DNA of 62,165 nucleotides, the filler included, from an uncultured virus (IMG/VR IMGVR_UViG_2049941000_000131) (Duplodnaviria; Heunggongvirae; Uroviricota; Caudoviricetes). It is 7 parts of one record of this genome, joined end to end, with 100 filler letters (N's around TTAATTAATTAA, not from the genome) between each part and the next. Parts side by side here need not be neighbours in the genome. Positions count along the whole stretch, not along the records: positions 21,146 to 50,398 come from IMGVR_UViG_2049941000_000131; 6 more parts are not named here. One strand, 5' to 3'. Below, piece after piece: positions 1 through 62,165 of this stretch (its first letter is position 1; each line of letters opens with the position of its first letter). The notes beneath the pieces were generated by a model that was given only the letters and a program-made list of their open reading frames with translations, was not told the DNA's origin and made no database searches. The translations under genes and the position numbers were made by a program.

Positions 1-2
1 TA

Positions 3-83
3 AAAGCAGGAGAAAACAATATTACCATTACAGGAAACAACAGCTTTTCTGTTGATATAACTCCGAACTGGAGGCGGTTGTAA
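3..83 (+). CDS. Distal tail protein, C-terminal fragment (sibling phage)
   Basis: Reads ...SFSVDITPNWRRL*, matching the end of 26594..27343 (FSMSIIPNWRRL*). Confidence 0.8.
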   Translation, partial: KAGENNITITGNNSFSVDITPNWRRL

Positions 84-236
84 TGTTGCCTATATTATAT
101 CCGTCAAACACAAGCACAAGCGGATTTTTCAATCACAATGGCTTGGGATTTTTTAATCGGTGCTTGAAATGTGAAGTGACCGAGGAAACAAACGGCATTT
201 ATGAGCTTGCTATGACTATACTTCCGTCAGACAGGC
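83..236 (+). CDS. Tail-associated endopeptidase/Tal-like protein, N-terminal fragment
   Basis: MLPILY...NGLGF...C.V.EE.NG.YEL, homologous to 25400..26590; truncated by gap. Confidence 0.8.
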
Positions 237-280
237 NNNNNNNNNNNNNNNNNNNNNNNNNNNNNNNNNNNNNNNNNNNN

Positions 281-292
281 TTAATTAATTAA
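281..292. other. Artificial scaffold linker TTAATTAATTAA (also 1996-2007, 4657-4668, 20200-20211, 21090-21101, 50443-50454)
   Basis: Six-frame stop linker embedded in N runs. Confidence 0.97.
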
Positions 293-1734
293 NNNNNNNN
301 NNNNNNNNNNNNNNNNNNNNNNNNNNNNNNNNNNNNAACAGTTTATACACACATAGCTCCGTATGCGTATGTGACGCTAAAAGATTTGCGTAACGGAAAC
401 GAATCGTCATACTATTTCTTTTATAACGGCTCGAATCACGAAAACACGATAGCTATACCGAACAGCATTTTNNNNNNNNNNNNNNNNNNNNNNNNNNNNN
501 NNNNNNNNNNNNNNNNNNNNNNNNNNNNNNNNNNNNNNNNNNNNNNNNNNNNNNNNNNNNNNNNNNNNNNNNNNNNNNNNNNNNNNNNNNNNNNNNNNNN
601 NNNNNNNNNNNNNNNNNNNNNNNNNNNNNNNNNNNNNNNNNNNNNNNNNNNNNNNNNNNNNNNNNNNNNNNNNNNNNNNNNNNNNNNNNNNNNNNNNNNN
701 NNNNNNNNNNNNNNNNNNNNNNNNNNNNNNNNNNNNNNNNNNNNNNNNNNNNNNNNNNNNNNNNNNNNNNNNNNNNNNNNNNNNNNNNNNNNNNNNNNNN
801 NNNNNNNNNNNNNNNNNNNNNNNNNNNNNNNNNNNNNNNNNNNNNNNNNNNNNNNNNNNNNNNNNNNNNNNNNNNNNNNNNNNNNNNNNNNNNNNNNNNN
901 NNNNNNNNNNNNNNNNNNNNNNNNNNNNNNNNNNNNNNNNNNNNNNNNNNNNNNNNNNNNNNNNNNNNNNNNNNNNNNNNNNNNNNNNNNNNNNNNNNNN
1001 NNNNNNNNNNNNNNNNNNNNNNNNNNNNNNNNNNNNNNNNNNNNNNNNNNNNNNNNNNNNNNNNNNNNNNNNNNNNNNNNNNNNNNNNNNNNNNNNNNNN
1101 NNNNNNNNNNNNNNNNNNNNNNNNNNNNNNNNNNNNNNNNNNNNNNNNNNNNNNNNNNNNNNNNNNNNNNNNNNNNNNNNNNNNNNNNNNNNNNNNNNNN
1201 NNNNNNNNNNNNNNNNNNNNNNNNNNNNNNNNNNNNNNNNNNNNNNNNNNNNNNNNNNNNNNNNNNNNNNNNNNNNNNNNNNNNNNNNNNNNNNNNNNNN
1301 NNNNNNNNNNNNNNNNNNNNNNNNNNNNNNNNNNNNNNNNNNNNNNNNNNNNNNNNNNNNNNNNNNNNNNNNNNNNNNNNNNNNNNNNNNNNNNNNNNNN
1401 NNNNNNNNNNNNNNNNNNNNNNNNNNNNGTATACGGGGTATAGCTATAAGCAAAACACAAGCACATTGCAAATTGCGCCGTATATTAACAACAACAACGG
1501 CGCACAGTTTGATAATCTCAAAGCGATATTGATTACACCAATCAATACAGCCNNNNNNNNNNTTGCGCTGTCAAGATTACGATATGCCCCTATCTGCGAC
1601 TTAGCGTCGTTTGCGGATTTTCTCACACGATAAATAATATCATCGGCTTTTGTGAGATTTGCCGTAGTCGTCGCAGTTGCCGTACCCGTCAGACGCGCTT
1701 TAAACTGCTCCCACTTCTTAGCGTNNNNNNNNNN

Positions 1735-1839
1735 TAGCCGAGCCGTGAACCTCAGCCTTGCCGTAAACCTCAGCCGAGTTGTAAACCATAGCCGAGCCGC
1801 AAACCGTAGCCGAGCCGTGAACCGTAGCCGAGCCGTGAA
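1735..1839 (-). repeat. 18-bp coding repeat (hexapeptide HGSATV/YGKAEV; beta-helix protein fragment)
   Basis: Tandem agccgagccgtgaacc-like units; translation HGSATVHGSATVCGSAMVYNSAEVYGKAEVHGSA. Confidence 0.7.
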
Positions 1840-2051
1840 NNNNNNNNNNATATTTGACGGGCGGCAAATCGGGGAAAATGCCCCTTGCTCTCTCTATCAT
1901 GTCGATCATAATATCACTGTCCGAGCCGCCCGAATAGCTGCAAATAGCTTTNNNNNNNNNNNNNNNNNNNNNNNNNNNNNNNNNNNNNNNNNNNNTTAAT
2001 TAATTAANNNNNNNNNNNNNNNNNNNNNNNNNNNNNNNNNNNNNNNNNNNN

Positions 2052-2382
2052 GCCCCTTTTCGTACCAGTCTGTATAAACTTCTTCCATGCGTTTCAGAAC
2101 AGAAACAAGTTCGTTCTGAATCTCATCGGCTGTACCGGTGTACTCGCTTTCGCTAAGGTAAATATCGAAGTCTTCCGACTCGTTGCCTGACTCCCAGCCA
2201 TTTGCGTATATATTGACGTATAAAGCTACCGTATGCCCTGCAAAGCGTACAAAAAATGTTGGTTTGCCGCTCGTGAGTTTCTGCTCCGTTTTCGTGCTGT
2301 TATAAAACATAGCACGCTCCACAATCCTCAAAACCAATGCTCTTACCTCTGCCGTAATTGGCTTTTCTTTAAAATCGTCCAT
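2052..2382 (-). CDS. Conserved phage early protein (homolog of 2996..3331 and 60574..60909), 3' truncated
   Basis: Shared N-terminus M.DF.EKPITAEVRALV and KPTFF motif in three copies. Confidence 0.8.
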
Positions 2383-2470
2383 TGACTTTTGTCCTTTCTT
2401 TTGGTAAAATTAAAGTGGTTATTTATGTTTGCCGCCCGAGGAATTGCCGTTCCGCAAGGCGGCTGTTTTT
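2382..2470 (+). ncRNA. Putative antisense small RNA unit (sigmaA promoter plus terminator hairpin)
   Basis: TTGACT-17-TAAAAT followed by GCCGCC..GGAATTGCCGTTCC..GGCGGC and a T-tract; three copies in window. Confidence 0.55.
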
Positions 2471-2756
2471 ATGTGTAAACTTTAATTCCCAGCTCTTCCA
2501 TAAGAGCAGGAACCTCATTATCTGTAATAATCACGTCTTTGAGCGTTTTAATATGTTCTAAATTCTTAACATATCCATGCCACCAAAGAAATTTATATAC
2601 TGTTGTTGTTTGCTTAGCATGGTTAATATGTATATCAATTGCCAAACCATTCCGCATTTCATGTTTATCTAAAATCTCCGGTGCTATCATAAAGGTGATA
2701 TATTCTTCACCGTCTTTCCCTATGCTGCTGTGAGTATAATCATATCCATAGTTCAT
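2469..2756 (-). CDS. Hypothetical protein in variable slot
   Basis: 95-aa ORF with GAGGAG RBS. Confidence 0.7.
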   Translation of the reverse strand: MNYGYDYTHSSIGKDGEEYITFMIAPEILDKHEMRNGLAIDIHINHAKQTTTVYKFLWWHGYVKNLEHIKTLKDVIITDNEVPALMEELGIKVYT

Positions 2757-2995
2757 CTCAGCTCCTCTTTTCTCCCGAATTTAATCTCAATTCTGCCGTT
2801 GNNNNNNNNNNATCCTCCCTTAGAGCATAGGTTATCACTGCACAATGACAGCAGTAAGTGTTGTCGTCAATTACAACTATTCGCTCGCCCTCGAAAATAT
2901 CATCGCCGCAAGAGCAGCAGTTAAACAGCGGCTCTTCATCATAGCGTTCCGGCAGCTTGTTTTCATACTGCCTGTATGCTATATCCTCTAAAAAA

Positions 2996-3331
2996 TTATT
3001 CATTTGCGTTCTCCTTTTCGTTCCAGTCATTGTAAATCTCGTCCATGCGGTTCGATACTCCTTGCAGCTGTGACAAGGTGCCTTCTTCGCAAAATTTCGC
3101 TCCTAAGAATTCTGTTAAATACTCGCATTTGGAGTCATTGCTATATCCATTTGCATGAGCATGAACCTCAAGTGTGCCAATATGCCCTGAGAAATACAAA
3201 AAGAACGTTGGCTTACTGCCTGTATCTTCCTGCTGTGTCACTGTCGGATTGTAATCTAAGAAGCGGTCTACAATCTCGTGAACCAATGCTCTTACCTCTG
3301 CCGTAATTGGCTTTTCTATAAAATCTTTCAT
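2996..3331 (-). CDS. Conserved phage early protein
   Basis: Homologous copies at 2052..2382 and 60574..60909; AGGAG RBS. Confidence 0.8.
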   Translation of the reverse strand: MKDFIEKPITAEVRALVHEIVDRFLDYNPTVTQQEDTGSKPTFFLYFSGHIGTLEVHAHANGYSNDSKCEYLTEFLGAKFCEEGTLSQLQGVSNRMDEIYNDWNEKENANE

Positions 3332-3421
3332 TGACTTTTTCTCCTTTTTGCATTAGAATTAAATTGGAATTATTTATATTTGCCGCCTGTTGGAATTGCC
3401 GTCCTAAGGCGGCTTTTTTTA
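3331..3421 (+). ncRNA. Putative antisense small RNA unit, copy 2
   Basis: TTGACT-17-TAGAAT; GCCGCC..GGAATTGCCGTCC..GGCGGC-T7. Confidence 0.55.
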
Positions 3422-4567
3422 TTTTCCCTCTGCATTCATCTTCTCTATGTCTTCAAAGCTCAGTTGCAAGCTCGCCGCCGCTTTTGCTTCTTTTTCCTCG
3501 TTCATTCTCTTGGCTTTGTAATCGTTGTACTTTTGGCGGTACTCGTAACTTTTGCCAAAAAGGTTCCAAGCTGCTTTTACAACATTAGGCTCATACGGTC
3601 TGATTTTCTCTAAGTCATCAACCGCTTTATACGAAATAGGGCAACCGCAGCAGCCTGTTCTTGTCAGCCCATAGACTTCGTATGCATCGGAATATCTTAT
3701 GTTATAATACTCTTTGTACCACGCTTTATCCTTGTCAGTTACGTAATAAAGAGGCTTAAATCTATATTTGCCGTCATGTGTTTCTGAAAAACACATTGTA
3801 TTCGTCTGATTCCATAGCTCAGACCTAGGGACAGATCGCATACCGCCTTCATCTCTTCTTTCACCTGTTATTATCATGTCATAGCCTTTTTGTGCTCGGT
3901 GCGCAACTTGCTTTTTGCAATAATCGCAGCACTTAGCGCTAACCTGAAATTCAGGCGGATACTCTCTGATGAAGTCTAACATGTATTTATTTGAATTAAT
4001 TACAAGCTGTATGCTAGGCCTTGACTCGCCTTTTGAATTGCAGCAGCAAAGAAAATTAATCGTTGTTTCACATTTCGGATAACGCTCTTTCAATTCTTTA
4101 CGCTTTGCAGCTTTATTCTCTGCATTGTTGTATTCATCGTAAATCGATAGCGGGAGCTCTTTCTTCTGCCAACCCTCAAGCCCTGCCGACATAATCTTCG
4201 ATACAAACGGTATCCCGTGTTCTCTTGCAGCTTGGACTATGTTTATTTTTGGGCGTACTTCTTCAATCTCAACACCCGAGTATTTCTCAGCAGTTGCTTT
4301 TACGTGGTCTTTTGTCGCTTTCATTTCAAGTCCCGTATTAAAAAATACATACTTGACAGGCGGCAGGTTGAAAAGTTCTCTTGTCCGCTCAATCAGGTCA
4401 ATCAGAATGTCGCTGTCTGCACCGCCTGAGTATGAGCATATTGCACTCGGATGTTGCCTTAACCGTGTAGCGATTATTCCTTGAATTGCCTGGAATTTCG
4501 CAGCTGAGTCCAAATCTGCATAAGCTGGGCGGTTTGTGTACACCCTGCTTTTATACTCTTCTTTCAT
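3419..4567 (-). CDS. PAPS/APS reductase-family (PP-loop) protein with Fe-S ligands
   Basis: CSYSGGADS PP-loop, FFNTGLE, KCCDYCKK, ITGERRDEGG, RTGCCGCP. Confidence 0.88.
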   Translation of the reverse strand: MKEEYKSRVYTNRPAYADLDSAAKFQAIQGIIATRLRQHPSAICSYSGGADSDILIDLIERTRELFNLPPVKYVFFNTGLEMKATKDHVKATAEKYSGVEIEEVRPKINIVQAAREHGIPFVSKIMSAGLEGWQKKELPLSIYDEYNNAENKAAKRKELKERYPKCETTINFLCCCNSKGESRPSIQLVINSNKYMLDFIREYPPEFQVSAKCCDYCKKQVAHRAQKGYDMIITGERRDEGGMRSVPRSELWNQTNTMCFSETHDGKYRFKPLYYVTDKDKAWYKEYYNIRYSDAYEVYGLTRTGCCGCPISYKAVDDLEKIRPYEPNVVKAAWNLFGKSYEYRQKYNDYKAKRMNEEKEAKAAASLQLSFEDIEKMNAEGK

Positions 4568-4734
4568 CTCAGCTCCTCTTTTCTCCCGAATTTAATCTCA
4601 ATTCTGCCGTTGNNNNNNNNNNNNNNNNNNNNNNNNNNNNNNNNNNNNNNNNNNNNTTAATTAATTAANNNNNNNNNNNNNNNNNNNNNNNNNNNNNNNN
4701 NNNNNNNNNNNNTAAAAAAACGAGGAGGTACAAT

Positions 4735-5030
4735 ATGCCGATTAACAAAGCATTAGACAAAAACGGTAAACCAATCAAAAAAGACGGTAAAATCAAGTAC
4801 CGTGTGCGTGTCAACTACACAGACAGTTACGGCAACAACAAGCAGATAGAGCGGACAGCCTACGGGGCAGATGAAGCAAAGCAGCTTGAAAGGGAACTGC
4901 TCCACTCTGTCAAAGAAGAAACACCAACAAAGAAAATGACTTTCGGACAACTTTATGAAGAGTATAAAAAAGCAAAGAAGCACGAAACAAGACAGTCAAC
5001 TCAAGACACCCTTGAAACACGTATAAAAAC
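4735..5030 (+). CDS. int: Tyrosine integrase, N-terminal arm-binding part (truncated; second fragment at 19749..19874)
   Basis: KYRVRVNYTD..G..KQI.R...EAK..E, MTFGQLYEEY, RQST; GAGGAGG RBS. Confidence 0.75.
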
Positions 5031-5408
5031 NNNNNNNNNNCAAGACAGATCAGATAGTTTGCTAAAAACTCCACTGACATTCCTGTGCGGTCTGCCAGCG
5101 AATTCAATACCTCGTGTGTTCCCTTGTAAATCCTCACGTTTACTGCCCTTGCGGCTGAACTCTCCCCTATGTCGGAGAGTATTAGTTTGTCACTCATCTG
5201 AATTTTCCTCCTTGTTCTTTTTCCATTTCTGAAATTCATTGTCTAAGCCTGCTTCAATAATAAGTGCGTACAATGCAGAGAGGTGATATGCAAAAACATC
5301 ATTTTTGCCTTTCCACGCATTGTAAGTTCTCTCAAACAAAAGTTCTTTCAAATCATTCATTCTGAACCTCCTCTCGGGTCTGTCGGGGTGTTGACTGTTT
5401 ATCATTGC

Positions 5409-5962
5409 TCAACAGGATACCCTGCTTTCCAGTTCGTTTACACGTTCGGATAATGCGATCAAGTCCTTTTGCATTTCAAATATAAGTGTTGTTAAGGCTG
5501 TTATTCTCTTTGAATAGTCAGGCTGTGCAACTGTTGTTGTCTGTATTGCCTGTTGTGTTGCCTCTTGTTTCGTTTCAGGCTTTTCGGATTGTGCGATGCC
5601 GGGTTTAGTTCCATAAAGCTCACACATTTCATTGAATGCTTCGGGAGTCAAAAGGCACACAGCGTTTCTCGCTCTTGGTGTTTTCGGGTTTTCTTTCTTG
5701 TATTCGTGAAGCTCCCCACGCTGTACGACAATGTAATCCTTATTTCGTTCAAAGTGTGCACGGACATAGTATTTAATGTTTGAATAGCTTATATTTGAAA
5801 AATGCTCAACATCTGCAAGCGTATAAACCGTTTCGCCCCTAAAAGTTTTATCAAAGTATTCGTAACCGTCATTGAAAACTTTCTGCTGTGCGTATTTCGG
5901 TTTTTCTTCTTTAGCTCTGAAATAGCTGTTGACCAAGAACCTTTGCACGTCCCATGAAAGGT
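5409..5962 (-). CDS. Antirepressor-like DNA-binding protein (5' truncated)
   Basis: LVNSYF..KE junction followed by FRGETVYTL.D ORF6N-like segment. Confidence 0.5.
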
Positions 5963-6212
5963 NNNNNNNNNNATGCTGTTGATTTCAATACTGATGTCCG
6001 GCATTGTGAAATCAATGTTGTTAGTGCTGTCTGTGAGCTTGTCAAGCTCGGTGAATAAATCGTTCATTGGTTTTTTCCCCTCTTCCTTTCGCACTTCGGG
6101 CAGTAGTACGCTCTGCCCGACTCGTCATTTTTGCTTACGTTCCAGTCCAGTCCGCAGCCACGACAGATTCTGTACTTGTGTCCGGAGACATGCGGCAGGC
6201 GTTTAGGCTTGC

Positions 6213-6536
6213 TCATTGGAGAACCTCGCCGTCCTCGTTGACTTCTTCACGCTCGAATTCTATTCCCAATTCGCCAATTACTGCTCTATCGAGGTGTTCC
6301 CAAAATGCTTCGTCTGTCAATACTTCGTTCATCAACTTGTTTACGCTGTCAATCAGAAATTCAAGTCGCTTTTTGCCAAAGCCAAAATCACGGTTAAGGC
6401 AATAACAAAAAGCTTTGAAAAGTCTGCGTGTAAAGCCAAACTGTTTCTTGCTGAGTTCCTGTTCTGCCAATGCAAGCATATCTTTTTGCGTTTGTTTGGT
6501 GAGCTTGTTTTTTAAGGGTATGTGGGCTTTCATCAT
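6213..6536 (-). CDS. Conserved phage hypothetical protein
   Basis: L..DFGFGKKRL motif typical of Firmicutes phage proteins. Confidence 0.7.
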   Translation of the reverse strand: MMKAHIPLKNKLTKQTQKDMLALAEQELSKKQFGFTRRLFKAFCYCLNRDFGFGKKRLEFLIDSVNKLMNEVLTDEAFWEHLDRAVIGELGIEFEREEVNEDGEVLQ

Positions 6537-6615
6537 TTAACTCTCTCTTTCTATACTAAGATTTACCAAGTTCTTCACACGCTATTAAAATTTTTATTTT
6601 TCTTCATCCTCTCTT

Positions 6616-6810
6616 TTATTTCAAAAAGATATCAATATCTAAAATTTCTTGCAGTCTTTCAATCTCACGATCAGTAAAGCTGCCTTTTTTATTTTTGCCG
6701 TTCAGCTTATTAGACAAAGCTCTTAAGCTGATGCCCAGTAGCTCGGCTACATCTTTTTGCGTGTAACCCTTGCGAACAAATTCCGCTTTTAATTCGTTAA
6801 TTTTAATAAT
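6616..6810 (-). CDS. XRE-family HTH regulator with probable ATT start
   Basis: AAGGAGGAG RBS then ATT ATT AAA...; ELKAEFVRKGYTQKDVAELLGISLRALSNKLNGK; not in ORF track. Confidence 0.75.
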   Translation of the reverse strand: MIKINELKAEFVRKGYTQKDVAELLGISLRALSNKLNGKNKKGSFTDREIERLQEILDIDIFLK

Positions 6811-6888
6811 GTTCTCCTCCTTACATTATACGTGCTATTTCAAGCAGCTTCTGATTGTTCGCACAAACAATCAGAATAGTACCTTCTC

Positions 6889-7101
6889 TTAAAAATCCTC
6901 TCCGATATATTCAAGCTCGTCTGCTACGTCCCAGTTGCACATATCGCATTCTTCCTCTGCTTCCTCGTTAACTATTGCGAAAAATGCTTGGTAATAGCCG
7001 TCATCGCCCTTGACCAGTGCTTCATACATCCCTGTTCCTGCATTGTAATAAGCTTCCTGCGTGAATGTGTACTCTTTTCCATTAAATAATGTAGTTGTCA
7101 T
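6889..7101 (-). CDS. Small acidic hypothetical protein (moron)
   Basis: GAGGT RBS; own consensus promoter upstream. Confidence 0.7.
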   Translation of the reverse strand: MTTTLFNGKEYTFTQEAYYNAGTGMYEALVKGDDGYYQAFFAIVNEEAEEECDMCNWDVADELEYIGEDF

Positions 7102-7161
7102 AATACTTACCTCTTTCTCTACTTTCTGCCTATCGGCTTTGTTGTTTCTTATCTTGATATT

Positions 7162-7190
7162 ATTATACATCATTAAGAGGCAAATGTCAA
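7162..7190 (-). promoter_or_regulatory. sigmaA consensus promoter
   Basis: TTGACA-17-TATAAT. Confidence 0.85.
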
Positions 7191-7240
7191 GCAAAAAAAT
7201 GCACTTTTTTAGAAAAAAATTGCAATCTACATATTAAACA

Positions 7241-7268
7241 AAAAGCCTACAAATTATTGTAGGCTTTT
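7241..7268. terminator. Bidirectional intrinsic terminator closing the 7276-10789 operon
   Basis: AAAAGCCTACAA-atta-TTGTAGGCTTTT. Confidence 0.8.
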
Positions 7269-7275
7269 CACAAAA

Positions 7276-7596
7276 TTATAATTTCCTCATCACGCTATCG
7301 TATAATCTAGGATTAATCACTTGTAGAGTAGTCATTAAATCGTCCATTATCTCTAATACTTCATCAATGCTTTTATCTTTGATTATATTGGAAAAAGATG
7401 TACCGCTGCTGTAATTAATCTTTTGTTCTGTAAGTTTAGAATTAAAAGAATAATCGTTAGGTATATCATTTTTACTATCAATCATATAATCTTTAATGAT
7501 GTAATAAGCTGCCAACTTAATACAGGTATTAGCGTTTGGATTAGGCTGCCCCTGACACTCTGCGATAGCCTCGTCTAAGTCACGCTCAGTTATCAA
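7276..7596 (-). CDS. Uncharacterised operon gene 7 (small helical protein)
   Basis: Tightly packed ORF, GGTGG RBS. Confidence 0.8.
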   Translation of the reverse strand: MITERDLDEAIAECQGQPNPNANTCIKLAAYYIIKDYMIDSKNDIPNDYSFNSKLTEQKINYSSGTSFSNIIKDKSIDEVLEIMDDLMTTLQVINPRLYDSVMRKL

Positions 7597-7610
7597 GGAT
7601 AGCCACCACC

Positions 7611-8030
7611 TTACATAGTTTCAAGTTTGTTGATAAACTTTTTAAACTCCTGCTTTGTACGTTCGTCGTGTGTATCCTGCATAAGCTCGTGCAAATCATT
7701 AATCATATCGTCCTTAGCATCGTCATAGGAGTAGCCGCCCCGGCTATATCTACCCATGCTGTCACGCTTTGCATTTCTGCCTCTTGCGTAGGAGCGACCA
7801 TCATACGTTCTACGTCTTACGCTGCTCATGCCGTCACTCTCTCTATCATAAGAGCCACGATAATTATAATCATTGCTATACTCTTCCATAGCAGCGATTG
7901 TGTCAATGGACTTAATAGCGTGAGTAAGTTTATCCACAGTGTCAAGGCTGCCTGCTGTAAGCTCGCCTTTGCGTGTGATTTCTTCAAGCTCCTTACAGAG
8001 CATTTCTTTAAGCTCTTCATACATGTGCAT
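7611..8030 (-). CDS. Uncharacterised operon gene 6 (charged helical protein with Arg/Tyr/Gly-rich linker)
   Basis: LKEMLCKELEE...RDSMGRYSR. Confidence 0.8.
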   Translation of the reverse strand: MHMYEELKEMLCKELEEITRKGELTAGSLDTVDKLTHAIKSIDTIAAMEEYSNDYNYRGSYDRESDGMSSVRRRTYDGRSYARGRNAKRDSMGRYSRGGYSYDDAKDDMINDLHELMQDTHDERTKQEFKKFINKLETM

Positions 8031-8043
8031 TCGTCTACCCCCC

Positions 8044-8508
8044 TTAATATGTCACATTCAAGTCCGGTCTGCTAAAAATGATATTAGCGTTCTGAACAAG
8101 AATAGGCTGATCGGAAATGTTTCTGACCGTCAACGACTGACAACAACCACGCCACACACTAACTATTGTAGCGTCTGAAACGTTGAAAAATTCCTCAACC
8201 GCCGCCGGGGTTACTGTCATTTGTGTCGTGGGAACTGTACCACCGTCAAGAGTCAGTGCAAGCGATATAGGAGCAACTGTGCCACCTGTTGGAATAGCAA
8301 TGTTCGCTCCAAAATCAACAAGATATCTTGCAGAATTGGGGCAGCAGCCGCAATTATTTCTTCGCACATTTCCTCGAAGAAGAAAGTTTCCAGTGTCGTC
8401 TCTGTGACGGACAAATCCGCGCGTACAAGGTACGGGCGATTCTGTGAATATTACGGATTCGCCAGGGTTGACGGTCTGAGTGAGGTTATTCGAGAATTCA
8501 CAAGCCAT
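8044..8508 (-). CDS. Uncharacterised operon gene 5 (Cys-containing beta-rich protein, BclA-CTD/C1q-like pattern)
   Basis: QTVNPGESVIF...G.FLL...CGCC..ARYLVDFGANI...NANIIF; fold is inference. Confidence 0.75.
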   Translation of the reverse strand: MACEFSNNLTQTVNPGESVIFTESPVPCTRGFVRHRDDTGNFLLRGNVRRNNCGCCPNSARYLVDFGANIAIPTGGTVAPISLALTLDGGTVPTTQMTVTPAAVEEFFNVSDATIVSVWRGCCQSLTVRNISDQPILVQNANIIFSRPDLNVTY

Positions 8509-8520
8509 AACCTCACCGCC

Positions 8521-9579
8521 TTAAAAATTACCGCCGCAGCCGCAACCGCAGCCGTTATTGTTGCAAGTAAAAATCGGTTGCCTACCATATACAGGAACCG
8601 TGCTTACAGGGCATTCATTAAGACGTGTATATACCTGACCCGGTATTGCTGCCTGACCTGCAAGAATCTGAGCAGTCTGTACATCCTGAGAATTCTGCCC
8701 ACGCTGATAAATGCTTTCAGCCGCAGCCTGACCACGAGTGTAAAGGATTTCCTGACGGAGTTGTGCAATTTCGTCATTCTTTGCATCAATCTTGTCTTGA
8801 CAAAGCTGATCTTTGATTGACTGAATGCCCGAATTGACAAGGTTAAGAATGGACTGAGTATTCTGTGTGCTGTTTGCTCTATCTGCACAAGCTTCTGTTG
8901 CAATAGTGTATTTGAGATCATTTGTTGCAAGCCTATTGTCGCAGCAGCATTGAGCAAGCTGAGACTGTACACTGTTGAAGCCCTGAGTGTTTGCGGTCTG
9001 CTCCGCAAAGGAACGGTTAAGGTTGGCAATCTCGTTACTGTACATCTGTTGAGCAAGAGCGTTCTGCGCGCCTGTAACGGCATTTGTAACGCCGTTGAAG
9101 CCTTGACACATACCGAGATTTGTACTTGCAAATCCCTGATTAACTGCGTTAGTAATTGCCGAACCTGTTTGACAAACATTCTGATTAACTCCTGCAATAC
9201 CAAGTTGAACATCTCCAAAGCCACTAACAACGGTGTTGTTCAGATCTCCGATTGCTGAGGTTAAAGCTGCCTGATTGAATCCTGCATTAGTGTTAGCGTT
9301 GACGCCATTAAGTACGTTCTGCTGACCGTTAAGCAGCCACGGAAATTCAAACATATTGCCAAAGCCGCCGCCCCAGCCGCCGCCGAAGCCGCCGCCGAAG
9401 CCGCCCATGCCCCAACCGCCGCCGAACATCATAGCGATAAGAAATAGAACAATCCAGTCATCACCGAAGCCAAAGCCGCCGCCAAAATTGCCGCCGTAAG
9501 GCATAGCGTAGCCGTAACCGCCCATTGGCTGTACGGGCATGATCATGCCGTTGCCGCCGTTTTCGTCTGTAAGTGCCAT
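8521..9579 (-). CDS. Uncharacterised operon gene 4 (Gly-rich N-terminus, hydrophobic segment, Asn/Gln-rich repeats, CCC motif, CGCGCG tail)
   Basis: WIVLFLIAMMFGGGWG; LAQCCCDNR; AAGGAAGG RBS. Confidence 0.85.
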   Translation of the reverse strand: MALTDENGGNGMIMPVQPMGGYGYAMPYGGNFGGGFGFGDDWIVLFLIAMMFGGGWGMGGFGGGFGGGWGGGFGNMFEFPWLLNGQQNVLNGVNANTNAGFNQAALTSAIGDLNNTVVSGFGDVQLGIAGVNQNVCQTGSAITNAVNQGFASTNLGMCQGFNGVTNAVTGAQNALAQQMYSNEIANLNRSFAEQTANTQGFNSVQSQLAQCCCDNRLATNDLKYTIATEACADRANSTQNTQSILNLVNSGIQSIKDQLCQDKIDAKNDEIAQLRQEILYTRGQAAAESIYQRGQNSQDVQTAQILAGQAAIPGQVYTRLNECPVSTVPVYGRQPIFTCNNNGCGCGCGGNF

Positions 9580-9643
9580 ATTTTAATACCTTCCTTAAAA
9601 AGATTTATATTGAAAGCCCTGCGCACTGGCTTTAATACCTCTG

Positions 9644-9919
9644 TTATTTTTTCCCCATCATCTGCATTTGCTGTTGAAACATGGGGTTATTTCTTATATT
9701 TTGAGCTGTTTGCTGTAACTGTGAATACTGCTCCTGAGACAGCTTGCCGGAGTTCATTAAATGCTGTATGATCTCACCGGGATTGTTCATGCCCTGAGGA
9801 ATGTTCAAGCCACTCTGTGATAACATCTGCATGGGATTTCCCGAAAATTGCTGAAATTTGCTCATAAAATCGTTAAAAGATACACCGCTTTGTTTGTTTT
9901 GAATCAATGGGTTACGCAT
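9644..9919 (-). CDS. Uncharacterised operon gene 3 (Gln/Met/Asn-rich, STI1-like composition)
   Basis: NPMQMLSQ...NNPGEIIQHLMNSGKLSQEQY; overlaps stop of gene 2. Confidence 0.8.
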   Translation of the reverse strand: MRNPLIQNKQSGVSFNDFMSKFQQFSGNPMQMLSQSGLNIPQGMNNPGEIIQHLMNSGKLSQEQYSQLQQTAQNIRNNPMFQQQMQMMGKK

Positions 9920-10406
9920 TTGTTTCAACTTCTTTCTTTATATTTTCTGTTTTGTTTTCATTCTTTTGAGAAATTTTTTCAAAAATCGATTTTAAATTTA
10001 AAATTTCTGCTGAAAATTCGTCTTTTACCGCTTGTAGTTCCGATTTCAGCGCATAGTCAGCCTTCGGTGCGTCTGCGCCTGTCTGTGTAGGTTGTGCCGT
10101 TTCCTCCTCCTTAACAAGTCGGAATTTTTCGAAGCGCGGACGATCAAGCTGTGAAAACCCCATCGTTTTTGTATAGCAATACGGTGCGTTTTCGTCAATA
10201 AATGTTACGCTATTCCCCGGCGCAACGGGATAGTTTCGCGCCACCGTTTCTGACGGAACGCTCACAAAGCCGCCGTTTTGAATTGTTGGTTGCTGCGTGT
10301 TCTGCACCTGCTGAAACGCCTGCTGATTCATCGGTGGAACATAATTCTGATACTGCTGATTGTACGCTATTTGCTGATAAGGCTGATAAAAGCTGTTGTA
10401 TGCCAT
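9912..10406 (-). CDS. Uncharacterised operon gene 2 (Gln/Tyr/Pro-rich N-terminus)
   Basis: AAGGAG RBS; ARNYPVAPGNSVTFIDE...Y.K core. Confidence 0.8.
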   Translation of the reverse strand: MAYNSFYQPYQQIAYNQQYQNYVPPMNQQAFQQVQNTQQPTIQNGGFVSVPSETVARNYPVAPGNSVTFIDENAPYCYTKTMGFSQLDRPRFEKFRLVKEEETAQPTQTGADAPKADYALKSELQAVKDEFSAEILNLKSIFEKISQKNENKTENIKKEVETNA

Positions 10407-10408
10407 TG

Positions 10409-10789
10409 TCAAAGCTCCTTTGTGTAGTAATAAATCGGCATTTCTTCCCCTGAATTCCATGAATCATAGTAATTGCCGTCAACAACCGTCACGGCATGCT
10501 TCCCGGTCCCAAGAATGTAAGTGCCGATCGGGTAATCTCTTGCAAAGTCTGCAATAGTGTAACAATACGGGCATGTATTTGGCAAAATGTATCTTCTAAA
10601 CCCTTTTTTTCTTAAATATGTATCCCATACGCCGTTTGAGTTTCCCCAATCTCCCGAATAATATCCTTCAAGCGACAACCCAGCAAAAACGCTTTCCCAG
10701 CTTTGCCCTGTCGCTTTTGTTATCGCTCTAATTACGCAATCTCCAGCGTATTCGTTTCCTCGGGGATTTGGGTTGTATTTTTTCCACAT
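10409..10789 (-). CDS. Uncharacterised operon gene 1, putative papain-fold cysteine peptidase
   Basis: GDCVIRAI ... HAVTVVDG.YYDSW gives a candidate Cys-His-Asp triad. Confidence 0.65.
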   Translation of the reverse strand: MWKKYNPNPRGNEYAGDCVIRAITKATGQSWESVFAGLSLEGYYSGDWGNSNGVWDTYLRKKGFRRYILPNTCPYCYTIADFARDYPIGTYILGTGKHAVTVVDGNYYDSWNSGEEMPIYYYTKEL

Positions 10790-10821
10790 TTTAATCACAC
10801 CATTTTAAGCATTCTAATTAA

Positions 10822-10890
10822 AGTATAAAAGAAAACGGCACTTTCCGAAATGACGAAAAGTGCCGTTAAAAGTACGCAAAAAGTGCAAAA
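10822..10890 (-). promoter_or_regulatory. Putative activator-dependent promoter of the operon
   Basis: Three G(C/T)ACTTTT direct repeats at 11-12 bp spacing, an inverted copy, then a TATACT -10 with no consensus -35. Confidence 0.5.
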
Positions 10891-10891
10891 A

Positions 10892-10917
10892 TAAACGCCC
10901 CATAACGGAGCGTTTAT
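10892..10917 (-). terminator. Intrinsic terminator after GNAT gene
   Basis: TAAACGCTCC-gttat-GGGGCGTTTA then T-tract. Confidence 0.7.
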
Positions 10918-10981
10918 GATGTTTAAGCTGTAATCAATACCATTCTATCGGACAAATTGTAAGTTAGGTCAGCTGTTTTTC

Positions 10982-11338
10982 TTAGATTGAATATATTCCG
11001 TAACCCTGATCCATATAGTCGAGACCATAAGCGTTATAGCCTGCCACTCCAAGTCTCTCGTAAAGTCTTTGTGCGTCAGCGTTGTCGGGTGCAACAACAA
11101 CAAATAAGTAATGAAATTCCTCTCGTAGAACACATGTAAGGACTTTACTGCCGATACCCTGATTTCTGTATGCTTCTTCGATGTCGATTCTTTCAATATA
11201 ACATACGTCGTTGTACTCATTGAAGTTATCGATAATTTCTATCGTGCCAACTGTTGCCCCATCTACTACGATTTCATATCCCGTGCGATCGTATTCTTCT
11301 TCATAAAAATGCTCTCTCATCATAATCTCTTTAGCCAT
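10982..11338 (-). CDS. GNAT-family N-acetyltransferase
   Basis: IDIEEAYRNQGIGSKVL (motif A); N..AQRLYERLG (motif B). Confidence 0.88.
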   Translation of the reverse strand: MAKEIMMREHFYEEEYDRTGYEIVVDGATVGTIEIIDNFNEYNDVCYIERIDIEEAYRNQGIGSKVLTCVLREEFHYLFVVVAPDNADAQRLYERLGVAGYNAYGLDYMDQGYGIYSI

Positions 11339-11355
11339 AATCTTGCTTCCTTTCT

Positions 11356-11379
11356 GGTTCTGTCGGTTTTCCTTCCCTT
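11356..11379 (-). repeat. 24-bp leader repeat (second copy 12030..12053)
   Basis: ggttctgtcggttttccttccctt identical upstream of two unrelated genes. Confidence 0.9.
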
Positions 11380-11402
11380 TGATGACTTTATTATACTATG
11401 CG

Positions 11403-11591
11403 TTAACCCTGCTTTCTGTTCTTTACCATATCATCCCTGATAAGTTTTTTTATATAACCCATTTTTGATGATACGGTTTCAAGGTGCGATAAGATGTCCG
11501 CATCCGTCTTGAAATTTAATCTTACGGGGATAACTTTTGTTTTTTCTTTGTTAAACTTGTTGACGGCTTTGATCTCGCTTTCTGTTGCCAT
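11403..11591 (-). CDS. Small ribbon-helix-helix-like DNA-binding protein
   Basis: VRLN..TDADIL..L....SK.GYIKKLIRDD pattern. Confidence 0.65.
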   Translation of the reverse strand: MATESEIKAVNKFNKEKTKVIPVRLNFKTDADILSHLETVSSKMGYIKKLIRDDMVKNRKQG

Positions 11592-11666
11592 TCAATCACC
11601 TCTTTTTCTCTATCCATTTTTCTACATCAACACAGATTATTAATATTCATTTTTTTGTTCGTTGGA

Positions 11667-12014
11667 TTAAAAATTGTAGGATGCTAAAAAGCTGTTAATA
11701 ACGCTCATATATGCGTCGTGACGGTTTCCGCAATACTCTTTCGTGTCGATGTCGATATAACCAATCTTACCCCACTTTGATTCATTGATGTAAATTCTGC
11801 GCTTGCCGTACTTTTCCCAACGGTTAAATGACCATACCTGATTTCTGCTCATGCCCTCGATTACTATTACTTCGTGATCGCCAAACTCTTTTTTCTCGTT
11901 AGCTGCCTTAATCTCTGCCCATGCTCTACGAAGTGCCATGCTCAACTTTGTGCGTCTATCGCCTGTGAGTGTTCTGTAGATTTCCCATGCTCTTGTCATA
12001 ACTGCTTTTTTCAT
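11667..12014 (-). CDS. Hypothetical moron protein
   Basis: KAVM.RAW.I...LS.ALR.AW..K motif; own promoter. Confidence 0.75.
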   Translation of the reverse strand: MKKAVMTRAWEIYRTLTGDRRTKLSMALRRAWAEIKAANEKKEFGDHEVIVIEGMSRNQVWSFNRWEKYGKRRIYINESKWGKIGYIDIDTKEYCGNRHDAYMSVINSFLASYNF

Positions 12015-12064
12015 AATCTTATCTCCTTCGGTTCTGTCGGTTTTCCTTCCCTTATATTGATTAT

Positions 12065-12093
12065 ATTATAACATAAGTATATACTAATGTCAA
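12065..12093 (-). promoter_or_regulatory. sigmaA consensus promoter
   Basis: TTGACA-17-TATAAT with extended TG. Confidence 0.85.
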
Positions 12094-12172
12094 CGCTTTT
12101 TTTTAGATTTCTTGATAAATTAATGTACAAAGATTTAATTGAATTTTTGTATAAAATAACAAGAGCAGGGCA

Positions 12173-12397
12173 TCAGCCCTGCTCTAATGTTTTTACAAAT
12201 TTTATGATTAAGTCATCGTGCTTATAAACTATTGATTTTATATTTCTTTCTGGGTAGTCGTATTTGTCGGAGAGTTCTGAGAAGGTCAGCCCGTTGCAAT
12301 ATCGGTCAATCAAAATCGGCCTATGTGTCATTTTGTGGCAATATTTTTCAACAAAAACGCAAAAATCATCAGAATTAAAAACAGCGTTTATTTTCAT
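12173..12397 (-). CDS. Small sigma70 region-4-like HTH protein
   Basis: R.ILIDRYCNGLTFSELSDKYD.PERNIKSIVYK. Confidence 0.7.
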   Translation of the reverse strand: MKINAVFNSDDFCVFVEKYCHKMTHRPILIDRYCNGLTFSELSDKYDYPERNIKSIVYKHDDLIIKFVKTLEQG

Positions 12398-12519
12398 GTT
12401 TTTCGAATCCTCACACGTCCATCTCCGCCGCAGTTAGGGCATTTCTTATAACCTGTATCGCCGCCTGTTTTTTTACGGCGTTTTTTAATTCGTGTTCGTG
12501 TTACTGTTTGTCGTGCCGT
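12394..12519 (-). CDS. 41-aa basic peptide with CxxCxGxG motif (ACG start)
   Basis: ARQTVTRTRIKKRRKK...KKCPNCGGDGRV; its TGA overlaps the next ATG (ATGA); GGTGA RBS. Confidence 0.5.
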   Translation of the reverse strand, partial: TARQTVTRTRIKKRRKKTGGDTGYKKCPNCGGDGRVRIRKT

Positions 12520-12781
12520 AGTAATCACCGCCTATAAAATCGCCACTAAACGTGTTATTGCCATTGCCATTTCCTGTATCTTGCGTTACTGTTTCTGTAG
12601 TCGTCACAACATCTTCATATTGCATATCTCGCCATATCAAAAAGCCTATAACAGCAATAAGAACAAGAATTAAAATCCAAAGTCTTCTATTTGTATGGTC
12701 AAGCCTTGCAATAGCCGCCTCATATGCAACATAAGGTATAGGATCATTTGGTTGTATTGTCATCGTTTCCGGTTTCGTCAT
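12485..12781 (-). CDS. Single-pass membrane protein
   Basis: RRLWILILVLIAVIGFLIW hydrophobic helix. Confidence 0.75.
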   Translation of the reverse strand: MTKPETMTIQPNDPIPYVAYEAAIARLDHTNRRLWILILVLIAVIGFLIWRDMQYEDVVTTTETVTQDTGNGNGNNTFSGDFIGGDYYGTTNSNTNTN

Positions 12782-12989
12782 AGTCTGACCCCTCTTTCTC
12801 AATTTTCCCTTTTGCGACTTTCAACATTCGTGCAATCCACCGCGGAAAACTTTCTGGGTTAATAAGATAAAGATTTTCGGAAATAGAAATAGCCTCGGCA
12901 ACAAGAACAATGAATAATCCATACTGCCCGAAAAACGTTGCTAAACCGCCCAGAATTACGCTCCAGAGCCATTTAAACCAGTTGTCCAT
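12744..12989 (-). CDS. Phage holin family 4-like protein, apparently internally deleted
   Basis: N-terminal GG..TFFG helix joined directly to the C-terminal EAISISEN...P.W motif. Confidence 0.55.
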   Translation of the reverse strand: MDNWFKWLWSVILGGLATFFGQYGLFIVLVAEAISISENLYLINPESFPRWIARMLKVAKGKIEKEGSDYDETGNDDNTTK

Positions 12990-13062
12990 ATAATTTCAGC
13001 TCTTTGAGTTTTAAACGCTCTACGGCTAAATCTGAGCGAAATAGCCGCAAAATTTTATGTTA

Positions 13063-13437
13063 TCATTTATTGTTTGTGCCGAGAACGTTCCTTTCAATCC
13101 TGTCCTCAACTCTGCGATTCAGCCACATAAGTGCCTCCTCGATATGAGTTAGAGCACAGGCATTCTCACGGCAAGAAAACTCGCCGCTTTGAAAACCCTT
13201 TAGGCGGTCTCTAACAATTTCAAGCAAATCTGTATCAAGTACGCCGTAAACGCTGTCAGGAAGATTTCTTGCGCCGTTTTGAAAATGGATTACTTCCTGA
13301 AAGATACCCATATCATTTTCGTCAATAGGCAAACCTACAACATTGTACTGATGATTTGCCCCGCCGTTGCCTTTTTCACCAATAGCATAGACCTTGTTAA
13401 GTTTTTCTCTCTTCTGAATTGTGTTAAGTTCTCTCAT
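13063..13437 (-). CDS. tad1: Tad1 anti-Thoeris nucleotide sponge
   Basis: [13 protein letters not shown]...[57 protein letters not shown], recognised as close to Clostridium Tad1. Confidence 0.9.
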
Positions 13438-13454
13438 TTTATAAAACCTCTTTC

Positions 13455-14514
13455 TTATTTCATCAGCTCATTGACCTTAGCTTGTACAGCGTTATAATCA
13501 TATCCTGCCTTTTCGAGAGCCGTCTTTCTCTCAGCTCCGGCACCCCATTTTCCGGCAATAACTTCTTTTGCGATCTCTGTAACAGACTTCTTTACGGTTC
13601 CGTTTGTAGCAATAAAGCAATCTTTAAATCCTGCCTGCTTTACCTTTTCNNNNNNNNNNNNNNNNNNNNNNNNNNNNNNNNNNNNNNNNNNNNNNNNNNN
13701 NNNNNNNNNNNNNNNNNNNNNNTTAGCCTTGACATTAAACAGCTGTATATCTGCATTTGACTTTTCAGAAAACGCACCTATCTGAACACGATATAGTGTT
13801 TTGTTTGCTGTCGAGTTAGTCGATGAATTTTCCGTTTTAGTCGTTGTATTAGTCGAGGACGTACCGAGAATTGCATTTACTTTGTCTGCAATCTCTCCAT
13901 GTCTGCTATATAAATATGTACCAGGGCAAGACCGCTGATTTGAAAACCAACGATGTACTGTCATGTTCTGCTTATCAACTTGACCAATTAACGACGGGTC
14001 ACCTTTCCACAGTAGCTTCTTGATACCGTTACGCTTGCAAATATCCGCTACCAGCTTAATCAAAGTATTGTAAGCCGCAGATGTAACCGAATAAGGCTCG
14101 GTNNNNNNNNNNTGGATCGCCTTTCCACAGCAGCTTCTTGATACCGTTACGCTTGCAAATATCCGCCACAAGCTTAATCAAAGTATTGTAAGCCGCAGAT
14201 GTAACCGAATAAGGCTCGGTCGTGCCGCTTGCTACTTCAATTGTCACTGCTCTGTTGTCGTTCTCATACGATGAAGAACACCAGGACGCGTCCTTTTCCT
14301 CAACATACATACCAACCCTGCCATCGGGCCCTATGCCGTAATTAGAACTCGCTTGTCTTGATGACGGAGCAAAAACGTTACCAAGTGTTTCAACAGACAG
14401 CTGACCAACAACACAATGAATTGTTATCGTGTCAATAACATGATTTCTCGGACTGTATCTGTTTGGGGAAATACATACATAATCAACTAAAGAACTGTTA
14501 CTCATTATTATCAA
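13455..14514 (-). CDS. Endolysin: Amidase_2 + SPOR + CW_7 domains (two overlapping variants, gapped)
   Basis: [30 protein letters not shown]...[37 protein letters not shown]. Confidence 0.88.
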
Positions 14515-15247
14515 TCTNNNNNNNNNNGTTCGGTTTCCCTTGCTGTGATTTTATTATAACACGTTTTATGTTAGCTGTCAACGATAAACTAACATTTTTT
14601 ATGATAGATAAACGTAAAATTTATGTCACTACTTTTGTACAAGTTGCATAATTAATGTTATATGACGGCATTATTCTAAAATATCGCCTTGACAACTAAC
14701 ATTATTTATGATACCATTAATTATAGGNNNNNNNNNNTACGGATTTTTTCAGCCGTGTCGCTGTTGTTGAATTGCATGAAAACAACTCTCTTATTTCGGC
14801 ATTGTTGATTTCTGTCTTTGTGTAGTACAGCTCCAATGCTTTNNNNNNNNNNTTGTGTCTTGTTCTTTTGACGCAGTTAGCAGGAAAATTTGCCAAAAAG
14901 ACGTGTGTCGCTAAGATATTAAACAGGCTCTCAGCCATTCAAAGAACCTCTTTTGACCTGCCACGCATTGTAAGTTCTCTTAAACAAAACTTCTTTCAAA
15001 TCTTTCATTCTGAACCTCCTGTTATGTATTGTGATAACCGTGAGGGTCTTCACCTCTGCTTACAAGTACATCACGCAAACATTTCAGATTAAGATACCCC
15101 GGAATAGGCTGACCGCCATTCACTGCCGACCAAATATGGTTCTTAATTTCGTTTGTTGACATCTTGTTTGCCTTATCGAAGTCGTAATATCCTCCGTGTC
15201 TTTCATCGTTAGGAAACATCTTCTCTATTGTCATACTNNNNNNNNNN

Positions 15248-15561
15248 TCTTCCTGCACCGGATCATATCCTAAAACTTTTTCCTGTCTGCCCAAAAGGTC
15301 AACAGACAAAGCGTTCCATTTATCTTCATCGTATTCATAATCACTTGTAATTTCGTCTATGCCCATCATTATTTCATCTGCTCCAATTGCAAGCTCGGTA
15401 AATAATTCCGCATACTGATAGTAATATTCGCTTTCGTTTGGCGTGTCGTAGCCGAATACATCACCGTTACCGGCTATTTCATCAAGCATGCTGTAGATAT
15501 CAAACAGGTTTAAGCTCGCAAGCATTGATTTTTTCCACAATGGCGTTTCGCTTTGTTTCAT
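15248..15561 (-). CDS. Acidic hypothetical protein (3' truncated)
   Basis: ORF coupled to 15558..15779. Confidence 0.6.
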
Positions 15562-15779
15562 TCCAACTCCACCTTCCCCGAGAAACTAAGGTCAATCGCT
15601 TTGCAGACAATTTCCTTAATCTCTTCTATACTGCTGTTCTCGTTAATCCTGACTTTGACTTTGATATCAGGTTCAACAACAACCTGCACAAAGCCCTCCG
15701 GTTTCTTATTGTCTTCGGGAAAAGCAAACTCTTTGAGCGCTTTAAAGACAGCTTTCACACCGTCAATAAACTTACCCAT
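15558..15779 (-). CDS. Hypothetical protein
   Basis: GGGGGG RBS, overlapping stop/start. Confidence 0.65.
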   Translation of the reverse strand: MGKFIDGVKAVFKALKEFAFPEDNKKPEGFVQVVVEPDIKVKVRINENSSIEEIKEIVCKAIDLSFSGKVELE

Positions 15780-15918
15780 GTTATGTATTCCCCCCCTTAA
15801 ATCTCCTCGGCTTCGTTGTCTGAGGTGCTGTTAATCATATCAATACCTATTTCAGGCAGTATGAAATTGATGCTGCTGTTGTCTTCCGTGAGCTTGTCAA
15901 GCTCGGCGAATAAATCGT

Positions 15919-16284
15919 TCATTGGTTTTCCTCCATTCTGTATTCAATCCTGTATTCAGGTGAAAACCAAACGTCCTGTATTGCTTTTATAACATCGTGC
16001 TGAGGTACAATCCTGTGTTTTCCACATTTGCCGGAACATTCGAATTTTCCGCATTTACTGCAATAGAAGTACTTTGAAGATGTTCTGTAATATGCCATAA
16101 AGGTACAATATTTGATTTTCTTGTATTCTATCGCAAACCAGTATGCGCCCCCGGTTATGCAGCGATCCAGATCAAATATGCTGTAGTCCGTGATTACAAC
16201 ACTTCCACCGAGAGCCATACTGTTAAACAGTCCGTCAATTACGATCCTGTGTTTAAGCTCGTCCTGAGCGTTTCTGTAGCCCAT
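15919..16284 (-). CDS. Hypothetical protein with Cys cluster
   Basis: CSKCGKFECSGKCG. Confidence 0.6.
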   Translation of the reverse strand: MGYRNAQDELKHRIVIDGLFNSMALGGSVVITDYSIFDLDRCITGGAYWFAIEYKKIKYCTFMAYYRTSSKYFYCSKCGKFECSGKCGKHRIVPQHDVIKAIQDVWFSPEYRIEYRMEENQ

Positions 16285-16308
16285 TGTACTAATCCCCTTT
16301 CTATGCAG

Positions 16309-16575
16309 CTATATCAATTTTAACTGCCTTAATTTTTTCAGTCTTTCTTCGTATTCCTCGATGTTCAGTCCCCACACCTTAAAAGCAATGCTTGTATTTA
16401 CGGTACTTGGATTCCAACTCGGGATCCCATTTGCCGCCATGTATTCTTGAACCCTCTTTTTATACTCAGTCGCTGTGCGTCCCGAACATTCAAAGAATTC
16501 TTTGATATCACTGGATGAAAGTTCAGGCTTGCCATAATATGTGTAAACGACTTTTTCTGTGTCGGGTACTTTCAT
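16309..16575 (-). CDS. Small putative DNA-binding protein (homolog fragment at 14738..14842)
   Basis: YY.K.E....I.E.F.C...TAT..KK.V in both copies. Confidence 0.65.
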   Translation of the reverse strand: MKVPDTEKVVYTYYGKPELSSSDIKEFFECSGRTATEYKKRVQEYMAANGIPSWNPSTVNTSIAFKVWGLNIEEYEERLKKLRQLKLI

Positions 16576-16873
16576 GGGTTATCCCTCCTCTTCGTCTGTC
16601 TGCCACTCCCATTCCTCGTAATCCGTAACAAGATTACAGCGGTCTATCTGCTCATACAGTGCNNNNNNNNNNCCTGTCCTGTGAGCAAGCTCCAATTGTG
16701 TGATATTTCCTTCTTCTCTTGCTTTTTTTAGTATTTTTGCAAATTCTTGTCTATTCATTGACTTTCACTCTCTTTTTGTGATATAATAATAAAGTGAATT
16801 GTTATTCACAATAGTTTATTAACAAGTGTGTGGCTATTACATAAATATCTTTAAGAAAGTGAGGTGAATTGCT

Positions 16874-17077
16874 ATGAATATGATTCCTGTTTCTTCTTCT
16901 AATCTTAGTAGTGTTGGTTATGAGAATAATACTTTGTATGTTTCTTTTAATCACGGCGGTACATACTCTTATTCGGGTGTTCCTTATAGTGTATACGAAA
17001 ATCTATTAAACGCTCCGTCTAAGGGTCAGTACTTCGCAAGAAACATTAAGAATGTATATCCCTTTAAGAAGCTTTAA
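16874..17077 (+). CDS. KTSC-domain protein
   Basis: MIPVSSSNL.SVGYE..TLYV.F..G..Y.Y.GVP..VY..LL.A.SKG.YF...IK..Y; promoter TTGACT-18-TATAAT at 16758-16787. Confidence 0.92.
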   Translation: MNMIPVSSSNLSSVGYENNTLYVSFNHGGTYSYSGVPYSVYENLLNAPSKGQYFARNIKNVYPFKKL

Positions 17078-17220
17078 TCAATAACAATCAACACGATTGC
17101 AGAGCCTTCAACCTCAACTTTGAGTGTTTCGTAAGGTTCTGCAATTTTTTCTGTTACGCCCTCACGAGTTCTCAATTCTGCCACAAGCTGTGCTGTAGAG
17201 TATTCTTTGAGTTCTTCCAC
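17074..17220 (-). CDS. Small conserved phage protein (BC1881-like)
   Basis: LKEYST.QLV.EL..REGV....EPY.....V.G.AIVL.V.D. Confidence 0.6.
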   Translation of the reverse strand: MEELKEYSTAQLVAELRTREGVTEKIAEPYETLKVEVEGSAIVLIVID

Positions 17221-17252
17221 CGTCCTCACCTCCTCTCGGGTCTTTCGGGCGG

Positions 17253-18050
17253 TTAGGCGGACTTCTTTGTCTGCTCTTGCTCTATTGTTGGGAGAATATC
17301 CTTACTCTTAAGCAAATCATAAATAAACAATCTGCCTTTCTGTGTCCACTTTGTTTCCATAGTGACATCGGGTGTGCCGTCCTTGCGTGTAATGTTGATT
17401 GTCTTAGAATGAGTGTAGCCTTTGTCGTGATAGTCGGCATACAGCAGCCACTGTCCGCTCTGCTTGTACTGCACGTGTAAATCTTCCAAAATCTTGTTCA
17501 TCTTACGACCGCTCATACCGTAATCTTTAGCAATCTGAGTAATTGTTACAAGTCCCTTATTGCTCAAAATTCTGTCTGTGTAGTCGGCTCTCGGTTTAAG
17601 TTCTCCGATTATCTGTTTCTGCTGTGCGTTCTCGGTTTCAAGCAGCTTTCTTTTCTCTCGTTCCTCTTTAAGAGCCGTAAGAGCCTGAATCATAAAATCA
17701 GGATTGTTAAGAAGTTCTTCCGTTGCGTAAAGTCCGTGCTTGCGAATCGAGGGCAGTACCTCAGATGTTACCCAACGCTTAAACTCCTTTGCTGTTGGGA
17801 GCTTGCTTGAAAGGATAAGACTGTACAAGCCGCTTTCGTTGATGATAGTCAATTCCTGACTTCCTCCAAGGGTGTCGCAATTTGCTACCCCCTTGTCTTC
17901 GGAATCAACGTGCTTCTTGAGTGCGTCCCTCGGATTACTGTAACCAAGTACCTCAGCTACGTCTTTACCCACAAACCACGGTTCGCTGTTAATCTCAATT
18001 GTTCGGATACTACCGAACTGCTCGTTCTCAAAAATTTTCAAATCATTCAT
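17253..18050 (-). CDS. Phage antirepressor (BRO-N + KilA-C/ANT)
   Basis: EPWFVGKDVA..LGY, INESGLYSLILSSKL..AK.FKRWVTSEVLPSIRKHG; TQIAKDYG...WTQKGR. Confidence 0.93.
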   Translation of the reverse strand: MNDLKIFENEQFGSIRTIEINSEPWFVGKDVAEVLGYSNPRDALKKHVDSEDKGVANCDTLGGSQELTIINESGLYSLILSSKLPTAKEFKRWVTSEVLPSIRKHGLYATEELLNNPDFMIQALTALKEEREKRKLLETENAQQKQIIGELKPRADYTDRILSNKGLVTITQIAKDYGMSGRKMNKILEDLHVQYKQSGQWLLYADYHDKGYTHSKTINITRKDGTPDVTMETKWTQKGRLFIYDLLKSKDILPTIEQEQTKKSA

Positions 18051-18491
18051 CTAAATTACCTCTTTCCAATAGAAACTGCTGTATCGTTCTTGTCCGAATA
18101 ATTCTGCAAACGCTGTATGTTTTGAAGCAACGCAAAACACATATTCATCATAGCGTCAATCAATGCTTTGTCCGAAGTTGACAAATTGTCGTAAAGCTCG
18201 GCAGCGTTCCTGATGTCGGTACTTCTTGAATACTCTTTGTTTTTCATAAATATCAATCCTTTCTTTTTTTATTCCCCCGTCATGCCGTTAGGTCAGCGTT
18301 AAAAAATTAGATTCTGTCCAATGCTTTGGTTGCATCTTTAACCATAAACATTATAGCGTCATGCTGCTCTTCTTCTGTAAGGCTGTTCCATTTCTCGGCG
18401 CCCATAATTTCAATGTATGCAGCTTTCATCATTTCTACCATTTTATCAATATTTGTCATTTTTGTATTCTCCTNNNNNNNNNNGTAATTAT

Positions 18492-18622
18492 ATTATACAC
18501 CCATTTGTACACTTTTTCAAGTTGGAATTATGCACAATCTTTCGTATATAATTTTATTCAAAATGCACATTTGACGTATATTGCTAAAAATGATATTGAC
18601 CTTTTCACCCATTTGTGCTAAT
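18492..18622. promoter_or_regulatory. Divergent lysis/lysogeny promoters with candidate operator CACCCATTTGT x2
   Basis: Minus TTGAAA-17-TATAAT and plus TTGACC..; 11-bp repeat at 18498 and 18606 lies in each spacer. Confidence 0.55.
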
Positions 18623-18628
18623 ATATAA

Positions 18629-18924
18629 ATGGAGGTGATTGCTTTGATTGACAATTCAGAACAATTAAAAAAAATCAGAAAAGAAAAAGGACTGACAATA
18701 CAAGCTGTTTGTGATGGTGCAGGAATTTCTGTTCGTACATATCAAAATTACGAATACGGAAAAAGAGAAATAAGCAGTGAAGCACTTTATAAATTGGCAG
18801 ACTTCTACGGAGTAACAACCGACTATCTCTTAGGACGTGAACCACAACCGAACCCACTTGCAATGCTGAACATAAGTGTCAATGATAAAAAGTTTATTGA
18901 GATTTACAACGAGCTTTCCGATTT
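18629..18924 (+). CDS. XRE-family (CI-like) repressor, truncated
   Basis: LKKIRKEKGLT...GIS.RTY.NYE.G.RE...L.KLADFYGVTTDYLLGR. Confidence 0.85.
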
Positions 18925-19884
18925 NNNNNNNNNNNNNNNNNNNNNNNNNNNNNNNNNNNNNNNNNNNNNNNNNNNNNNNNNNNNNNNNNNNNNNNNNNNN
19001 NNNNNNNNNNNNNNNNNNNNNNNNNNNNNNNNNNNNNNNNNNNNNNNNNNNNNNNNNNNNNNNNNNNNNNNNNNNNNNNNNNNNNNNNNNNNNNNNNNNN
19101 NNNNNNNNNNNNNNNNNNNNNNNNNNNNNNNNNNNNNNNNNNNNNNNNNNNNNNNNNNNNNNNNNNNNNNNNNNNNNNNNNNNNNNNNNNNNNNNNNNNN
19201 NNNNNNNNNNNNNNNNNNNNNNNNNNNNNNNNNNNNNNNNNNNNNNNNNNNNNNNNNNNNNNNNNNNNNNNNNNNNNNNNNNNNNNNNNNNNNNNNNNNN
19301 NNNNNNNNNNNNNNNNNNNNNNNNNNNNNNNNNNNNNNNNNNNNNNNNNNNNNNNNNNNNNNNNNNNNNNNNNNNNNNNNNNNNNNNNNNNNNNNNNNNN
19401 NNNNNNNNNNNNNNNNNNNNNNNNNNNNNNNNNNNNNNNNNNNNNNNNNNNNNNNNNNNNNNNNNNNNNNNNNNNNNNNNNNNNNNNNNNNNNNNNNNNN
19501 NNNNNNNNNNNNNNNNNNNNNNNNNNNNNNNNNNNNNNNNNNNNNNNNNNNNNNNNNNNNNNNNNNNNNNNNNNNNNNNNNNNNNNNNNNNNNNNNNNNN
19601 NNNNNNNNNNNNNNNNNNNNNNNNNNNNNNNNNNNNNNNNNNNNNNNNNNNNNNNNNNNNNNNNNNNNNNNNNNNNNNNNNNNNNNNNNNNNNNNNNNNN
19701 NNNNNNNNNNNNNNNNNNNNNNNNNNNNNNNNNNNNNNNNNNNNNNNNAAACAACAAGCAGATCGAGCGGACAGCATACGGAGCTGATGAAGCAAAGCAG
19801 CTTGAACGTGAGTTGAGTCACTCCGTCAAAGAAGAAACACCAACAAAGAAAATGACTTTCGGACAACTTTATGANNNNNNNNNN

Positions 19885-20154
19885 CTTTATACGATGCAGG
19901 CGCTGGAGTTGCAAGAGCAGCAACCCCACAAGAAATTTTTAACGATATATTAACATCTAATGGCGTATATCCTACAATGCTTTTGTTTGATAATAATTTT
20001 GAGCTTTATTCTGACATAGAAACTGAAAATTACGTTCATGTAGGGAAGCAAAGAATTGTTCGTTTCGGCGAATTTATTCAAGGACTAAAGGGCTCAATGC
20101 TTGACGTGTTTGGCGGTGAATTCCGTTTTGATAATTTCAGAATTGAGCTATTGA
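19885..20154 (+). CDS. Tail endopeptidase fragment (variant)
   Basis: RFGEFIQGLKGSMLDVFGGEF matches 25400..26590. Confidence 0.8.
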
Positions 20155-20269
20155 ANNNNNNNNNNNNNNNNNNNNNNNNNNNNNNNNNNNNNNNNNNNNT
20201 TAATTAATTAANNNNNNNNNNNNNNNNNNNNNNNNNNNNNNNNNNNNNNNNNNNNCTCAAAATATGTAA

Positions 20270-20773
20270 TTATCTCATAAGCTCGTTAACCTTAGCCTGA
20301 ACAGCTGCATAGTCATACCCTGCCTTTTCAAGTGCCGTCTTTCTCTCAGCTCCGGCACCCCACTTGCCTGCAATTACTTCTTTCGCAACTTCTGTAACAG
20401 ATTTCTTTACTGTCCCGTTTGTAGCAATAAAGCAATCTTTAAATCCTGCCTGCTTTACCTTTTCAAGCTGCTTTTCAGCATTGGTTTTATTCTCAAAAGC
20501 CCCTACTTGTACTTTATACCATGTGTCAACCTTTGTAACAAATGCGTCTTTAAATCCCTTAGCTTTAACGTTAAACAGCTGCGTATCTGCATTTGACTTT
20601 TCAGAAAACGCACCTATCTGAACACGATATAGTGTTTTGCTTGTTGTCGAGTCACTCGAGGAATTGTTCTCTTTAGTCGTTGTATTAGTCAAGGACGTGC
20701 CAAGAATTGCATTTACTTTTTCCGCAATCTCTCCGTGCCGGCTGTAAAGATATGTACCGGGACAAGACCTTTG
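20270..20773 (-). CDS. Endolysin C-terminal part, variant copy (another fragment at 21146..21269)
   Basis: Near-identical to 13455..13940; two SPOR motifs plus CW_7. Confidence 0.85.
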   Translation of the reverse strand, partial: QRSCPGTYLYSRHGEIAEKVNAILGTSLTNTTTKENNSSSDSTTSKTLYRVQIGAFSEKSNADTQLFNVKAKGFKDAFVTKVDTWYKVQVGAFENKTNAEKQLEKVKQAGFKDCFIATNGTVKKSVTEVAKEVIAGKWGAGAERKTALEKAGYDYAAVQAKVNELMR

Positions 20774-20783
20774 NNNNNNNNNN

Positions 20784-21045
20784 TAACTACAAGCAGCTGT
20801 CCCCTTATATAGGGGGATTGCAGCTTGTATTGTTAACACACATACACGGCGATCATTTCTATCCGTCAACGATTAAGAAGCTTGCAAAAATGCGCCCTAC
20901 ACTGCGCTTTGGGTGTTGTGACTGGCTTCTAAAAGATTTAATATCCTGCGGCGTGCAGAAATGGAGAATAGACGTTTTTACTCCCGGATTGGCATATATT
21001 TATAATCAGGATCTGCAAATAACAGCGGTTGAACTGTCGCACAAT
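20784..21045 (+). CDS. MBL-fold hydrolase fragment (variant of 49371..49853)
   Basis: LLTHIHGDH. Confidence 0.8.
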
Positions 21046-21790
21046 NNNNNNNNNNNNNNNNNNNNNNNNNNNNNNNNNNNNNNNNNNNNTTAATTAATTA
21101 ANNNNNNNNNNNNNNNNNNNNNNNNNNNNNNNNNNNNNNNNNNNNATCCCGGTTGTGGCAATAAAGCAATCTTTAAAGCCTGCCTGCTTTACCTTTTCAA
21201 GCTGCTTTTCGGCATTGGCTTTATTCTCAAAAGCTCCTACTTGTACTTTATACCATTTGTCAACCTTTGNNNNNNNNNNNNNNNNNNNNNNNNNNNNNNN
21301 NNNNNNNNNNNNNNNNNNNNNNNNNNNNNNNNNNNNNNNNNNNNNNNNNNNNNNNNNNNNNNNNNNNNNNNNNNNNNNNNNNNNNNNNNNNNNNNNNNNN
21401 NNNNNNNNNNNNNNNNNNNNNNNNNNNNNNNNNNNNNNNNNNNNNNNNNNNNNNNNNNNNNNNNNNNNNNNNNNNNNNNNNNNNNNNNNNNNNNNNNNNN
21501 NNNNNNNNNNNNNNNNNNNNNNNNNNNNNNNNNNNNNNNNNNNNNNNNNNNNNNNNNNNNNNNNNNNNNNNNNNNNNNNNNNNNNNNNNNNNNNNNNNNN
21601 NNNNNNNNNNNNNNNNNNNNNNNNNNNNNNNNNNNNNNNNNNNNNNNNNNNNNNNNNNNNNNNNNNNNNNNNNNNNNNNNNNNNNNNNNNNNNNNNNNNN
21701 NNNNNNNNNNNNNNNNNNNNNNNNNNNNNNNNNNNNNNNNNNNNNNNNNNNNNNNNNNNNNNNNNNNNNNNNNNNNNNNNNNNNNNNNNN

Positions 21791-22305
21791 GTAATGCACA
21801 AGTAGACTATGAAGAGTTAGAGAAAGCAATATTGTGGTATGCAAAATCTCCTGTTTTGAGTTCAAAGCATATCTATATGCATGGGGACTATCCAGCGGTA
21901 AGTATACACAAGGAGAAAATACATATCCACAGGCTTTTGATGATGTATTGGCTTAATGCTTGTTTGCCGACAGAATATTCTGTACATCATATTGACAAGG
22001 ATAAGCTTAATGCTACAAAAGGGAATTTGTCTGTTGTATTCAATCCGACACATCAAAGTATTCATAACAAAGGTAAAACAATATCGGAAGAACAGCGGCA
22101 AAGAATTATAGAATATAATCATTCTCGTAAAGGTGAACACAGAAATTACAAAAGAGAGATTTCGGCTAAAGAGGTTTATGATTTGAAAACTAAAGGATAT
22201 AGTTTTAATCAAATCTCTAAAACGTTAAATCTTGATTGGGGTTGTGTGAAACGCCGCTATGATGATTTTATTCACGACAACCCCGAACTGTTGGAAGGAG
22301 ATTGA
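21791..22305 (+). CDS. HNH endonuclease (5' truncated) ending in a YopX-like tail
   Basis: IHRLL...VHHIDKDKLNA...NL....H...H; C-terminus FIHDNPELLEGD. Confidence 0.8.
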
Positions 22306-22667
22306 TAGCAATGGACAATTCAAGATTAAGGCGAGAACAAGATATTTTGGAAAGGCTTGAAAATGTTAAGCGACTTATTCAGATGGAAACTACCATTATG
22401 ACGGCAAACGGAGCAGAGCAGTATGCGAACTATTGCATAGTAGACCGTAACGGTCAAAAAATCGGCGGTTGCAGTAATAATCTGCTGAACGATTTGAGAG
22501 AAAAAATACAACTGCAATTGCTGTCAATTACGGCACTATGCTACGGCAATAACCCTGATTTGGGTGAACCTGATGTTATGCTTGAATGGAAACAATCGAA
22601 CACAAATGAACATTCAGAGGACAAATTCCGTGATATGTGGGACGAATGTTTGGGTTGGGTTTGCTGA
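22302..22667 (+). CDS. Hypothetical protein
   Basis: ORF overlapping upstream stop, GGAG RBS. Confidence 0.6.
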   Translation: MIAMDNSRLRREQDILERLENVKRLIQMETTIMTANGAEQYANYCIVDRNGQKIGGCSNNLLNDLREKIQLQLLSITALCYGNNPDLGEPDVMLEWKQSNTNEHSEDKFRDMWDECLGWVC

Positions 22668-23133
22668 AAGGAGAGTGATGTAATGTACACACCGATTTAT
22701 CGTTGGAGTACAGTAGATGTTTCAAACGCTCCGCCATTCAGCGAATATGTCAACTGGGTTTTGTCAAGAAAACATTATGGAAAGAGAGTTAAGAGGGTGA
22801 TAAAATGACGATTGAAGAAGCGAAAGAACAACTGTGGGAACTTATCCATGANNNNNNNNNNACTTGACGAGATTAATAAAGCCAATGAAACAGACTATCG
22901 GCAAAAAGATGTGTATTTTAAATTTGAACGTGAGGTTATGACAAATGCTTCCGACAATGCACTGATTGAGAAGACGGACGCAGAAAAACAACAGGTNNNN
23001 NNNNNNGGCCAAAATATCGGGATCTTTACGAACGTTACAAGAAATATAAAAATATCCCGAAGTGGTGTCCGCTGTCGGATTATGAGCGGTTGGAATTTGA
23101 AGAGTTTGTTTTGAATAGGAAAGGAAGAACTAA

Positions 23134-23658
23134 ATGACAGGATTAGAGCTGTTTGAACAAGAAATGAGAACTCGGGGCTGTACGGAATCCCAGATTAAGA
23201 GCAAAGCTGTTGCTATTGCCCTAGACATTATCTCTCAAAACAAGAATGAATATTTTGAGAATATAAGGGACGCAGAAAAAGAGATCCGGAGTCTCAAAGG
23301 CGAGATTGCTTGCTATAGGAGTGAGGTTGAACATCAAAAGTTTTTGTATGAGCACGAGAAAAAGAGGTTAGACGAATGTCGTGCAAAACGAAAAGAATTT
23401 TTTGATGACGAGTACAACAAAATCAGCGAATACATTAAAGCTTTTTATCTTGCTTTAGAAGATATGGAAACACCTGAGCAAAGAGATGCTCTTAAAACAG
23501 CACAAATATTTGTCAACAGCGTTGAGATCGATTCTAAGTATGATAACACGGCTTTTATTGATGGACTTGCAGCGATTTTGTCAAAAGGACAAGGTGCAGG
23601 ACTTAGGGAATTAAGAAAAGTAGAAAGGGAAATCAAAAGAAAGGTGGAAAGAATATGA
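23134..23658 (+). CDS. Coiled-coil hypothetical protein
   Basis: AAGGA RBS, 174 aa. Confidence 0.7.
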   Translation: MTGLELFEQEMRTRGCTESQIKSKAVAIALDIISQNKNEYFENIRDAEKEIRSLKGEIACYRSEVEHQKFLYEHEKKRLDECRAKRKEFFDDEYNKISEYIKAFYLALEDMETPEQRDALKTAQIFVNSVEIDSKYDNTAFIDGLAAILSKGQGAGLRELRKVEREIKRKVERI

Positions 23659-23946
23659 ATGACGAATTGATAAGGAAGTCGGACGTGCTGAATTTGCTGA
23701 ACAAAACCAAAGTTGCCTTATGGCATGATAATTATGCTGGTGCGGTTCTTATTGCAATACATGATGCGGTTGAGGATATGCCGCCCGTCAACGCAGTAGA
23801 GCTGCCGTGCAAGATTGGGGACGAGGTTTTCGAACCAATTACGAAAGACGGCAAGATCTNNNNNNNNNNAAATGCGTCAAGCGTGGAATTGTCACCTGAA
23901 CCGCCGCCTTTTTTAGATTTTAAATATGTATAAATCTCAAAATTTG

Positions 23947-24192
23947 TCATTCGCTGTCACCGCCAAGCTTCACCCATTCACCGACATGCAGTATATATAT
24001 ATCCGCCGTGTCCGAAGCAAGAGCAGTTGAACCCTCTGCTGCATTTGTGATTAAACTCAACTTGCTTAAATCTTCAACTTTGAAAATATAGTCATTTACA
24101 TTGTTTCCTCTTTGATGGGTCATTCTTATCGACCCGAAATTAGGAACGCTGTTTTCATCAAATTTCATTCCCAATTTAATTACGATTGCCAT
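23947..24192 (-). CDS. Small tail-region protein
   Basis: GS.A...DT..IYIL...W motif. Confidence 0.7.
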   Translation of the reverse strand: MAIVIKLGMKFDENSVPNFGSIRMTHQRGNNVNDYIFKVEDLSKLSLITNAAEGSTALASDTADIYILHVGEWVKLGGDSE

Positions 24193-24202
24193 TTTATCAC
24201 CC

Positions 24203-24664
24203 CTAACTTAATGTGTAATTTGCTCCAATAATATCGTTTTCACTAAAAACAACTTCACTGCCATCGTGATAGTACCTCAAAGAAATTCTTACATAAGCTG
24301 TATCCTGCGGCAAATTCCCTAAACCGTAACTACTGCCATTATAAACCCAGTCACCCGCATAACTGTTGTCACTCGTATAGTCGGATTTATAGCCGGAAAG
24401 TCCCCACATTAAATCTTCTGAATATCCAACTCGGGAATCTATTTCAAGCTTAAAAATCGAATTTCCGGATACCGGAATATACTGCGTATTTCTCACTCGG
24501 CTGTAAGAGTCATAATCTGCGCCGTTGTTCCTGATACCGCCCTGTTCCCATGTTGAGGACGGCAAATTATATTCTTTTGTTGGAAAAATCACAGTGTTTT
24601 TTAAAATCACTTCTTTAACTGCGCTATTTTCAAATTTAACATCAATAACATCATTTAAAATCAT
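24203..24664 (-). CDS. Tail-region protein, possible receptor/carbohydrate-binding
   Basis: WEQGGI...G....RVR...YI...P...AYVRI pattern. Confidence 0.6.
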   Translation of the reverse strand: MILNDVIDVKFENSAVKEVILKNTVIFPTKEYNLPSSTWEQGGIRNNGADYDSYSRVRNTQYIPVSGNSIFKLEIDSRVGYSEDLMWGLSGYKSDYTSDNSYAGDWVYNGSSYGLGNLPQDTAYVRISLRYYHDGSEVVFSENDIIGANYTLS

Positions 24665-24675
24665 ATCATCACCGC

Positions 24676-25398
24676 CTAACTCGCCGTGATAATATACAGC
24701 GTATCGGCGTCATAAGCGCCAAGGCTATTATAAGCAATTTGCGTACCGCTCCAAATTTTCGACACCGTTAAAGATGTAACATTGTTTGCGTTTTCTAACG
24801 CAGTCACACGGCTTGCAAGCGCTGAAACACTTGTGTCATTTTCCAAAGCTGTAACACGAGTGCTTAAAGAAGTCACCGCATTTTGAATTGACTGCAAATT
24901 CTCTGTAGTCGTATAAGCTTCAATGGCAGCCATGCGCAGTGTAAGACTGCTCAGCATTGTTGACAACTCTGTCATTTCGTATTCGGGAGCGTTGAGATCA
25001 ATTACAGATTTTTCAACGTTTATTTCAAAAGTTGCGCTGTACCCGACCCTTGGATTATTGATTTGTAAAATTTTAATTTCGCATTTCTCGAGTCCGCTTA
25101 ACATTGACAAAGCTGAATTAACAGGCACAACGACTTTATTGTCTGATATGCTGCACGGTATCTCATAAGCCGTGATTACTCCGTTTACGCTTGCGTTAAC
25201 GAATGCTGCGTGAGTTTGTCCGGATAAAGGATAATTTGCATCATCAGACCGCAGACCTGTACCCAGCTCGATTTCTTCGCCGTTATAAGTTAAATTGATG
25301 TAAATAGCTCTGCTTCCGTTCTCATACTGTTTAACATTAATCCTGTCCAGCGTTTTATTTTGAGCCAAATCAAGAGTCAAATGTTCGCTGATATGCAT
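24676..25398 (-). CDS. BppU-like baseplate upper protein with coiled coil
   Basis: LTLDL...VKQ.E.GSR.I; SATF.I.V; RVTALE repeats. Confidence 0.7.
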   Translation of the reverse strand: MHISEHLTLDLAQNKTLDRINVKQYENGSRAIYINLTYNGEEIELGTGLRSDDANYPLSGQTHAAFVNASVNGVITAYEIPCSISDNKVVVPVNSALSMLSGLEKCEIKILQINNPRVGYSATFEINVEKSVIDLNAPEYEMTELSTMLSSLTLRMAAIEAYTTTENLQSIQNAVTSLSTRVTALENDTSVSALASRVTALENANNVTSLTVSKIWSGTQIAYNSLGAYDADTLYIITAS

Positions 25399-25399
25399 T

Positions 25400-26590
25400 T
25401 TACGCGCCCCCTATATTTTTGACATTAAACAAGTCCGATATATTCTTTTTGATTGTCCCAAGCTCGATTTTTGTGTAACGTTCGTTCAAACAATCGTATT
25501 CAGTCTTAACTATTTTTGCATTTGTTGTAAATCCTAACGGTTCAAAAACAACTTTTACAGTGTCGCACAAATGGCAGTTTCTGAGCGTGTTAAGAGCTGC
25601 GGCAATATCTACAGTTATTGATACAGAATGATCAGCTAATGCGACACTATTACCCTGTAGATATTTGTTCGCTTCTTCTCTGAGCTTTGCAAGCAAAGTG
25701 GCTTCGTTTGTAATCGCATTGTTGCTCCGGTGAAAATGGTCGTGCTGTCCTGTGAATTTTTCCGTAAAGTCATACGGTAATGCTCTTTGATAAGTCAGCA
25801 CACTGTCAACAATGGGAATAGGCTCAGAATATAATGTGTTCTCTCCAATTATGCTTTTATCTCCGTCTATGCCGCTGTATTCAACTATCGGTAAAACGGC
25901 GTAAGGCAATAAGTCCGTATAAACAGTTGATATATCACTATTCTGTTGATATGAGCTAATATTTGAACCGTAACGAATAGCAATACCAGTATCAGATCCA
26001 CGCCTGTTTAACAGCGAAATTTTAAAATTATCAAAATAAAATTCGCCGCCGAAAACATCAAGCATCGAACCCTCTAATCCTTGAAGAAATTCGCCAAAGC
26101 GAACAAGCCTTTTTTCCCCGGCATGGACATAATTTGTACTTGTAATATTTGAATACAATACAAAATAATTATCAAGCAAAAGCATTGTAGGATATGGATC
26201 CATAGGTGTTAATATTTCATCAAAAATTTCTTGTGGGGTTGCTGCTCTTGTAACTCCAGCGCCTGCATTGTATAAAATCCTAAACGCATTTCCATAAGCA
26301 ATATATCTTAAATGATGAGCTTTTGCCGTAATTGTTTTATCGTTGGCAGATGTTTGATATATCTCAAAGACCTGCGGAGGGTCGTGCGGATTGGCTTTTG
26401 CTTTGACAAACATTCCCGGCACAATACAACTTGATAATCTATCGTTTGTTAACGCTTCCAAATTCAACTCGTATTTGCCGTTTCTTTCCTCGCTTGCAAT
26501 ACATTTTGTGCTGTTTTTTATAAATCCCAATCCGTTATTATCAAAAAAATTTTCGGGAGCTGTGTTTGAATTGTAAAGTAAAGGCAACAT
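25400..26590 (-). CDS. Tail-associated endopeptidase/Tal-like protein
   Basis: EERNG.YEL, GGE..FDNF.I....RG.D.G..IRYG.N, L.DTV.V; follows Dit. Confidence 0.85.
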   Translation of the reverse strand: MLPLLYNSNTAPENFFDNNGLGFIKNSTKCIASEERNGKYELNLEALTNDRLSSCIVPGMFVKAKANPHDPPQVFEIYQTSANDKTITAKAHHLRYIAYGNAFRILYNAGAGVTRAATPQEIFDEILTPMDPYPTMLLLDNYFVLYSNITSTNYVHAGEKRLVRFGEFLQGLEGSMLDVFGGEFYFDNFKISLLNRRGSDTGIAIRYGSNISSYQQNSDISTVYTDLLPYAVLPIVEYSGIDGDKSIIGENTLYSEPIPIVDSVLTYQRALPYDFTEKFTGQHDHFHRSNNAITNEATLLAKLREEANKYLQGNSVALADHSVSITVDIAAALNTLRNCHLCDTVKVVFEPLGFTTNAKIVKTEYDCLNERYTKIELGTIKKNISDLFNVKNIGGA

Positions 26591-26593
26591 TTA

Positions 26594-27343
26594 TTATAAT
26601 CGCCTCCAGTTTGGTATTATTGACATTGAAAAATTCGTGCCGTTTTCGGTTTCAACAGCAATAGTATTTACTCCCGGTTTAAGCTCAGGAATTATGTTCG
26701 CTGAGTATTTATCGTTGCAGTCAACTTTTGTAGTTGTATAGTATACATTTTCGTTTGGCTTATCCACGGTAATTTGTGTGCCGTCAAGCGTGATATTAAA
26801 GCTTTCATCGTTAATTGAAACAGTAAATAATCCGTTGCCGTTAACTTTAATAATCGGCTCTGCGTCCCATTTTTCACTGTTTGTAATTGTATAATTTGTG
26901 GAATTTACTTCTATTTCCGTTAAGCCGCTTTTACTGTACAAGAACGGATCGCAGTTAAATGTAATCGTTGTTTCATAAACGTCTTTTCGAACTGCTACTA
27001 TATCATCAATCTCAGTGACTACAGCTTTTCTGAAATAATCTGGATTATACGTGTCTTTATAAACTTTATATTCAACATCGCCTGTTCTAAGCCACTCTGT
27101 TAGTTTGTGCGAAAAATCTTTGATAGTCATGTCGCAGTAAGCCGGGACGGCTCTAATCGGGACTTTAAACGTTTTATTTTCATAGCGGTTATAGTCAATA
27201 ATTGCGCTGCCGCTTTTTCCTATGATTTTAAAGAATTCAATATCTGGTGTTGAAACATAGTATGTTGGTCGCTGAGATATTACCGCCCCTAAATCGGATA
27301 AAAATTTTCCGTCATACCAAAATGTATGAAAATTGTCATGCAT
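26594..27343 (-). CDS. Distal tail protein (Dit)
   Basis: Position after TMP; I.G..G, F.CDPF.Y, L.PG.N.I, P.WRRL. Confidence 0.85.
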   Translation of the reverse strand: MHDNFHTFWYDGKFLSDLGAVISQRPTYYVSTPDIEFFKIIGKSGSAIIDYNRYENKTFKVPIRAVPAYCDMTIKDFSHKLTEWLRTGDVEYKVYKDTYNPDYFRKAVVTEIDDIVAVRKDVYETTITFNCDPFLYSKSGLTEIEVNSTNYTITNSEKWDAEPIIKVNGNGLFTVSINDESFNITLDGTQITVDKPNENVYYTTTKVDCNDKYSANIIPELKPGVNTIAVETENGTNFSMSIIPNWRRL

Positions 27344-30168
27344 TAAGTTGTCGCCACCTTTTCACGGAAAATTTCGCTGTACAACTCTCTGCCAAGTTTT
27401 TGAACATCATCTTGAGTGTTATTATAAAAGTTTTCGATATGCAGTTCAAGAATATTGCCACCGAGTTTCGGTTGTGTAAGTACAGGTTTACTCACAATAT
27501 CGGTATTTACATCAAAGCTTGTCGGGAGTGCTTTTTGCATGTCTTCCGCAACATTCTCTGTTGCCTTTTGGATTAAACCTCTGTTTTTTTCAATGCCCTC
27601 AGCAAGGTTTGACATAAAATCCGGCATCCACTCGTTGGATTTTGCAAGCGGACCTTTTTCAGGCAGACTAAAGTGCAAAAAGTCACTTATGCCGCCAGCT
27701 ATTTCTTCGACTTTCTCGATGATATTATTTTTCATTCCACTTATTCCGTCTATGAAATTTTGTATCATATCAGAACCCCAGTTTTTTGCATTATCGACAA
27801 TTTTTTCAAAAGCTGTCGTAATCAGTTCTTTTGATTCATCGATCCAACTTTTTATACCAAGTAGCTTGTCTGACCAAAAGGTTACAATACCATTCCACCA
27901 ATCAGAAACACTTGTTTTCATTGCTTCCAGCGGCTGAGTAAATTCTTTATCAACCCACTTATCGAATCGTCTTTTTTGAAGAGCGAGCCACTCCCCAAAA
28001 TTTTCACCTACCGGATCCCAAATTCGTCTCCATTCGTGCCACAATAATTTCGCTGTTGTTTCACGTTTCAACCTCATGATTTTGGGTAAAAATTTCAAAA
28101 ATATATCAATGACAGTATCAGCTATAAGCTCGAATTGTTCTTCGTGAGAGTGCAAAAAAGTATCAATAGTAGAAATGAATTGGTCGATTATAGTTGCTAT
28201 CTTTTCCACATTTTCTTCATCGCCTATGAAATCAACAATGCTCGTTAAAACATCATTTGCTAATTTTAATGCAAATGTTAAAAGTTGAGGAACAATCTCC
28301 GCACTTGAATCAAGCAAAGCCTGTGCTAACTCCTCGATAAAAGCTAAAACATTATCAACCGTTTCTGTTAAACCATCGCTCGTAAGCCATTCTCTTACTT
28401 TATCGGGAATTTCTTCCAGTATTTCGAGAATTTTTTCTGAAAGTATGCTATAAACTGTTTCTCTTTTAAGCAGAAACAAGTCGTCTATAAATTGTATCGC
28501 AAGATCAAACAAAGTTGAAAAAATAATATAAATTTTATCTTGATTTTTATCGAAAAAAGTTTCAAGCTGTTCAATTAAATGTGATATCGTTTCTTCAATC
28601 GTTTCTATATTCTTTTCATCGCTCAAAAACTCCGCGAAATTTGTTATTATTTGTTCAGAAAAATATAACAAATGTCCTAAAAGTTGAGGTAACAATTTAC
28701 TTCCGCCCTCAAACAAAGCTGTACCGACTTTATCAGCAAATATGACAATCCCGTCTATAAATTTGTTAATAGTAGTAGCATTTTCAAAAATCGTATCTAC
28801 ACCTTTTTTGATTAACTTAGCCGCTGTGCCGCCTAACCTTGTAAACGCCGCTATAAAATTACCGTTTGTAATTTCGGCGGCAACGTTCGATAACCCCTCG
28901 GAAAGCATTTTTACAAAATCTTTTGTCATAGGTGCAATTTTTTCATACAGTTCCGTTTGCAAGCGTGAAAAAGCCGATTGTAAAAGAGTAATTTGTCCGG
29001 GCAATGTATCAAGCTGAATTTCAGCCATCGCTTTAGCCGCGCCCTCGGAATCTTTGATTTTTTCTCCAAGTTCTTCCCACCTCTCAGCGGAGGTCTCTAA
29101 TAATGCGTTTGCTCCTGCAAGTGAATATTGACCGAAAATATCGCTAATAGCTTTTGTTCTTTCTTTGTCTGTAAGCCTGCTCATAGCATTGTCTAAATCA
29201 AGGAAAATAGACGGCAAATCGCGCAGATTGTCCTGAGCATCATAAACAGATACTCCCAATTTGTCAAGCTGTTCTTTTGCTTTACCCTCCGCCGTTGTTA
29301 AATTGGTAAGCACTCGGCGCAACATATTACCACTCTCGGAAGCCTTAATGCCGTTATCAGCCAAGACACCTAAAACTGTATTCAGCTCCGTAAATCCGCC
29401 TTTAACTTGCCTGCCTGTTGCACCAATTGAAAGAATAGCGTCACCAAGCTGAGATACACTTGTGTTTGAAGATGAAGCCGTTTTTGCCATTTGGTCAATA
29501 AAAGCGGTCATATCCTTCATTTCAATTCCTAAAGCAGTCTGACTATCCGTCACCATATCGGAGGCAGTACCTAAGTCCATAGCACCTGCGGTAGCAAGAT
29601 TAAGTACTTTCGGCAACATTTCAGCGGAAGTCTGAGCATTGTATCCGGCAAGAGCCATGTAATTTAATGCTTCGCCTGCCTGTGTAGCTGTAAACGTAGT
29701 TTCAGCGCCCATTTTTTTTGCAAACTCTCGCAAAGTGCCGTTAAATCCGTCAACAGATACTCTCGTTGCGTCCATATCGTCACGAGTTTTCAAAAGGGTC
29801 GCGCCTACCTGTCCCATTGCGGTATCAAAACTCATACCCTCTTGCATAAATCCTTGAACAAACTCCGCCCCTGCACTTGCCATTTGCATAAAACCGTCAG
29901 CGACCACTGAAACAACATTATCAACCGTTCCCATGATTGTATCATCAAGAGATTTTACCGTGTTTGCTGTCTGAGTAACAATATTGGCAGTTGTAGAAAT
30001 GACTTTATCACTGATTCCTACGATAGCACTATCGACTTTTTTTACAGTGTTTATGGCGGACATAACCTGTCCGCCAAAATTTGAAAGTACTTTTTCGGCA
30101 GCAGAAAGTCCTGAGAAAAAATCATCAGCTTTCAAACTCAAACTCGCAAATAACTCAAATACATTCAT
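27343..30168 (-). CDS. Tail tape measure protein (TP901 family)
   Basis: AK.MG..T.FTA..AGEAL.YMALAG, LA..GIK.SE.G..LR; FLHFS.P.KGPL; GGAGG RBS. Confidence 0.93.
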   Translation of the reverse strand: MNVFELFASLSLKADDFFSGLSAAEKVLSNFGGQVMSAINTVKKVDSAIVGISDKVISTTANIVTQTANTVKSLDDTIMGTVDNVVSVVADGFMQMASAGAEFVQGFMQEGMSFDTAMGQVGATLLKTRDDMDATRVSVDGFNGTLREFAKKMGAETTFTATQAGEALNYMALAGYNAQTSAEMLPKVLNLATAGAMDLGTASDMVTDSQTALGIEMKDMTAFIDQMAKTASSSNTSVSQLGDAILSIGATGRQVKGGFTELNTVLGVLADNGIKASESGNMLRRVLTNLTTAEGKAKEQLDKLGVSVYDAQDNLRDLPSIFLDLDNAMSRLTDKERTKAISDIFGQYSLAGANALLETSAERWEELGEKIKDSEGAAKAMAEIQLDTLPGQITLLQSAFSRLQTELYEKIAPMTKDFVKMLSEGLSNVAAEITNGNFIAAFTRLGGTAAKLIKKGVDTIFENATTINKFIDGIVIFADKVGTALFEGGSKLLPQLLGHLLYFSEQIITNFAEFLSDEKNIETIEETISHLIEQLETFFDKNQDKIYIIFSTLFDLAIQFIDDLFLLKRETVYSILSEKILEILEEIPDKVREWLTSDGLTETVDNVLAFIEELAQALLDSSAEIVPQLLTFALKLANDVLTSIVDFIGDEENVEKIATIIDQFISTIDTFLHSHEEQFELIADTVIDIFLKFLPKIMRLKRETTAKLLWHEWRRIWDPVGENFGEWLALQKRRFDKWVDKEFTQPLEAMKTSVSDWWNGIVTFWSDKLLGIKSWIDESKELITTAFEKIVDNAKNWGSDMIQNFIDGISGMKNNIIEKVEEIAGGISDFLHFSLPEKGPLAKSNEWMPDFMSNLAEGIEKNRGLIQKATENVAEDMQKALPTSFDVNTDIVSKPVLTQPKLGGNILELHIENFYNNTQDDVQKLGRELYSEIFREKVATT

Positions 30169-30490
30169 CTTGCTCACCTCCCAGCTTTGACATTTTTTCT
30201 TTAAGAGCCGAAATGATTTCTTGTGCTTCTCTGCTGTTTTCCTCGGTTTTATCAGGGTAAAACAGTTCTTTAAAGCTCACCTTGATTTGTGAACCGCCTG
30301 CAAAATTAGCGGTATTGTTTGTAATCGCCTGTAAGCAGTCCGTTACATAAATTTTATACAGCCTGTCTTTTGAATGCTTTATGTATCGGCTTTCGTAATA
30401 TCGTACGAAAGTTCTAAGATTGTTTCCTCTGTATTCTCCGTAGCAGAGCCAGAAGACTTGTCCTCCGTCTTCTGAGCCGAGAAGAAAAAA
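30155..30490 (-). CDS. Tail assembly chaperone -1 frameshift extension
   Basis: T TTT TTC heptamer at 30484-30490; -1 frame opens right after a TAA and runs to 30155 (..YKIYVTDCL..). Confidence 0.75.
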   Translation of the reverse strand, partial: FFLLGSEDGGQVFWLCYGEYRGNNLRTFVRYYESRYIKHSKDRLYKIYVTDCLQAITNNTANFAGGSQIKVSFKELFYPDKTEENSREAQEIISALKEKMSKLGGEQDECI

Positions 30491-30861
30491 AGTTTAATGC
30501 CGTCCGTACCTATTTCTTTTAGCATTTCTTTTAGTTGTCCGATAATCTCGAACGGATTCAAGTCAAGTTCCTCGGCTGTTGTGCCGTTCATAATTGCAAG
30601 AATGCTCGCTGTTTCGTTTTTGTATCGAGTACACATAATTCTTACAACTGCACCGTACCCAAACAGATTTCGGAGGTTTCCCCAGATGTGTGAAAAATCA
30701 AAGTCTTCTTTAATATCTCTTTGCGCGGCTTCTTTGCTTCTTTCGAACTCCGACAACAGAATATCTCTTATTTCATTGTCCGAAAAAATCTTTTCTGCGT
30801 ACTCTTCGATTTCTGCGATAAAATCAAAAGAGGACATTCCCTTAATGTCTGAAATTTGCAT
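30379..30861 (-). CDS. Tail assembly chaperone (short form)
   Basis: Between major tail and TMP; contains slippery site. Confidence 0.75.
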   Translation of the reverse strand: MQISDIKGMSSFDFIAEIEEYAEKIFSDNEIRDILLSEFERSKEAAQRDIKEDFDFSHIWGNLRNLFGYGAVVRIMCTRYKNETASILAIMNGTTAEELDLNPFEIIGQLKEMLKEIGTDGIKLFFFSAQKTEDKSSGSATENTEETILELSYDITKADT

Positions 30862-30864
30862 TGA

Positions 30865-31572
30865 TTAATCCTCCGTTTCGATAACCATATACTCAACAGG
30901 GACAACGTCCTGAGCAGTAATTGACGAGTGTCCGGTAATTGTAAGTGATGTTTGTCCTTTGCTGTTTTTAGAAGACTGGAAACTAAATCCGCCTGTCGAC
31001 AGAGCGTTCAAAATTTTTACAACAGCTAAACTGCCATTCGGGAGATCGCCAACCCACCAAATAGACTTAAAATCCGACTGTTTAAGACTTCTTCTCGGTG
31101 CGATTTTGCCTGCTGATGTCAACTCGTAATAATTGCTTGTTGAAGGATTACCTGTTGGAGATGATACCGCTGTGTAAACGTAATTTGGAGATGTACCGCT
31201 CCTTGTATAGTATGTCTTTCCGCTTTGTATCGTTGTATCGGAAGACACTGCATAAGTTGCGCCGCTTGATTCGGCTGCACCCAACGAGAATTGCACGAAA
31301 TCAGGTGACATATTGAGTGCCGTTGTACTTAGTGATACCGCCCAACCGTCAAGATGTTTCAATTCCTTCGTATTTTCGAGGCAGTTGTCAACATCAGAAC
31401 CCATATCGCTGTATGTCGGAGTAACATCAATTTTAATGCCGCCTGTTGTTGCTGTGATGATGTCGCTGTCATTAATTGTTGGGTTTTCAGGAACAAAGTT
31501 GTAGAGCAATGCGCCTGCATCTAATTCAAGATTCTCAAATGTGTTCTGAGGAATCACTGTTGCTCTTCCCAT
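30865..31572 (-). CDS. Major tail protein
   Basis: LELDAG.L, AT.GG, WWVGD, I.NALS.GG; position. Confidence 0.8.
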   Translation of the reverse strand: MGRATVIPQNTFENLELDAGALLYNFVPENPTINDSDIITATTGGIKIDVTPTYSDMGSDVDNCLENTKELKHLDGWAVSLSTTALNMSPDFVQFSLGAAESSGATYAVSSDTTIQSGKTYYTRSGTSPNYVYTAVSSPTGNPSTSNYYELTSAGKIAPRRSLKQSDFKSIWWVGDLPNGSLAVVKILNALSTGGFSFQSSKNSKGQTSLTITGHSSITAQDVVPVEYMVIETED

Positions 31573-31588
31573 GAATAAACACTTCCTT

Positions 31589-31954
31589 TCATTGTGTTAA
31601 AAATTCACCATAAATAGTAATATATTTTGCTTTTACATTGTCAACTCCACTTGATTGGTCTTGCGCGAAAATACCGTTTTTAAAAATCCACAAATAGCCG
31701 CCGTCAATTTTGATTAAAACGGGATTATGTTCGACAATGTAGTTATAAATTTCCTCTGTTTTTCTGCTTAAATCAGCCAGCGACGTGCTTTTATACCATA
31801 TAGACGCACTAAGTGGTATTAAGTCATCAAGCGAGCCGATAGCGGTTTCATAGGTGATGTATGGAAAAGCAGCGTCATCGGGAACGGAATAGCGGTTGTA
31901 AGCTGGAACCCCAAAAGAACTCCAAAAACTGTGAATAGATTGAAATTTATCCAA
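31589..31954 (-). CDS. Tail terminator protein
   Basis: VP..A.FPYITY; position before major tail. Confidence 0.7.
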   Translation of the reverse strand: MDKFQSIHSFWSSFGVPAYNRYSVPDDAAFPYITYETAIGSLDDLIPLSASIWYKSTSLADLSRKTEEIYNYIVEHNPVLIKIDGGYLWIFKNGIFAQDQSSGVDNVKAKYITIYGEFLTQ

Positions 31955-32288
31955 GAGCTCCTGCCTCCTCCCATGCTTTATAAATCTTCTCACCCTGAAT
32001 AGCTATCCAGTCTACCATTTCTTCATTGCAAGCCCAAGCATTTTCAGAATAAGAAGAATTTTGAGCTAAGCCGCTTTCGTACAAAAAAGCGTGTACAATT
32101 TCGTGACGCAGCACTTTTCTGAAATACGTTTTATAATCGTGAATATTTCCGTTTTCCTCATTGCACACAACGATTAATTTTGAATAAAAGTCACAATATC
32201 CGTCAACTTTTTCAAGTCGTTCATCATCTTTTGAAGTAAGATATTGAATTTCATAGTCTGTACCTAAAATATTAACCTTATCCACCAT
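31947..32288 (-). CDS. HExxH (zincin-like) phage protein
   Basis: RHEIVHAFL.ESG...NEE.VDW. Confidence 0.75.
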   Translation of the reverse strand: MVDKVNILGTDYEIQYLTSKDDERLEKVDGYCDFYSKLIVVCNEENGNIHDYKTYFRKVLRHEIVHAFLYESGLAQNSSYSENAWACNEEMVDWIAIQGEKIYKAWEEAGALG

Positions 32289-32649
32289 TAACATCTCCAG
32301 TGATTGTGTAATCCTCGGCGGTAAACAAAGCCATATCAATTTTTGCGGATCCAGGGACTTTTTTTCTTTCAGAAGTCACTCGGAAGGTTCGTCCGTCACT
32401 CTTTCTTCTGAACACTGTCAAAGGCGCTAAGTTGATATTTTTCCTTGTAGTCACCGTGTAAACACTTGTCACACCGAGCTTTTCGCCAATCCTTGTTTGA
32501 ATAGTGGTGTCTTCTTGCAAATCCGCCTTAAAAGGCGCGCCCTGCGTCCAAGCTGTAACCGGGCTCCCGTAACTGTCTATTACAGAAATTTTATCCATAA
32601 TATTAAAAGTGTCGCCGCCGTCTATATATTCGCTTAATAAATCGTTCAT
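32278..32649 (-). CDS. Head-closure/stopper protein
   Basis: D.YG....W, DG.TFRVT; position. Confidence 0.65.
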   Translation of the reverse strand: MNDLLSEYIDGGDTFNIMDKISVIDSYGSPVTAWTQGAPFKADLQEDTTIQTRIGEKLGVTSVYTVTTRKNINLAPLTVFRRKSDGRTFRVTSERKKVPGSAKIDMALFTAEDYTITGDVNGG

Positions 32650-33083
32650 AGCTTTCTAAACCTGCTCAACTCCTTTCTAAAAACACCTTGCCATGTTTGC
32701 TGTACTATCTCACCTTTAGAATTTGTGGCGATATGCTGAGATCTACTGTAATGATGAAACGTTTCGCTTGTATATGGGCTATAGTTAGCCGCGCTGTTCC
32801 CGTATTGTGCGTCCCACTCCTGGATTTTTTCAAAAAGAGCAATAGCCGCAGGAGGAACAGCCATTGCCCAAATAGCACCCTCGAATGTTTCGTCTGTCAA
32901 ATCACTCACAGGGTACTGGTGAACTCCGTCATTAAAAACACTGCCCACAATGCGTAAATACTGATTGTTGCGCAGATATCCGTTAGGAACGATTATTTCT
33001 CCGTTAGATATTGTGAACGTGCCAAAAATCCTATCGACATCAAACCAGTTGTGTAATTCTTCGCAAAAATCAGTAATCGTCAC
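32646..33083 (-). CDS. Head-tail adaptor protein
   Basis: GSVFNDGV, SPY.SE.F..YS; follows capsid. Confidence 0.65.
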   Translation of the reverse strand: MTITDFCEELHNWFDVDRIFGTFTISNGEIIVPNGYLRNNQYLRIVGSVFNDGVHQYPVSDLTDETFEGAIWAMAVPPAAIALFEKIQEWDAQYGNSAANYSPYTSETFHHYSRSQHIATNSKGEIVQQTWQGVFRKELSRFRKL

Positions 33084-33099
33084 TGTAGATCCTCCTTTA

Positions 33100-34272
33100 T
33101 TATGCGTGTGCTGTTACAGTTGCGCTGCCTGCTGCCTGAGCTCTATTATTAGCGTCAACGGACGCAATTGTAATTTTCTTACCTGTCGCTGCTGTAATGT
33201 CGCTTGTGCCATCCCACGTTTTCCAGCCTGTTGTCAGTTTCTGACCGTATTTAACGGTTGGAGCTGTTGTATCGGCTATTTTATATTTGTACGTTTCGTC
33301 TGCGGGCTGAGAATAACCGCTCACGGTGATCGCTGTATCTCCGCTTGCTGTGCCTGCCGAGGAAGAAACGCTAATCGTACCAAGTGTAGGTGTGCTGTCA
33401 ATTTCTGCAACAACAACACCGGCAGCCATTTCAACAAGAAACTGAATGCCCGAGGCTGCTATTCTTTCAACGACAAGACGGTTTGTGGTAGTGTCGGTAG
33501 TCGTGCCGATATAGCCTGTCTCGTCTGTCGTCAAATTAAACTCGTTTGCCATCTCGCCGTTCATCGGGATGTAATACATAATGATGTTTTCTTTTGCTGT
33601 CGAGTAAATTTCGTTGTACGGAATCAAGCTTGACAAAATCACCGTACCCATACCAAGAAAATCCTCAACATACCTCAATCCGAACGCTGTCTGAGTGGTT
33701 ATTGTTGCAGACTCGAGATAAGGGACGATTGTTAACGGATTAATAAAATGAACGACCTGTACAGTGTCGTTTTCAAACAATACCTGCAACTGCCCCCAAG
33801 TTTTAGCTAAAGCACCTTGAAGTCCTGTCGCCGCAACAACGGTCGTGTCAAAAGAAGTCAAGTGTTCAATAAAGCTTGCGCGAATGCCCTTTTGAACGTC
33901 CTCAAGCATTTTCTTGTCAATCTCAACAATAGCCTCAGCTCTGCCGCTCTTCTGGATAGCCTCCGCCGATTTCTGATTTCGCCACTTTTTCAGCGTGATT
34001 TCGCCGATTTTCGTTTTGTTGCGCTGATACTGTGACAGTGGGATAAGTTCGCCTTCTCCGACTGTGCCGTCCTGCAACGTTCCGGTTGTTGTATATAGAT
34101 ACAGTTCTGTTCCTGCCGCCTGTGGTATTTTCCTTGTGACACCAAGCATTTCAATAAATTTCCGCAAATTGAAGCTTGAAAAACGCTGAACAAAGTCAAC
34201 CTCTCGCGCTTTAACCATCTGCTGTGTGGTTATGATATTAGTTTCTGCTGCCGTTGTAATGTTTGTAGGCAT
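33100..34272 (-). CDS. Major capsid protein with C-terminal Ig-like extension
   Basis: V.EGE.IPLS, KWR....AEAIQ..G; C-terminal AG...GDT.ITV...W..WDG.SDI.A..G..I. Confidence 0.85.
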   Translation of the reverse strand: MPTNITTAAETNIITTQQMVKAREVDFVQRFSSFNLRKFIEMLGVTRKIPQAAGTELYLYTTTGTLQDGTVGEGELIPLSQYQRNKTKIGEITLKKWRNQKSAEAIQKSGRAEAIVEIDKKMLEDVQKGIRASFIEHLTSFDTTVVAATGLQGALAKTWGQLQVLFENDTVQVVHFINPLTIVPYLESATITTQTAFGLRYVEDFLGMGTVILSSLIPYNEIYSTAKENIIMYYIPMNGEMANEFNLTTDETGYIGTTTDTTTNRLVVERIAASGIQFLVEMAAGVVVAEIDSTPTLGTISVSSSAGTASGDTAITVSGYSQPADETYKYKIADTTAPTVKYGQKLTTGWKTWDGTSDITAATGKKITIASVDANNRAQAAGSATVTAHA

Positions 34273-34283
34273 TTTTTTCACCT

Positions 34284-34883
34284 CTAAAAATTAAACAGTT
34301 CGTGATTTTCTGCGATTGCCTTCTGACGTTCGTAATCGTCTGAAATCGCAAAAATCTGCTCTTTTGTCATTTTGCCGCTGCCTGTGTTTGCTGGCGGGTT
34401 TGCTGTGGTTGCGCCTTTGATTTTTGTTGTTGCGACTAATCCTGCGAAATCGCCCTTGACAAGTTCATCCAGTGCTGCTTTATCCTTGATTTTTTCACCG
34501 TCAAGCTCAATTCCGTCAAGTTCAGATTTGCAACCACGCATAGCAATAGCAAGGTTTTTACCTGTTATGCCTTTGCTCTCAAAATACGCTTTTACAGCTT
34601 TTTCTTTTGCTGCCTTTGTTTCTTTTGCAGAAACTTCCGATTTATAGTTTTCAAAGTCACTGTGTTCTTTTTCGTACTTAGATTTAAAATCTTCCGCTCC
34701 CGCTATTCCTGCTTTCAGGTCATTGAGTTCTTTTTCAACTTCATCGAATTTGTCTGCTTTTACTTTAGCAGTTTTCAGTTCGTCTTTAATGCCTGAAATC
34801 GTCTCTGTGTGTGCCTCAACAATAGAATTAATCTGTTCCTCGTTTAATCCTAATGCCTTTAAAAAATTTCTTGTCAGTGCCAT
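34284..34883 (-). CDS. Capsid scaffolding protein
   Basis: L.R.FL..LGL.EEQI..I...H; coiled coil; MTKEQI..I.D..ERQ.AI.EN..LF. Confidence 0.8.
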   Translation of the reverse strand: MALTRNFLKALGLNEEQINSIVEAHTETISGIKDELKTAKVKADKFDEVEKELNDLKAGIAGAEDFKSKYEKEHSDFENYKSEVSAKETKAAKEKAVKAYFESKGITGKNLAIAMRGCKSELDGIELDGEKIKDKAALDELVKGDFAGLVATTKIKGATTANPPANTGSGKMTKEQIFAISDDYERQKAIAENHELFNF

Positions 34884-34959
34884 TTCCTTTAGTCACTCCT
34901 TGATTTAATTTCTTTAAAATCAATTTATAATCAACCCAAAAATCGGGAGATTTCCTATG

Positions 34960-36264
34960 TTATTCTTCTTTTAAAGTATTTTCGAGTATTTGCTTATATT
35001 CGTCCAAATGGTCAACGATTGCAGGCTTTATGTAAGGATGTGCAGGAACGTGTTTGCCGCTCCCTGCTTGAATATGCCCCATTTCAACATCAATTTGTTA
35101 TCATAAGGGCTTTTTATCCCTTATTTCTTACAGTTTCCTATCCTGTAAGGTCGGCGTACATCATCACCTTTTTTAGGTGTCGAGCACTCTTGGAGGGATT
35201 ATTGCTCCCTTAACGCTCACCCTCTACGCTCTACGGTGGCGGTTGGTCTTACCGCTTACCTCGGTATTAGCCTTTATTAAATAATTCATCAATCCCTATA
35301 AAACCGTTCCTGCTGTATCTTGCATAAATAGTTTTATAATCGAGTTCAAAGATTTCACACCATTGCATTAATGTCTTTGTTGCATTGCCAATCGTTATAT
35401 TGATATTAGTATCACGATTGTTGCATTGCTCTTCATTATTGCTCCAACGGCAATTTTCGGGCGAATAATTTTTATTGTTGTCAATTCTGTCAATAGTCAA
35501 ATCTTCCGAATACCCGTTATTTATAGACCACTCATAAAAAGCTGAAAAATCATCTTTCCACTCTTCGCAAATTGTTATGCCTCTTCCGCCATACCTATGA
35601 TACCTTGCGTTATTCTTATTATAACATCGGGCTTTCATTCCTTGCCATATGTTATATATCCTCTTCCCGCTTTGTTTATGGCTGTGATGAGCGGTCAAAT
35701 TCACATTGTCTTGTTCTTTCTTCAAGCAACCACAAGATTTGATAGCCCCACACTGTAAGCTATCAGAACGGGCAATCTTTAAATTCCCACAATCGCATTG
35801 ACAAATCCAATAAGTTTTACGACTTTTTTTATCAGCCAAACCTATTACTGTTAATCTGCCGAATTTTTTACCTGTAAGGTCATTCACTCTGTTGATGTTT
35901 TTCATTTTTTCGTTTCTCCTTTATGTTCCAAATTCTATATATATTGTACCATATTCGGAGAATTTTTTCAAGCGGCTTTTACCGATTTTGTTCGATTTTT
36001 CGATATATATTTCTATATAAAGGCGCAAGTTTTTTACGCAGCATATTCAACGTTCGTCCCGACATAAACAGTATATTCGCCTTTTCCCACTGCGTGAGCG
36101 ATAGAATTTCTTAACAAGCCTGTATCAACAGGGCATTTCATTTTTGCATAGCTTTCGGCTTTTAAACCAATCATTTCAAGAGCTTGTAAAATCGATTCTT
36201 CGGTGTATTTTTCAATATCTTTATTGATATTAATAGATACCGCATTTGTTCCGAGAGTTCCCAT
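34960..36264 (-). CDS. HK97 gp10-like protein split by a group I intron (exons 36264..36036 and 35090..34960)
   Basis: CPVDTG.LRNSI...VGTNVEYAA-Y-VEMG...PAHPYIKPAI is restored by splicing. Confidence 0.88.
35091..36035 (-). mobile_element. Group I intron with homing endonuclease
   Basis: 5' exon ends in U, intron ends in G, P1 GCGU/GCGC with U.G pair, structured core 35091-35266, frame restored. Confidence 0.88.
35267..35905 (-). CDS. Intron-encoded HNH-type homing endonuclease
   Basis: DLTG.KFGRLTV, W.C.CDCG, SCGC, YGGRGI..C.EW, TIDRIDNN.NY.P.NCRW. Confidence 0.9.
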   Translation of the reverse strand: MKNINRVNDLTGKKFGRLTVIGLADKKSRKTYWICQCDCGNLKIARSDSLQCGAIKSCGCLKKEQDNVNLTAHHSHKQSGKRIYNIWQGMKARCYNKNNARYHRYGGRGITICEEWKDDFSAFYEWSINNGYSEDLTIDRIDNNKNYSPENCRWSNNEEQCNNRDTNINITIGNATKTLMQWCEIFELDYKTIYARYSRNGFIGIDELFNKG

Positions 36265-36268
36265 TTTA

Positions 36269-37321
36269 TCACCTCTTTCGCCGCTCCTTGCTCTTTTCGG
36301 ATTCTTTCCATTTGTCACGAGCCGCTTGTCGCACATCGGGGTCATCGGAGTGATAATCTTTCCAGTCTTGATACGTCATTTCTTCATCACCATCATAATC
36401 TCTTGATAGTCCGTTATGCCGTTGGCTAAGGTCTGTAACATCAATCCTTGGTGTGCCTTTAACTTGCGATATAAGAGTACAACGACAATTCCATACTTCT
36501 TCGGGTTCTCCGTTAGGGTCCCCTGGATAATAACAGCCGTTTGAAAACTCTTCCTCTGTTTCTCTTTCCTCGCCATCTAATCGTGCGTGTGAATCTCTAA
36601 CACGGCTGTCAGGGGTCGCAAGCCAAACTTTAAGGGTTTTTATTCCCATACTTTCAGCACGTCTGTAAGCGTTAATTCTGCCGCCATTCTGTGCAGATGT
36701 AGTCATTGTACGAGCGTTTCTTATCGCCGCAACTCGGTTCATATTGGTAACACGCTGTAAACGGTGTGCAATTTTATCAATGCTTTCGCCCTGTAAAACT
36801 CCCTGTGTTATAGCAGATTGTATTTTCTGCCTGTTCCAGCGTTCGTCTTTTGGAATGTCAATTCTTGCTTGCGGCAACAAATCGGGATTATCTCTGATTA
36901 GTCTTTCAACCGTTTCACGGCTGTAAAGTGTGTATGAAGTGTTTAACAGCGAGCCTCTCTCAATCTCAAACGTTCCGTAGTTGTGATTTATAGCGTAGAT
37001 TTGCGGCAACTCCCTATTAATCATTTCGGCGGCTATCTCGTTTGTGTGCGTTAAATCCTCAGCTAAGGTATCACGCATTTCTTTCCACCGCTCACCAATA
37101 AGAATTTGCCCTGTTCGCCAATAGTTATATTCATCTTGCGTTATTTCACCGTTTGCAAGCTGTTGACGTTTAATCTTATCTTTAACTGCAAATCTGCGAA
37201 AGTAATCGTTGCATTTTTCTTCAAGTTCTTCGGCGGCTTGTCTGTACTCTGCTGTTATACGCTGTTCTAAGTCTTGTAGTAGTCTTTCGGTTTCTTTGTG
37301 TGCTTCATCCATCGTTTGCAC
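36269..37321 (-). CDS. Minor head protein (SPP1 gp7 / Mu gpF-like)
   Basis: ART..T.A.N.G, K.WLAT.D.RVR.SH..LDG, PGDP.G...E..NCRC. Confidence 0.9.
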   Translation of the reverse strand: MQTMDEAHKETERLLQDLEQRITAEYRQAAEELEEKCNDYFRRFAVKDKIKRQQLANGEITQDEYNYWRTGQILIGERWKEMRDTLAEDLTHTNEIAAEMINRELPQIYAINHNYGTFEIERGSLLNTSYTLYSRETVERLIRDNPDLLPQARIDIPKDERWNRQKIQSAITQGVLQGESIDKIAHRLQRVTNMNRVAAIRNARTMTTSAQNGGRINAYRRAESMGIKTLKVWLATPDSRVRDSHARLDGEERETEEEFSNGCYYPGDPNGEPEEVWNCRCTLISQVKGTPRIDVTDLSQRHNGLSRDYDGDEEMTYQDWKDYHSDDPDVRQAARDKWKESEKSKERRKR

Positions 37322-37323
37322 CT

Positions 37324-37527
37324 CTAAGGGAGAGTAGAATGACTACCGTCTTTAAAAATGAATTCCACAACTTTTTCGTTACACTTATCACATAAATGTA
37401 TATCTTTGCAGTTTAGTCCGAACGCCACTAAGGAGTAATAACTAACTTTTAAAAATGGTAATTTCATAGCCTTTTCCGGGAAATCTATTATTTCTTTTCC
37501 ACATCTGTCACAAAATTCTTTTATCAT
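37324..37527 (-). CDS. Small zinc-finger protein
   Basis: CDRCG...LCDKC. Confidence 0.6.
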   Translation of the reverse strand: MIKEFCDRCGKEIIDFPEKAMKLPFLKVSYYSLVAFGLNCKDIHLCDKCNEKVVEFIFKDGSHSTLP

Positions 37528-38942
37528 TTCTTTTCAACCTTGCCTTTATTTTCTGTACCTTGTAACAGCTCGCTTTCATTATCAGGTATAGTTTTACCCT
37601 TATACCCTGTTGCAAGCCTTGAAAGGCTGTCTGCGTTCATTTTCTTTAGCATTTCTGCCGCTTTGTCACCGTCACCGAGAATTGTTAAAATTTTTTCTGT
37701 AACATAATCGGGGTCAAGATATTCAGCCGCTTGCAGAACTGTTTGTACATCCTCGTTGACATTAATTAGCATTGACCGTGTAAACGTTGGTTCGTCTTCA
37801 ACCCCTGCAACTGCTAAAATACCTTGAATAAATTCAATTACGCAATATTCAAAATCATCACACTTAATATTCAACGGTTCGTAAGCTGCTTTTATTTCCG
37901 TAGCTGTTGCCGCTCCGCTTGAAATTGTTTCAACATCAAGAGCCATTGCATCACGGTATAAATCTTTTTCAAGCCGTTTCAAAAGCGTTTCACGAGCGTC
38001 AAAAGGCGGCTGAATGCTGTTAGGTTGTACTGTCACGGCGTCATCGGTAACAACTGCGTGCAGTTCACGGACACGTTTCAAAAACTCAGCTAAATCAATA
38101 TCGTCCATGCCGCCAGCGTTTTGCAACGTCCAGTAAATAAAACTTGCTTCGTCAATCGTGTTAGCAAATCCCGATTTTACCAAATCAAAGCAATCAATCT
38201 GACTGCGAATATCATCTAAATCCGATTGATGTCGAGAATTTCCCCACATCGGAACAATGGGGAATGTTGGATAATTTTCGCCGTCATAAATCTCAACACC
38301 GCTTGCAATAGATGTACGAACTTTGAATTTATATGGTCTTTTCGGTTCTCTGACTTCGCCTGTGCCGTCTTTCCAAATAAACTCGGTATATCCGTCAATT
38401 TCGTATAATGTCGCTCTCAACGGCTTATTGGGAGCAATTTGCCAAAATCTTATCCCTGCTTTCATTGCTCCGTCTTCTTCATCGTAGAGCGGCACAAATT
38501 CAAGCAGTGTGAACATTTCAACGTGGTCAAGATTGAAAAAACCAAAAGCTTGACTATGCAAGGAAGCTTGTGTTGCTATTTTTTGTATTTGCGTATCAAA
38601 TGGATATTTCTTATTACCTAATTTGTCGCTTGTATCGCTTTTGCTCCAGCCGACACCGTTACCGTTTAAGAACTGTACTTTTTGAGTTACAAATCTATGT
38701 AGAAAATTTGACGGCATTTTATAATTGGCACTCCAAATATCGGGGATTTTTTCGCCTGTTGCTTTGTAAAGCCATTTTTGAAAACGTGTTATAGTGGTGT
38801 TTCTGCCCTCGTCATACTCTTTCCCGTCACGGGCTTTTGAATACAAATCGCTTGATTTATGTTGATTTATCGCCTGCAACACAAAGTCTATTCTGTTTTT
38901 CTCGTTATCGCCAACAGCGATTAAATCTTGATATGTGTACAT
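37524..38942 (-). CDS. Portal protein (SPP1 gp6-like)
   Basis: Size, position, PIVP..N....SDL....ID..D...S..AN. Confidence 0.85.
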   Translation of the reverse strand: MYTYQDLIAVGDNEKNRIDFVLQAINQHKSSDLYSKARDGKEYDEGRNTTITRFQKWLYKATGEKIPDIWSANYKMPSNFLHRFVTQKVQFLNGNGVGWSKSDTSDKLGNKKYPFDTQIQKIATQASLHSQAFGFFNLDHVEMFTLLEFVPLYDEEDGAMKAGIRFWQIAPNKPLRATLYEIDGYTEFIWKDGTGEVREPKRPYKFKVRTSIASGVEIYDGENYPTFPIVPMWGNSRHQSDLDDIRSQIDCFDLVKSGFANTIDEASFIYWTLQNAGGMDDIDLAEFLKRVRELHAVVTDDAVTVQPNSIQPPFDARETLLKRLEKDLYRDAMALDVETISSGAATATEIKAAYEPLNIKCDDFEYCVIEFIQGILAVAGVEDEPTFTRSMLINVNEDVQTVLQAAEYLDPDYVTEKILTILGDGDKAAEMLKKMNADSLSRLATGYKGKTIPDNESELLQGTENKGKVEKK

Positions 38943-39670
38943 TATGTATCACCTAAAATTCTCCATTTTGCAATCTCAAAATAATGTTCGTCAAGTTCAA
39001 AACCTATGAAATTACGGTTTGTATTTACACACGCAACGCCTGTACTTCCACTTCCCATGCAGTTATCAAGCACCGTTTCGCCCTCATTGGTGTATGTCTT
39101 TATGAGATATTCCAACAAATCAACAGGCTTTTGTGTCGGGTGTATGGGCTTATCTTTGGAACAGTTGCATTGTGCAAATTTTATCACATCAACAGGATAA
39201 CGGCTTCCGTCCTCACAAATTGTTTCACACAAATCCTGTTTTCCATAATTTGTACTTGTCTTATTATGTGCTGCACGATAACATTTATGACCGAATGTTT
39301 TTTGCGGATTATAAGTCGGGAGTTTATCATAAAAAATCAAGATGTTTTCGTGTGCTTTCAACGGCATTTTGTGAGAATTTAAATGCCCTGTCCCTTGTGC
39401 TTTCTGCCATATCCATTCATACCTAAACCATTTTCGATTTGATACAATCAAGTCAACGCAAAACGGCATTTGCGAAAACAGTACAATAGCTGCATTTGCT
39501 TTTATAATCCGTTTGTACTGTTCCCATAGTGCCTGCAAGTCTATTTTTTTATCCCATTTATTATTTGTTGTTCCATACGGCAAATCACATAAAATCATAT
39601 CAATTGAATTATCGGGAATATCTTTCATTAATTCTAAACAGTCGCCTTGCATTAATTTTGTGTTCGCCAT
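38942..39670 (-). CDS. N4/N6 DNA methyltransferase (beta class)
   Basis: GDCLE, DLPY, HPTQKP, LDNCMGSGSTG. Confidence 0.92.
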   Translation of the reverse strand: MANTKLMQGDCLELMKDIPDNSIDMILCDLPYGTTNNKWDKKIDLQALWEQYKRIIKANAAIVLFSQMPFCVDLIVSNRKWFRYEWIWQKAQGTGHLNSHKMPLKAHENILIFYDKLPTYNPQKTFGHKCYRAAHNKTSTNYGKQDLCETICEDGSRYPVDVIKFAQCNCSKDKPIHPTQKPVDLLEYLIKTYTNEGETVLDNCMGSGSTGVACVNTNRNFIGFELDEHYFEIAKWRILGDT

Positions 39671-39689
39671 ACAATTACCTCGCCGCTTC

Positions 39690-40895
39690 CTAATAAATAT
39701 CCCCATAAGCCCGTTTTACTCTTGCAATGTGTTTGGTTTTTACAAAATATCTCATACTGTCCATTAAATGGTCGTTCTCTTTTAACGGTTTTTCTGTTCC
39801 CTCTTCCCACACGTAAGATTCACATTCGTTTCTCCAATTTTTGAGTGTAGGTGAAAATTTAATCAGCCCTCTGTGCATTGCCGACGCTGTTTCTCTTATT
39901 CCATCTTCAACAGCATTATCAGCCGAACGGACTTTGCTCCAATTCTTTTTCTTGAGTAAAGCAATAAAAGAAGCCGCCGAGGGGTCGATAATCGTTTCAA
40001 GCTTTTCGCCCGGCAAAATATACGGTTCTACAAATTCATCCATATCTTTTCCGTATTCATCATCGGTTTTCTGCCTGTTGGTCGCTCTGCCACTGTAATA
40101 GTATTCATTTACCGCATACCATACACCGCCGTGTTTTTCCCAATATAACGCTGCAAATGGGTTCTGTGTACCATAGTCGATTGATAAACATTTAGCTTCT
40201 ATCGGAGTGTTGGGAGCTTCTGCAATTGCTTCTTGATACATTGGATATATTAAACCCTCTGCAAGCACCCATAAACCGAGGATAAACCGTTCATAAAAAA
40301 CACCTGTGTACTCACGTTTAATGTTTTCCACATAATCTCCAGGCAATGTGGAATTATCGTCAAGTAAAAATTTTACATCAAGCATATCAAGGCTATCTTG
40401 CCTGTCGATATAGTCCGTCTTTAACCAATGTGATGGACTATCAGGGTTAGTTGTTGCTATTAATTTAGCTTCAGGCAAACGCAAACGAGATAATAACATT
40501 GTAAAAAAATCTCTGGGGAACTGCGTAAGCTCGTCACAGTATGCACCTTGTAAAGTTAAACCTCTTATTTTTGCTTCACTCCGTGCATCATTTGCACCCT
40601 CTAAAAAAATTTTTCTGCCGAAAAGGTTGCCCTCTTTTGCCGACAAGCTAAAGGTAAAATTACTTTCTCCGACAAGTTCTTGCAAGAGCAACAGGCAGTT
40701 TCTTTTCAGAGTTGTTAGCGACTTTGCACACATCATATACAGCTTATCTTCGGGCATCGTTTTAACCCAAAACGCCCATAGAACAAGCGAAATCCACGTT
40801 TTTCCGCTTGAAACACTTCCCTCTAAAAGGTTAATCCTTTTCAGTTGGTTCGTCTGCCAGAGTGCCATTAGCTGTAGTTGTTTCTGCGTATACAT
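39690..40895 (-). CDS. terL: Terminase large subunit (PBSX/SPP1-like)
   Basis: GSVSSGKT Walker A, AYCDE Walker B, TTNP, IDYG, DPSA, DH.MD..RY. Confidence 0.93.
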   Translation of the reverse strand: MYTQKQLQLMALWQTNQLKRINLLEGSVSSGKTWISLVLWAFWVKTMPEDKLYMMCAKSLTTLKRNCLLLLQELVGESNFTFSLSAKEGNLFGRKIFLEGANDARSEAKIRGLTLQGAYCDELTQFPRDFFTMLLSRLRLPEAKLIATTNPDSPSHWLKTDYIDRQDSLDMLDVKFLLDDNSTLPGDYVENIKREYTGVFYERFILGLWVLAEGLIYPMYQEAIAEAPNTPIEAKCLSIDYGTQNPFAALYWEKHGGVWYAVNEYYYSGRATNRQKTDDEYGKDMDEFVEPYILPGEKLETIIDPSAASFIALLKKKNWSKVRSADNAVEDGIRETASAMHRGLIKFSPTLKNWRNECESYVWEEGTEKPLKENDHLMDSMRYFVKTKHIARVKRAYGDIY

Positions 40896-41238
40896 TATTT
40901 TTTAACCCATTTATCAAATCTGCAAGCTGTCCGTTTGCGGTATCGGTGTTTTCATACTGGATTTTATCCGACTGCCCTAAATAATTCTTTCCGAGAAATA
41001 TTGCCATTGCCGGAGACTTTTCAGCAAGTTTGAATTGTGAACGTCTAAGGCTCATTTTGCCCTTTGCCGAGTGCTTTTTAAATGCGTCCGCAAAATTCTC
41101 TTTATATGTGCGTTTGCACCAACGTTCTATTGTATCTGGAGAACAATCAAATGCTCCTGCAATCTCTTCAAGAGTGCATTGCAGACCGCAAAGGTTCTCG
41201 AACATTTTTTTATCAATTTCTTTTCTCGGTCTGCCCAT
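40831..41238 (-). CDS. terS: Terminase small subunit
   Basis: GRPRK, HTH, SLRR.Q..LA...MAIFLGKNYLGQ.D; directly upstream of terL. Confidence 0.8.
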   Translation of the reverse strand: MGRPRKEIDKKMFENLCGLQCTLEEIAGAFDCSPDTIERWCKRTYKENFADAFKKHSAKGKMSLRRSQFKLAEKSPAMAIFLGKNYLGQSDKIQYENTDTANGQLADLINGLKNNVYAETTTANGTLADEPTEKD

Positions 41239-41247
41239 TTAATCACC

Positions 41248-41307
41248 TCAATTCAATTTAACAGCCTTTTGCCCTGTGAATTTCTCCCAACGCCGAATGA
41301 TAACATC
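41248..41307 (-). pseudogene. Orphaned original 3' end of the ParB-methyltransferase gene
   Basis: DVIIRRWEKFTGQKAVKLN* with no start, directly after the HNH stop. Confidence 0.75.
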
Positions 41308-42052
41308 ACTCATTATTCCACCTTGCCTTCCATCCGTAATTGTCTGTTTCTTTATGGCATTCATGACATAGAGTTAAGCCATTATCAACATCAAACATCA
41401 ATTCTGGATATCTGCAACGCTCTTTTATGTGATGTGCCTCTATATTCCTTTTTCGTTGACCGCATTTCTGACAAGTAAAATTATCTCTCTTAAATACGGA
41501 CAACCGCCATTCTTTATATTCAGCACTCGTTCTTAATAACTCAGATTCTTTCGTTTTGCCACCTTGCCAAAAATGAGATTGTTCCCCCTTGCGTTCTCTG
41601 TATGCTAAATTTCTGCATTCATTTGAGCAATAGATTTTATTTCTTTTTGTGGATGTTTGAAACTTTTTTCCGCATATTGGACATTCTCTATTTTCTGTTG
41701 CCCTCTTGCTCCAACATTCCTTTGAACAATAAATCGTCTGCCTGTTTTTATGGTCGTGTATTGCTCGAAACTCTTTGTCACATACAGGGCAAGTTGCAAT
41801 TCTCGCTCTTTGCAAATGCGGATAATGCTTGCCTTTTTTACCATCTGTTTTTCTGTAATTATATCCACATTCTTTTGAGCAATATTTTTGGTCTAATCGT
41901 TCCGGATGAAACCATTTTCCGCACTCGCATTGATTCCATCCTTGAAATCTGCCTTTACCACAAGCATTACAAATCGTGTTTTTATTCTCCGGCTTTTCTG
42001 TTGTTTCATAACCGCATTTATTGCAAATCCATTTCTGCTCCACAATTACCAC
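41306..42052 (-). CDS. Free-standing HNH endonuclease with repeated CxxC/YCS..C zinc motifs
   Basis: WR..VF.RD.FTCQ.CG....AHHI......DVDNG.TLC..CH. Confidence 0.9.
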   Translation of the reverse strand: MVIVEQKWICNKCGYETTEKPENKNTICNACGKGRFQGWNQCECGKWFHPERLDQKYCSKECGYNYRKTDGKKGKHYPHLQRARIATCPVCDKEFRAIHDHKNRQTIYCSKECWSKRATENRECPICGKKFQTSTKRNKIYCSNECRNLAYRERKGEQSHFWQGGKTKESELLRTSAEYKEWRLSVFKRDNFTCQKCGQRKRNIEAHHIKERCRYPELMFDVDNGLTLCHECHKETDNYGWKARWNNE

Positions 42053-42086
42053 CTCTTGATAATTATATCACATTAAATGAATTCTG

Positions 42087-43265
42087 TCAATGCCCCGCTA
42101 TCTCTGTGTATGGTATCTTTTTCCCATCCTTAATCAAGAACACATCTGCATCCGAACCCTTAAAGTTTATATATCTTTGCAAAATCACGGAAACATATTT
42201 GGGATCGAGTTCAACCATATAGCATTTCCTGTTTAGCTGTTCACAGGCTATTAGTGTGCTACCACTACCACCGAAACAGTCTAATACTATCTGCTGTTTA
42301 TCTGTTGTATGTCTTATTGCGTTTGCTGATAATTCAACAGGTTTTTGTGTCGGATGTTCATAATCATTCGCATTGTCTTTGCCTATGCTCCACACACTAC
42401 CTATACGCTTTTCTCGGATTTCCTCGCCATTATTGGCACATAAAATCACTTCATAATCAGTTGAAAATGTATGTTTCAAATCTCCAATGCCACCGCCACC
42501 TTTATCCCATATAACCATATTGGATAATTCAAAATATTGTTTGAACAGTGGCAACCATTTATCCAAGACTTTCCAAGTGGTACATATCATCACAAATCCT
42601 TTTACTCTTCCGAGCAAGTTTGGGAAAAAGTTTAATATTTTATCGTCATTCTCCAATACATCAAATTTCTCTGATTTTGTTCGCATATTGGACTGATAAT
42701 TGTAGCCGTATGGCGGATCGGTAAACACCATATTAGCCTTTACCCCATCCATAAGCCTATCAATAACCGCAACATCCGTAGAATCTCCGCATATAAGTTT
42801 GTGGTCGCCTAACTGCCACAAATCGCCAATTTTACATCTTGTTTCTACTTCTTCGGGAACTTCATCTTCTACAATTTCTTCTGTGGTTTTGTCATCGTCA
42901 AAATTCAAATCAAATCCAAAATCTGACATATCAATATCAAAAATGCCGTCAAGCTCTTCACCGAGTAAATCAAAATCCCATTCGGCAAGCTCCCCAACCT
43001 TGTTGTCTGCAAGCCTAAAAGCCTTTATTTGCTCGTCATTTAAATCATCGGCAATCACGCACGGAACTGTTTTCAAGCCGAGCTTCTTTGCGGCTTTTAG
43101 CCTTGTGTGACCGCAAACAACATTGTTTTCCTTGTCAATCACAATCGGAACTTTAAAGCCGAACTCACGAATAGAATTTGCAACAGGGTCAACCGCTCCG
43201 TCATTTTTTCGAGGGTTGTTCGCATATGGAATCAATTTATTTATATCAACATCAATTAAGTTCAT
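42087..43265 (-). CDS. ParB/Srx-domain + N6-adenine DNA methyltransferase fusion
   Basis: PY.NNPR.N, EFGF.VPI, GHTRL.AA, AFRLADNK; DPPY, HPTQKP, D.FGGSGST. Confidence 0.92.
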   Translation of the reverse strand: MNLIDVDINKLIPYANNPRKNDGAVDPVANSIREFGFKVPIVIDKENNVVCGHTRLKAAKKLGLKTVPCVIADDLNDEQIKAFRLADNKVGELAEWDFDLLGEELDGIFDIDMSDFGFDLNFDDDKTTEEIVEDEVPEEVETRCKIGDLWQLGDHKLICGDSTDVAVIDRLMDGVKANMVFTDPPYGYNYQSNMRTKSEKFDVLENDDKILNFFPNLLGRVKGFVMICTTWKVLDKWLPLFKQYFELSNMVIWDKGGGGIGDLKHTFSTDYEVILCANNGEEIREKRIGSVWSIGKDNANDYEHPTQKPVELSANAIRHTTDKQQIVLDCFGGSGSTLIACEQLNRKCYMVELDPKYVSVILQRYINFKGSDADVFLIKDGKKIPYTEIAGH

Positions 43266-43371
43266 ACAAACACCTTTTTTAATTTTATTTGCACAAAACC
43301 GCCCTTTCTGACCTTTAGGGCGGTTTATACAATTAATCCAAAATAAAGAGAAATCCAAAAATGTAAACACG

Positions 43372-43446
43372 TGGTAGCAAGAGTAGGATTTGCACCCACA
43401 ATCTCCCAATTATAAGTCGGGTGTTTTGCTGTTAAACTATCTCGCC
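43372..43446 (-). tRNA. tRNA-Ile(UAU)-like gene with encoded CCA
   Basis: GGCGAGA/TCTTGCT acceptor, CCCGA-CTTATAA-TTGGG anticodon arm, GTGGG-TGCAAAT-CCTAC T arm, ACCA end. Confidence 0.75.
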
Positions 43447-43532
43447 ATATTTGCAGGCTGGTTTGAAACGCAGCCTGCATTTTTACACCAGAAAGAAGAT
43501 AATATGAACGACTGACTACCGCCCATGATTTA

Positions 43533-43570
43533 ATTATACTACAACTAAAACGGACAAAGCGGACAACTTT
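43533..43570 (-). promoter_or_regulatory. Late promoter with tandem TTGTCCG activator sites
   Basis: AAGTTGTCCGCTTTGTCCGTTTTAG..TATAAT; same motif at 57126-57161. Confidence 0.7.
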
Positions 43571-43610
43571 TCGTGTTGTCTGCTTTGCCCTTTGTGCTTA
43601 TTCGCATGCA

Positions 43611-43778
43611 TTAATCGCCCAATACTTTCGCCTTTACCCGTTCGTACAGCTCTTCTACCTCTTTCGGCGAGAGAGTCGTTCGCACTACCTTTACCAACTG
43701 TTCTTTCGTAAGCCAAATGCCTTTTTTGGGACTTCCAATCAGGTATAATGTTGGCTTGCTATTTTTATTATTATTCAT
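43611..43778 (-). CDS. 55-aa hypothetical protein
   Basis: MNNNKNSKPTLYLIG..; overlaps stop of upstream gene; below ORF-track cutoff. Confidence 0.5.
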   Translation of the reverse strand: MNNNKNSKPTLYLIGSPKKGIWLTKEQLVKVVRTTLSPKEVEELYERVKAKVLGD

Positions 43779-44085
43779 TTTTCACCCGCTTTATAACATC
43801 ATCGGCGGTAAGCCAGCCTGCAACTGAGTTTCCATCTTTCTCCTCGTCAACGATATCGCCGTATATCTCAAGCAACCCTTGTTCATATCCGTATGAACCG
43901 TAGTGGCAAATCGCATCCCATTTAAAACAGCCTTCATTATCATAAACAACCACTTGATTGCGCCCAAGATCTATTTCATTGCCGCCAGGGAATGCCACAA
44001 TGTTGGTTTCCTTAATTCGTTCGTAATTTGCTCCGCTCTTGTCCAGATACTCAACTAATTTTTCCATTTCCGTCATTGCCTTCAC
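43771..44085 (-). CDS. Conserved phage hypothetical protein
   Basis: WDAICH.GSYG.E.GLLEI...V.G.LTA..V. Confidence 0.75.
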   Translation of the reverse strand: MKAMTEMEKLVEYLDKSGANYERIKETNIVAFPGGNEIDLGRNQVVVYDNEGCFKWDAICHYGSYGYEQGLLEIYGDIVDEEKDGNSVAGWLTADDVIKRVKNE

Positions 44086-44441
44086 CTCTCATTTTTCTGT
44101 ATATACCTATGACACATCTTTCTAATGCTTTCCTGCGTATTCCCACCGCCCACTCTCTGAGCGATATCCCTCCATCTCCGCCCTTCGATGTAGTGCATTC
44201 TCAGCATTACTCCAACATACTCGTCACACCGCTGTAAATAGACTTCTACAGCGTTCAGTCTTTGCTTTAGGTATTCTATATCCTTTTGCAGTTTATCACG
44301 CTCGTTTCGGCTTATTTCGGCTTTTTCGGGGTCTTTGTTTTCGATAGCCTGAATTTTCAGAGTTAACTCATCAAATTCATCTTCAAGCAGCAATTTTCGC
44401 CCTTTAAGCTTTCGATACTGCCGTAATTGGTTAATGGTCAA
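44082..44441 (-). CDS. RinA/ArpU-like late transcription activator
   Basis: L.QY..L; L..HYI.G..W..IA...GG.NT..S.R....RY; just upstream of packaging module. Confidence 0.8.
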   Translation of the reverse strand: MTINQLRQYRKLKGRKLLLEDEFDELTLKIQAIENKDPEKAEISRNERDKLQKDIEYLKQRLNAVEVYLQRCDEYVGVMLRMHYIEGRRWRDIAQRVGGGNTQESIRKMCHRYIQKNER

Positions 44442-44445
44442 AATA

Positions 44446-44676
44446 TCAACCCTCTTTCTCTTTGATAGCTTTCGCCCTCTCCTCTATCCCCTTTGCGATA
44501 CACAGACATTCCATTTTTTGCTCAAAGAGCATGGATAAATCCTTTTCAAGCTTCATTCGTTCAATGTTGCCGAGCTTTGCTTTACGCTTCGTTTTTGTTT
44601 GCTGGATGCGGTGCTCGACTGCCTCTGCTTCCTGTCGGTATTCGTTCGCCCAGTTAAAATAGTCTTCCGAAGTCAT
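44446..44676 (-). CDS. Hypothetical protein (homolog 56529..56768)
   Basis: DY..WANEY.QE.EAVEHRI in both. Confidence 0.75.
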   Translation of the reverse strand: MTSEDYFNWANEYRQEAEAVEHRIQQTKTKRKAKLGNIERMKLEKDLSMLFEQKMECLCIAKGIEERAKAIKEKEG

Positions 44677-44990
44677 TTATTTAACCAACCTCTTTCCTTG
44701 TAAGCTCTGTAAAAACCGTAGCTATAATTCGTTCCGTGTTCGGCATTGTAAGCACGTCTTTCAAACTCAAGAAGAACCAAAGGGTCATTAGACATTTTCT
44801 TGTTTCGACCTCGTTTTTTCGCCGTTTGAATCTTCTCGTCAAGGTTCTTGATGTCAATTCCCCTAGGTCTGCCCGGTTCTTTCTCTTTCAGTTCTCTTTG
44901 GTATTGTCGGTTCTTCTCCCGGCACTTGTTGCACATTCTGTAAACGGTATTTTCGTTAAACTCTTTTCGACATCTGGTGCATATTCTCAT
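44673..44990 (-). CDS. Zinc-finger protein (C-terminus homologous to 56041..56412)
   Basis: CTRC..CNKC; YN..H....SYG.Y. Confidence 0.7.
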   Translation of the reverse strand: MRICTRCRKEFNENTVYRMCNKCREKNRQYQRELKEKEPGRPRGIDIKNLDEKIQTAKKRGRNKKMSNDPLVLLEFERRAYNAEHGTNYSYGFYRAYKERGWLNK

Positions 44991-45007
44991 TTTATCACCT
45001 TTCCCTT

Positions 45008-45799
45008 TTACAATCCGATGTTTCCGTAAGTTTTTTTGAGCCATTCAAAAAACTTCGGGTACATCTGCTTATAATGCCACAACATACCATTTCTGATAAT
45101 CGCCGTGTTGTATAGCATTGTAATCTCGTTACGGTTTACCTGCCTATCGATATACGGATAATCGTAAATAGACAAATATTTTAAATTATTGCTAAAAATA
45201 TAACTCCATATATCAATATTAGTAAAATTAAGCAGCGGACAGCAAGTAACCGATTGTCGATTTTCGGTTTGATAAATCGCACCTTTTTGATTTAAAACAA
45301 TCCGCCTACGCTTGCTTTCGTCTTTTCGCATTCCGATTATATTTAAATCAATGTTATTTTCTTCTTCAAACTCTTTCGACTTTTTTACATAATCATAATT
45401 AGTTTGATTGAAAATACGCTTTTCTTCTTCGTTTTCTGGGAACAGCGTGAATCTGCCACACTGCTCCCAACAGTCAACCTCGCCCAAACAATCTATAATT
45501 TGATATTTTAATCCGTGTAAGTCGGCATAATATTTCAGCAATTCAATGTTTTCCTCGGGCGTTTCGACATCTGTACAAATGCCATATTTAAAAAACATCA
45601 ACGTACCTTTAAACCCTGCCTTTACAGCGATGTCTATCAATACCACACTATCCTTTCCGCTGCTAAAGGATAGTGCAGCATTGGTTGAATCATCTAACGC
45701 TGTCTTGACAGTTTCGGTCGCTAATTTTACTTTGCGTTTAAAATTAGCCATTTTAGCCGAAATAAGGTACATCTCCTTATCGTCGTTAGATAGGTACAT
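45008..45799 (-). CDS. cysH: Type IV-B-associated CysH/PAPS-reductase-like PP-loop protein
   Basis: SFSSGKDS, GMRKDES.RR, PL..F...DIW.YI; lacks the CC..CxxC cluster ligands; overlaps csf3. Confidence 0.88.
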   Translation of the reverse strand: MYLSNDDKEMYLISAKMANFKRKVKLATETVKTALDDSTNAALSFSSGKDSVVLIDIAVKAGFKGTLMFFKYGICTDVETPEENIELLKYYADLHGLKYQIIDCLGEVDCWEQCGRFTLFPENEEEKRIFNQTNYDYVKKSKEFEEENNIDLNIIGMRKDESKRRRIVLNQKGAIYQTENRQSVTCCPLLNFTNIDIWSYIFSNNLKYLSIYDYPYIDRQVNRNEITMLYNTAIIRNGMLWHYKQMYPKFFEWLKKTYGNIGL

Positions 45800-46460
45800 A
45801 ACATAACCTCTGATTTATAGTTTTCCAGTACGGCGGTCTTATTGCATACTCCATAATTGGACAGTCATAGGTCTTGTCTGCTTTTTCAACCTCGATTGGT
45901 CGCATAAGACCGTATTTGGGATGCTCAGTTGTATAATCCTCCTCGATTTCTTCAACGTCCCACCTGTCAACGATTCCGAAGCCCATAGCAGTCTTTTTGC
46001 CAACACCAATCATAAGGTTTAACAGTTCTTCGATTTTATCTTTTTTGCCAACAGCATAAAAAGTGAGGATTCCGTTTTTAACTGTTCGGATAAGTTGTGG
46101 GTTGCGATAAGCTCTATACAAGCCTACACTGTCGCTTATTATCCCCTTGTCCATATCGAGATAGTCTAATTTATCGCTAGCAAAAAAGTCGGGACGTTTG
46201 TTGTAATGCTCTACAATCTTGTCTATCTCTTGATAAACTGCCTTACTTGCCGCCCATCTGTTGCCCTCTAGATGTACAAGCGGTAAACCAACATATCCGA
46301 TTTGCTCCGGCTTATACACTCCCTCCAGAACGTGAGGAGCGTGTTTCAAAAACCAAGCGTGATAAAGTATACTGTCAAACATCAAGATTCCGTCTGCACT
46401 GCTAAATCTGCCATCTAAAAGATGAGCTGTAATCTTAAGCGGTACGCATTTACTTGGCAT
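45786..46460 (-). CDS. csf3: Type IV Cas5-family protein Csf3
   Basis: PL.ITA.L, D.IL, LPL, W.AS, FYAVG...I..LL, GKK...GFG.V..W, RPI, RPPYW. Confidence 0.85.
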   Translation of the reverse strand: MPSKCVPLKITAHLLDGRFSSADGILMFDSILYHAWFLKHAPHVLEGVYKPEQIGYVGLPLVHLEGNRWAASKAVYQEIDKIVEHYNKRPDFFASDKLDYLDMDKGIISDSVGLYRAYRNPQLIRTVKNGILTFYAVGKKDKIEELLNLMIGVGKKTAMGFGIVDRWDVEEIEEDYTTEHPKYGLMRPIEVEKADKTYDCPIMEYAIRPPYWKTINQRLCYVPI

Positions 46461-47307
46461 TTTTACCACTTCCCAAAATATTAATATATTCTGCACCCTC
46501 GGATTTGATAAAATCCGAGTAAAGGTTAATAAGTTGCTCTACCTCTTTTGATATTGCGACTTCGCCATTATTGACAGAGATTAAATTATCTCCAACGACA
46601 GCATTAAATGTGCCAAAGCCCTTACTTGACATACCTCCGAGCTTGGGAAGCTTAAACCATTCGGCTAAAGCGGAGTAAAACGCACCCATTTCAAGGTCAG
46701 TTGCATTATTAAAAAAATAAATATCCTGCACAAACTCCGTACCCTCTGCCATATACTGCACAGCAAAACGCATTTGTGTACTCGCTTTCGCTTTTTTATC
46801 TTCTTCCGGGTCTGTCATATACCCGGCAAGTATATCGTCTTTGCCGTCATCGGTACGTGTAAACTCAATCTCGTCAATCAAGTTTTTCCAGCTAACCTCT
46901 GTCATTTTTTCACCTAACATCTCATAGGTCTCTTTGACGAGAGGATAGAGATTGCCGACAATCATCTTGCCCGCCATAATCATATCACCCAAGCCGCCGC
47001 CAAAAAGCGACACAAACGGGAAATGTTCTCTTACTGATTTAGCCTTAGCGACATCATTCTTCATAGTGCCGTTGAGATTTCCGCCGCTGAAAAGTACATT
47101 AAAAATCTCTTTGTTGACCTTGACACCAAGAGTATCGAGAAGATACTTAGCACCATTATCTCTGAGTGTGCCTCTTACGCTGTTTGCCGTGATAATCGGC
47201 AAGCGACCGTTAGAGGTCTTAATTGTCTGAAAATAGCTACCTGTGCTTGCTGTTTCGCCAATATGAGATACCGGAGCAGTTGTTGTATACTTAATCCTCA
47301 ATTTCAT
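46450..47307 (-). CDS. csf2: Type IV Cas7-family backbone protein Csf2
   Basis: P.SH, LPII.ANS.RG.LRD, LFSGG, P.VSLFGG, G...VG, LGG.S.KGFG glycine loop. Confidence 0.88.
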   Translation of the reverse strand: MKLRIKYTTTAPVSHIGETASTGSYFQTIKTSNGRLPIITANSVRGTLRDNGAKYLLDTLGVKVNKEIFNVLFSGGNLNGTMKNDVAKAKSVREHFPFVSLFGGGLGDMIMAGKMIVGNLYPLVKETYEMLGEKMTEVSWKNLIDEIEFTRTDDGKDDILAGYMTDPEEDKKAKASTQMRFAVQYMAEGTEFVQDIYFFNNATDLEMGAFYSALAEWFKLPKLGGMSSKGFGTFNAVVGDNLISVNNGEVAISKEVEQLINLYSDFIKSEGAEYINILGSGKNAK

Positions 47308-47725
47308 CTTCAATTCCCTCCATCTTTTCTCTCTGAATACGTTCTCTTACAAGCATTGTGAGTAACATACCTTCATTCTCAAAAATCGAAAGCAGGTCAT
47401 CATCTTCAAAAATATCAATTTTGAAGTCCTTGACATCTGCCGACACAATAACGCTTCCGTCCGGCTGCATTACAAGCCCGCTCTCATCTTTAAGATATGC
47501 AGGCTTAACACTACTAATGTTGCCAAGCTTGCAAAAATGATTTACAAACTCCGCTACATTAGTCGCCTTAAGAGCTGCACCTCTTATGTAACTTGTAAAC
47601 CTATTCCACGTTTCAAGCCCGTTGAGGCTACTCTGCTGATTCCTGCTGCGATAACACGCATAAAGAATCAACGCTGCCTTTCCTCGTTCTGCTGATTCAG
47701 TAGTAAATCCAAACTGCATAAACAT
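47291..47725 (-). CDS. cas11: Type IV-B small subunit (Cas11-like)
   Basis: About 145-aa helical ORF between csf1 and csf2; W..F...IR.AA......F...FC; call rests mainly on synteny. Confidence 0.7.
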   Translation of the reverse strand: MFMQFGFTTESAERGKAALILYACYRSRNQQSSLNGLETWNRFTSYIRGAALKATNVAEFVNHFCKLGNISSVKPAYLKDESGLVMQPDGSVIVSADVKDFKIDIFEDDDLLSIFENEGMLLTMLVRERIQREKMEGIEDEIED

Positions 47726-48378
47726 TCTTCCTCCGTTTTTTTCAATTTTTGCCCGCAATAAAGCGGGATCTGTATTTCGCGGCTTTTTTGTAACTCTGAG
47801 TTTAAAATACTCAGAACCTTTTCGCCTAAAGAAAAACCCAGTTTTTGCATGACCGCAAACGGAATTTCACCGTTTGACAATGCTGTTTTGCTCGCACCCA
47901 AAGTTATTAAACTCTCAACAAATCCGAACAACTGTTTCATTCGGTCGGGAGTAGTGTAAATTACTTCTGTTTCGAGGTTCACGGCATATCTATCCGCACT
48001 ATAATTAACCTGCGAGCGGTAAAACAAGTGCTTTTTTTGGCTTGTCGTTATGATGAATCTAAACGGCGGATTTTGCCGTTTGCACAACTCGTCTTTAAGC
48101 TCTCTAACATTGATAAGTCTAATTCCATTACAATCGACAATGTAATTGTAAAAGTACAGACTAAAAAGTTTTGAACACTCAGGGCAAATATACTCGCCAA
48201 TGTAAGCGTAATCCGTAAAATTAGAGCTAATTATTTTTTTAGCTTTAACACCTTCTTTTTTGCTTTGATTGCATATAGGGCAGTCAAACTCTACATTTTC
48301 CACCGGATATTCTTTGATTTTTACCAGTTTTACAATGTCATTCCCTTTGCCGTCTCTGGTTTTGTATTCAATTTCCAA
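47668..48378 (-). CDS. csf1: Type IV large subunit Csf1 (Cas8-like)
   Basis: CPIC...NFTD...ICPEC, PPF....T.SQKKHL; TTG start after GGAGG. Confidence 0.8.
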   Translation of the reverse strand: MEIEYKTRDGKGNDIVKLVKIKEYPVENVEFDCPICNQSKKEGVKAKKIISSNFTDYAYIGEYICPECSKLFSLYFYNYIVDCNGIRLINVRELKDELCKRQNPPFRFIITTSQKKHLFYRSQVNYSADRYAVNLETEVIYTTPDRMKQLFGFVESLITLGASKTALSNGEIPFAVMQKLGFSLGEKVLSILNSELQKSREIQIPLYCGQKLKKTEEECLCSLDLLLNQQNEERQR

Positions 48379-48391
48379 TAATTCATTCCCT

Positions 48392-48505
48392 CCTAAAATC
48401 GCCGTAAATCCCCTGTAAGCCGTTTTACTCTCAAAAGGTAAAATTACTCGCTTAAATTGTTTTCGCCCAAATTTGGGGTATTCTCGCTTGTTTTGGAGGG
48501 GTTCT
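48392..48505. other. Phased A/T-tract element (relatives at 56405-56512, 52441-52520, 54075-54165)
   Basis: About 10-bp alternation of A/T and G/C blocks around a (G)GTAAAATTA-like core; aligns by eye with reverse complement of 56405-56512. Confidence 0.45.
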
Positions 48506-48713
48506 CGGTGTATCGGGTGTTCCACTTTTCTAAAACTCTATCTTTGCAGCATTCCAATTCGCCCCAAGTGCATAGTCCTGCAATTATATCTAACCTTTCA
48601 ACATTACATCTGTCGCACTTGATTTTTACATAAATCCTCTCCGCAGATGAATTTATTAGCAAGAAAGGCTTTGCCCCACAAAACGGGCACGGCTTCAACT
48701 TAACTTTACTCAT
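48444..48713 (-). CDS. Lar-like (restriction alleviation) zinc-ribbon protein
   Basis: LKPCPFCG....C..C....WNTR. Confidence 0.75.
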   Translation of the reverse strand: MSKVKLKPCPFCGAKPFLLINSSAERIYVKIKCDRCNVERLDIIAGLCTWGELECCKDRVLEKWNTRYTENPSKTSENTPNLGENNLSE

Positions 48714-48816
48714 TGCTATCATCCTTTCCGACCTGAAGCGCAGCCATAAACAGCACGCCAAAAACCACTCCAAGGGTTACTCCAAAAATTAAACCTAATG
48801 TAAACGCTTTAATCAT
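48706..48816 (-). CDS. Small membrane protein (homolog 55775..55888)
   Basis: MIKAFTLGLI.G...G..FG...MA.LQVGKDD. Confidence 0.7.
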   Translation of the reverse strand: MIKAFTLGLIFGVTLGVVFGVLFMAALQVGKDDSNE

Positions 48817-49081
48817 TGCTATCACTCCAATCTATCGCTTGACCGCACCATTTGCAAAATTTATAGCCACTGTGCAAAGAACCTTTATTTGTTAGTTGCT
48901 TGTTGCAATTAGAGCATCTAACAGTAGATGTGGTTATTATCACTTTCTTCGGTATCTGCTTTTCAAGTGCTTTAATAGTAAAATCAAGCGCTTTTTCCTG
49001 CGTTCTTTTCACTCCGGCGCTCAGGTCTTCTGTGTCAATCACAATGCACTTTAAAACGTTACCTGCTTCTTCAATCGTCAT
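48809..49081 (-). CDS. Zinc-ribbon phage protein (homolog 55501..55782)
   Basis: ALEKQIPKK...C.NC...FC..CGQAIDWS. Confidence 0.75.
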   Translation of the reverse strand: MTIEEAGNVLKCIVIDTEDLSAGVKRTQEKALDFTIKALEKQIPKKVIITTSTVRCSNCNKQLTNKGSLHSGYKFCKWCGQAIDWSDSND

Positions 49082-49370
49082 TTTCTCACCCTCTTAAATC
49101 TCTTTCCATAATGCTTTCTTGACAAAATCCAGTCGACATACTCCATAAATGACGGAGCGTTTGAATAATCTACTGTACTCCAACGATAAATCGGTGTGTA
49201 CATTGTATCACTCTCCTTTCTGCGTGACCGTATAACCCTCGTAAGCAATCACCGCACGAAAATATTCAAGGTTTCCTACCCATTCGCAATAATTATCATC
49301 AACACATTCACAAGAAGCTTCATGCTCGCTGTTAAAATACGAACAATATCCACGGTAATGNNNNNNNNNN

Positions 49371-49853
49371 CCCGTTTTCCTCTTTTTTGCGAATACGTTC
49401 CTGTATTTCATCATCTTCATAATTCGCTTCAATCATGTACAAATCATATTCGGGAGCAGTTACCCCGTTAAGGTTGTTCGTGTCTGTTGCATAAAAGATT
49501 TTTTCGCCGTCAATAAAAATTTTGTATCCGCAGTTTGGCACATTGTGCGACAGTTCAACCGCTGTTATTTGCAGATCCTGATTATAAATATTTGCCAAAC
49601 CTGGAGTAAAAATATCTATTCTCCATTTCTGCACACCACAGGATATTAAATCTTTAAGCAGCCAGTCGCAACACCCGAAACGCAGCGTAGGACGCATTTT
49701 TGCAAGCTTCTTAATCGTTGACGGATAAAAATGATCGCCATGTATGTGCGTTAACAATACAAGCTGCAATCCGCTTACATATGGAGATAACTGCTTGTAA
49801 TTTACTCCGCAGTCTATCAGCAGGCGGTTGTTCAAAACAACCGCATTGCCTTT
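49371..49853 (-). CDS. Metallo-beta-lactamase-fold hydrolase (partial)
   Basis: LIDCG, THIHGDH, SHNVP, YATDT, IEANY. Confidence 0.88.
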
Positions 49854-49863
49854 NNNNNNNNNN

Positions 49864-50077
49864 AACATTCCTTTTCAGCTTTAACATTCAGAAAAACGGC
49901 GGCAAACTGCCTGTAATAGTTGATTCTGATGTTGAAGATTTGCCGGAAGAATTAGTTACTATCTCAAAAAAGCCGAATTTGGCGGCAATCGAGAAAAGGC
50001 TGAAAGAAGAACCGAATACAGATATTTGCCTTTACGCTCACTTCGGTGAGCGTGGGGAAAGCCTTAGGATTCGTTAG
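49864..50077 (+). CDS. Siphovirus Gp157-family protein, C-terminal fragment
   Basis: FSFNIQKNGG..P...AH...RGESLRIR. Confidence 0.7.
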
Positions 50078-50088
50078 GAGGTGATTTT

Positions 50089-50290
50089 ATGGGCAATATG
50101 GAAATTTACGAAAAATCGAGAGAATGTCCTCCAAATGCCCTTAAAACTATCGCCGCAGGAAGACTTAAAGGAAAGTCGGACATCAATCCGATGTGGCGAA
50201 TCAAAATGTTGACGGAGCTTTTTGGAGCGGCAGGAATCGGCTGGTACTACGAGATTACAAAACAGTGGACTGAAATTGGTGCAAACGGTG
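50089..50290 (+). CDS. Rad52/Sak-like annealing protein, N-terminal fragment
   Basis: I..GRLKG.SDINPMWRI..LTE.FG..G.GW. Confidence 0.6.
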
Positions 50291-50498
50291 NNNNNNNNNN
50301 TCCGATTTTTAAACAAATCACACGTTCATTGTCATAGTTAAAACCGTGATCTTCATATTCAAGCTTAGTTGTTTGAACAATCTTGAAACAATCGGTATNN
50401 NNNNNNNNNNNNNNNNNNNNNNNNNNNNNNNNNNNNNNNNNNTTAATTAATTAANNNNNNNNNNNNNNNNNNNNNNNNNNNNNNNNNNNNNNNNNNNN

Positions 50499-51052
50499 CA
50501 ATTGAGTTCGTTTTGCTGTTGTAACAACAACTCTTTACTCTGTTCTCTGGTATCTAAACTCTTTTCTCTAAACTCTAAACTCTTAACTCTATACTCTTGT
50601 CGGACATTGTCCTCTGGAATGTCCTCTGGAATGTCCTTTTTATTGCCCTCTACTTTTTCTGTAAGCTGTCTTTTTTTCTCACGATATGCACGTTTCTTTT
50701 CTGCCCATTGGCTTTCAAAGCCTACCATATTATCAAAATTGGAGATTTTAAGTAAATTTTCATTGCTTTCATAAATCAAGCCTAGTTGTTTAAACATTCC
50801 TAAAGCAATTGTAACAGTATCAAAATCAAAATATTTTGTATCTCTCACAATCTTATTGACATCGTATGGAACGATCATTTCCCCAATTTTTGTTGAAAGA
50901 TTTCCGCCGTTGTTTGCGGTATTTAAACAAAGCATTTGATATAAAACAACGTATTGGCAGCCGTTTTGCTGTGACATCAAGAAGTCAATTGTTTCTTGGT
51001 TAAAAAAGTCTGTTTTGAGTTTTATCCAGTAAAATTTTTTGTTGTCTGCCAA
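50499..51052 (-). CDS. Phage replisome organizer (3' truncated)
   Basis: KKFYWIKLK.DFF....I..L......Y...L.L; A..KR.YR. Confidence 0.85.
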
Positions 51053-51169
51053 TTTATCACCTTCTCTCTATAAGTCCCTCGGGAATCCCGAAAATTTGCA
51101 TACAACTATGCAAATTCTTTTGTAAATTTTCTGTTAATTGTTTGTTCTCTCGTTCCACGNNNNNNNNNN

Positions 51170-51479
51170 CTTTTATAAGAATTTCTCCGTCAACTTCGAG
51201 ATATTTAATCAAATAATCCGAATAATCAGTGTTCCCGATTTTTAAACAAATCACACGTTCACCGCCATAGTTAAAACCGTAATCTTCATATTCAAGCTTA
51301 GTTGTTTGAACAATCTTGAAACAATCGGTATCAAATACACAATATTTGCACATTCCATCATCAACCGATTCGTAAAACATACAATTCAAGTTACAACCTA
51401 AACAATTTGATGTAAAATCGTCATCGCAACCCATTTCGCAACTAGGAACACTGTATTTTATTTTTACATCGTGTTTCAT
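51170..51479 (-). CDS. Cys-rich hypothetical protein (truncated)
   Basis: Duplicate fragment at 50301-50398. Confidence 0.6.
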
Positions 51480-51797
51480 ATCACAACTCCTTAAAAATAA
51501 TCAAATCTCCACAGTATCTGTCACTGCAATATTTTTGTTTAAACAGCTTGCGTTTAATAATATACTCGGGTGTTTTNNNNNNNNNNCTCATTGTTTTCCC
51601 CTCCGATATTTATATACGGTTCTACTCATTATTTTTTCGTTCCTTTCTGTTCAAAACAAACTCTTCAAATTCTAACCGTTCATAATCCGACAGCGGGCAC
51701 CACCTCGGGATATTTTTATATTTCTTGTAACGTTCGTAAAGTTCCCGATATTTTGGCTTGGTGATGTCCACTTGATACCCATATTTGTTATTCAATA

Positions 51798-52151
51798 TCA
51801 CAGCTCCTTAAAAATAATCAAATCTCCGCAGTATCTGTCACTGCAGTATTTTTGTTTAAACAGCTTGCGTTTAATAATATACTCGGGTGTTTTAAAACCT
51901 TTTGTATCCTCAACAAACATCACATCGTCTTTAAAATAAACAAAATCCGCTATGTAAATACACTGCCTTTCGTTCGGCATATCTGTATATTTCATTGACG
52001 GTATCAATTCAAACTTAACTTGTTGACGTAAGTTTTTAATCTTGCCTGACTTTTCCAACATTGTTAATTCATTACATCTATCAGCCTCTTTTTTGCTGTC
52101 GTGAATGTGCCCTGCTGTACATTTCGCCTTTTTAGAATGATATTTCATCAT
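51798..52151 (-). CDS. DUF1064-family PD-(D/E)xK nuclease
   Basis: KY..K, DSKKEA.R..EL, Q..FEL, YIADF.Y, VEDTKG..T..Y.IK.KL. Confidence 0.85.
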   Translation of the reverse strand: MMKYHSKKAKCTAGHIHDSKKEADRCNELTMLEKSGKIKNLRQQVKFELIPSMKYTDMPNERQCIYIADFVYFKDDVMFVEDTKGFKTPEYIIKRKLFKQKYCSDRYCGDLIIFKEL

Positions 52152-52413
52152 CTTTAAAAACCCTTTTCTTCACAAGATACACCGCGTCTGAGCCCAGGAG
52201 CCAATTCGGCACTACTTTAATGTCAACGCCGTTATAACGCTGTATTTCTTCTGCTGACGTAACATAAATTTCATTACATTCTTCCTTTAATTTGTTGTAC
52301 AATTTTTCACTTATAACCATGTCCCATTCGTCAGCGTGAAAATATCCGTACTCACATTGCATTTGTGCTGTTGCTATAGCTTCATTAAGACGTGACATAA
52401 TATCATTAGCCAT
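52132..52413 (-). CDS. Hypothetical protein
   Basis: GAGG RBS, coupled to DUF1064. Confidence 0.6.
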   Translation of the reverse strand: MANDIMSRLNEAIATAQMQCEYGYFHADEWDMVISEKLYNKLKEECNEIYVTSAEEIQRYNGVDIKVVPNWLLGSDAVYLVKKRVFKDDEISF

Positions 52414-52440
52414 AAAATAGCCCTCTCTTTCGTTCTGTGG

Positions 52441-52520
52441 CTCTCTCAGCCGTTTTAAACGCTTATTTGATAAATTATACCCCTAAAGGAAACACCCCCC
52501 TTAAAACGGCTCTGAGAGTG
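52441..52520. repeat. Long inverted repeat with about 42-nt loop after dnaC (second copy 54075..54165)
   Basis: GCCGTTTTAA...TTAAAACGGC arms extended by ctctcag/ctgagag; loop TTTGATAAATTATACCC conserved. Confidence 0.75.
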
Positions 52521-52522
52521 AT

Positions 52523-53326
52523 TTAAAACATATTCTTTAATCTGTAGTTCTTCTTGATGTCTTTACCGATACTAATACAGTAGTTCCCTGATTTCTCAAA
52601 AATCCTGCTGCCGACCGCTTCATCAATCCCGACAATCTCTTGAATCGTTCTCTCGGACGAGATAATTGTTATCAATTCCGAATTTCTGTAACGATAATTC
52701 AAAATCTCAAAGGCAATATTCACATCTGCCGTTGTCGGATTCTTGCCTTGCTCCGTCTTGAATAAATCATCGATATACAAAACCTCAACGATTTTCCAAG
52801 GCTCAATCAATTTATCGTATTCGTCACTGTTCGCCTTTGCTTTGATTTTGGGTATTTCATCTCGCCATTGTAAGTACCTTGTATTCCTGCCTTCACCGAC
52901 TAAAAGCTTTCTTACAATTGCTGTGCAAATATGTGTTTTACCGCAGCCGACCTGACCGCCGATAAAAAACCAACTTTCTTTACAGTGCTTAATAAAATTT
53001 GCCGCCTTGATTTTCATCTCTTTCTGAAAATCGTTCTCTGCCGTGAAACTCTCAAAGGTACATTTTTTCAATGCGTCTTTGAGCCCGCTCTGTTCAATCC
53101 GCCTTAAGCTTCGCCTTGCTTCCATACACTCACAGTCCCTGAAAACCTCGTAACCGTCTTGAAGATAATAAATAACGCCCTTGTTCTTACACTTCGGGCA
53201 GTCATATCCTGTCAGACTGCCCTCTGCGTTATTCATCACCTCAATCGGGTCGTACGGATTACAAGTTCGTTCCGAGGTTGGCAAGGTATTCAAGATCCTC
53301 TTGACTGATGCTGCCATAGCTTCCAA
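52523..53326 (-). CDS. DnaC/IstB-like helicase loader ATPase
   Basis: CPKC..C.C; GQVGCGKTH; LYIDD; RY...TIISS; SRI. Confidence 0.9.
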   Translation of the reverse strand: MEAMAASVKRILNTLPTSERTCNPYDPIEVMNNAEGSLTGYDCPKCKNKGVIYYLQDGYEVFRDCECMEARRSLRRIEQSGLKDALKKCTFESFTAENDFQKEMKIKAANFIKHCKESWFFIGGQVGCGKTHICTAIVRKLLVGEGRNTRYLQWRDEIPKIKAKANSDEYDKLIEPWKIVEVLYIDDLFKTEQGKNPTTADVNIAFEILNYRYRNSELITIISSERTIQEIVGIDEAVGSRIFEKSGNYCISIGKDIKKNYRLKNMF

Positions 53327-53488
53327 TTTCTCGCCCTTCCTTTCTGTTGTCGTACAAACCGCTTAGAATTTTTTTGACGTTATCAAGCTTCATGATCCAA
53401 TCAAAGTTAGCTTTCTTTTCTCCTGCCGTGTACCATTTTCCATTCCTGCCNNNNNNNNNNCAGATGTCCTGCCGAACATTTCGTCTTG

Positions 53489-54052
53489 TTAGAATGGTAT
53501 TTCGTCAGAATCATCACCGCCTTTCAAAATTTTAAGAAGACTCTCAATCTCGCCAAAATGTCTTCCTGTTTTTCTGATTTCCGTACGATTTACTGTAATT
53601 TCTTCTGTTGAGCCATCGCCGTACAAAACATACATCTTACTGCCACGAACATAAGTTACTATTACCTCGGAATCGTTAATTTCAACTTCATCGCCGACCC
53701 TGATTTCGGATTGCTCTTCTTCATAAGCCTTGATTTTATCAAGAGCTTCCGTAGCGGTAAAATTAAGTATGTGTCCTGTGTCAATTTTTCCTGCAAATCT
53801 TCCTGCACAAATTTCCCTCGCTGCTTCCCACGCATCATTCAAGCCTTTTTCGTAGGCTTCCTTGACCTCGTCTTTCAAATCATTAACCTTTGCAAGCTTT
53901 TCCAACTGTTTTTCCGGAAGGACAAGAGAATTCTCTGCCCATAAACAGTAATTTAAATCCTTAATTCGATAAAGGTTTACAGCACCGCTGTTTTCGGGCG
54001 GAGTATTAACTCCGTCTACCTCAACGATAAACTTATCTCCTACTTTAAACAT
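53489..54052 (-). CDS. Hypothetical phage protein
   Basis: Y.KGLNDAWEAA, I.VGDEV, KTGRH. Confidence 0.7.
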   Translation of the reverse strand: MFKVGDKFIVEVDGVNTPPENSGAVNLYRIKDLNYCLWAENSLVLPEKQLEKLAKVNDLKDEVKEAYEKGLNDAWEAAREICAGRFAGKIDTGHILNFTATEALDKIKAYEEEQSEIRVGDEVEINDSEVIVTYVRGSKMYVLYGDGSTEEITVNRTEIRKTGRHFGEIESLLKILKGGDDSDEIPF

Positions 54053-54139
54053 AAAACGCCTCTCACGCTTTCTCTGTGGCTCTCTGTGCCGTTTTAAACG
54101 CTCATTTGATAAATTATACCCCCCTAGAATTAAAAACGC

Positions 54140-54669
54140 TTAAAACGGCTCTGAGAGCGTTTTAAACATATTCCTCAATCTGTAGTTCTTTTTGATGTCC
54201 TTATAAACGTTGATACAATACCCTGCTGATTTTTCCGCTATCCTGCTTGCAACAGCTTCATCAATATCTATCAATTCAGTCATTCGCTTTTCTGAGGAAA
54301 TAATAGTGATTAAATCAGGGTTTTGATATCTGTAATTCAAAATTTCAAAAGCGATATTTACATCTGCCGTTGTCGGGTTCTTTCCCTGCTCTGTCTTGAA
54401 TAAATCGTCTATGTATAGAACTTTTACATTCTTCCATATTTTTAAAATTTCCGGATACTCTTCCGTGTTCGCCTTGGACTTGATTTTAGGGACTTCATCT
54501 CTCCATTGAAAATACCTTGTGTTCATATTTTCGCCGACTAAGAACTTGCGAACAATTGCTGTGCAGATATGCGTTTTACCGCAGCCAACTTGTCCACCGA
54601 TAAAAAACCACTTGTTTTTAAAATCCTTTGTAAAATTCCAAGCTTTTGTTTTCATTTCTTTTTGGAATT
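54140..54669 (-). CDS. DnaC-like ATPase, variant copy (5' truncated)
   Basis: Walker A/B segments nearly identical to 52523..53326. Confidence 0.88.
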
Positions 54670-54823
54670 NNNNNNNNNNGCAGCCGAACGGTTAAGGGCT
54701 TCACGGTGAGCGATCAGATTGAGCTGATTAATTGTGAAACCAAAAATTTCTACTGGTTTGAAATTGGGATAAAGGTATTTTTAACAAGAGAAGAAGCCGA
54801 GGAAGCGTTGGAGGATTTGAAGA

Positions 54824-55018
54824 ATGAAAACAAGTAAAGCGTGTGCAATTTTTGAGAACATTGACAGCTCCGATTTTACAGAGTTGGAAAAGGGCGAAGC
54901 AATTTACGAAGTGCTTAAAATGCCTACTTATAACAGTATTACAAAAGACAAAATGCTTAGTGTGATTAAGTGGTTGTTTGATAAGACGTTTGAATGGGAG
55001 GAAACCGAAAATGAGTGA
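54824..55018 (+). CDS. Conserved small phage protein
   Basis: GGAGG RBS; A.AIF.NI...EKG.AIY.V..M.T.N.ITK. Confidence 0.65.
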   Translation: MKTSKACAIFENIDSSDFTELEKGEAIYEVLKMPTYNSITKDKMLSVIKWLFDKTFEWEETENE

Positions 55019-55346
55019 TGATTTAATTAGCAGACAGGCGGCAGTTGAAGCAATCAGAAACGAGCGTGAATGGCTGGATGAAAACACAAAAGACACACAG
55101 CACTATTATCACATGGTGAACGAAACGGCAAGAATATTATTCTTGATTGGTGAACTGCCAAGCATTCAGCAGAAACAGAATTTGGCATATTGGATAGGTA
55201 AAGAATTGGGAGAATGTTCAAATTGTGGACATAACGGCTGTGCATCAGACATATGGAATGGTTGTTTACAAATGTTTTGCCCCAACTGCGGTGCAAAGAT
55301 GGAAGAGAGGGTGGAACAAGTGAGTGAAAGAGGTGGTAATGGTTGA
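55011..55346 (+). CDS. Zinc-ribbon phage protein
   Basis: DLISRQAA...W....CS.CG...FCPNCGAKM. Confidence 0.7.
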   Translation: MSDDLISRQAAVEAIRNEREWLDENTKDTQHYYHMVNETARILFLIGELPSIQQKQNLAYWIGKELGECSNCGHNGCASDIWNGCLQMFCPNCGAKMEERVEQVSERGGNG

Positions 55347-55500
55347 TTAAGAAACAAAGAAAGATAATTTTTACCAATGACTGNNNNNNNNNNCGAATGT
55401 GTTGATGATAATTTTAGCGAGTGGGTAGGAAGTCTTGAATATTTTCGTGCGGCGATTGCTTACGAGGGTTATACGGTCACGCAGGAAGGAGATTGAGAAA

Positions 55501-55782
55501 ATGACGATTGAAGAAGCGAAAGAACAACTGTGGGAACTTATCCATGACAGGGAAAGTTTTATAGTCGGCGACAACGATGAAGAAATTTACCGCAAAGATA
55601 TTGAAGCACTCAAAAAGGCTCTGGAGCTTTTTGAAAAGCAGATACCGAAGAAGCCGAAAAAGGGAGTCTGCCCTAATTGCAGCAGCCGCCATGTTTACGC
55701 AGCAACGCTGATGACAGCAGAAACTTTTGAATACTGCGGCGATTGCGGTCAAGCGTTAGATTGGAGTGTCGAAAATGATTAA
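55501..55782 (+). CDS. Zinc-ribbon phage protein
   Basis: EKQIPKKP...CPNC...YC.DCGQALDWS. Confidence 0.7.
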   Translation: MTIEEAKEQLWELIHDRESFIVGDNDEEIYRKDIEALKKALELFEKQIPKKPKKGVCPNCSSRHVYAATLMTAETFEYCGDCGQALDWSVEND

Positions 55783-56040
55783 AGCATTTACATTAGGGCT
55801 TATTATGGGAGCAGTTATCGGAACGGTTTTTGGGGCAATGCTTATGGCAGTGTTGCAGGTTGGAAAGGATGACGAGGAGAGAAAATGAGCAGAATAGTTC
55901 ATTGTGAGGTGTGCGGTAATGAATTTACTGCTAGAGCGCACGCCACAAGGCAAAAGTATTGCAATGATTGCCGCCCTTTGATTTACGGAGAACGTCAGCC
56001 TTGCATTAAATGCGGNNNNNNNNNNCGATGAAGCGGACAA

Positions 56041-56412
56041 ATGAGTAGAATAGTTAGGTGTGTTAGGTGTGAGGTGTGCGGTAATGAATTTACTGCTAGA
56101 GCGTACGCCACAAGGCAAAAGTATTGCGACGATTGCCGCCCTTTGATTTACGGAGAACGTCAGCCTTGCATTAAATGCGGCAAAATGGTAAACAAAACTA
56201 ATTTAACTGGAATATGCTGCAAATGCAGAGCTGAAATGCGGAATAAAAGACAGTCTAAAGCTTCAATCTCAGCCGAAAAGGAAATTGCGAAAAGCCTTGA
56301 TAATCTTGATTTGGTCGTGCTGGAAAATGAAGAGTATAATCGTACTCATGACCAAGCGCTTAGTTACGGTTATTACATCGCAATGATGGAGGGTTATTTT
56401 AAACCCCTCTAA
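56041..56412 (+). CDS. Zinc-finger protein (variant start also at 55885)
   Basis: Multiple CxxC; SYG.Y tail. Confidence 0.7.
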   Translation: MSRIVRCVRCEVCGNEFTARAYATRQKYCDDCRPLIYGERQPCIKCGKMVNKTNLTGICCKCRAEMRNKRQSKASISAEKEIAKSLDNLDLVVLENEEYNRTHDQALSYGYYIAMMEGYFKPL

Positions 56413-56528
56413 TTTCAACGGAAATGGCTTTAAATTGCACGGAAACACAATCGGGTATAAAACTATACCTTTCAAAGCAAAATCGTCATACAAGCGAAAA
56501 TCAGGCGATTTATGAAAGAGGTGATAAA

Positions 56529-56768
56529 GTGACAGCGGACGATTACATAGACTGGGCGAATGAGTATTTTCAAGAAGTTGAAGCAGTAGAACACCGGATT
56601 ATAAAAACAAAAAAGAAACTTAGAAACAGCCTCGGGAATATGGAACGGCAAAATCTTGAAGAAAAGCTATCGATGTTTTATTCTCAAAAGATCGAGTGTT
56701 TAAGCATTGCGAAAGAACTTGAAGAAAAAGCAAGAGCGATCAGGGAGAAAGAGGGGTTGATATTTTGA
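56529..56768 (+). CDS. Hypothetical protein
   Basis: Homolog of 44446..44676. Confidence 0.75.
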   Translation: MTADDYIDWANEYFQEVEAVEHRIIKTKKKLRNSLGNMERQNLEEKLSMFYSQKIECLSIAKELEEKARAIREKEGLIF

Positions 56769-57127
56769 AAGTAAAAGACATTAAGAATATTGACAAAAAC
56801 ATATCAAATCTTCGTTCCAAAATAGCGAGAATTGAGGGCGAGGCTATGAATACATCTCCTAATACATCGGGTATGCCAAGTGCCAACAGTGTTTCCGATA
56901 AGGTTGGTGGTTCTGTCGCTCAAATTGTAGATATTCAAAAAGAAATTCAAAATCTTGAGATACTGCGTAATTCGGCATTGAACAGATTGTCAAGAGATGT
57001 ATTTGAAGAGAATTGTATCTTTATGAGATTCAGCTTGAAGTATAGCTGGACGAGAATTGCTATGGAATGCGGCGGAAACAATACGGCGGACGGAGTAAGG
57101 AAAATGTGTGAGAGATATAAATGGTAA
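56765..57127 (+). CDS. RinA/ArpU-like late activator
   Basis: SGMP.....DKVG, W..IA...GG.NT.D.VR....RY. Confidence 0.8.
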   Translation: MKVKDIKNIDKNISNLRSKIARIEGEAMNTSPNTSGMPSANSVSDKVGGSVAQIVDIQKEIQNLEILRNSALNRLSRDVFEENCIFMRFSLKYSWTRIAMECGGNNTADGVRKMCERYKW

Positions 57128-57161
57128 GTTGTCCGTTTGTCCGTTTTAGGTGTGATATAAT
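57126..57161 (+). promoter_or_regulatory. Late promoter with tandem TTGTCCG sites
   Basis: AAGTTGTCCGTTTGTCCGTTTTAG..TG.TATAAT. Confidence 0.7.
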
Positions 57162-57325
57162 ATAAAATGAAGTAATAAGGTAGGGCGGAGCAAAGGACTT
57201 TTGACCGCACTCCGAAAATCCCACTCCGCCACACACTTGTTACATTATTTGGATATAACGATTAAAATATCGTTCATATACTTTTTTCTCCTTTTGGCAG
57301 GCTGAAATATCGGCTTGCCATACAC

Positions 57326-57397
57326 AGCGGAGTAGAGCAAAGGTAGCTCGCTAGGCTCATAACCTTGAGGCTGTCGGTTCGAGTCCGACCCCCGCAA
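57326..57397 (+). tRNA. tRNA-Met(CAU), initiator-like, somewhat degenerate
   Basis: GCGG..CCGCA acceptor with 1:72 mismatch, CTCATAA loop, GTCGG-TTCGAGT-CCGAC; no encoded CCA. Confidence 0.82.
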
Positions 57398-57577
57398 TTC
57401 TGTTTACATTCTTATCGCAAAAGCAAGCCGCACTATTGGTCAGGTAGTGCGGCTTTGTGCTGTAAAAAAAGCCATAATTCAGCATAAATTCAATGCTAAG
57501 AAAAAGTTTGTCAACAACTGCCCCGTTAAAATAACTTTCGGTCGGGTAATAAAAGTAAGACAAAAAANNNNNNNNNN

Positions 57578-57820
57578 AGGCAGTCTTTTATCGAAAGCCG
57601 AAAGGGAATTGACGGAGGTTTATGTCAGCACTGCCATACTGCACCGGGTTACATAGTACATCACAAGGTGCATATCACACCACAAAATGTAAATAATCCC
57701 GACATTACGCTAAATCACGATAACCTTGAACTTGTGTGTCACGAATGCCATAATAAAGAGCATTTTGGGGAAAAAATGCGAGTAAAATTTGATTTTGAAG
57801 GGAAAGTAATCCCCCCCTAA
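57578..57820 (+). CDS. Packaging-type HNH endonuclease (HK97 gp74-like), 5' truncated
   Basis: LCQHC....IVHH......NL..VC..CH.K.H; followed by C-run; not in ORF track. Confidence 0.78.
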   Translation, partial: RQSFIESRKGIDGGLCQHCHTAPGYIVHHKVHITPQNVNNPDITLNHDNLELVCHECHNKEHFGEKMRVKFDFEGKVIPP

Positions 57821-58083
57821 AGTGAAAAAAATTGCTCTGTTGGAGAACAATATGTTTTAANNNNNNNNNNTTCCATAAATCTTTATCGGGTATTTCACCG
57901 TTCAAAAGCTTTTCGTAAGAAGCTTTATTGAATGCCTTGCTGTATTTGTCAGCGTGAGCTAACATCTGAGCTTTGCTCCAATAAATCACTTTTTTAAATC
58001 CGTTGATGTATTCAAACATAGCATAATAGCCTATTGTCGGGGTTTTCTCACGCTCGTCAACATCCTGAATTGGNNNNNNNNNN

Positions 58084-59564
58084 GAACCTTTTTAAATCCG
58101 TTGGTGTATTCAAACATTGCGTAATAGCCTATTGTCGGGGTTTTCTCACGCTCGTCAACATCCTGAATTGGATTGAGAATAATCTCTTCGTCAAACGGAT
58201 TATACGAAACAAGCTCGCCCTCTTTGATCTCCATGACGTTAATTTTTTTGTAGTTGCCCGAACGGATAGCAAGCTGTAAGTAACCTTTATCATTTATACC
58301 AACGATTTACCATTTGCGTTGGATTAGACTATCTCTTCATCTCACAAGATGCCGTGCGCTTGGAGTGGTAACTCATCTTCCACTCTACACAGTTACATTC
58401 ATCACTGTTAGTCGTTACACTACAAGTATCGGTAATGCTTTCCCTTGCAAGTCTTATATTTACCTTTCAAGTGTCCGCATAACGTAGACAGTCCGTATTT
58501 TTCATTTGCGTCTTTTATAGACTTAAATACTTCGCCTGTCTCAATACAAATGACTGGTTTATTACGATAACTATTATCTCTGTGTCGGCCTTTAAGCTTT
58601 GCACATCTCTTTTTTATCGTTTCTTGGCTTTGCTTTTTGCCAAGATTTGCGTTTCTGAGCTTTTCTCTTGTTTCCTCAGAAACACTGTGTCCTACCTGCG
58701 GCCCTTTAAGATTGTTCTTTATAATCTGAGCTTTTTCTTCTTCTGTTTTGGAGTCCCATTGTTTTTTCCCGGCTTCTCTCAATTTTTCCTTTGTTTCCTC
58801 GCTAAAAGATATTCCGGTAACTCCACGTCCCCCACGCGTCCTGTTATATTCGGGCTTTAATTTTTCTATCCAAAAAATTTCCCGTTCGTCTAACAGAGAC
58901 TTGTCACATTCTTCCAAGACTTCAAAAGAGAAATTATCATATCCGTACTTATTATACGCACGTTTAAGGCTTTGGTTGGATTCGCTGCAAATATATTTGT
59001 GTTCTTTTTTTCTGCGTTGTATATCTACGCTTTGACCGATATATTTTTTTCCATTTACAAGATTTTTTATTAAGTAAATGCCAGTCATAATGTATCACCT
59101 CAAATACATTATAGCACGGTGTTGCCCTTATGTCAATTCTTTTTAGGATATAGAGGCTGTGGAGGGTTTCCACCGTTAGCACATAAAACTGTACACCCCT
59201 GAGTAATAGGGTTCACACGGTTTTACTTGACCCATTAGGTTAAGCCAAGAATGAACGTTGCGTCAAAATGTTCGGGAATACCGTTTTTTGCTTTCACCTT
59301 GAACGGCACAAGGTAGTAATGTCCTAATTGTGGGGAATGAGCCAAATTAAGGCTCTCAGCCAAAAGTGAACCGCTTAAAATTGTCTTGGCTTCACAGGTC
59401 TGCAATTGTGGATTAGTCGCAACAGCTGACATAATTGCAGCTGTGTAGCGTTCTGCTTTTTTGGGATTTCCCAGCGTCTGTTGAATTAATTTCTGATATG
59501 TATCGCTCTTGATTACCATTGAAAATTTAGGCTTCTGTGCAGCCAATGCGTTGTTGTTTGCCAT
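58084..59564 (-). CDS. recT: RecT-family annealase split by a group I intron (exons 59564..59243 and 58290..gap)
   Basis: SAVA.NP.L..C, L.L..SPQLG.YYLVPF, spliced FILG-Y-KGYLQLAIRSG; variant fragments 57871-58073. Confidence 0.9.
58291..59242 (-). mobile_element. Group I intron with GIY-YIG homing endonuclease
   Basis: Exon CUUGGCU pairs with intron GGUCAAG (7-bp P1, terminal U.G); intron ends in G; frame restored. Confidence 0.9.
58420..59088 (-). CDS. Intron-encoded GIY-YIG endonuclease with NUMOD3 repeats
   Basis: GIY.I.N..NGK.YIGQS, R...H, E..WI...YN; SEET.EK repeats. Confidence 0.93.
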   Translation of the reverse strand: MTGIYLIKNLVNGKKYIGQSVDIQRRKKEHKYICSESNQSLKRAYNKYGYDNFSFEVLEECDKSLLDEREIFWIEKLKPEYNRTRGGRGVTGISFSEETKEKLREAGKKQWDSKTEEEKAQIIKNNLKGPQVGHSVSEETREKLRNANLGKKQSQETIKKRCAKLKGRHRDNSYRNKPVICIETGEVFKSIKDANEKYGLSTLCGHLKGKYKTCKGKHYRYL

Positions 59565-59569
59565 GATTA

Positions 59570-60382
59570 TTAACCTCCGATAATTTGAATATTATTGTCT
59601 ATGATAAAGGCTTTGAGCGCCTTTAACTGCTCTTTTGTACCGCTCACAGTAAAAGTCATTCGATAAAGCTTGACCTCTTCTTTTGGCGGCTTTTCTTCCA
59701 CTACAGGCGGCGCAAGCGTTTCAACCTTTTTCACGGTTTCTTGCTTAACTTCTTCCTGTTGCGCCTTGCGTTCGGCTTCGAGTCTTGCTTCTTCAATCTC
59801 ACGTCTGCGGTTATTTACAATAGTCTGAGCCTGCGCTAAGTTCAAAGATTTTTTATACTCTGCCAATACCTCTATGTCGGTTATAGCTTGTACATCATCG
59901 TTAATTCTGTCGAGTTCGTCCGAAACTTTTTGCATCAAGCTGGACTCACTTGCTGATAAAGTAATATTAGGCATAACTCTGTTAATGTTGAGCCAGTCAA
60001 GAGAATATGAAGCCTTCAATTCCTCTGCAAATTTCAACACGTTTTCACGCTTTGAAGCTTTCAAGCCGTCTTCTACGCTGTCAATCTTTGCGTTTAGTTC
60101 GGTAACTGCTTTTTTGAAAGGAACTGTAACACACTCTTTATAGACTTCGTTAAAAGCCTCGTAAGGGGCATTTATAGCCTTTTTAACAGCTATTCGCCTG
60201 TCTTCATATTCTTTGCACTCTTTGTTAAGGTCTGCACGGATTTTCTTGATTTCTTTGTATGTATCCTCTGTGCAGCCCATAGCGACCGCCGCCGTGGTTC
60301 GGCTTTCAATGTCTTCTTTTAACTCTCTGAGCCGCTCTGTAATTACCGGCAGCTGCTTAACTACAATAAGGTTATCGATCAT
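59570..60382 (-). CDS. DUF1351-like coiled-coil protein (variant fragment 61622..61930)
   Basis: K..RA.LNK....ED.RI.VK.....PY..F; upstream of recT. Confidence 0.75.
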   Translation of the reverse strand: MIDNLIVVKQLPVITERLRELKEDIESRTTAAVAMGCTEDTYKEIKKIRADLNKECKEYEDRRIAVKKAINAPYEAFNEVYKECVTVPFKKAVTELNAKIDSVEDGLKASKRENVLKFAEELKASYSLDWLNINRVMPNITLSASESSLMQKVSDELDRINDDVQAITDIEVLAEYKKSLNLAQAQTIVNNRRREIEEARLEAERKAQQEEVKQETVKKVETLAPPVVEEKPPKEEVKLYRMTFTVSGTKEQLKALKAFIIDNNIQIIGG

Positions 60383-60581
60383 CTTCAAACATCTCCTTTT
60401 TTGCGTACGTTGTCCACGCGCATTTTTTGCAATAAACCTTGTCGTCAATAACTGTTATCGTGTCATCCTCAAAAATATCGTCAAGGCAAGAAAAGCAGAC
60501 ACCAAGCGGCTTTTCGTCATACCTTTTAGGCAGTTGGTTTTCATACTCCCTATATACTCGATCATCAAAAAAACTACTCAT
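60372..60581 (-). CDS. Small zinc-finger protein (homolog 2812..3003)
   Basis: C..C.DDIFE......YC..CA. Confidence 0.7.
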   Translation of the reverse strand: MSSFFDDRVYREYENQLPKRYDEKPLGVCFSCLDDIFEDDTITVIDDKVYCKKCAWTTYAKKEMFEDDR

Positions 60582-60909
60582 TGCAATGCTCCTTTTTCTC
60601 CCAGTCCTTGTAAATCTCGTCCATACGGTTTAAAACTCCTTGCAACTGCGTTAAAGTGTCTTCTTCATACAAATCCACACCAGCAAAATCTGTTATATGC
60701 TCGCATTCGGAATTATTGCTATATCCGTTTGCATGAGCACTAACCTCAAGAGTGCAAAGATGTCCCGATAAATCTATAAAGAATGTCGGTTTATCGCCTG
60801 TGGTTTCCTGATTTGTCCTTGTCGGATTGTAATCCAAGAAACGGTCTACAATCTCGTGAACCAATGCTCTTACCTCTGCCGTAATAGGCTTTTCTATAAA
60901 ATCTTTCAT
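60574..60909 (-). CDS. Conserved phage early protein
   Basis: Homolog of 2996..3331. Confidence 0.8.
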   Translation of the reverse strand: MKDFIEKPITAEVRALVHEIVDRFLDYNPTRTNQETTGDKPTFFIDLSGHLCTLEVSAHANGYSNNSECEHITDFAGVDLYEEDTLTQLQGVLNRMDEIYKDWEKKEHCNE

Positions 60910-60999
60910 TGACTTTTTCTCCTTTTTGCATTAGAATTAAATTGAAATTAATTTATATTTGCCGCCTGTTGGAATTGCCGATCCTAAGGCGGCTGTTTT
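60909..60999 (+). ncRNA. Putative antisense small RNA unit, copy 3
   Basis: TTGACT-17-TAGAAT; GCCGCC..GGAATTGCCGATCC..GGCGGC.TTTT. Confidence 0.55.
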
Positions 61000-61214
61000 C
61001 ATCTCACCTCCTCCCTTCTCCTGAATTTAATCTCAATCTGACCATTGATACGCTTGATACTGCAATCCAAATCTTCGTCACCGTTAAAATTAAATCTTGT
61101 TTGCAGTTCGGGCGTATCTACTTGTATGCAGCCGTTGCCGCCTTTTTGGTATTCTTCGCCGCAGCCGAACGTTTTCAGCCAAATAAAAAACTTGTGTATC
61201 ATCTTGCTTATCAC
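60999..61214 (-). CDS. Hypothetical protein
   Basis: Ends NGQIEIKFRRREE, like the gene ends preceding 2756 and 4567. Confidence 0.6.
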   Translation of the reverse strand: MISKMIHKFFIWLKTFGCGEEYQKGGNGCIQVDTPELQTRFNFNGDEDLDCSIKRINGQIEIKFRRREEVR

Positions 61215-61930
61215 TCCTTAAATTCCTCAACCTCATAATCCGAGNNNNNNNNNNNNNNNNNNNNNNNNNNNNNNNNNNNNNNNNNNNNNNNNNNNNNNNN
61301 NNNNNNNNNNNNNNNNNNNNNNNNNNNNNNNNNNNNNNNNNNNNNNNNNNNNNNNNNNNNNNNNNNNNNNNNNNNNNNNNNNNNNNNNNNNNNNNNNNNN
61401 NNNNNNNNNNNNNNNNNNNNNNNNNNNNNNNNNNNNNNNNNNNNNNNNNNNNNNNNNNNNNNNNNNNNNNNNNNNNNNNNNNNNNNNNNNNNNNNNNNNN
61501 NNNNNNNNNNNNNNNNNNNNNNNNNNNNNNNNNNNNNNNNNNNNNNNNNNNNNNNNNNNNNNNNNNNNNNNNNNNNNNNNNNNNNNNNNNNNNNNNNNNN
61601 NNNNNNNNNNNNNNNNNNNNNCGCAAGCGTTTCAACCTTTTTTACGGCTTTACGCTTAACTTCTTCCTGCTGCGCCTTGCGTTCGGCTTCAAGTCTTGCT
61701 TCTTCGATCTCACGCTTGCGATTGTTCACGATAGTCTGAGCCTGCGCTAAGTTCAAAGATTTTTTATACTCTGCCAAAACCTCAATGTCGGTTACAGCTT
61801 GTACATCATCGTTAATTCTGTCGAGTTCGTCCGAAACTTTTTGCANNNNNNNNNNNNNNNNNNNNNNNNNNNNNNNNNNNNNNNNNNNNNNNNTCGGCAA
61901 CTGCTTAACTACAATAAGGTTATCGATCAA

Positions 61931-62158
61931 TTACTTCAACCTCTCTTTCTTATCTGTCAACCCTAAAAGATAGTCGGTAGATACGTTAAAAAACGTTGCT
62001 AAATCCATCAAGGCTTTTCCGTTAGGAATCCTCACGCCTGTTTCCCACTTCCAAAACGCCTCTTTACTGTAGCCGATTTTTCTTTCACATTGGGTTCGTT
62101 TAAGCCCTGAGCGTTCACGCAGGTCTCTCAAACGTTTACCAAAAAGGTTATCGATCAT
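61931..62158 (-). CDS. XRE-family HTH regulator
   Basis: FG.RL..LR, WE.G.R.P....L..LA.FF.VSTDYLLGLTD. Confidence 0.88.
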   Translation of the reverse strand: MIDNLFGKRLRDLRERSGLKRTQCERKIGYSKEAFWKWETGVRIPNGKALMDLATFFNVSTDYLLGLTDKKERLK

Positions 62159-62165
62159 CTTCAAA

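Follow-up and report, generated by a model that had tools for sequence, protein, structure and literature searches.

Among CRISPR-Cas subtypes, IV-B alone has no known guide and no known function, and a 2026 paper still describes its function as unclear. A cassette of this kind lies among phage genes in the stretch of DNA analysed here (the window: 62,165 nucleotides, filler included, from the uncultured virus IMGVR_UViG_2049941000_000131). It raises the question of whether the type IV-B module is complete and what such a module could do for a phage.

A type IV-B module in a phage contig

The window does not represent one genome sequence: 44N-linker-44N spacers connect the contigs of which it consists, at least seven in number. 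The replication genes beyond position 50499 thus need not come from the phage that carries the cassette. The cassette itself is contained in an N-free stretch (23870-49360) that also carries the genes for TerS/TerL, portal, major capsid, major tail, tape measure and Dit. This agrees with an earlier note on this DNA, which had placed a type IV-B cassette on one ungapped contig with terminase, capsid and tail genes; the PADLOC, Pfam and PHROG matches support both the cassette and its siphophage surroundings. The contig comes from a cattle-gut Clostridia phage lineage, and the host is probably Ruminococcus or Oscillospiraceae.

The cassette consists of five tightly packed minus-strand ORFs spanning 45008-48378, all with intact frames, at the positions and with the overlapping layout claimed in the earlier note (Table 1). 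Successive genes overlap by 91, 23, 11 and 14 nt, the last of these being the overlap of the cysH-like gene with the csf3 stop, and the cysH-like gene overlaps the following gene by 37 nt. The cassette is located between a Lar-like gene on one side and a PHROG-36 regulator, a ParB-domain methyltransferase (whose true start is probably downstream of a tRNA) and the terminase on the other. These flanking phage genes share its strand and overlap or abut, and no consensus promoter or strong terminator was found between the cassette and its neighbours. Contigs from RNA libraries span parts of cysH, csf3 and csf2, a kind of coverage that cannot show transcription. A putative late regulator gene does lie downstream, where the earlier note had placed a late activator; it matches only a PHROG labelled 'transcriptional regulator'.

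Table 1 Features of the cassette and its surroundings (positions in the window)
Feature	Coordinates	Strand	Main match
csf1, type IV large subunit, 236 aa from TTG 48378	47668..48378	-	PADLOC Csf1_0_IV 1.4e-32
cas11, small subunit, 155 aa	47291..47758	-	PADLOC Cas11_2_IV 4.4e-32
csf2, Cas7 backbone subunit, 287 aa, alternative ATG 47307	46450..47313	-	PADLOC Csf2_0_IV 3.3e-62
csf3, Cas5 subunit, 224 aa from ATG 46460, ORF open to 46496	45786..46460	-	PADLOC Csf3_0_IV 1.1e-38
cysH-like PP-loop enzyme ('CasCysH'), 263 aa	45008..45799	-	Pfam PAPS_reduct 3.3e-18
Lar-like restriction-alleviation gene, directly upstream	48444..48773	-	Pfam Lar_restr_allev 1.2e-8 (over cut-off); PHROG 599 4.8e-11
Putative late transcriptional regulator, downstream	44082..44441	-	PHROG 36 'transcriptional regulator' 4.4e-8
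ParB-domain DNA methyltransferase	42087..43409	-	PHROG 498 5e-108; PADLOC MTase_II 2.5e-80
Terminase large subunit, same N-free stretch	39690..40895	-	PHROG 2 1.7e-39

The cassette is almost certainly a complete array-less subtype IV-B CRISPR-Cas effector module with the canonical csf1-cas11-csf2-csf3 and cysH-like set. It has Csf1, the RAMP subunits Csf2 and Csf3, a Cas11-like subunit and an adjacent cysH-like gene, and the readable part of the incomplete, N-interrupted, multi-contig window contains no DinG/RecD helicase, Cas6, adaptation genes or array. A model search of the 73 other window ORFs found no Cas1/2/4/6 or DinG, and a scan that did detect a real array in a related locus (L042) found no CRISPR-like array in the readable window, although the N runs could conceal small features. 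The absence of cas1/2, cas6, dinG and an array claimed previously thus holds for the readable sequence.

The Csf and Cas11 subunits

The profile and structure searches proposed in the earlier note matched all four Csf/Cas11 families (PADLOC, from 1e-32 to 3e-62) and PAPS_reduct (3e-18), and the motifs that it named are conserved. The predicted zinc and PPF motifs of Csf1 correspond, among 18 sequences, to a four-Cys zinc ribbon (C33, C36, C65, C68) that is invariant together with P105, F106 and the KKHL stretch K115, K116, H117 and L118. The predicted small subunit matches Cas11_2_IV (Table 1) and another PADLOC model, 'putative small subunit of type IV' (1.4e-31), but has no match in Pfam, NCBIfam or, by sequence, the PDB. 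The glycine-rich loops expected of Cas7 and Cas5 RAMP proteins are conserved in both Csf2 and Csf3.

The RAMP fold, on which the earlier note had made its reading depend, is supported for both proteins. Csf2 matches Pfam RAMPs over the cut-off (2.2e-8) and PHROG 22746 (1.2e-81), its homologues number 415 at E <= 1e-3, and its family profile retrieves Cas7c in PDB 11fs (2e-21) and Csf2 in 7jhy (chain 7jhy_e, 3e-10). Csf3 matches PHROG 34599 (1.5e-70), and the best three PDB matches of its AlphaFold model (pLDDT 83.7) are type IV-A Csf3/Cas5 chains (8rc3_F, 7xg1_B, 8rc2_F; TM 0.60-0.68). The Csf1 and Csf3 profiles both match chains of type IV-A complexes, the former weakly (type IV-A Csf1, 0.016). 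Compared with the NCBIfam equivalogs cas8u_csf1, cas7_csf2 and cas5_csf3 (TIGR03114-6), which have curated whole-protein cut-offs, all three proteins have significant matches that remain below equivalog level: Csf1 scores 32.5 bits against a cut-off of 140 (6.3e-8), Csf2 88.9 against 130 and Csf3 54.2 against 140.

The csf1 ORF is open from 48525, and the TTG at 48378 is placed 10 nt after AGGAGG. This start is further supported by the alignments of its homologues, in which the first aligned residue of the long ORF falls between 43 and 58 (at 33 in L005 and further along in two others, the distant L016 and L019, which is cut by its contig), and by a 10-nt deletion at 48402, upstream of the TTG, in an independent metagenome contig.

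The CysH-like enzyme

The fifth protein had been described as a PP-loop CysH-like enzyme, which is confirmed by its match to PAPS_reduct (66.8 bits against a cut-off of 22.5) and by the PP-loop S46-x-G48-K49-D50-S51, invariant in its family. Among 18 sequences of this family, the invariant residues are S46, G48, K49, D50, S51, G156, R158, E161, S162 and R165, and no cysteine is invariant. The nearest PDB folds of its model (pLDDT 81.7) are those of TtuA, CysD, PAPS reductases and TilS (E from 6e-10 to 1e-6), PP-loop enzymes acting on tRNA bases or nucleotides. Motif and model together display the PP-loop and the Rossmann-like alpha/beta/alpha fold of the PP-loop ATP pyrophosphatase superfamily (TtuA, TilS, CysD, CysH, DndC, QueC). 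Nevertheless, unlike true CysH and DndC, the protein has no invariant cysteine. A true PAPS reductase was rejected because the catalytic Cys is not conserved in the 18 sequences, and the protein was classed instead as a PP-loop ATP alpha-hydrolase. From sequence and model, we infer that it would adenylate a substrate. The available text of PMC8175902 judges CasCysH not to be a PAPS reductase by the same reasoning and argues there that thiosulfonate chemistry as in true CysH and DndC is excluded when no Cys is invariant.

Relationship to known systems

The same csf1-cas11-csf2-csf3-cysH-like set is found on a megaplasmid of Mycobacterium sp. JS623 (PDB 7JHY; PMC7937560), which, in the available part of its description, also has no array, Cas6 or helicase. 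However, this system is located on an actinobacterial plasmid and not on a phage, and its proteins exceed those of the window in size and are only distant relatives, the identity to the window Csf2 being at most 32% even for the best plasmid matches. The set is also present in viruses. Fuxivirus of Bathyarchaeia (PMC10848311) has a mini-array, whereas the window family has none. Skermania phage SPI1 (KR011061) has an actinobacterial host and a Csf2 with 29% identity to that of the window, and its genes are all 'hypothetical' in the record; its Orf40-43 match type IV Cas8/Cas11/Cas7/Cas5 models (2e-28 to 1e-66) and its Orf44 matches PAPS_reduct (1e-8). Among other subtypes, the best solved-structure match of the Csf2 profile is the type IV-C effector (PDB 11fs/11hc/11hd, presumably the complexes of PMC13676074, given its use of the name Cas7c), which also has Cas11. 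Type IV-C is chromosomal, has a Cas10-like HD nuclease as large subunit and no cysH-like gene, in contrast to the 236-aa zinc-ribbon Csf1 of the window. The type IV-A complexes whose Csf3/Cas5 chains superpose on the Csf3 model (PDB 8rc2, 8rc3, 7xfz/7xg1) belong to systems described, in the available sources, as having DinG, Cas6/Csf5 and a CRISPR array but no Cas11 or CysH, unlike the window. Since prophages, phages and archaeal viruses that carry type IV-B have already been published (the archaeal case being Fuxivirus, PMC10848311), the module is a further example and not a new kind of system.

Conservation and distribution of the module

The same module was recovered at 69 related loci, which come from viral contigs, Clostridia MAGs and gut metagenomes. 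The csf1-cas11-csf2-csf3 order is kept in 24 of the 25 loci from viral contigs and MAGs, as it is in all metagenome loci whose length allows the order to be read. Against the nearest relative (L017), the dN/dS values of cas11, csf2 and csf3 range from 0.028 to 0.091 (csf2 0.068, csf3 0.091); csf1 gave no estimate because its dS was saturated. Dozens of residues are invariant across loci that are 40-90% identical. These sequence comparisons indicate that the module is selectively maintained. A decaying or functionless CRISPR-Cas remnant, which the joint absence of array, nuclease and adaptation genes might suggest, has a negligible probability, as it is already contradicted by these conservation data, the recurrence of the module and its five intact frames.

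In 15 annotated flanks, the cassette is situated among phage replication, DNA-modification or packaging genes. A regulator of the PHROG-36 family lies at most 3 kb downstream in 8 of these loci, terminase genes within the same distance in 7. The window and 7 of the 15 loci (L012, L013, L017, L021, L024, L025, L027) have methyltransferases or Lar-like genes next to the cassette. Many relatives occur in long MAG contigs or beside integrases. In L042, the cassette directly follows a Cro/CI-type switch.

Exchange of the enzyme gene

Of the 55 assessable loci, 53 have a cysH-like gene after csf3. The encoded proteins fall into three families that are mutually only 23-27% identical, and a Csf tree built from four genes (52 loci) requires at least 8 changes between these types. 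Shuffling the type labels gave a mean of 14.6 changes, and none of 200 shuffles was as low as the observed value. (The groups used in AU tests were chosen after the identity tables or the other tree had been inspected.) A single pair of loci illustrates the exchange: L032 and L003 are 88-94% identical in the four Csf/Cas11 proteins and 27% identical in CysH, and their DNA identity falls over cysH only. The comparisons thus point to something new, a slot that is almost constantly present and yet is occupied by three families swapped repeatedly on the Csf tree. Defence systems usually pair a conserved sensor with effectors that are swapped.

L017, whose Csf2 is 92% identical to that of the window, and L015 have no PAPS_reduct gene adjoining csf3, so that the Csf part can persist without the CysH-like enzyme. 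In L017, the slot after csf3 holds a QueC-like PP-loop gene and a DpdA-like gene, the latter assignment being no more than a lead (based on 17% of one Atlas cluster, and without a Pfam match).

Possible functions of the module

Several scenarios may explain these observations. The ideas of a crRNA sponge, of non-CRISPR RNA loading and of directed adenylation are hypotheses already in the literature. In the scenario that we tentatively favour, with rather less than even confidence, an exchangeable adenylating enzyme would act together with an RNA-bound Csf filament while the phage grows lytically. Judging from gene position and order, the module would be transcribed with the early/middle lytic genes of the phage and not from the prophage; this position is suggested by the strand shared with the flanking genes, the frequent proximity of regulator and terminase in related loci, the switch in L042 and the lack of a separating promoter or terminator. 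By analogy with the solved JS623 complex, the filament would be a polymer of Csf2 and Cas11 along an RNA of about 55-60 nt, capped by Csf3 and Csf1. The Csf ribonucleoprotein would then be the conserved RNA-binding or sensing part and the CysH-like enzyme its exchangeable catalytic output, modifying a nucleic acid that the filament holds or finds, and the module would help the phage against host defences or competing elements. The modularity of the enzyme (near-constant presence, three families, repeated swaps) fits such a sensor-effector reading, and the assembly of a IV-B complex on heterogeneous RNA (PMC7937560) fits RNA binding that needs no CRISPR. Yet, swapping among families so divergent could equally mean that the enzyme never touches the Csf complex.

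Alternatively, the Csf filament could act during infection as an anti-CRISPR sponge for host crRNAs or other guide RNAs and so blunt the RNA-guided immunity of the host, a reading that we regard as unlikely. The CysH-like enzyme would in that case be auxiliary, for instance marking the captured RNA. The IV-B complex was assembled on heterogeneous RNA, without CRISPR, according to the available text of PMC7937560, and the sponge idea is raised in the portions available of that paper and of PMC7038947; the latter nevertheless deems it unlikely, and five conserved genes are a costly anti-CRISPR. The cassette also adjoins other counter-restriction genes (Lar-like and orphan methyltransferases), and most MAGs in which related prophages occur have type I systems (Cas3 exceeds the cut-off in 4 of 5, Cas1 in 3 of 5). 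However, CRISPR in 4 of 5 hosts is not distinctive, the G005 MAG has neither Cas1 nor Cas3 over the cut-off (these MAGs being incomplete), and sequestration alone would leave the near-universal enzyme unexplained.

It is distinctly unlikely, in our view, that the Csf complex positions the CysH-like enzyme to alter the phage's own replicating DNA and so to evade host restriction. According to the available text of PMC8175902, the PAPS-reductase family includes DndC and the BREX protein BrxP, and the window protein weakly matches PADLOC BrxP. DpdA and QueC are enzymes of 7-deazaguanine DNA modification, and the flanking methyltransferases or Lar-like genes would also agree with this scenario. 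Nevertheless, the invariant Cys needed for sulfur chemistry is missing and the solved IV-B complex binds RNA. The L017 genes, with their doubtful DpdA assignment, may be a neighbouring independent module; the pair is absent from all 44 metagenome loci.

A very improbable explanation is a prophage-encoded defence that shields the lysogen from other phages or plasmids with crRNAs borrowed from host arrays. The literature, in the parts available, describes type IV-A as acting in inter-plasmid conflicts and able to use spacers acquired in trans. The relatives found in long MAG contigs or beside integrases would fit, as would the 11-repeat array just outside the prophage's integrase in L042. Yet, this is the only one of the 69 related loci with an array near the cassette, from which it is separated by the integrase and the lysogeny switch, and none of its 10 spacers matches any of the loci compared here. 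In addition, Cas6 is absent from the window and over the cut-off in none of the 5 host MAGs, and the cassette is embedded in a block of lytic early/middle genes and not in a moron position.

The favoured reading, an RNA-bound Csf filament with an exchangeable enzyme, has a bolder version to which we give little credence: the filament would be a lytic-cycle sensor or scaffold with a plug-in enzyme performing RNA-templated chemical modification of RNA or DNA as a counter-defence. The plug-in would be one of the three CysH-like adenylating families or, in L017, the DpdA-like/QueC-like pair. If true, this would be an RNA-guided modification function not known for any CRISPR-Cas type.

The window belongs to a large, compact and well-conserved clade in phages of gut Clostridia. 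This clade offers natural experiments: near-identical Csf backbones are combined with three different CysH-like enzymes, and of two further relatives one has a deazaguanine-type pair in place of CysH and the other no enzyme gene at that position. Together with the cultured Skermania phage SPI1, these variants are material for probing the role of the enzyme and its dependence on the Csf complex.

Gene content and folds of the cassette

Between positions 45008 and 48525, the minus strand carries five head-to-tail open reading frames, with overlaps of 91, 23, 11 and 14 nt between successive genes. The family assignments are listed in the table; the NCBIfam equivalogs for Csf1, Csf2 and Csf3 also gave significant matches, far under their cut-offs. 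The families of Csf2 and Csf3 are already present in PHROGs (1.2e-81 and 1.5e-70), each labelled "unknown function". The most likely start of csf1 is the TTG at 48378: an AGGAGG lies 10 nt ahead of it, homologues align with the longer ORF from residue 43-58 onwards (from 33 in the related locus L005) and an independent metagenome contig has a 10-nt deletion at 48402 that would break the longer frame. Close to its C-terminus (residues ~200-212, window about 47740-47780), Csf1 has a conserved motif, Q-I-P-L-Y (Q-L-A-L-F in distant members), which we take to resemble the bacterial sliding-clamp-binding pentapeptide consensus.

Positions, strands and assignments of features in the window
Feature	Position	Strand	Assignment or remark
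csf1		minus	PADLOC Csf1_0_IV 1.4e-32
cas11		minus	PADLOC Cas11_2_IV 4.4e-32
csf2		minus	PADLOC Csf2_0_IV 3.3e-62; Pfam RAMPs 2.2e-8, over curated cut-off
csf3		minus	PADLOC Csf3_0_IV 1.1e-38
cysH-like (fifth protein)		minus	Pfam PAPS_reduct 3.3e-18, over curated cut-off
Joints between parts	237-336, 1952-2051, 4613-4712, 20156-20255, 21046-21145, 50399-50498		44N + 12-base all-frame stop linker + 44N
Orphan methyltransferase / HNH endonuclease genes	38942-39706, 41306-42052, 35267-35905		
Second PAPS-reductase-like gene	3419-4567	minus	PHROG 424 1.3e-25; weak BrxP match
tRNA-Ile(TAT)	43372-43446	minus	
tRNA-Met	57326-57397		
Exact 50-base direct duplicate	58024-58073 / 58122-58171		flanks a 10-N gap

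The earlier note had made its reading depend on the RAMP folds of Csf2 and Csf3, and both the Csf3 model and the Csf2 profile match type IV Cas chains. The three best PDB matches of the Csf3 model (19 sequences, pLDDT 83.7) are Csf3/Cas5 chains of type IV-A complexes (TM 0.60-0.68, E 1e-9 to 3e-8), followed by the Csm4 and Csm3 RAMPs. Among the solved type IV Cas7 chains, the Csf2 family profile matches the "Cas7c" of 11fs (2e-21), a subunit name used for a type IV-C complex (PMC13676074), and the IV-B Csf2 of 7jhy (3e-10).

The model of the CysH-like protein (pLDDT 81.7) has the fold of a PP-loop ATP-pyrophosphatase, with TtuA, CysD, PAPS reductases and TilS as the closest structures. All 18 family members compared share an unchanged PP-loop, S-x-G-K-D-S, and a G-x-R-x-x-E-S-x-x-R motif. 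No cysteine is invariant among these 18 members, in agreement with an argument put forward in PMC8175902 that "CasCysH" is unable to carry out the sulfur chemistry of CysH or DndC and that an adenylating ATP alpha-hydrolase is the likelier identity. The "PAPS reductases" found elsewhere in these phages are distinct from the cassette enzyme: the second one of the window is larger (382 aa) and lies on another contig, and the one of the related locus L020 (6620-7519) lies 1.4 kb upstream of the cassette.

Genomic setting

The window has six joints and many shorter runs of N; it is made up of at least seven concatenated contigs and is not one sequence. With its concatenated contigs and with some functions that occur twice (two DnaC-like loaders, two PHROG-36 regulators), the window may represent two or more phages binned together. 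An exact 50-base duplicate is probably an assembly or scaffolding artefact. The contig carrying the cassette spans 21146-50398 and includes an N-free stretch, 23870-49360, which also encodes TerS, TerL, portal, major head and tail proteins, a 944-aa tape measure and Dit; this confirms the siphophage setting, as well as the earlier statement that the cassette shares an ungapped contig with terminase, capsid and tail genes. Over the cassette, a 25,348-base IMG/VR viral contig (G001) is 100% identical.

A Lar-like restriction-alleviation gene lies directly 5' of the cassette. On the 3' side, two small ORFs are followed by the gene of a PHROG-36 transcriptional regulator, then by a tRNA-Ile(TAT), and then by genes for a ParB-domain methyltransferase, an HNH protein and the terminase. 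Between the TerL and portal genes there is an orphan type II-like DNA methyltransferase gene, and HNH endonuclease genes adjoin the terminase and precede the head genes. No PADLOC match to Cas1, Cas2, Cas4, Cas6 or DinG was found among the 73 other ORFs of the window and, together with the repeat scan, this bears out what the earlier note had said of the absence of cas1/2, cas6, dinG and an array, for the readable part of the window. Its description of an array-less IV-B cassette in a siphophage genome is confirmed as an observation, and the PADLOC and Pfam families and the phage structural genes on the same N-free stretch support its interpretation.

Relatives and conservation

A nucleotide search of GenBank phages with the cassette gave no match, and a protein search of the same phages found only Skermania phage SPI1, a cultured phage that has the full five-gene set, unannotated. 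There are 415 Csf2 homologues at E<=1e-3; a Csf2 profile from 21 homologues retrieved 14 further viral contigs, 11 contigs from Clostridia MAGs (labelled Ruminococcus, Ruminococcaceae, Subdoligranulum, Lachnospiraceae or Ruminiclostridium) and 44 metagenome contigs. Of the first 25 loci (viral and MAG), 24 keep the order csf1-cas11-csf2-csf3. The exception is L016 (Csf2 31% identical), where cysH comes after csf1 and a Cas11 was not detected. The nearest relative is L017, from a Ruminococcus MAG, with a Csf2 92% identical to that of the window; the Csf2 proteins of plasmid IV-B systems are at most 32% identical to the window's Csf2.

The phage backbones around the cassette vary, with terminases from three PHROG families, and in L010 the cassette is part of a 122-kb contig that itself encodes DnaB, primase, SSB and DNA polymerase. 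In the 15 annotated flanks, the cassette stands amid replication, nucleotide-metabolism or DNA-modification genes. The PHROG-36 regulator stands just after the cassette in 8 of these 15 flanks and a terminase in 7 of them. A conserved accessory gene upstream of csf1 was rejected, as the upstream ORFs of 50 loci fall into 25 clusters.

Exchange of the CysH-like gene

A PAPS_reduct gene is part of the cassette in 23 of the 25 viral and MAG loci and in all 30 metagenome loci of sufficient length, the other 14 ending too early to tell. These genes form three families, A (the type of the window), B and C, with 23-27% identity between families. The three families do not follow the Csf tree: on a tree of the four concatenated Csf genes (52 loci), the CysH type changes 8 times for a possible minimum of 2, and all 8 changes are forced by well-supported branches. 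With shuffled labels the mean is 14.6 changes, and none of 200 shuffles was as low as 8. Single-gene trees gave 8-9 changes, and AU tests rejected alternative groupings (p = 1.6e-7, 4.5e-5 and 1e-150) for groups that were named after sight of the identity tables or of the other tree. This fine-scale swapping stands beside a statement in PMC7038947 that, at a broad scale, cysH "co-diversified" with IV-B.

The pair L032 and L003 illustrates the exchange. Their Csf1, Cas11, Csf2 and Csf3 are 89, 94, 92 and 88% identical and their CysH-like proteins 27%; at the DNA level, csf1-csf3 are 73-99% identical, cysH alone drops to 27-45%, and the sequence just downstream is back at 61-79%. In L017, the slot after csf3 (11486-12871) holds, in place of the CysH-like gene, genes for a 246-aa protein and a QueC-like PP-loop protein (Pfam 1.1e-15), with a terminase small subunit next. 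The 246-aa protein has no Pfam or PHROG match, its Atlas neighbours are viral clusters (DpdA in 17% of the members of one of them) and its structure is TGT-like (TM 0.76), so that its DpdA-like nature is a lead only. This arrangement is absent from all 44 metagenome loci. In L015 the slot after csf3 has no enzyme gene.

Arrays, non-coding features and environmental copies

The repeat scan detected no CRISPR-like array in the window or the first 25 related loci; of the 44 metagenome loci, L042 alone has a true array. This array, in the region 37-1871 of L042, has eleven 33-base repeats, which presumably resemble the type I-C repeat, with 33-34-base spacers, and ends ~120 bases from an integrase gene; past it come the integrase, a zinc-ribbon gene, Cro/CI-type HTH genes and csf1, the cassette starting 4.2 kb further on. 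Its 10 spacers have no match beyond 12-16 nt in any locus of this analysis. A cognate IV-B array was rejected, as the array falls beyond the integrase and lysogeny module and no spacer matches any locus compared; the simplest reading is that it is probably a host array beside the prophage attachment site. Of the 69 related loci, 1 thus has an array within reach, and there it is separate from the cassette.

An Rfam scan of 40000-50400 found tRNA only and no candidate guide RNA, and a scan for consensus promoters and terminators yielded no excess over shuffled sequences. In another sample, a 10-nt deletion falls in the 65-nt gap that precedes csf1. The tRNA-Ile(TAT) is found 1.5 kb beyond the 3' end of the cassette and shares bases with the 5' end of the ParB-methyltransferase ORF in its longest form; in L017 the same tRNA (8257-8331) is just upstream of csf1. 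A link between tRNA and cassette was rejected, L017 being the only one of 25 related loci scanned in which this tRNA is also near the cassette. A tRNA-Met is also present in the window.

Three RNA-library runs (X18-X20) gave low-depth contigs over parts of cysH, csf3 and csf2; contigs are no proof of transcription, two of the runs are probably DNA, and the uncovered parts of the cassette carry no meaning. Cattle-gut metagenomes of several studies contain the cassette stretch, and one independent run has a 3,654-base contig over 44851-48514 with 8 differences. In the same run, a contig just downstream (44305-44760) differs at ~9% of positions, and one upstream matches closely except for a diverged 96-base patch (48848-48943). 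The cassette may be common to several phage variants, or this may be an effect of strain assembly.

Possible functions

Phages thus carry the full IV-B gene set, which evolves under purifying selection and has no array. In the solved Mycobacterium complex, as described in PMC7937560, RNA of ~55-60 nt and heterogeneous sequence carries intertwined filaments of Csf2 and Cas11. From its position, the phage module would be expressed along with the early or middle lytic genes; motif and fold suggest that the CysH-like protein adenylates a substrate, and the swapping pattern suggests a conserved Csf block and an enzyme that serves as exchangeable output. A conserved sensor with a swapped effector is a pattern of defence systems. 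Given the conserved IV-B set, the RNA filament, the gene position, the motif and fold and the swapping, we tentatively favour, at somewhat less than even odds, a lytic-cycle ribonucleoprotein that would present or find nucleic acid for the PP-loop enzyme, the phage gaining against host defences or rival elements.

Several other scenarios may be considered. An RNA sponge or an anti-CRISPR seems unlikely. Among five host MAGs, Cas1 is found in 3, Cas3 in 4, Cas9 in 1 and Cas6 over cut-off in none; this mostly type I CRISPR-Cas content fits several functional readings and decides none, and it was rejected as a discriminator between them in these 5 MAGs. Less likely still is a modification of the phage's own DNA. 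Many of the relatives are prophages, on MAG contigs of 53-144 kb or with integrases nearby, and the window's own phage may be temperate; a prophage-encoded defence using borrowed crRNAs is the more doubtful of these roles. A dead remnant is hardly credible, dN/dS relative to L017 being 0.068 for csf2, 0.091 for csf3 and 0.028 for cas11 (saturation of dS prevented an estimate for csf1).

The cassette does not represent a new type of system. IV-B has been published in an archaeal virus family, in a report that also notes earlier type IV findings in prophages and several lytic phages (PMC10848311). Literature searches found no functional resolution of IV-B, CysH or CasCysH, and PMC13676074 calls the function and full architecture of IV-B "unclear" as of 2026. 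What makes the phage cassettes valuable is that their clade is large and includes natural enzyme-swap variants, through which the function of IV-B becomes more amenable to testing.
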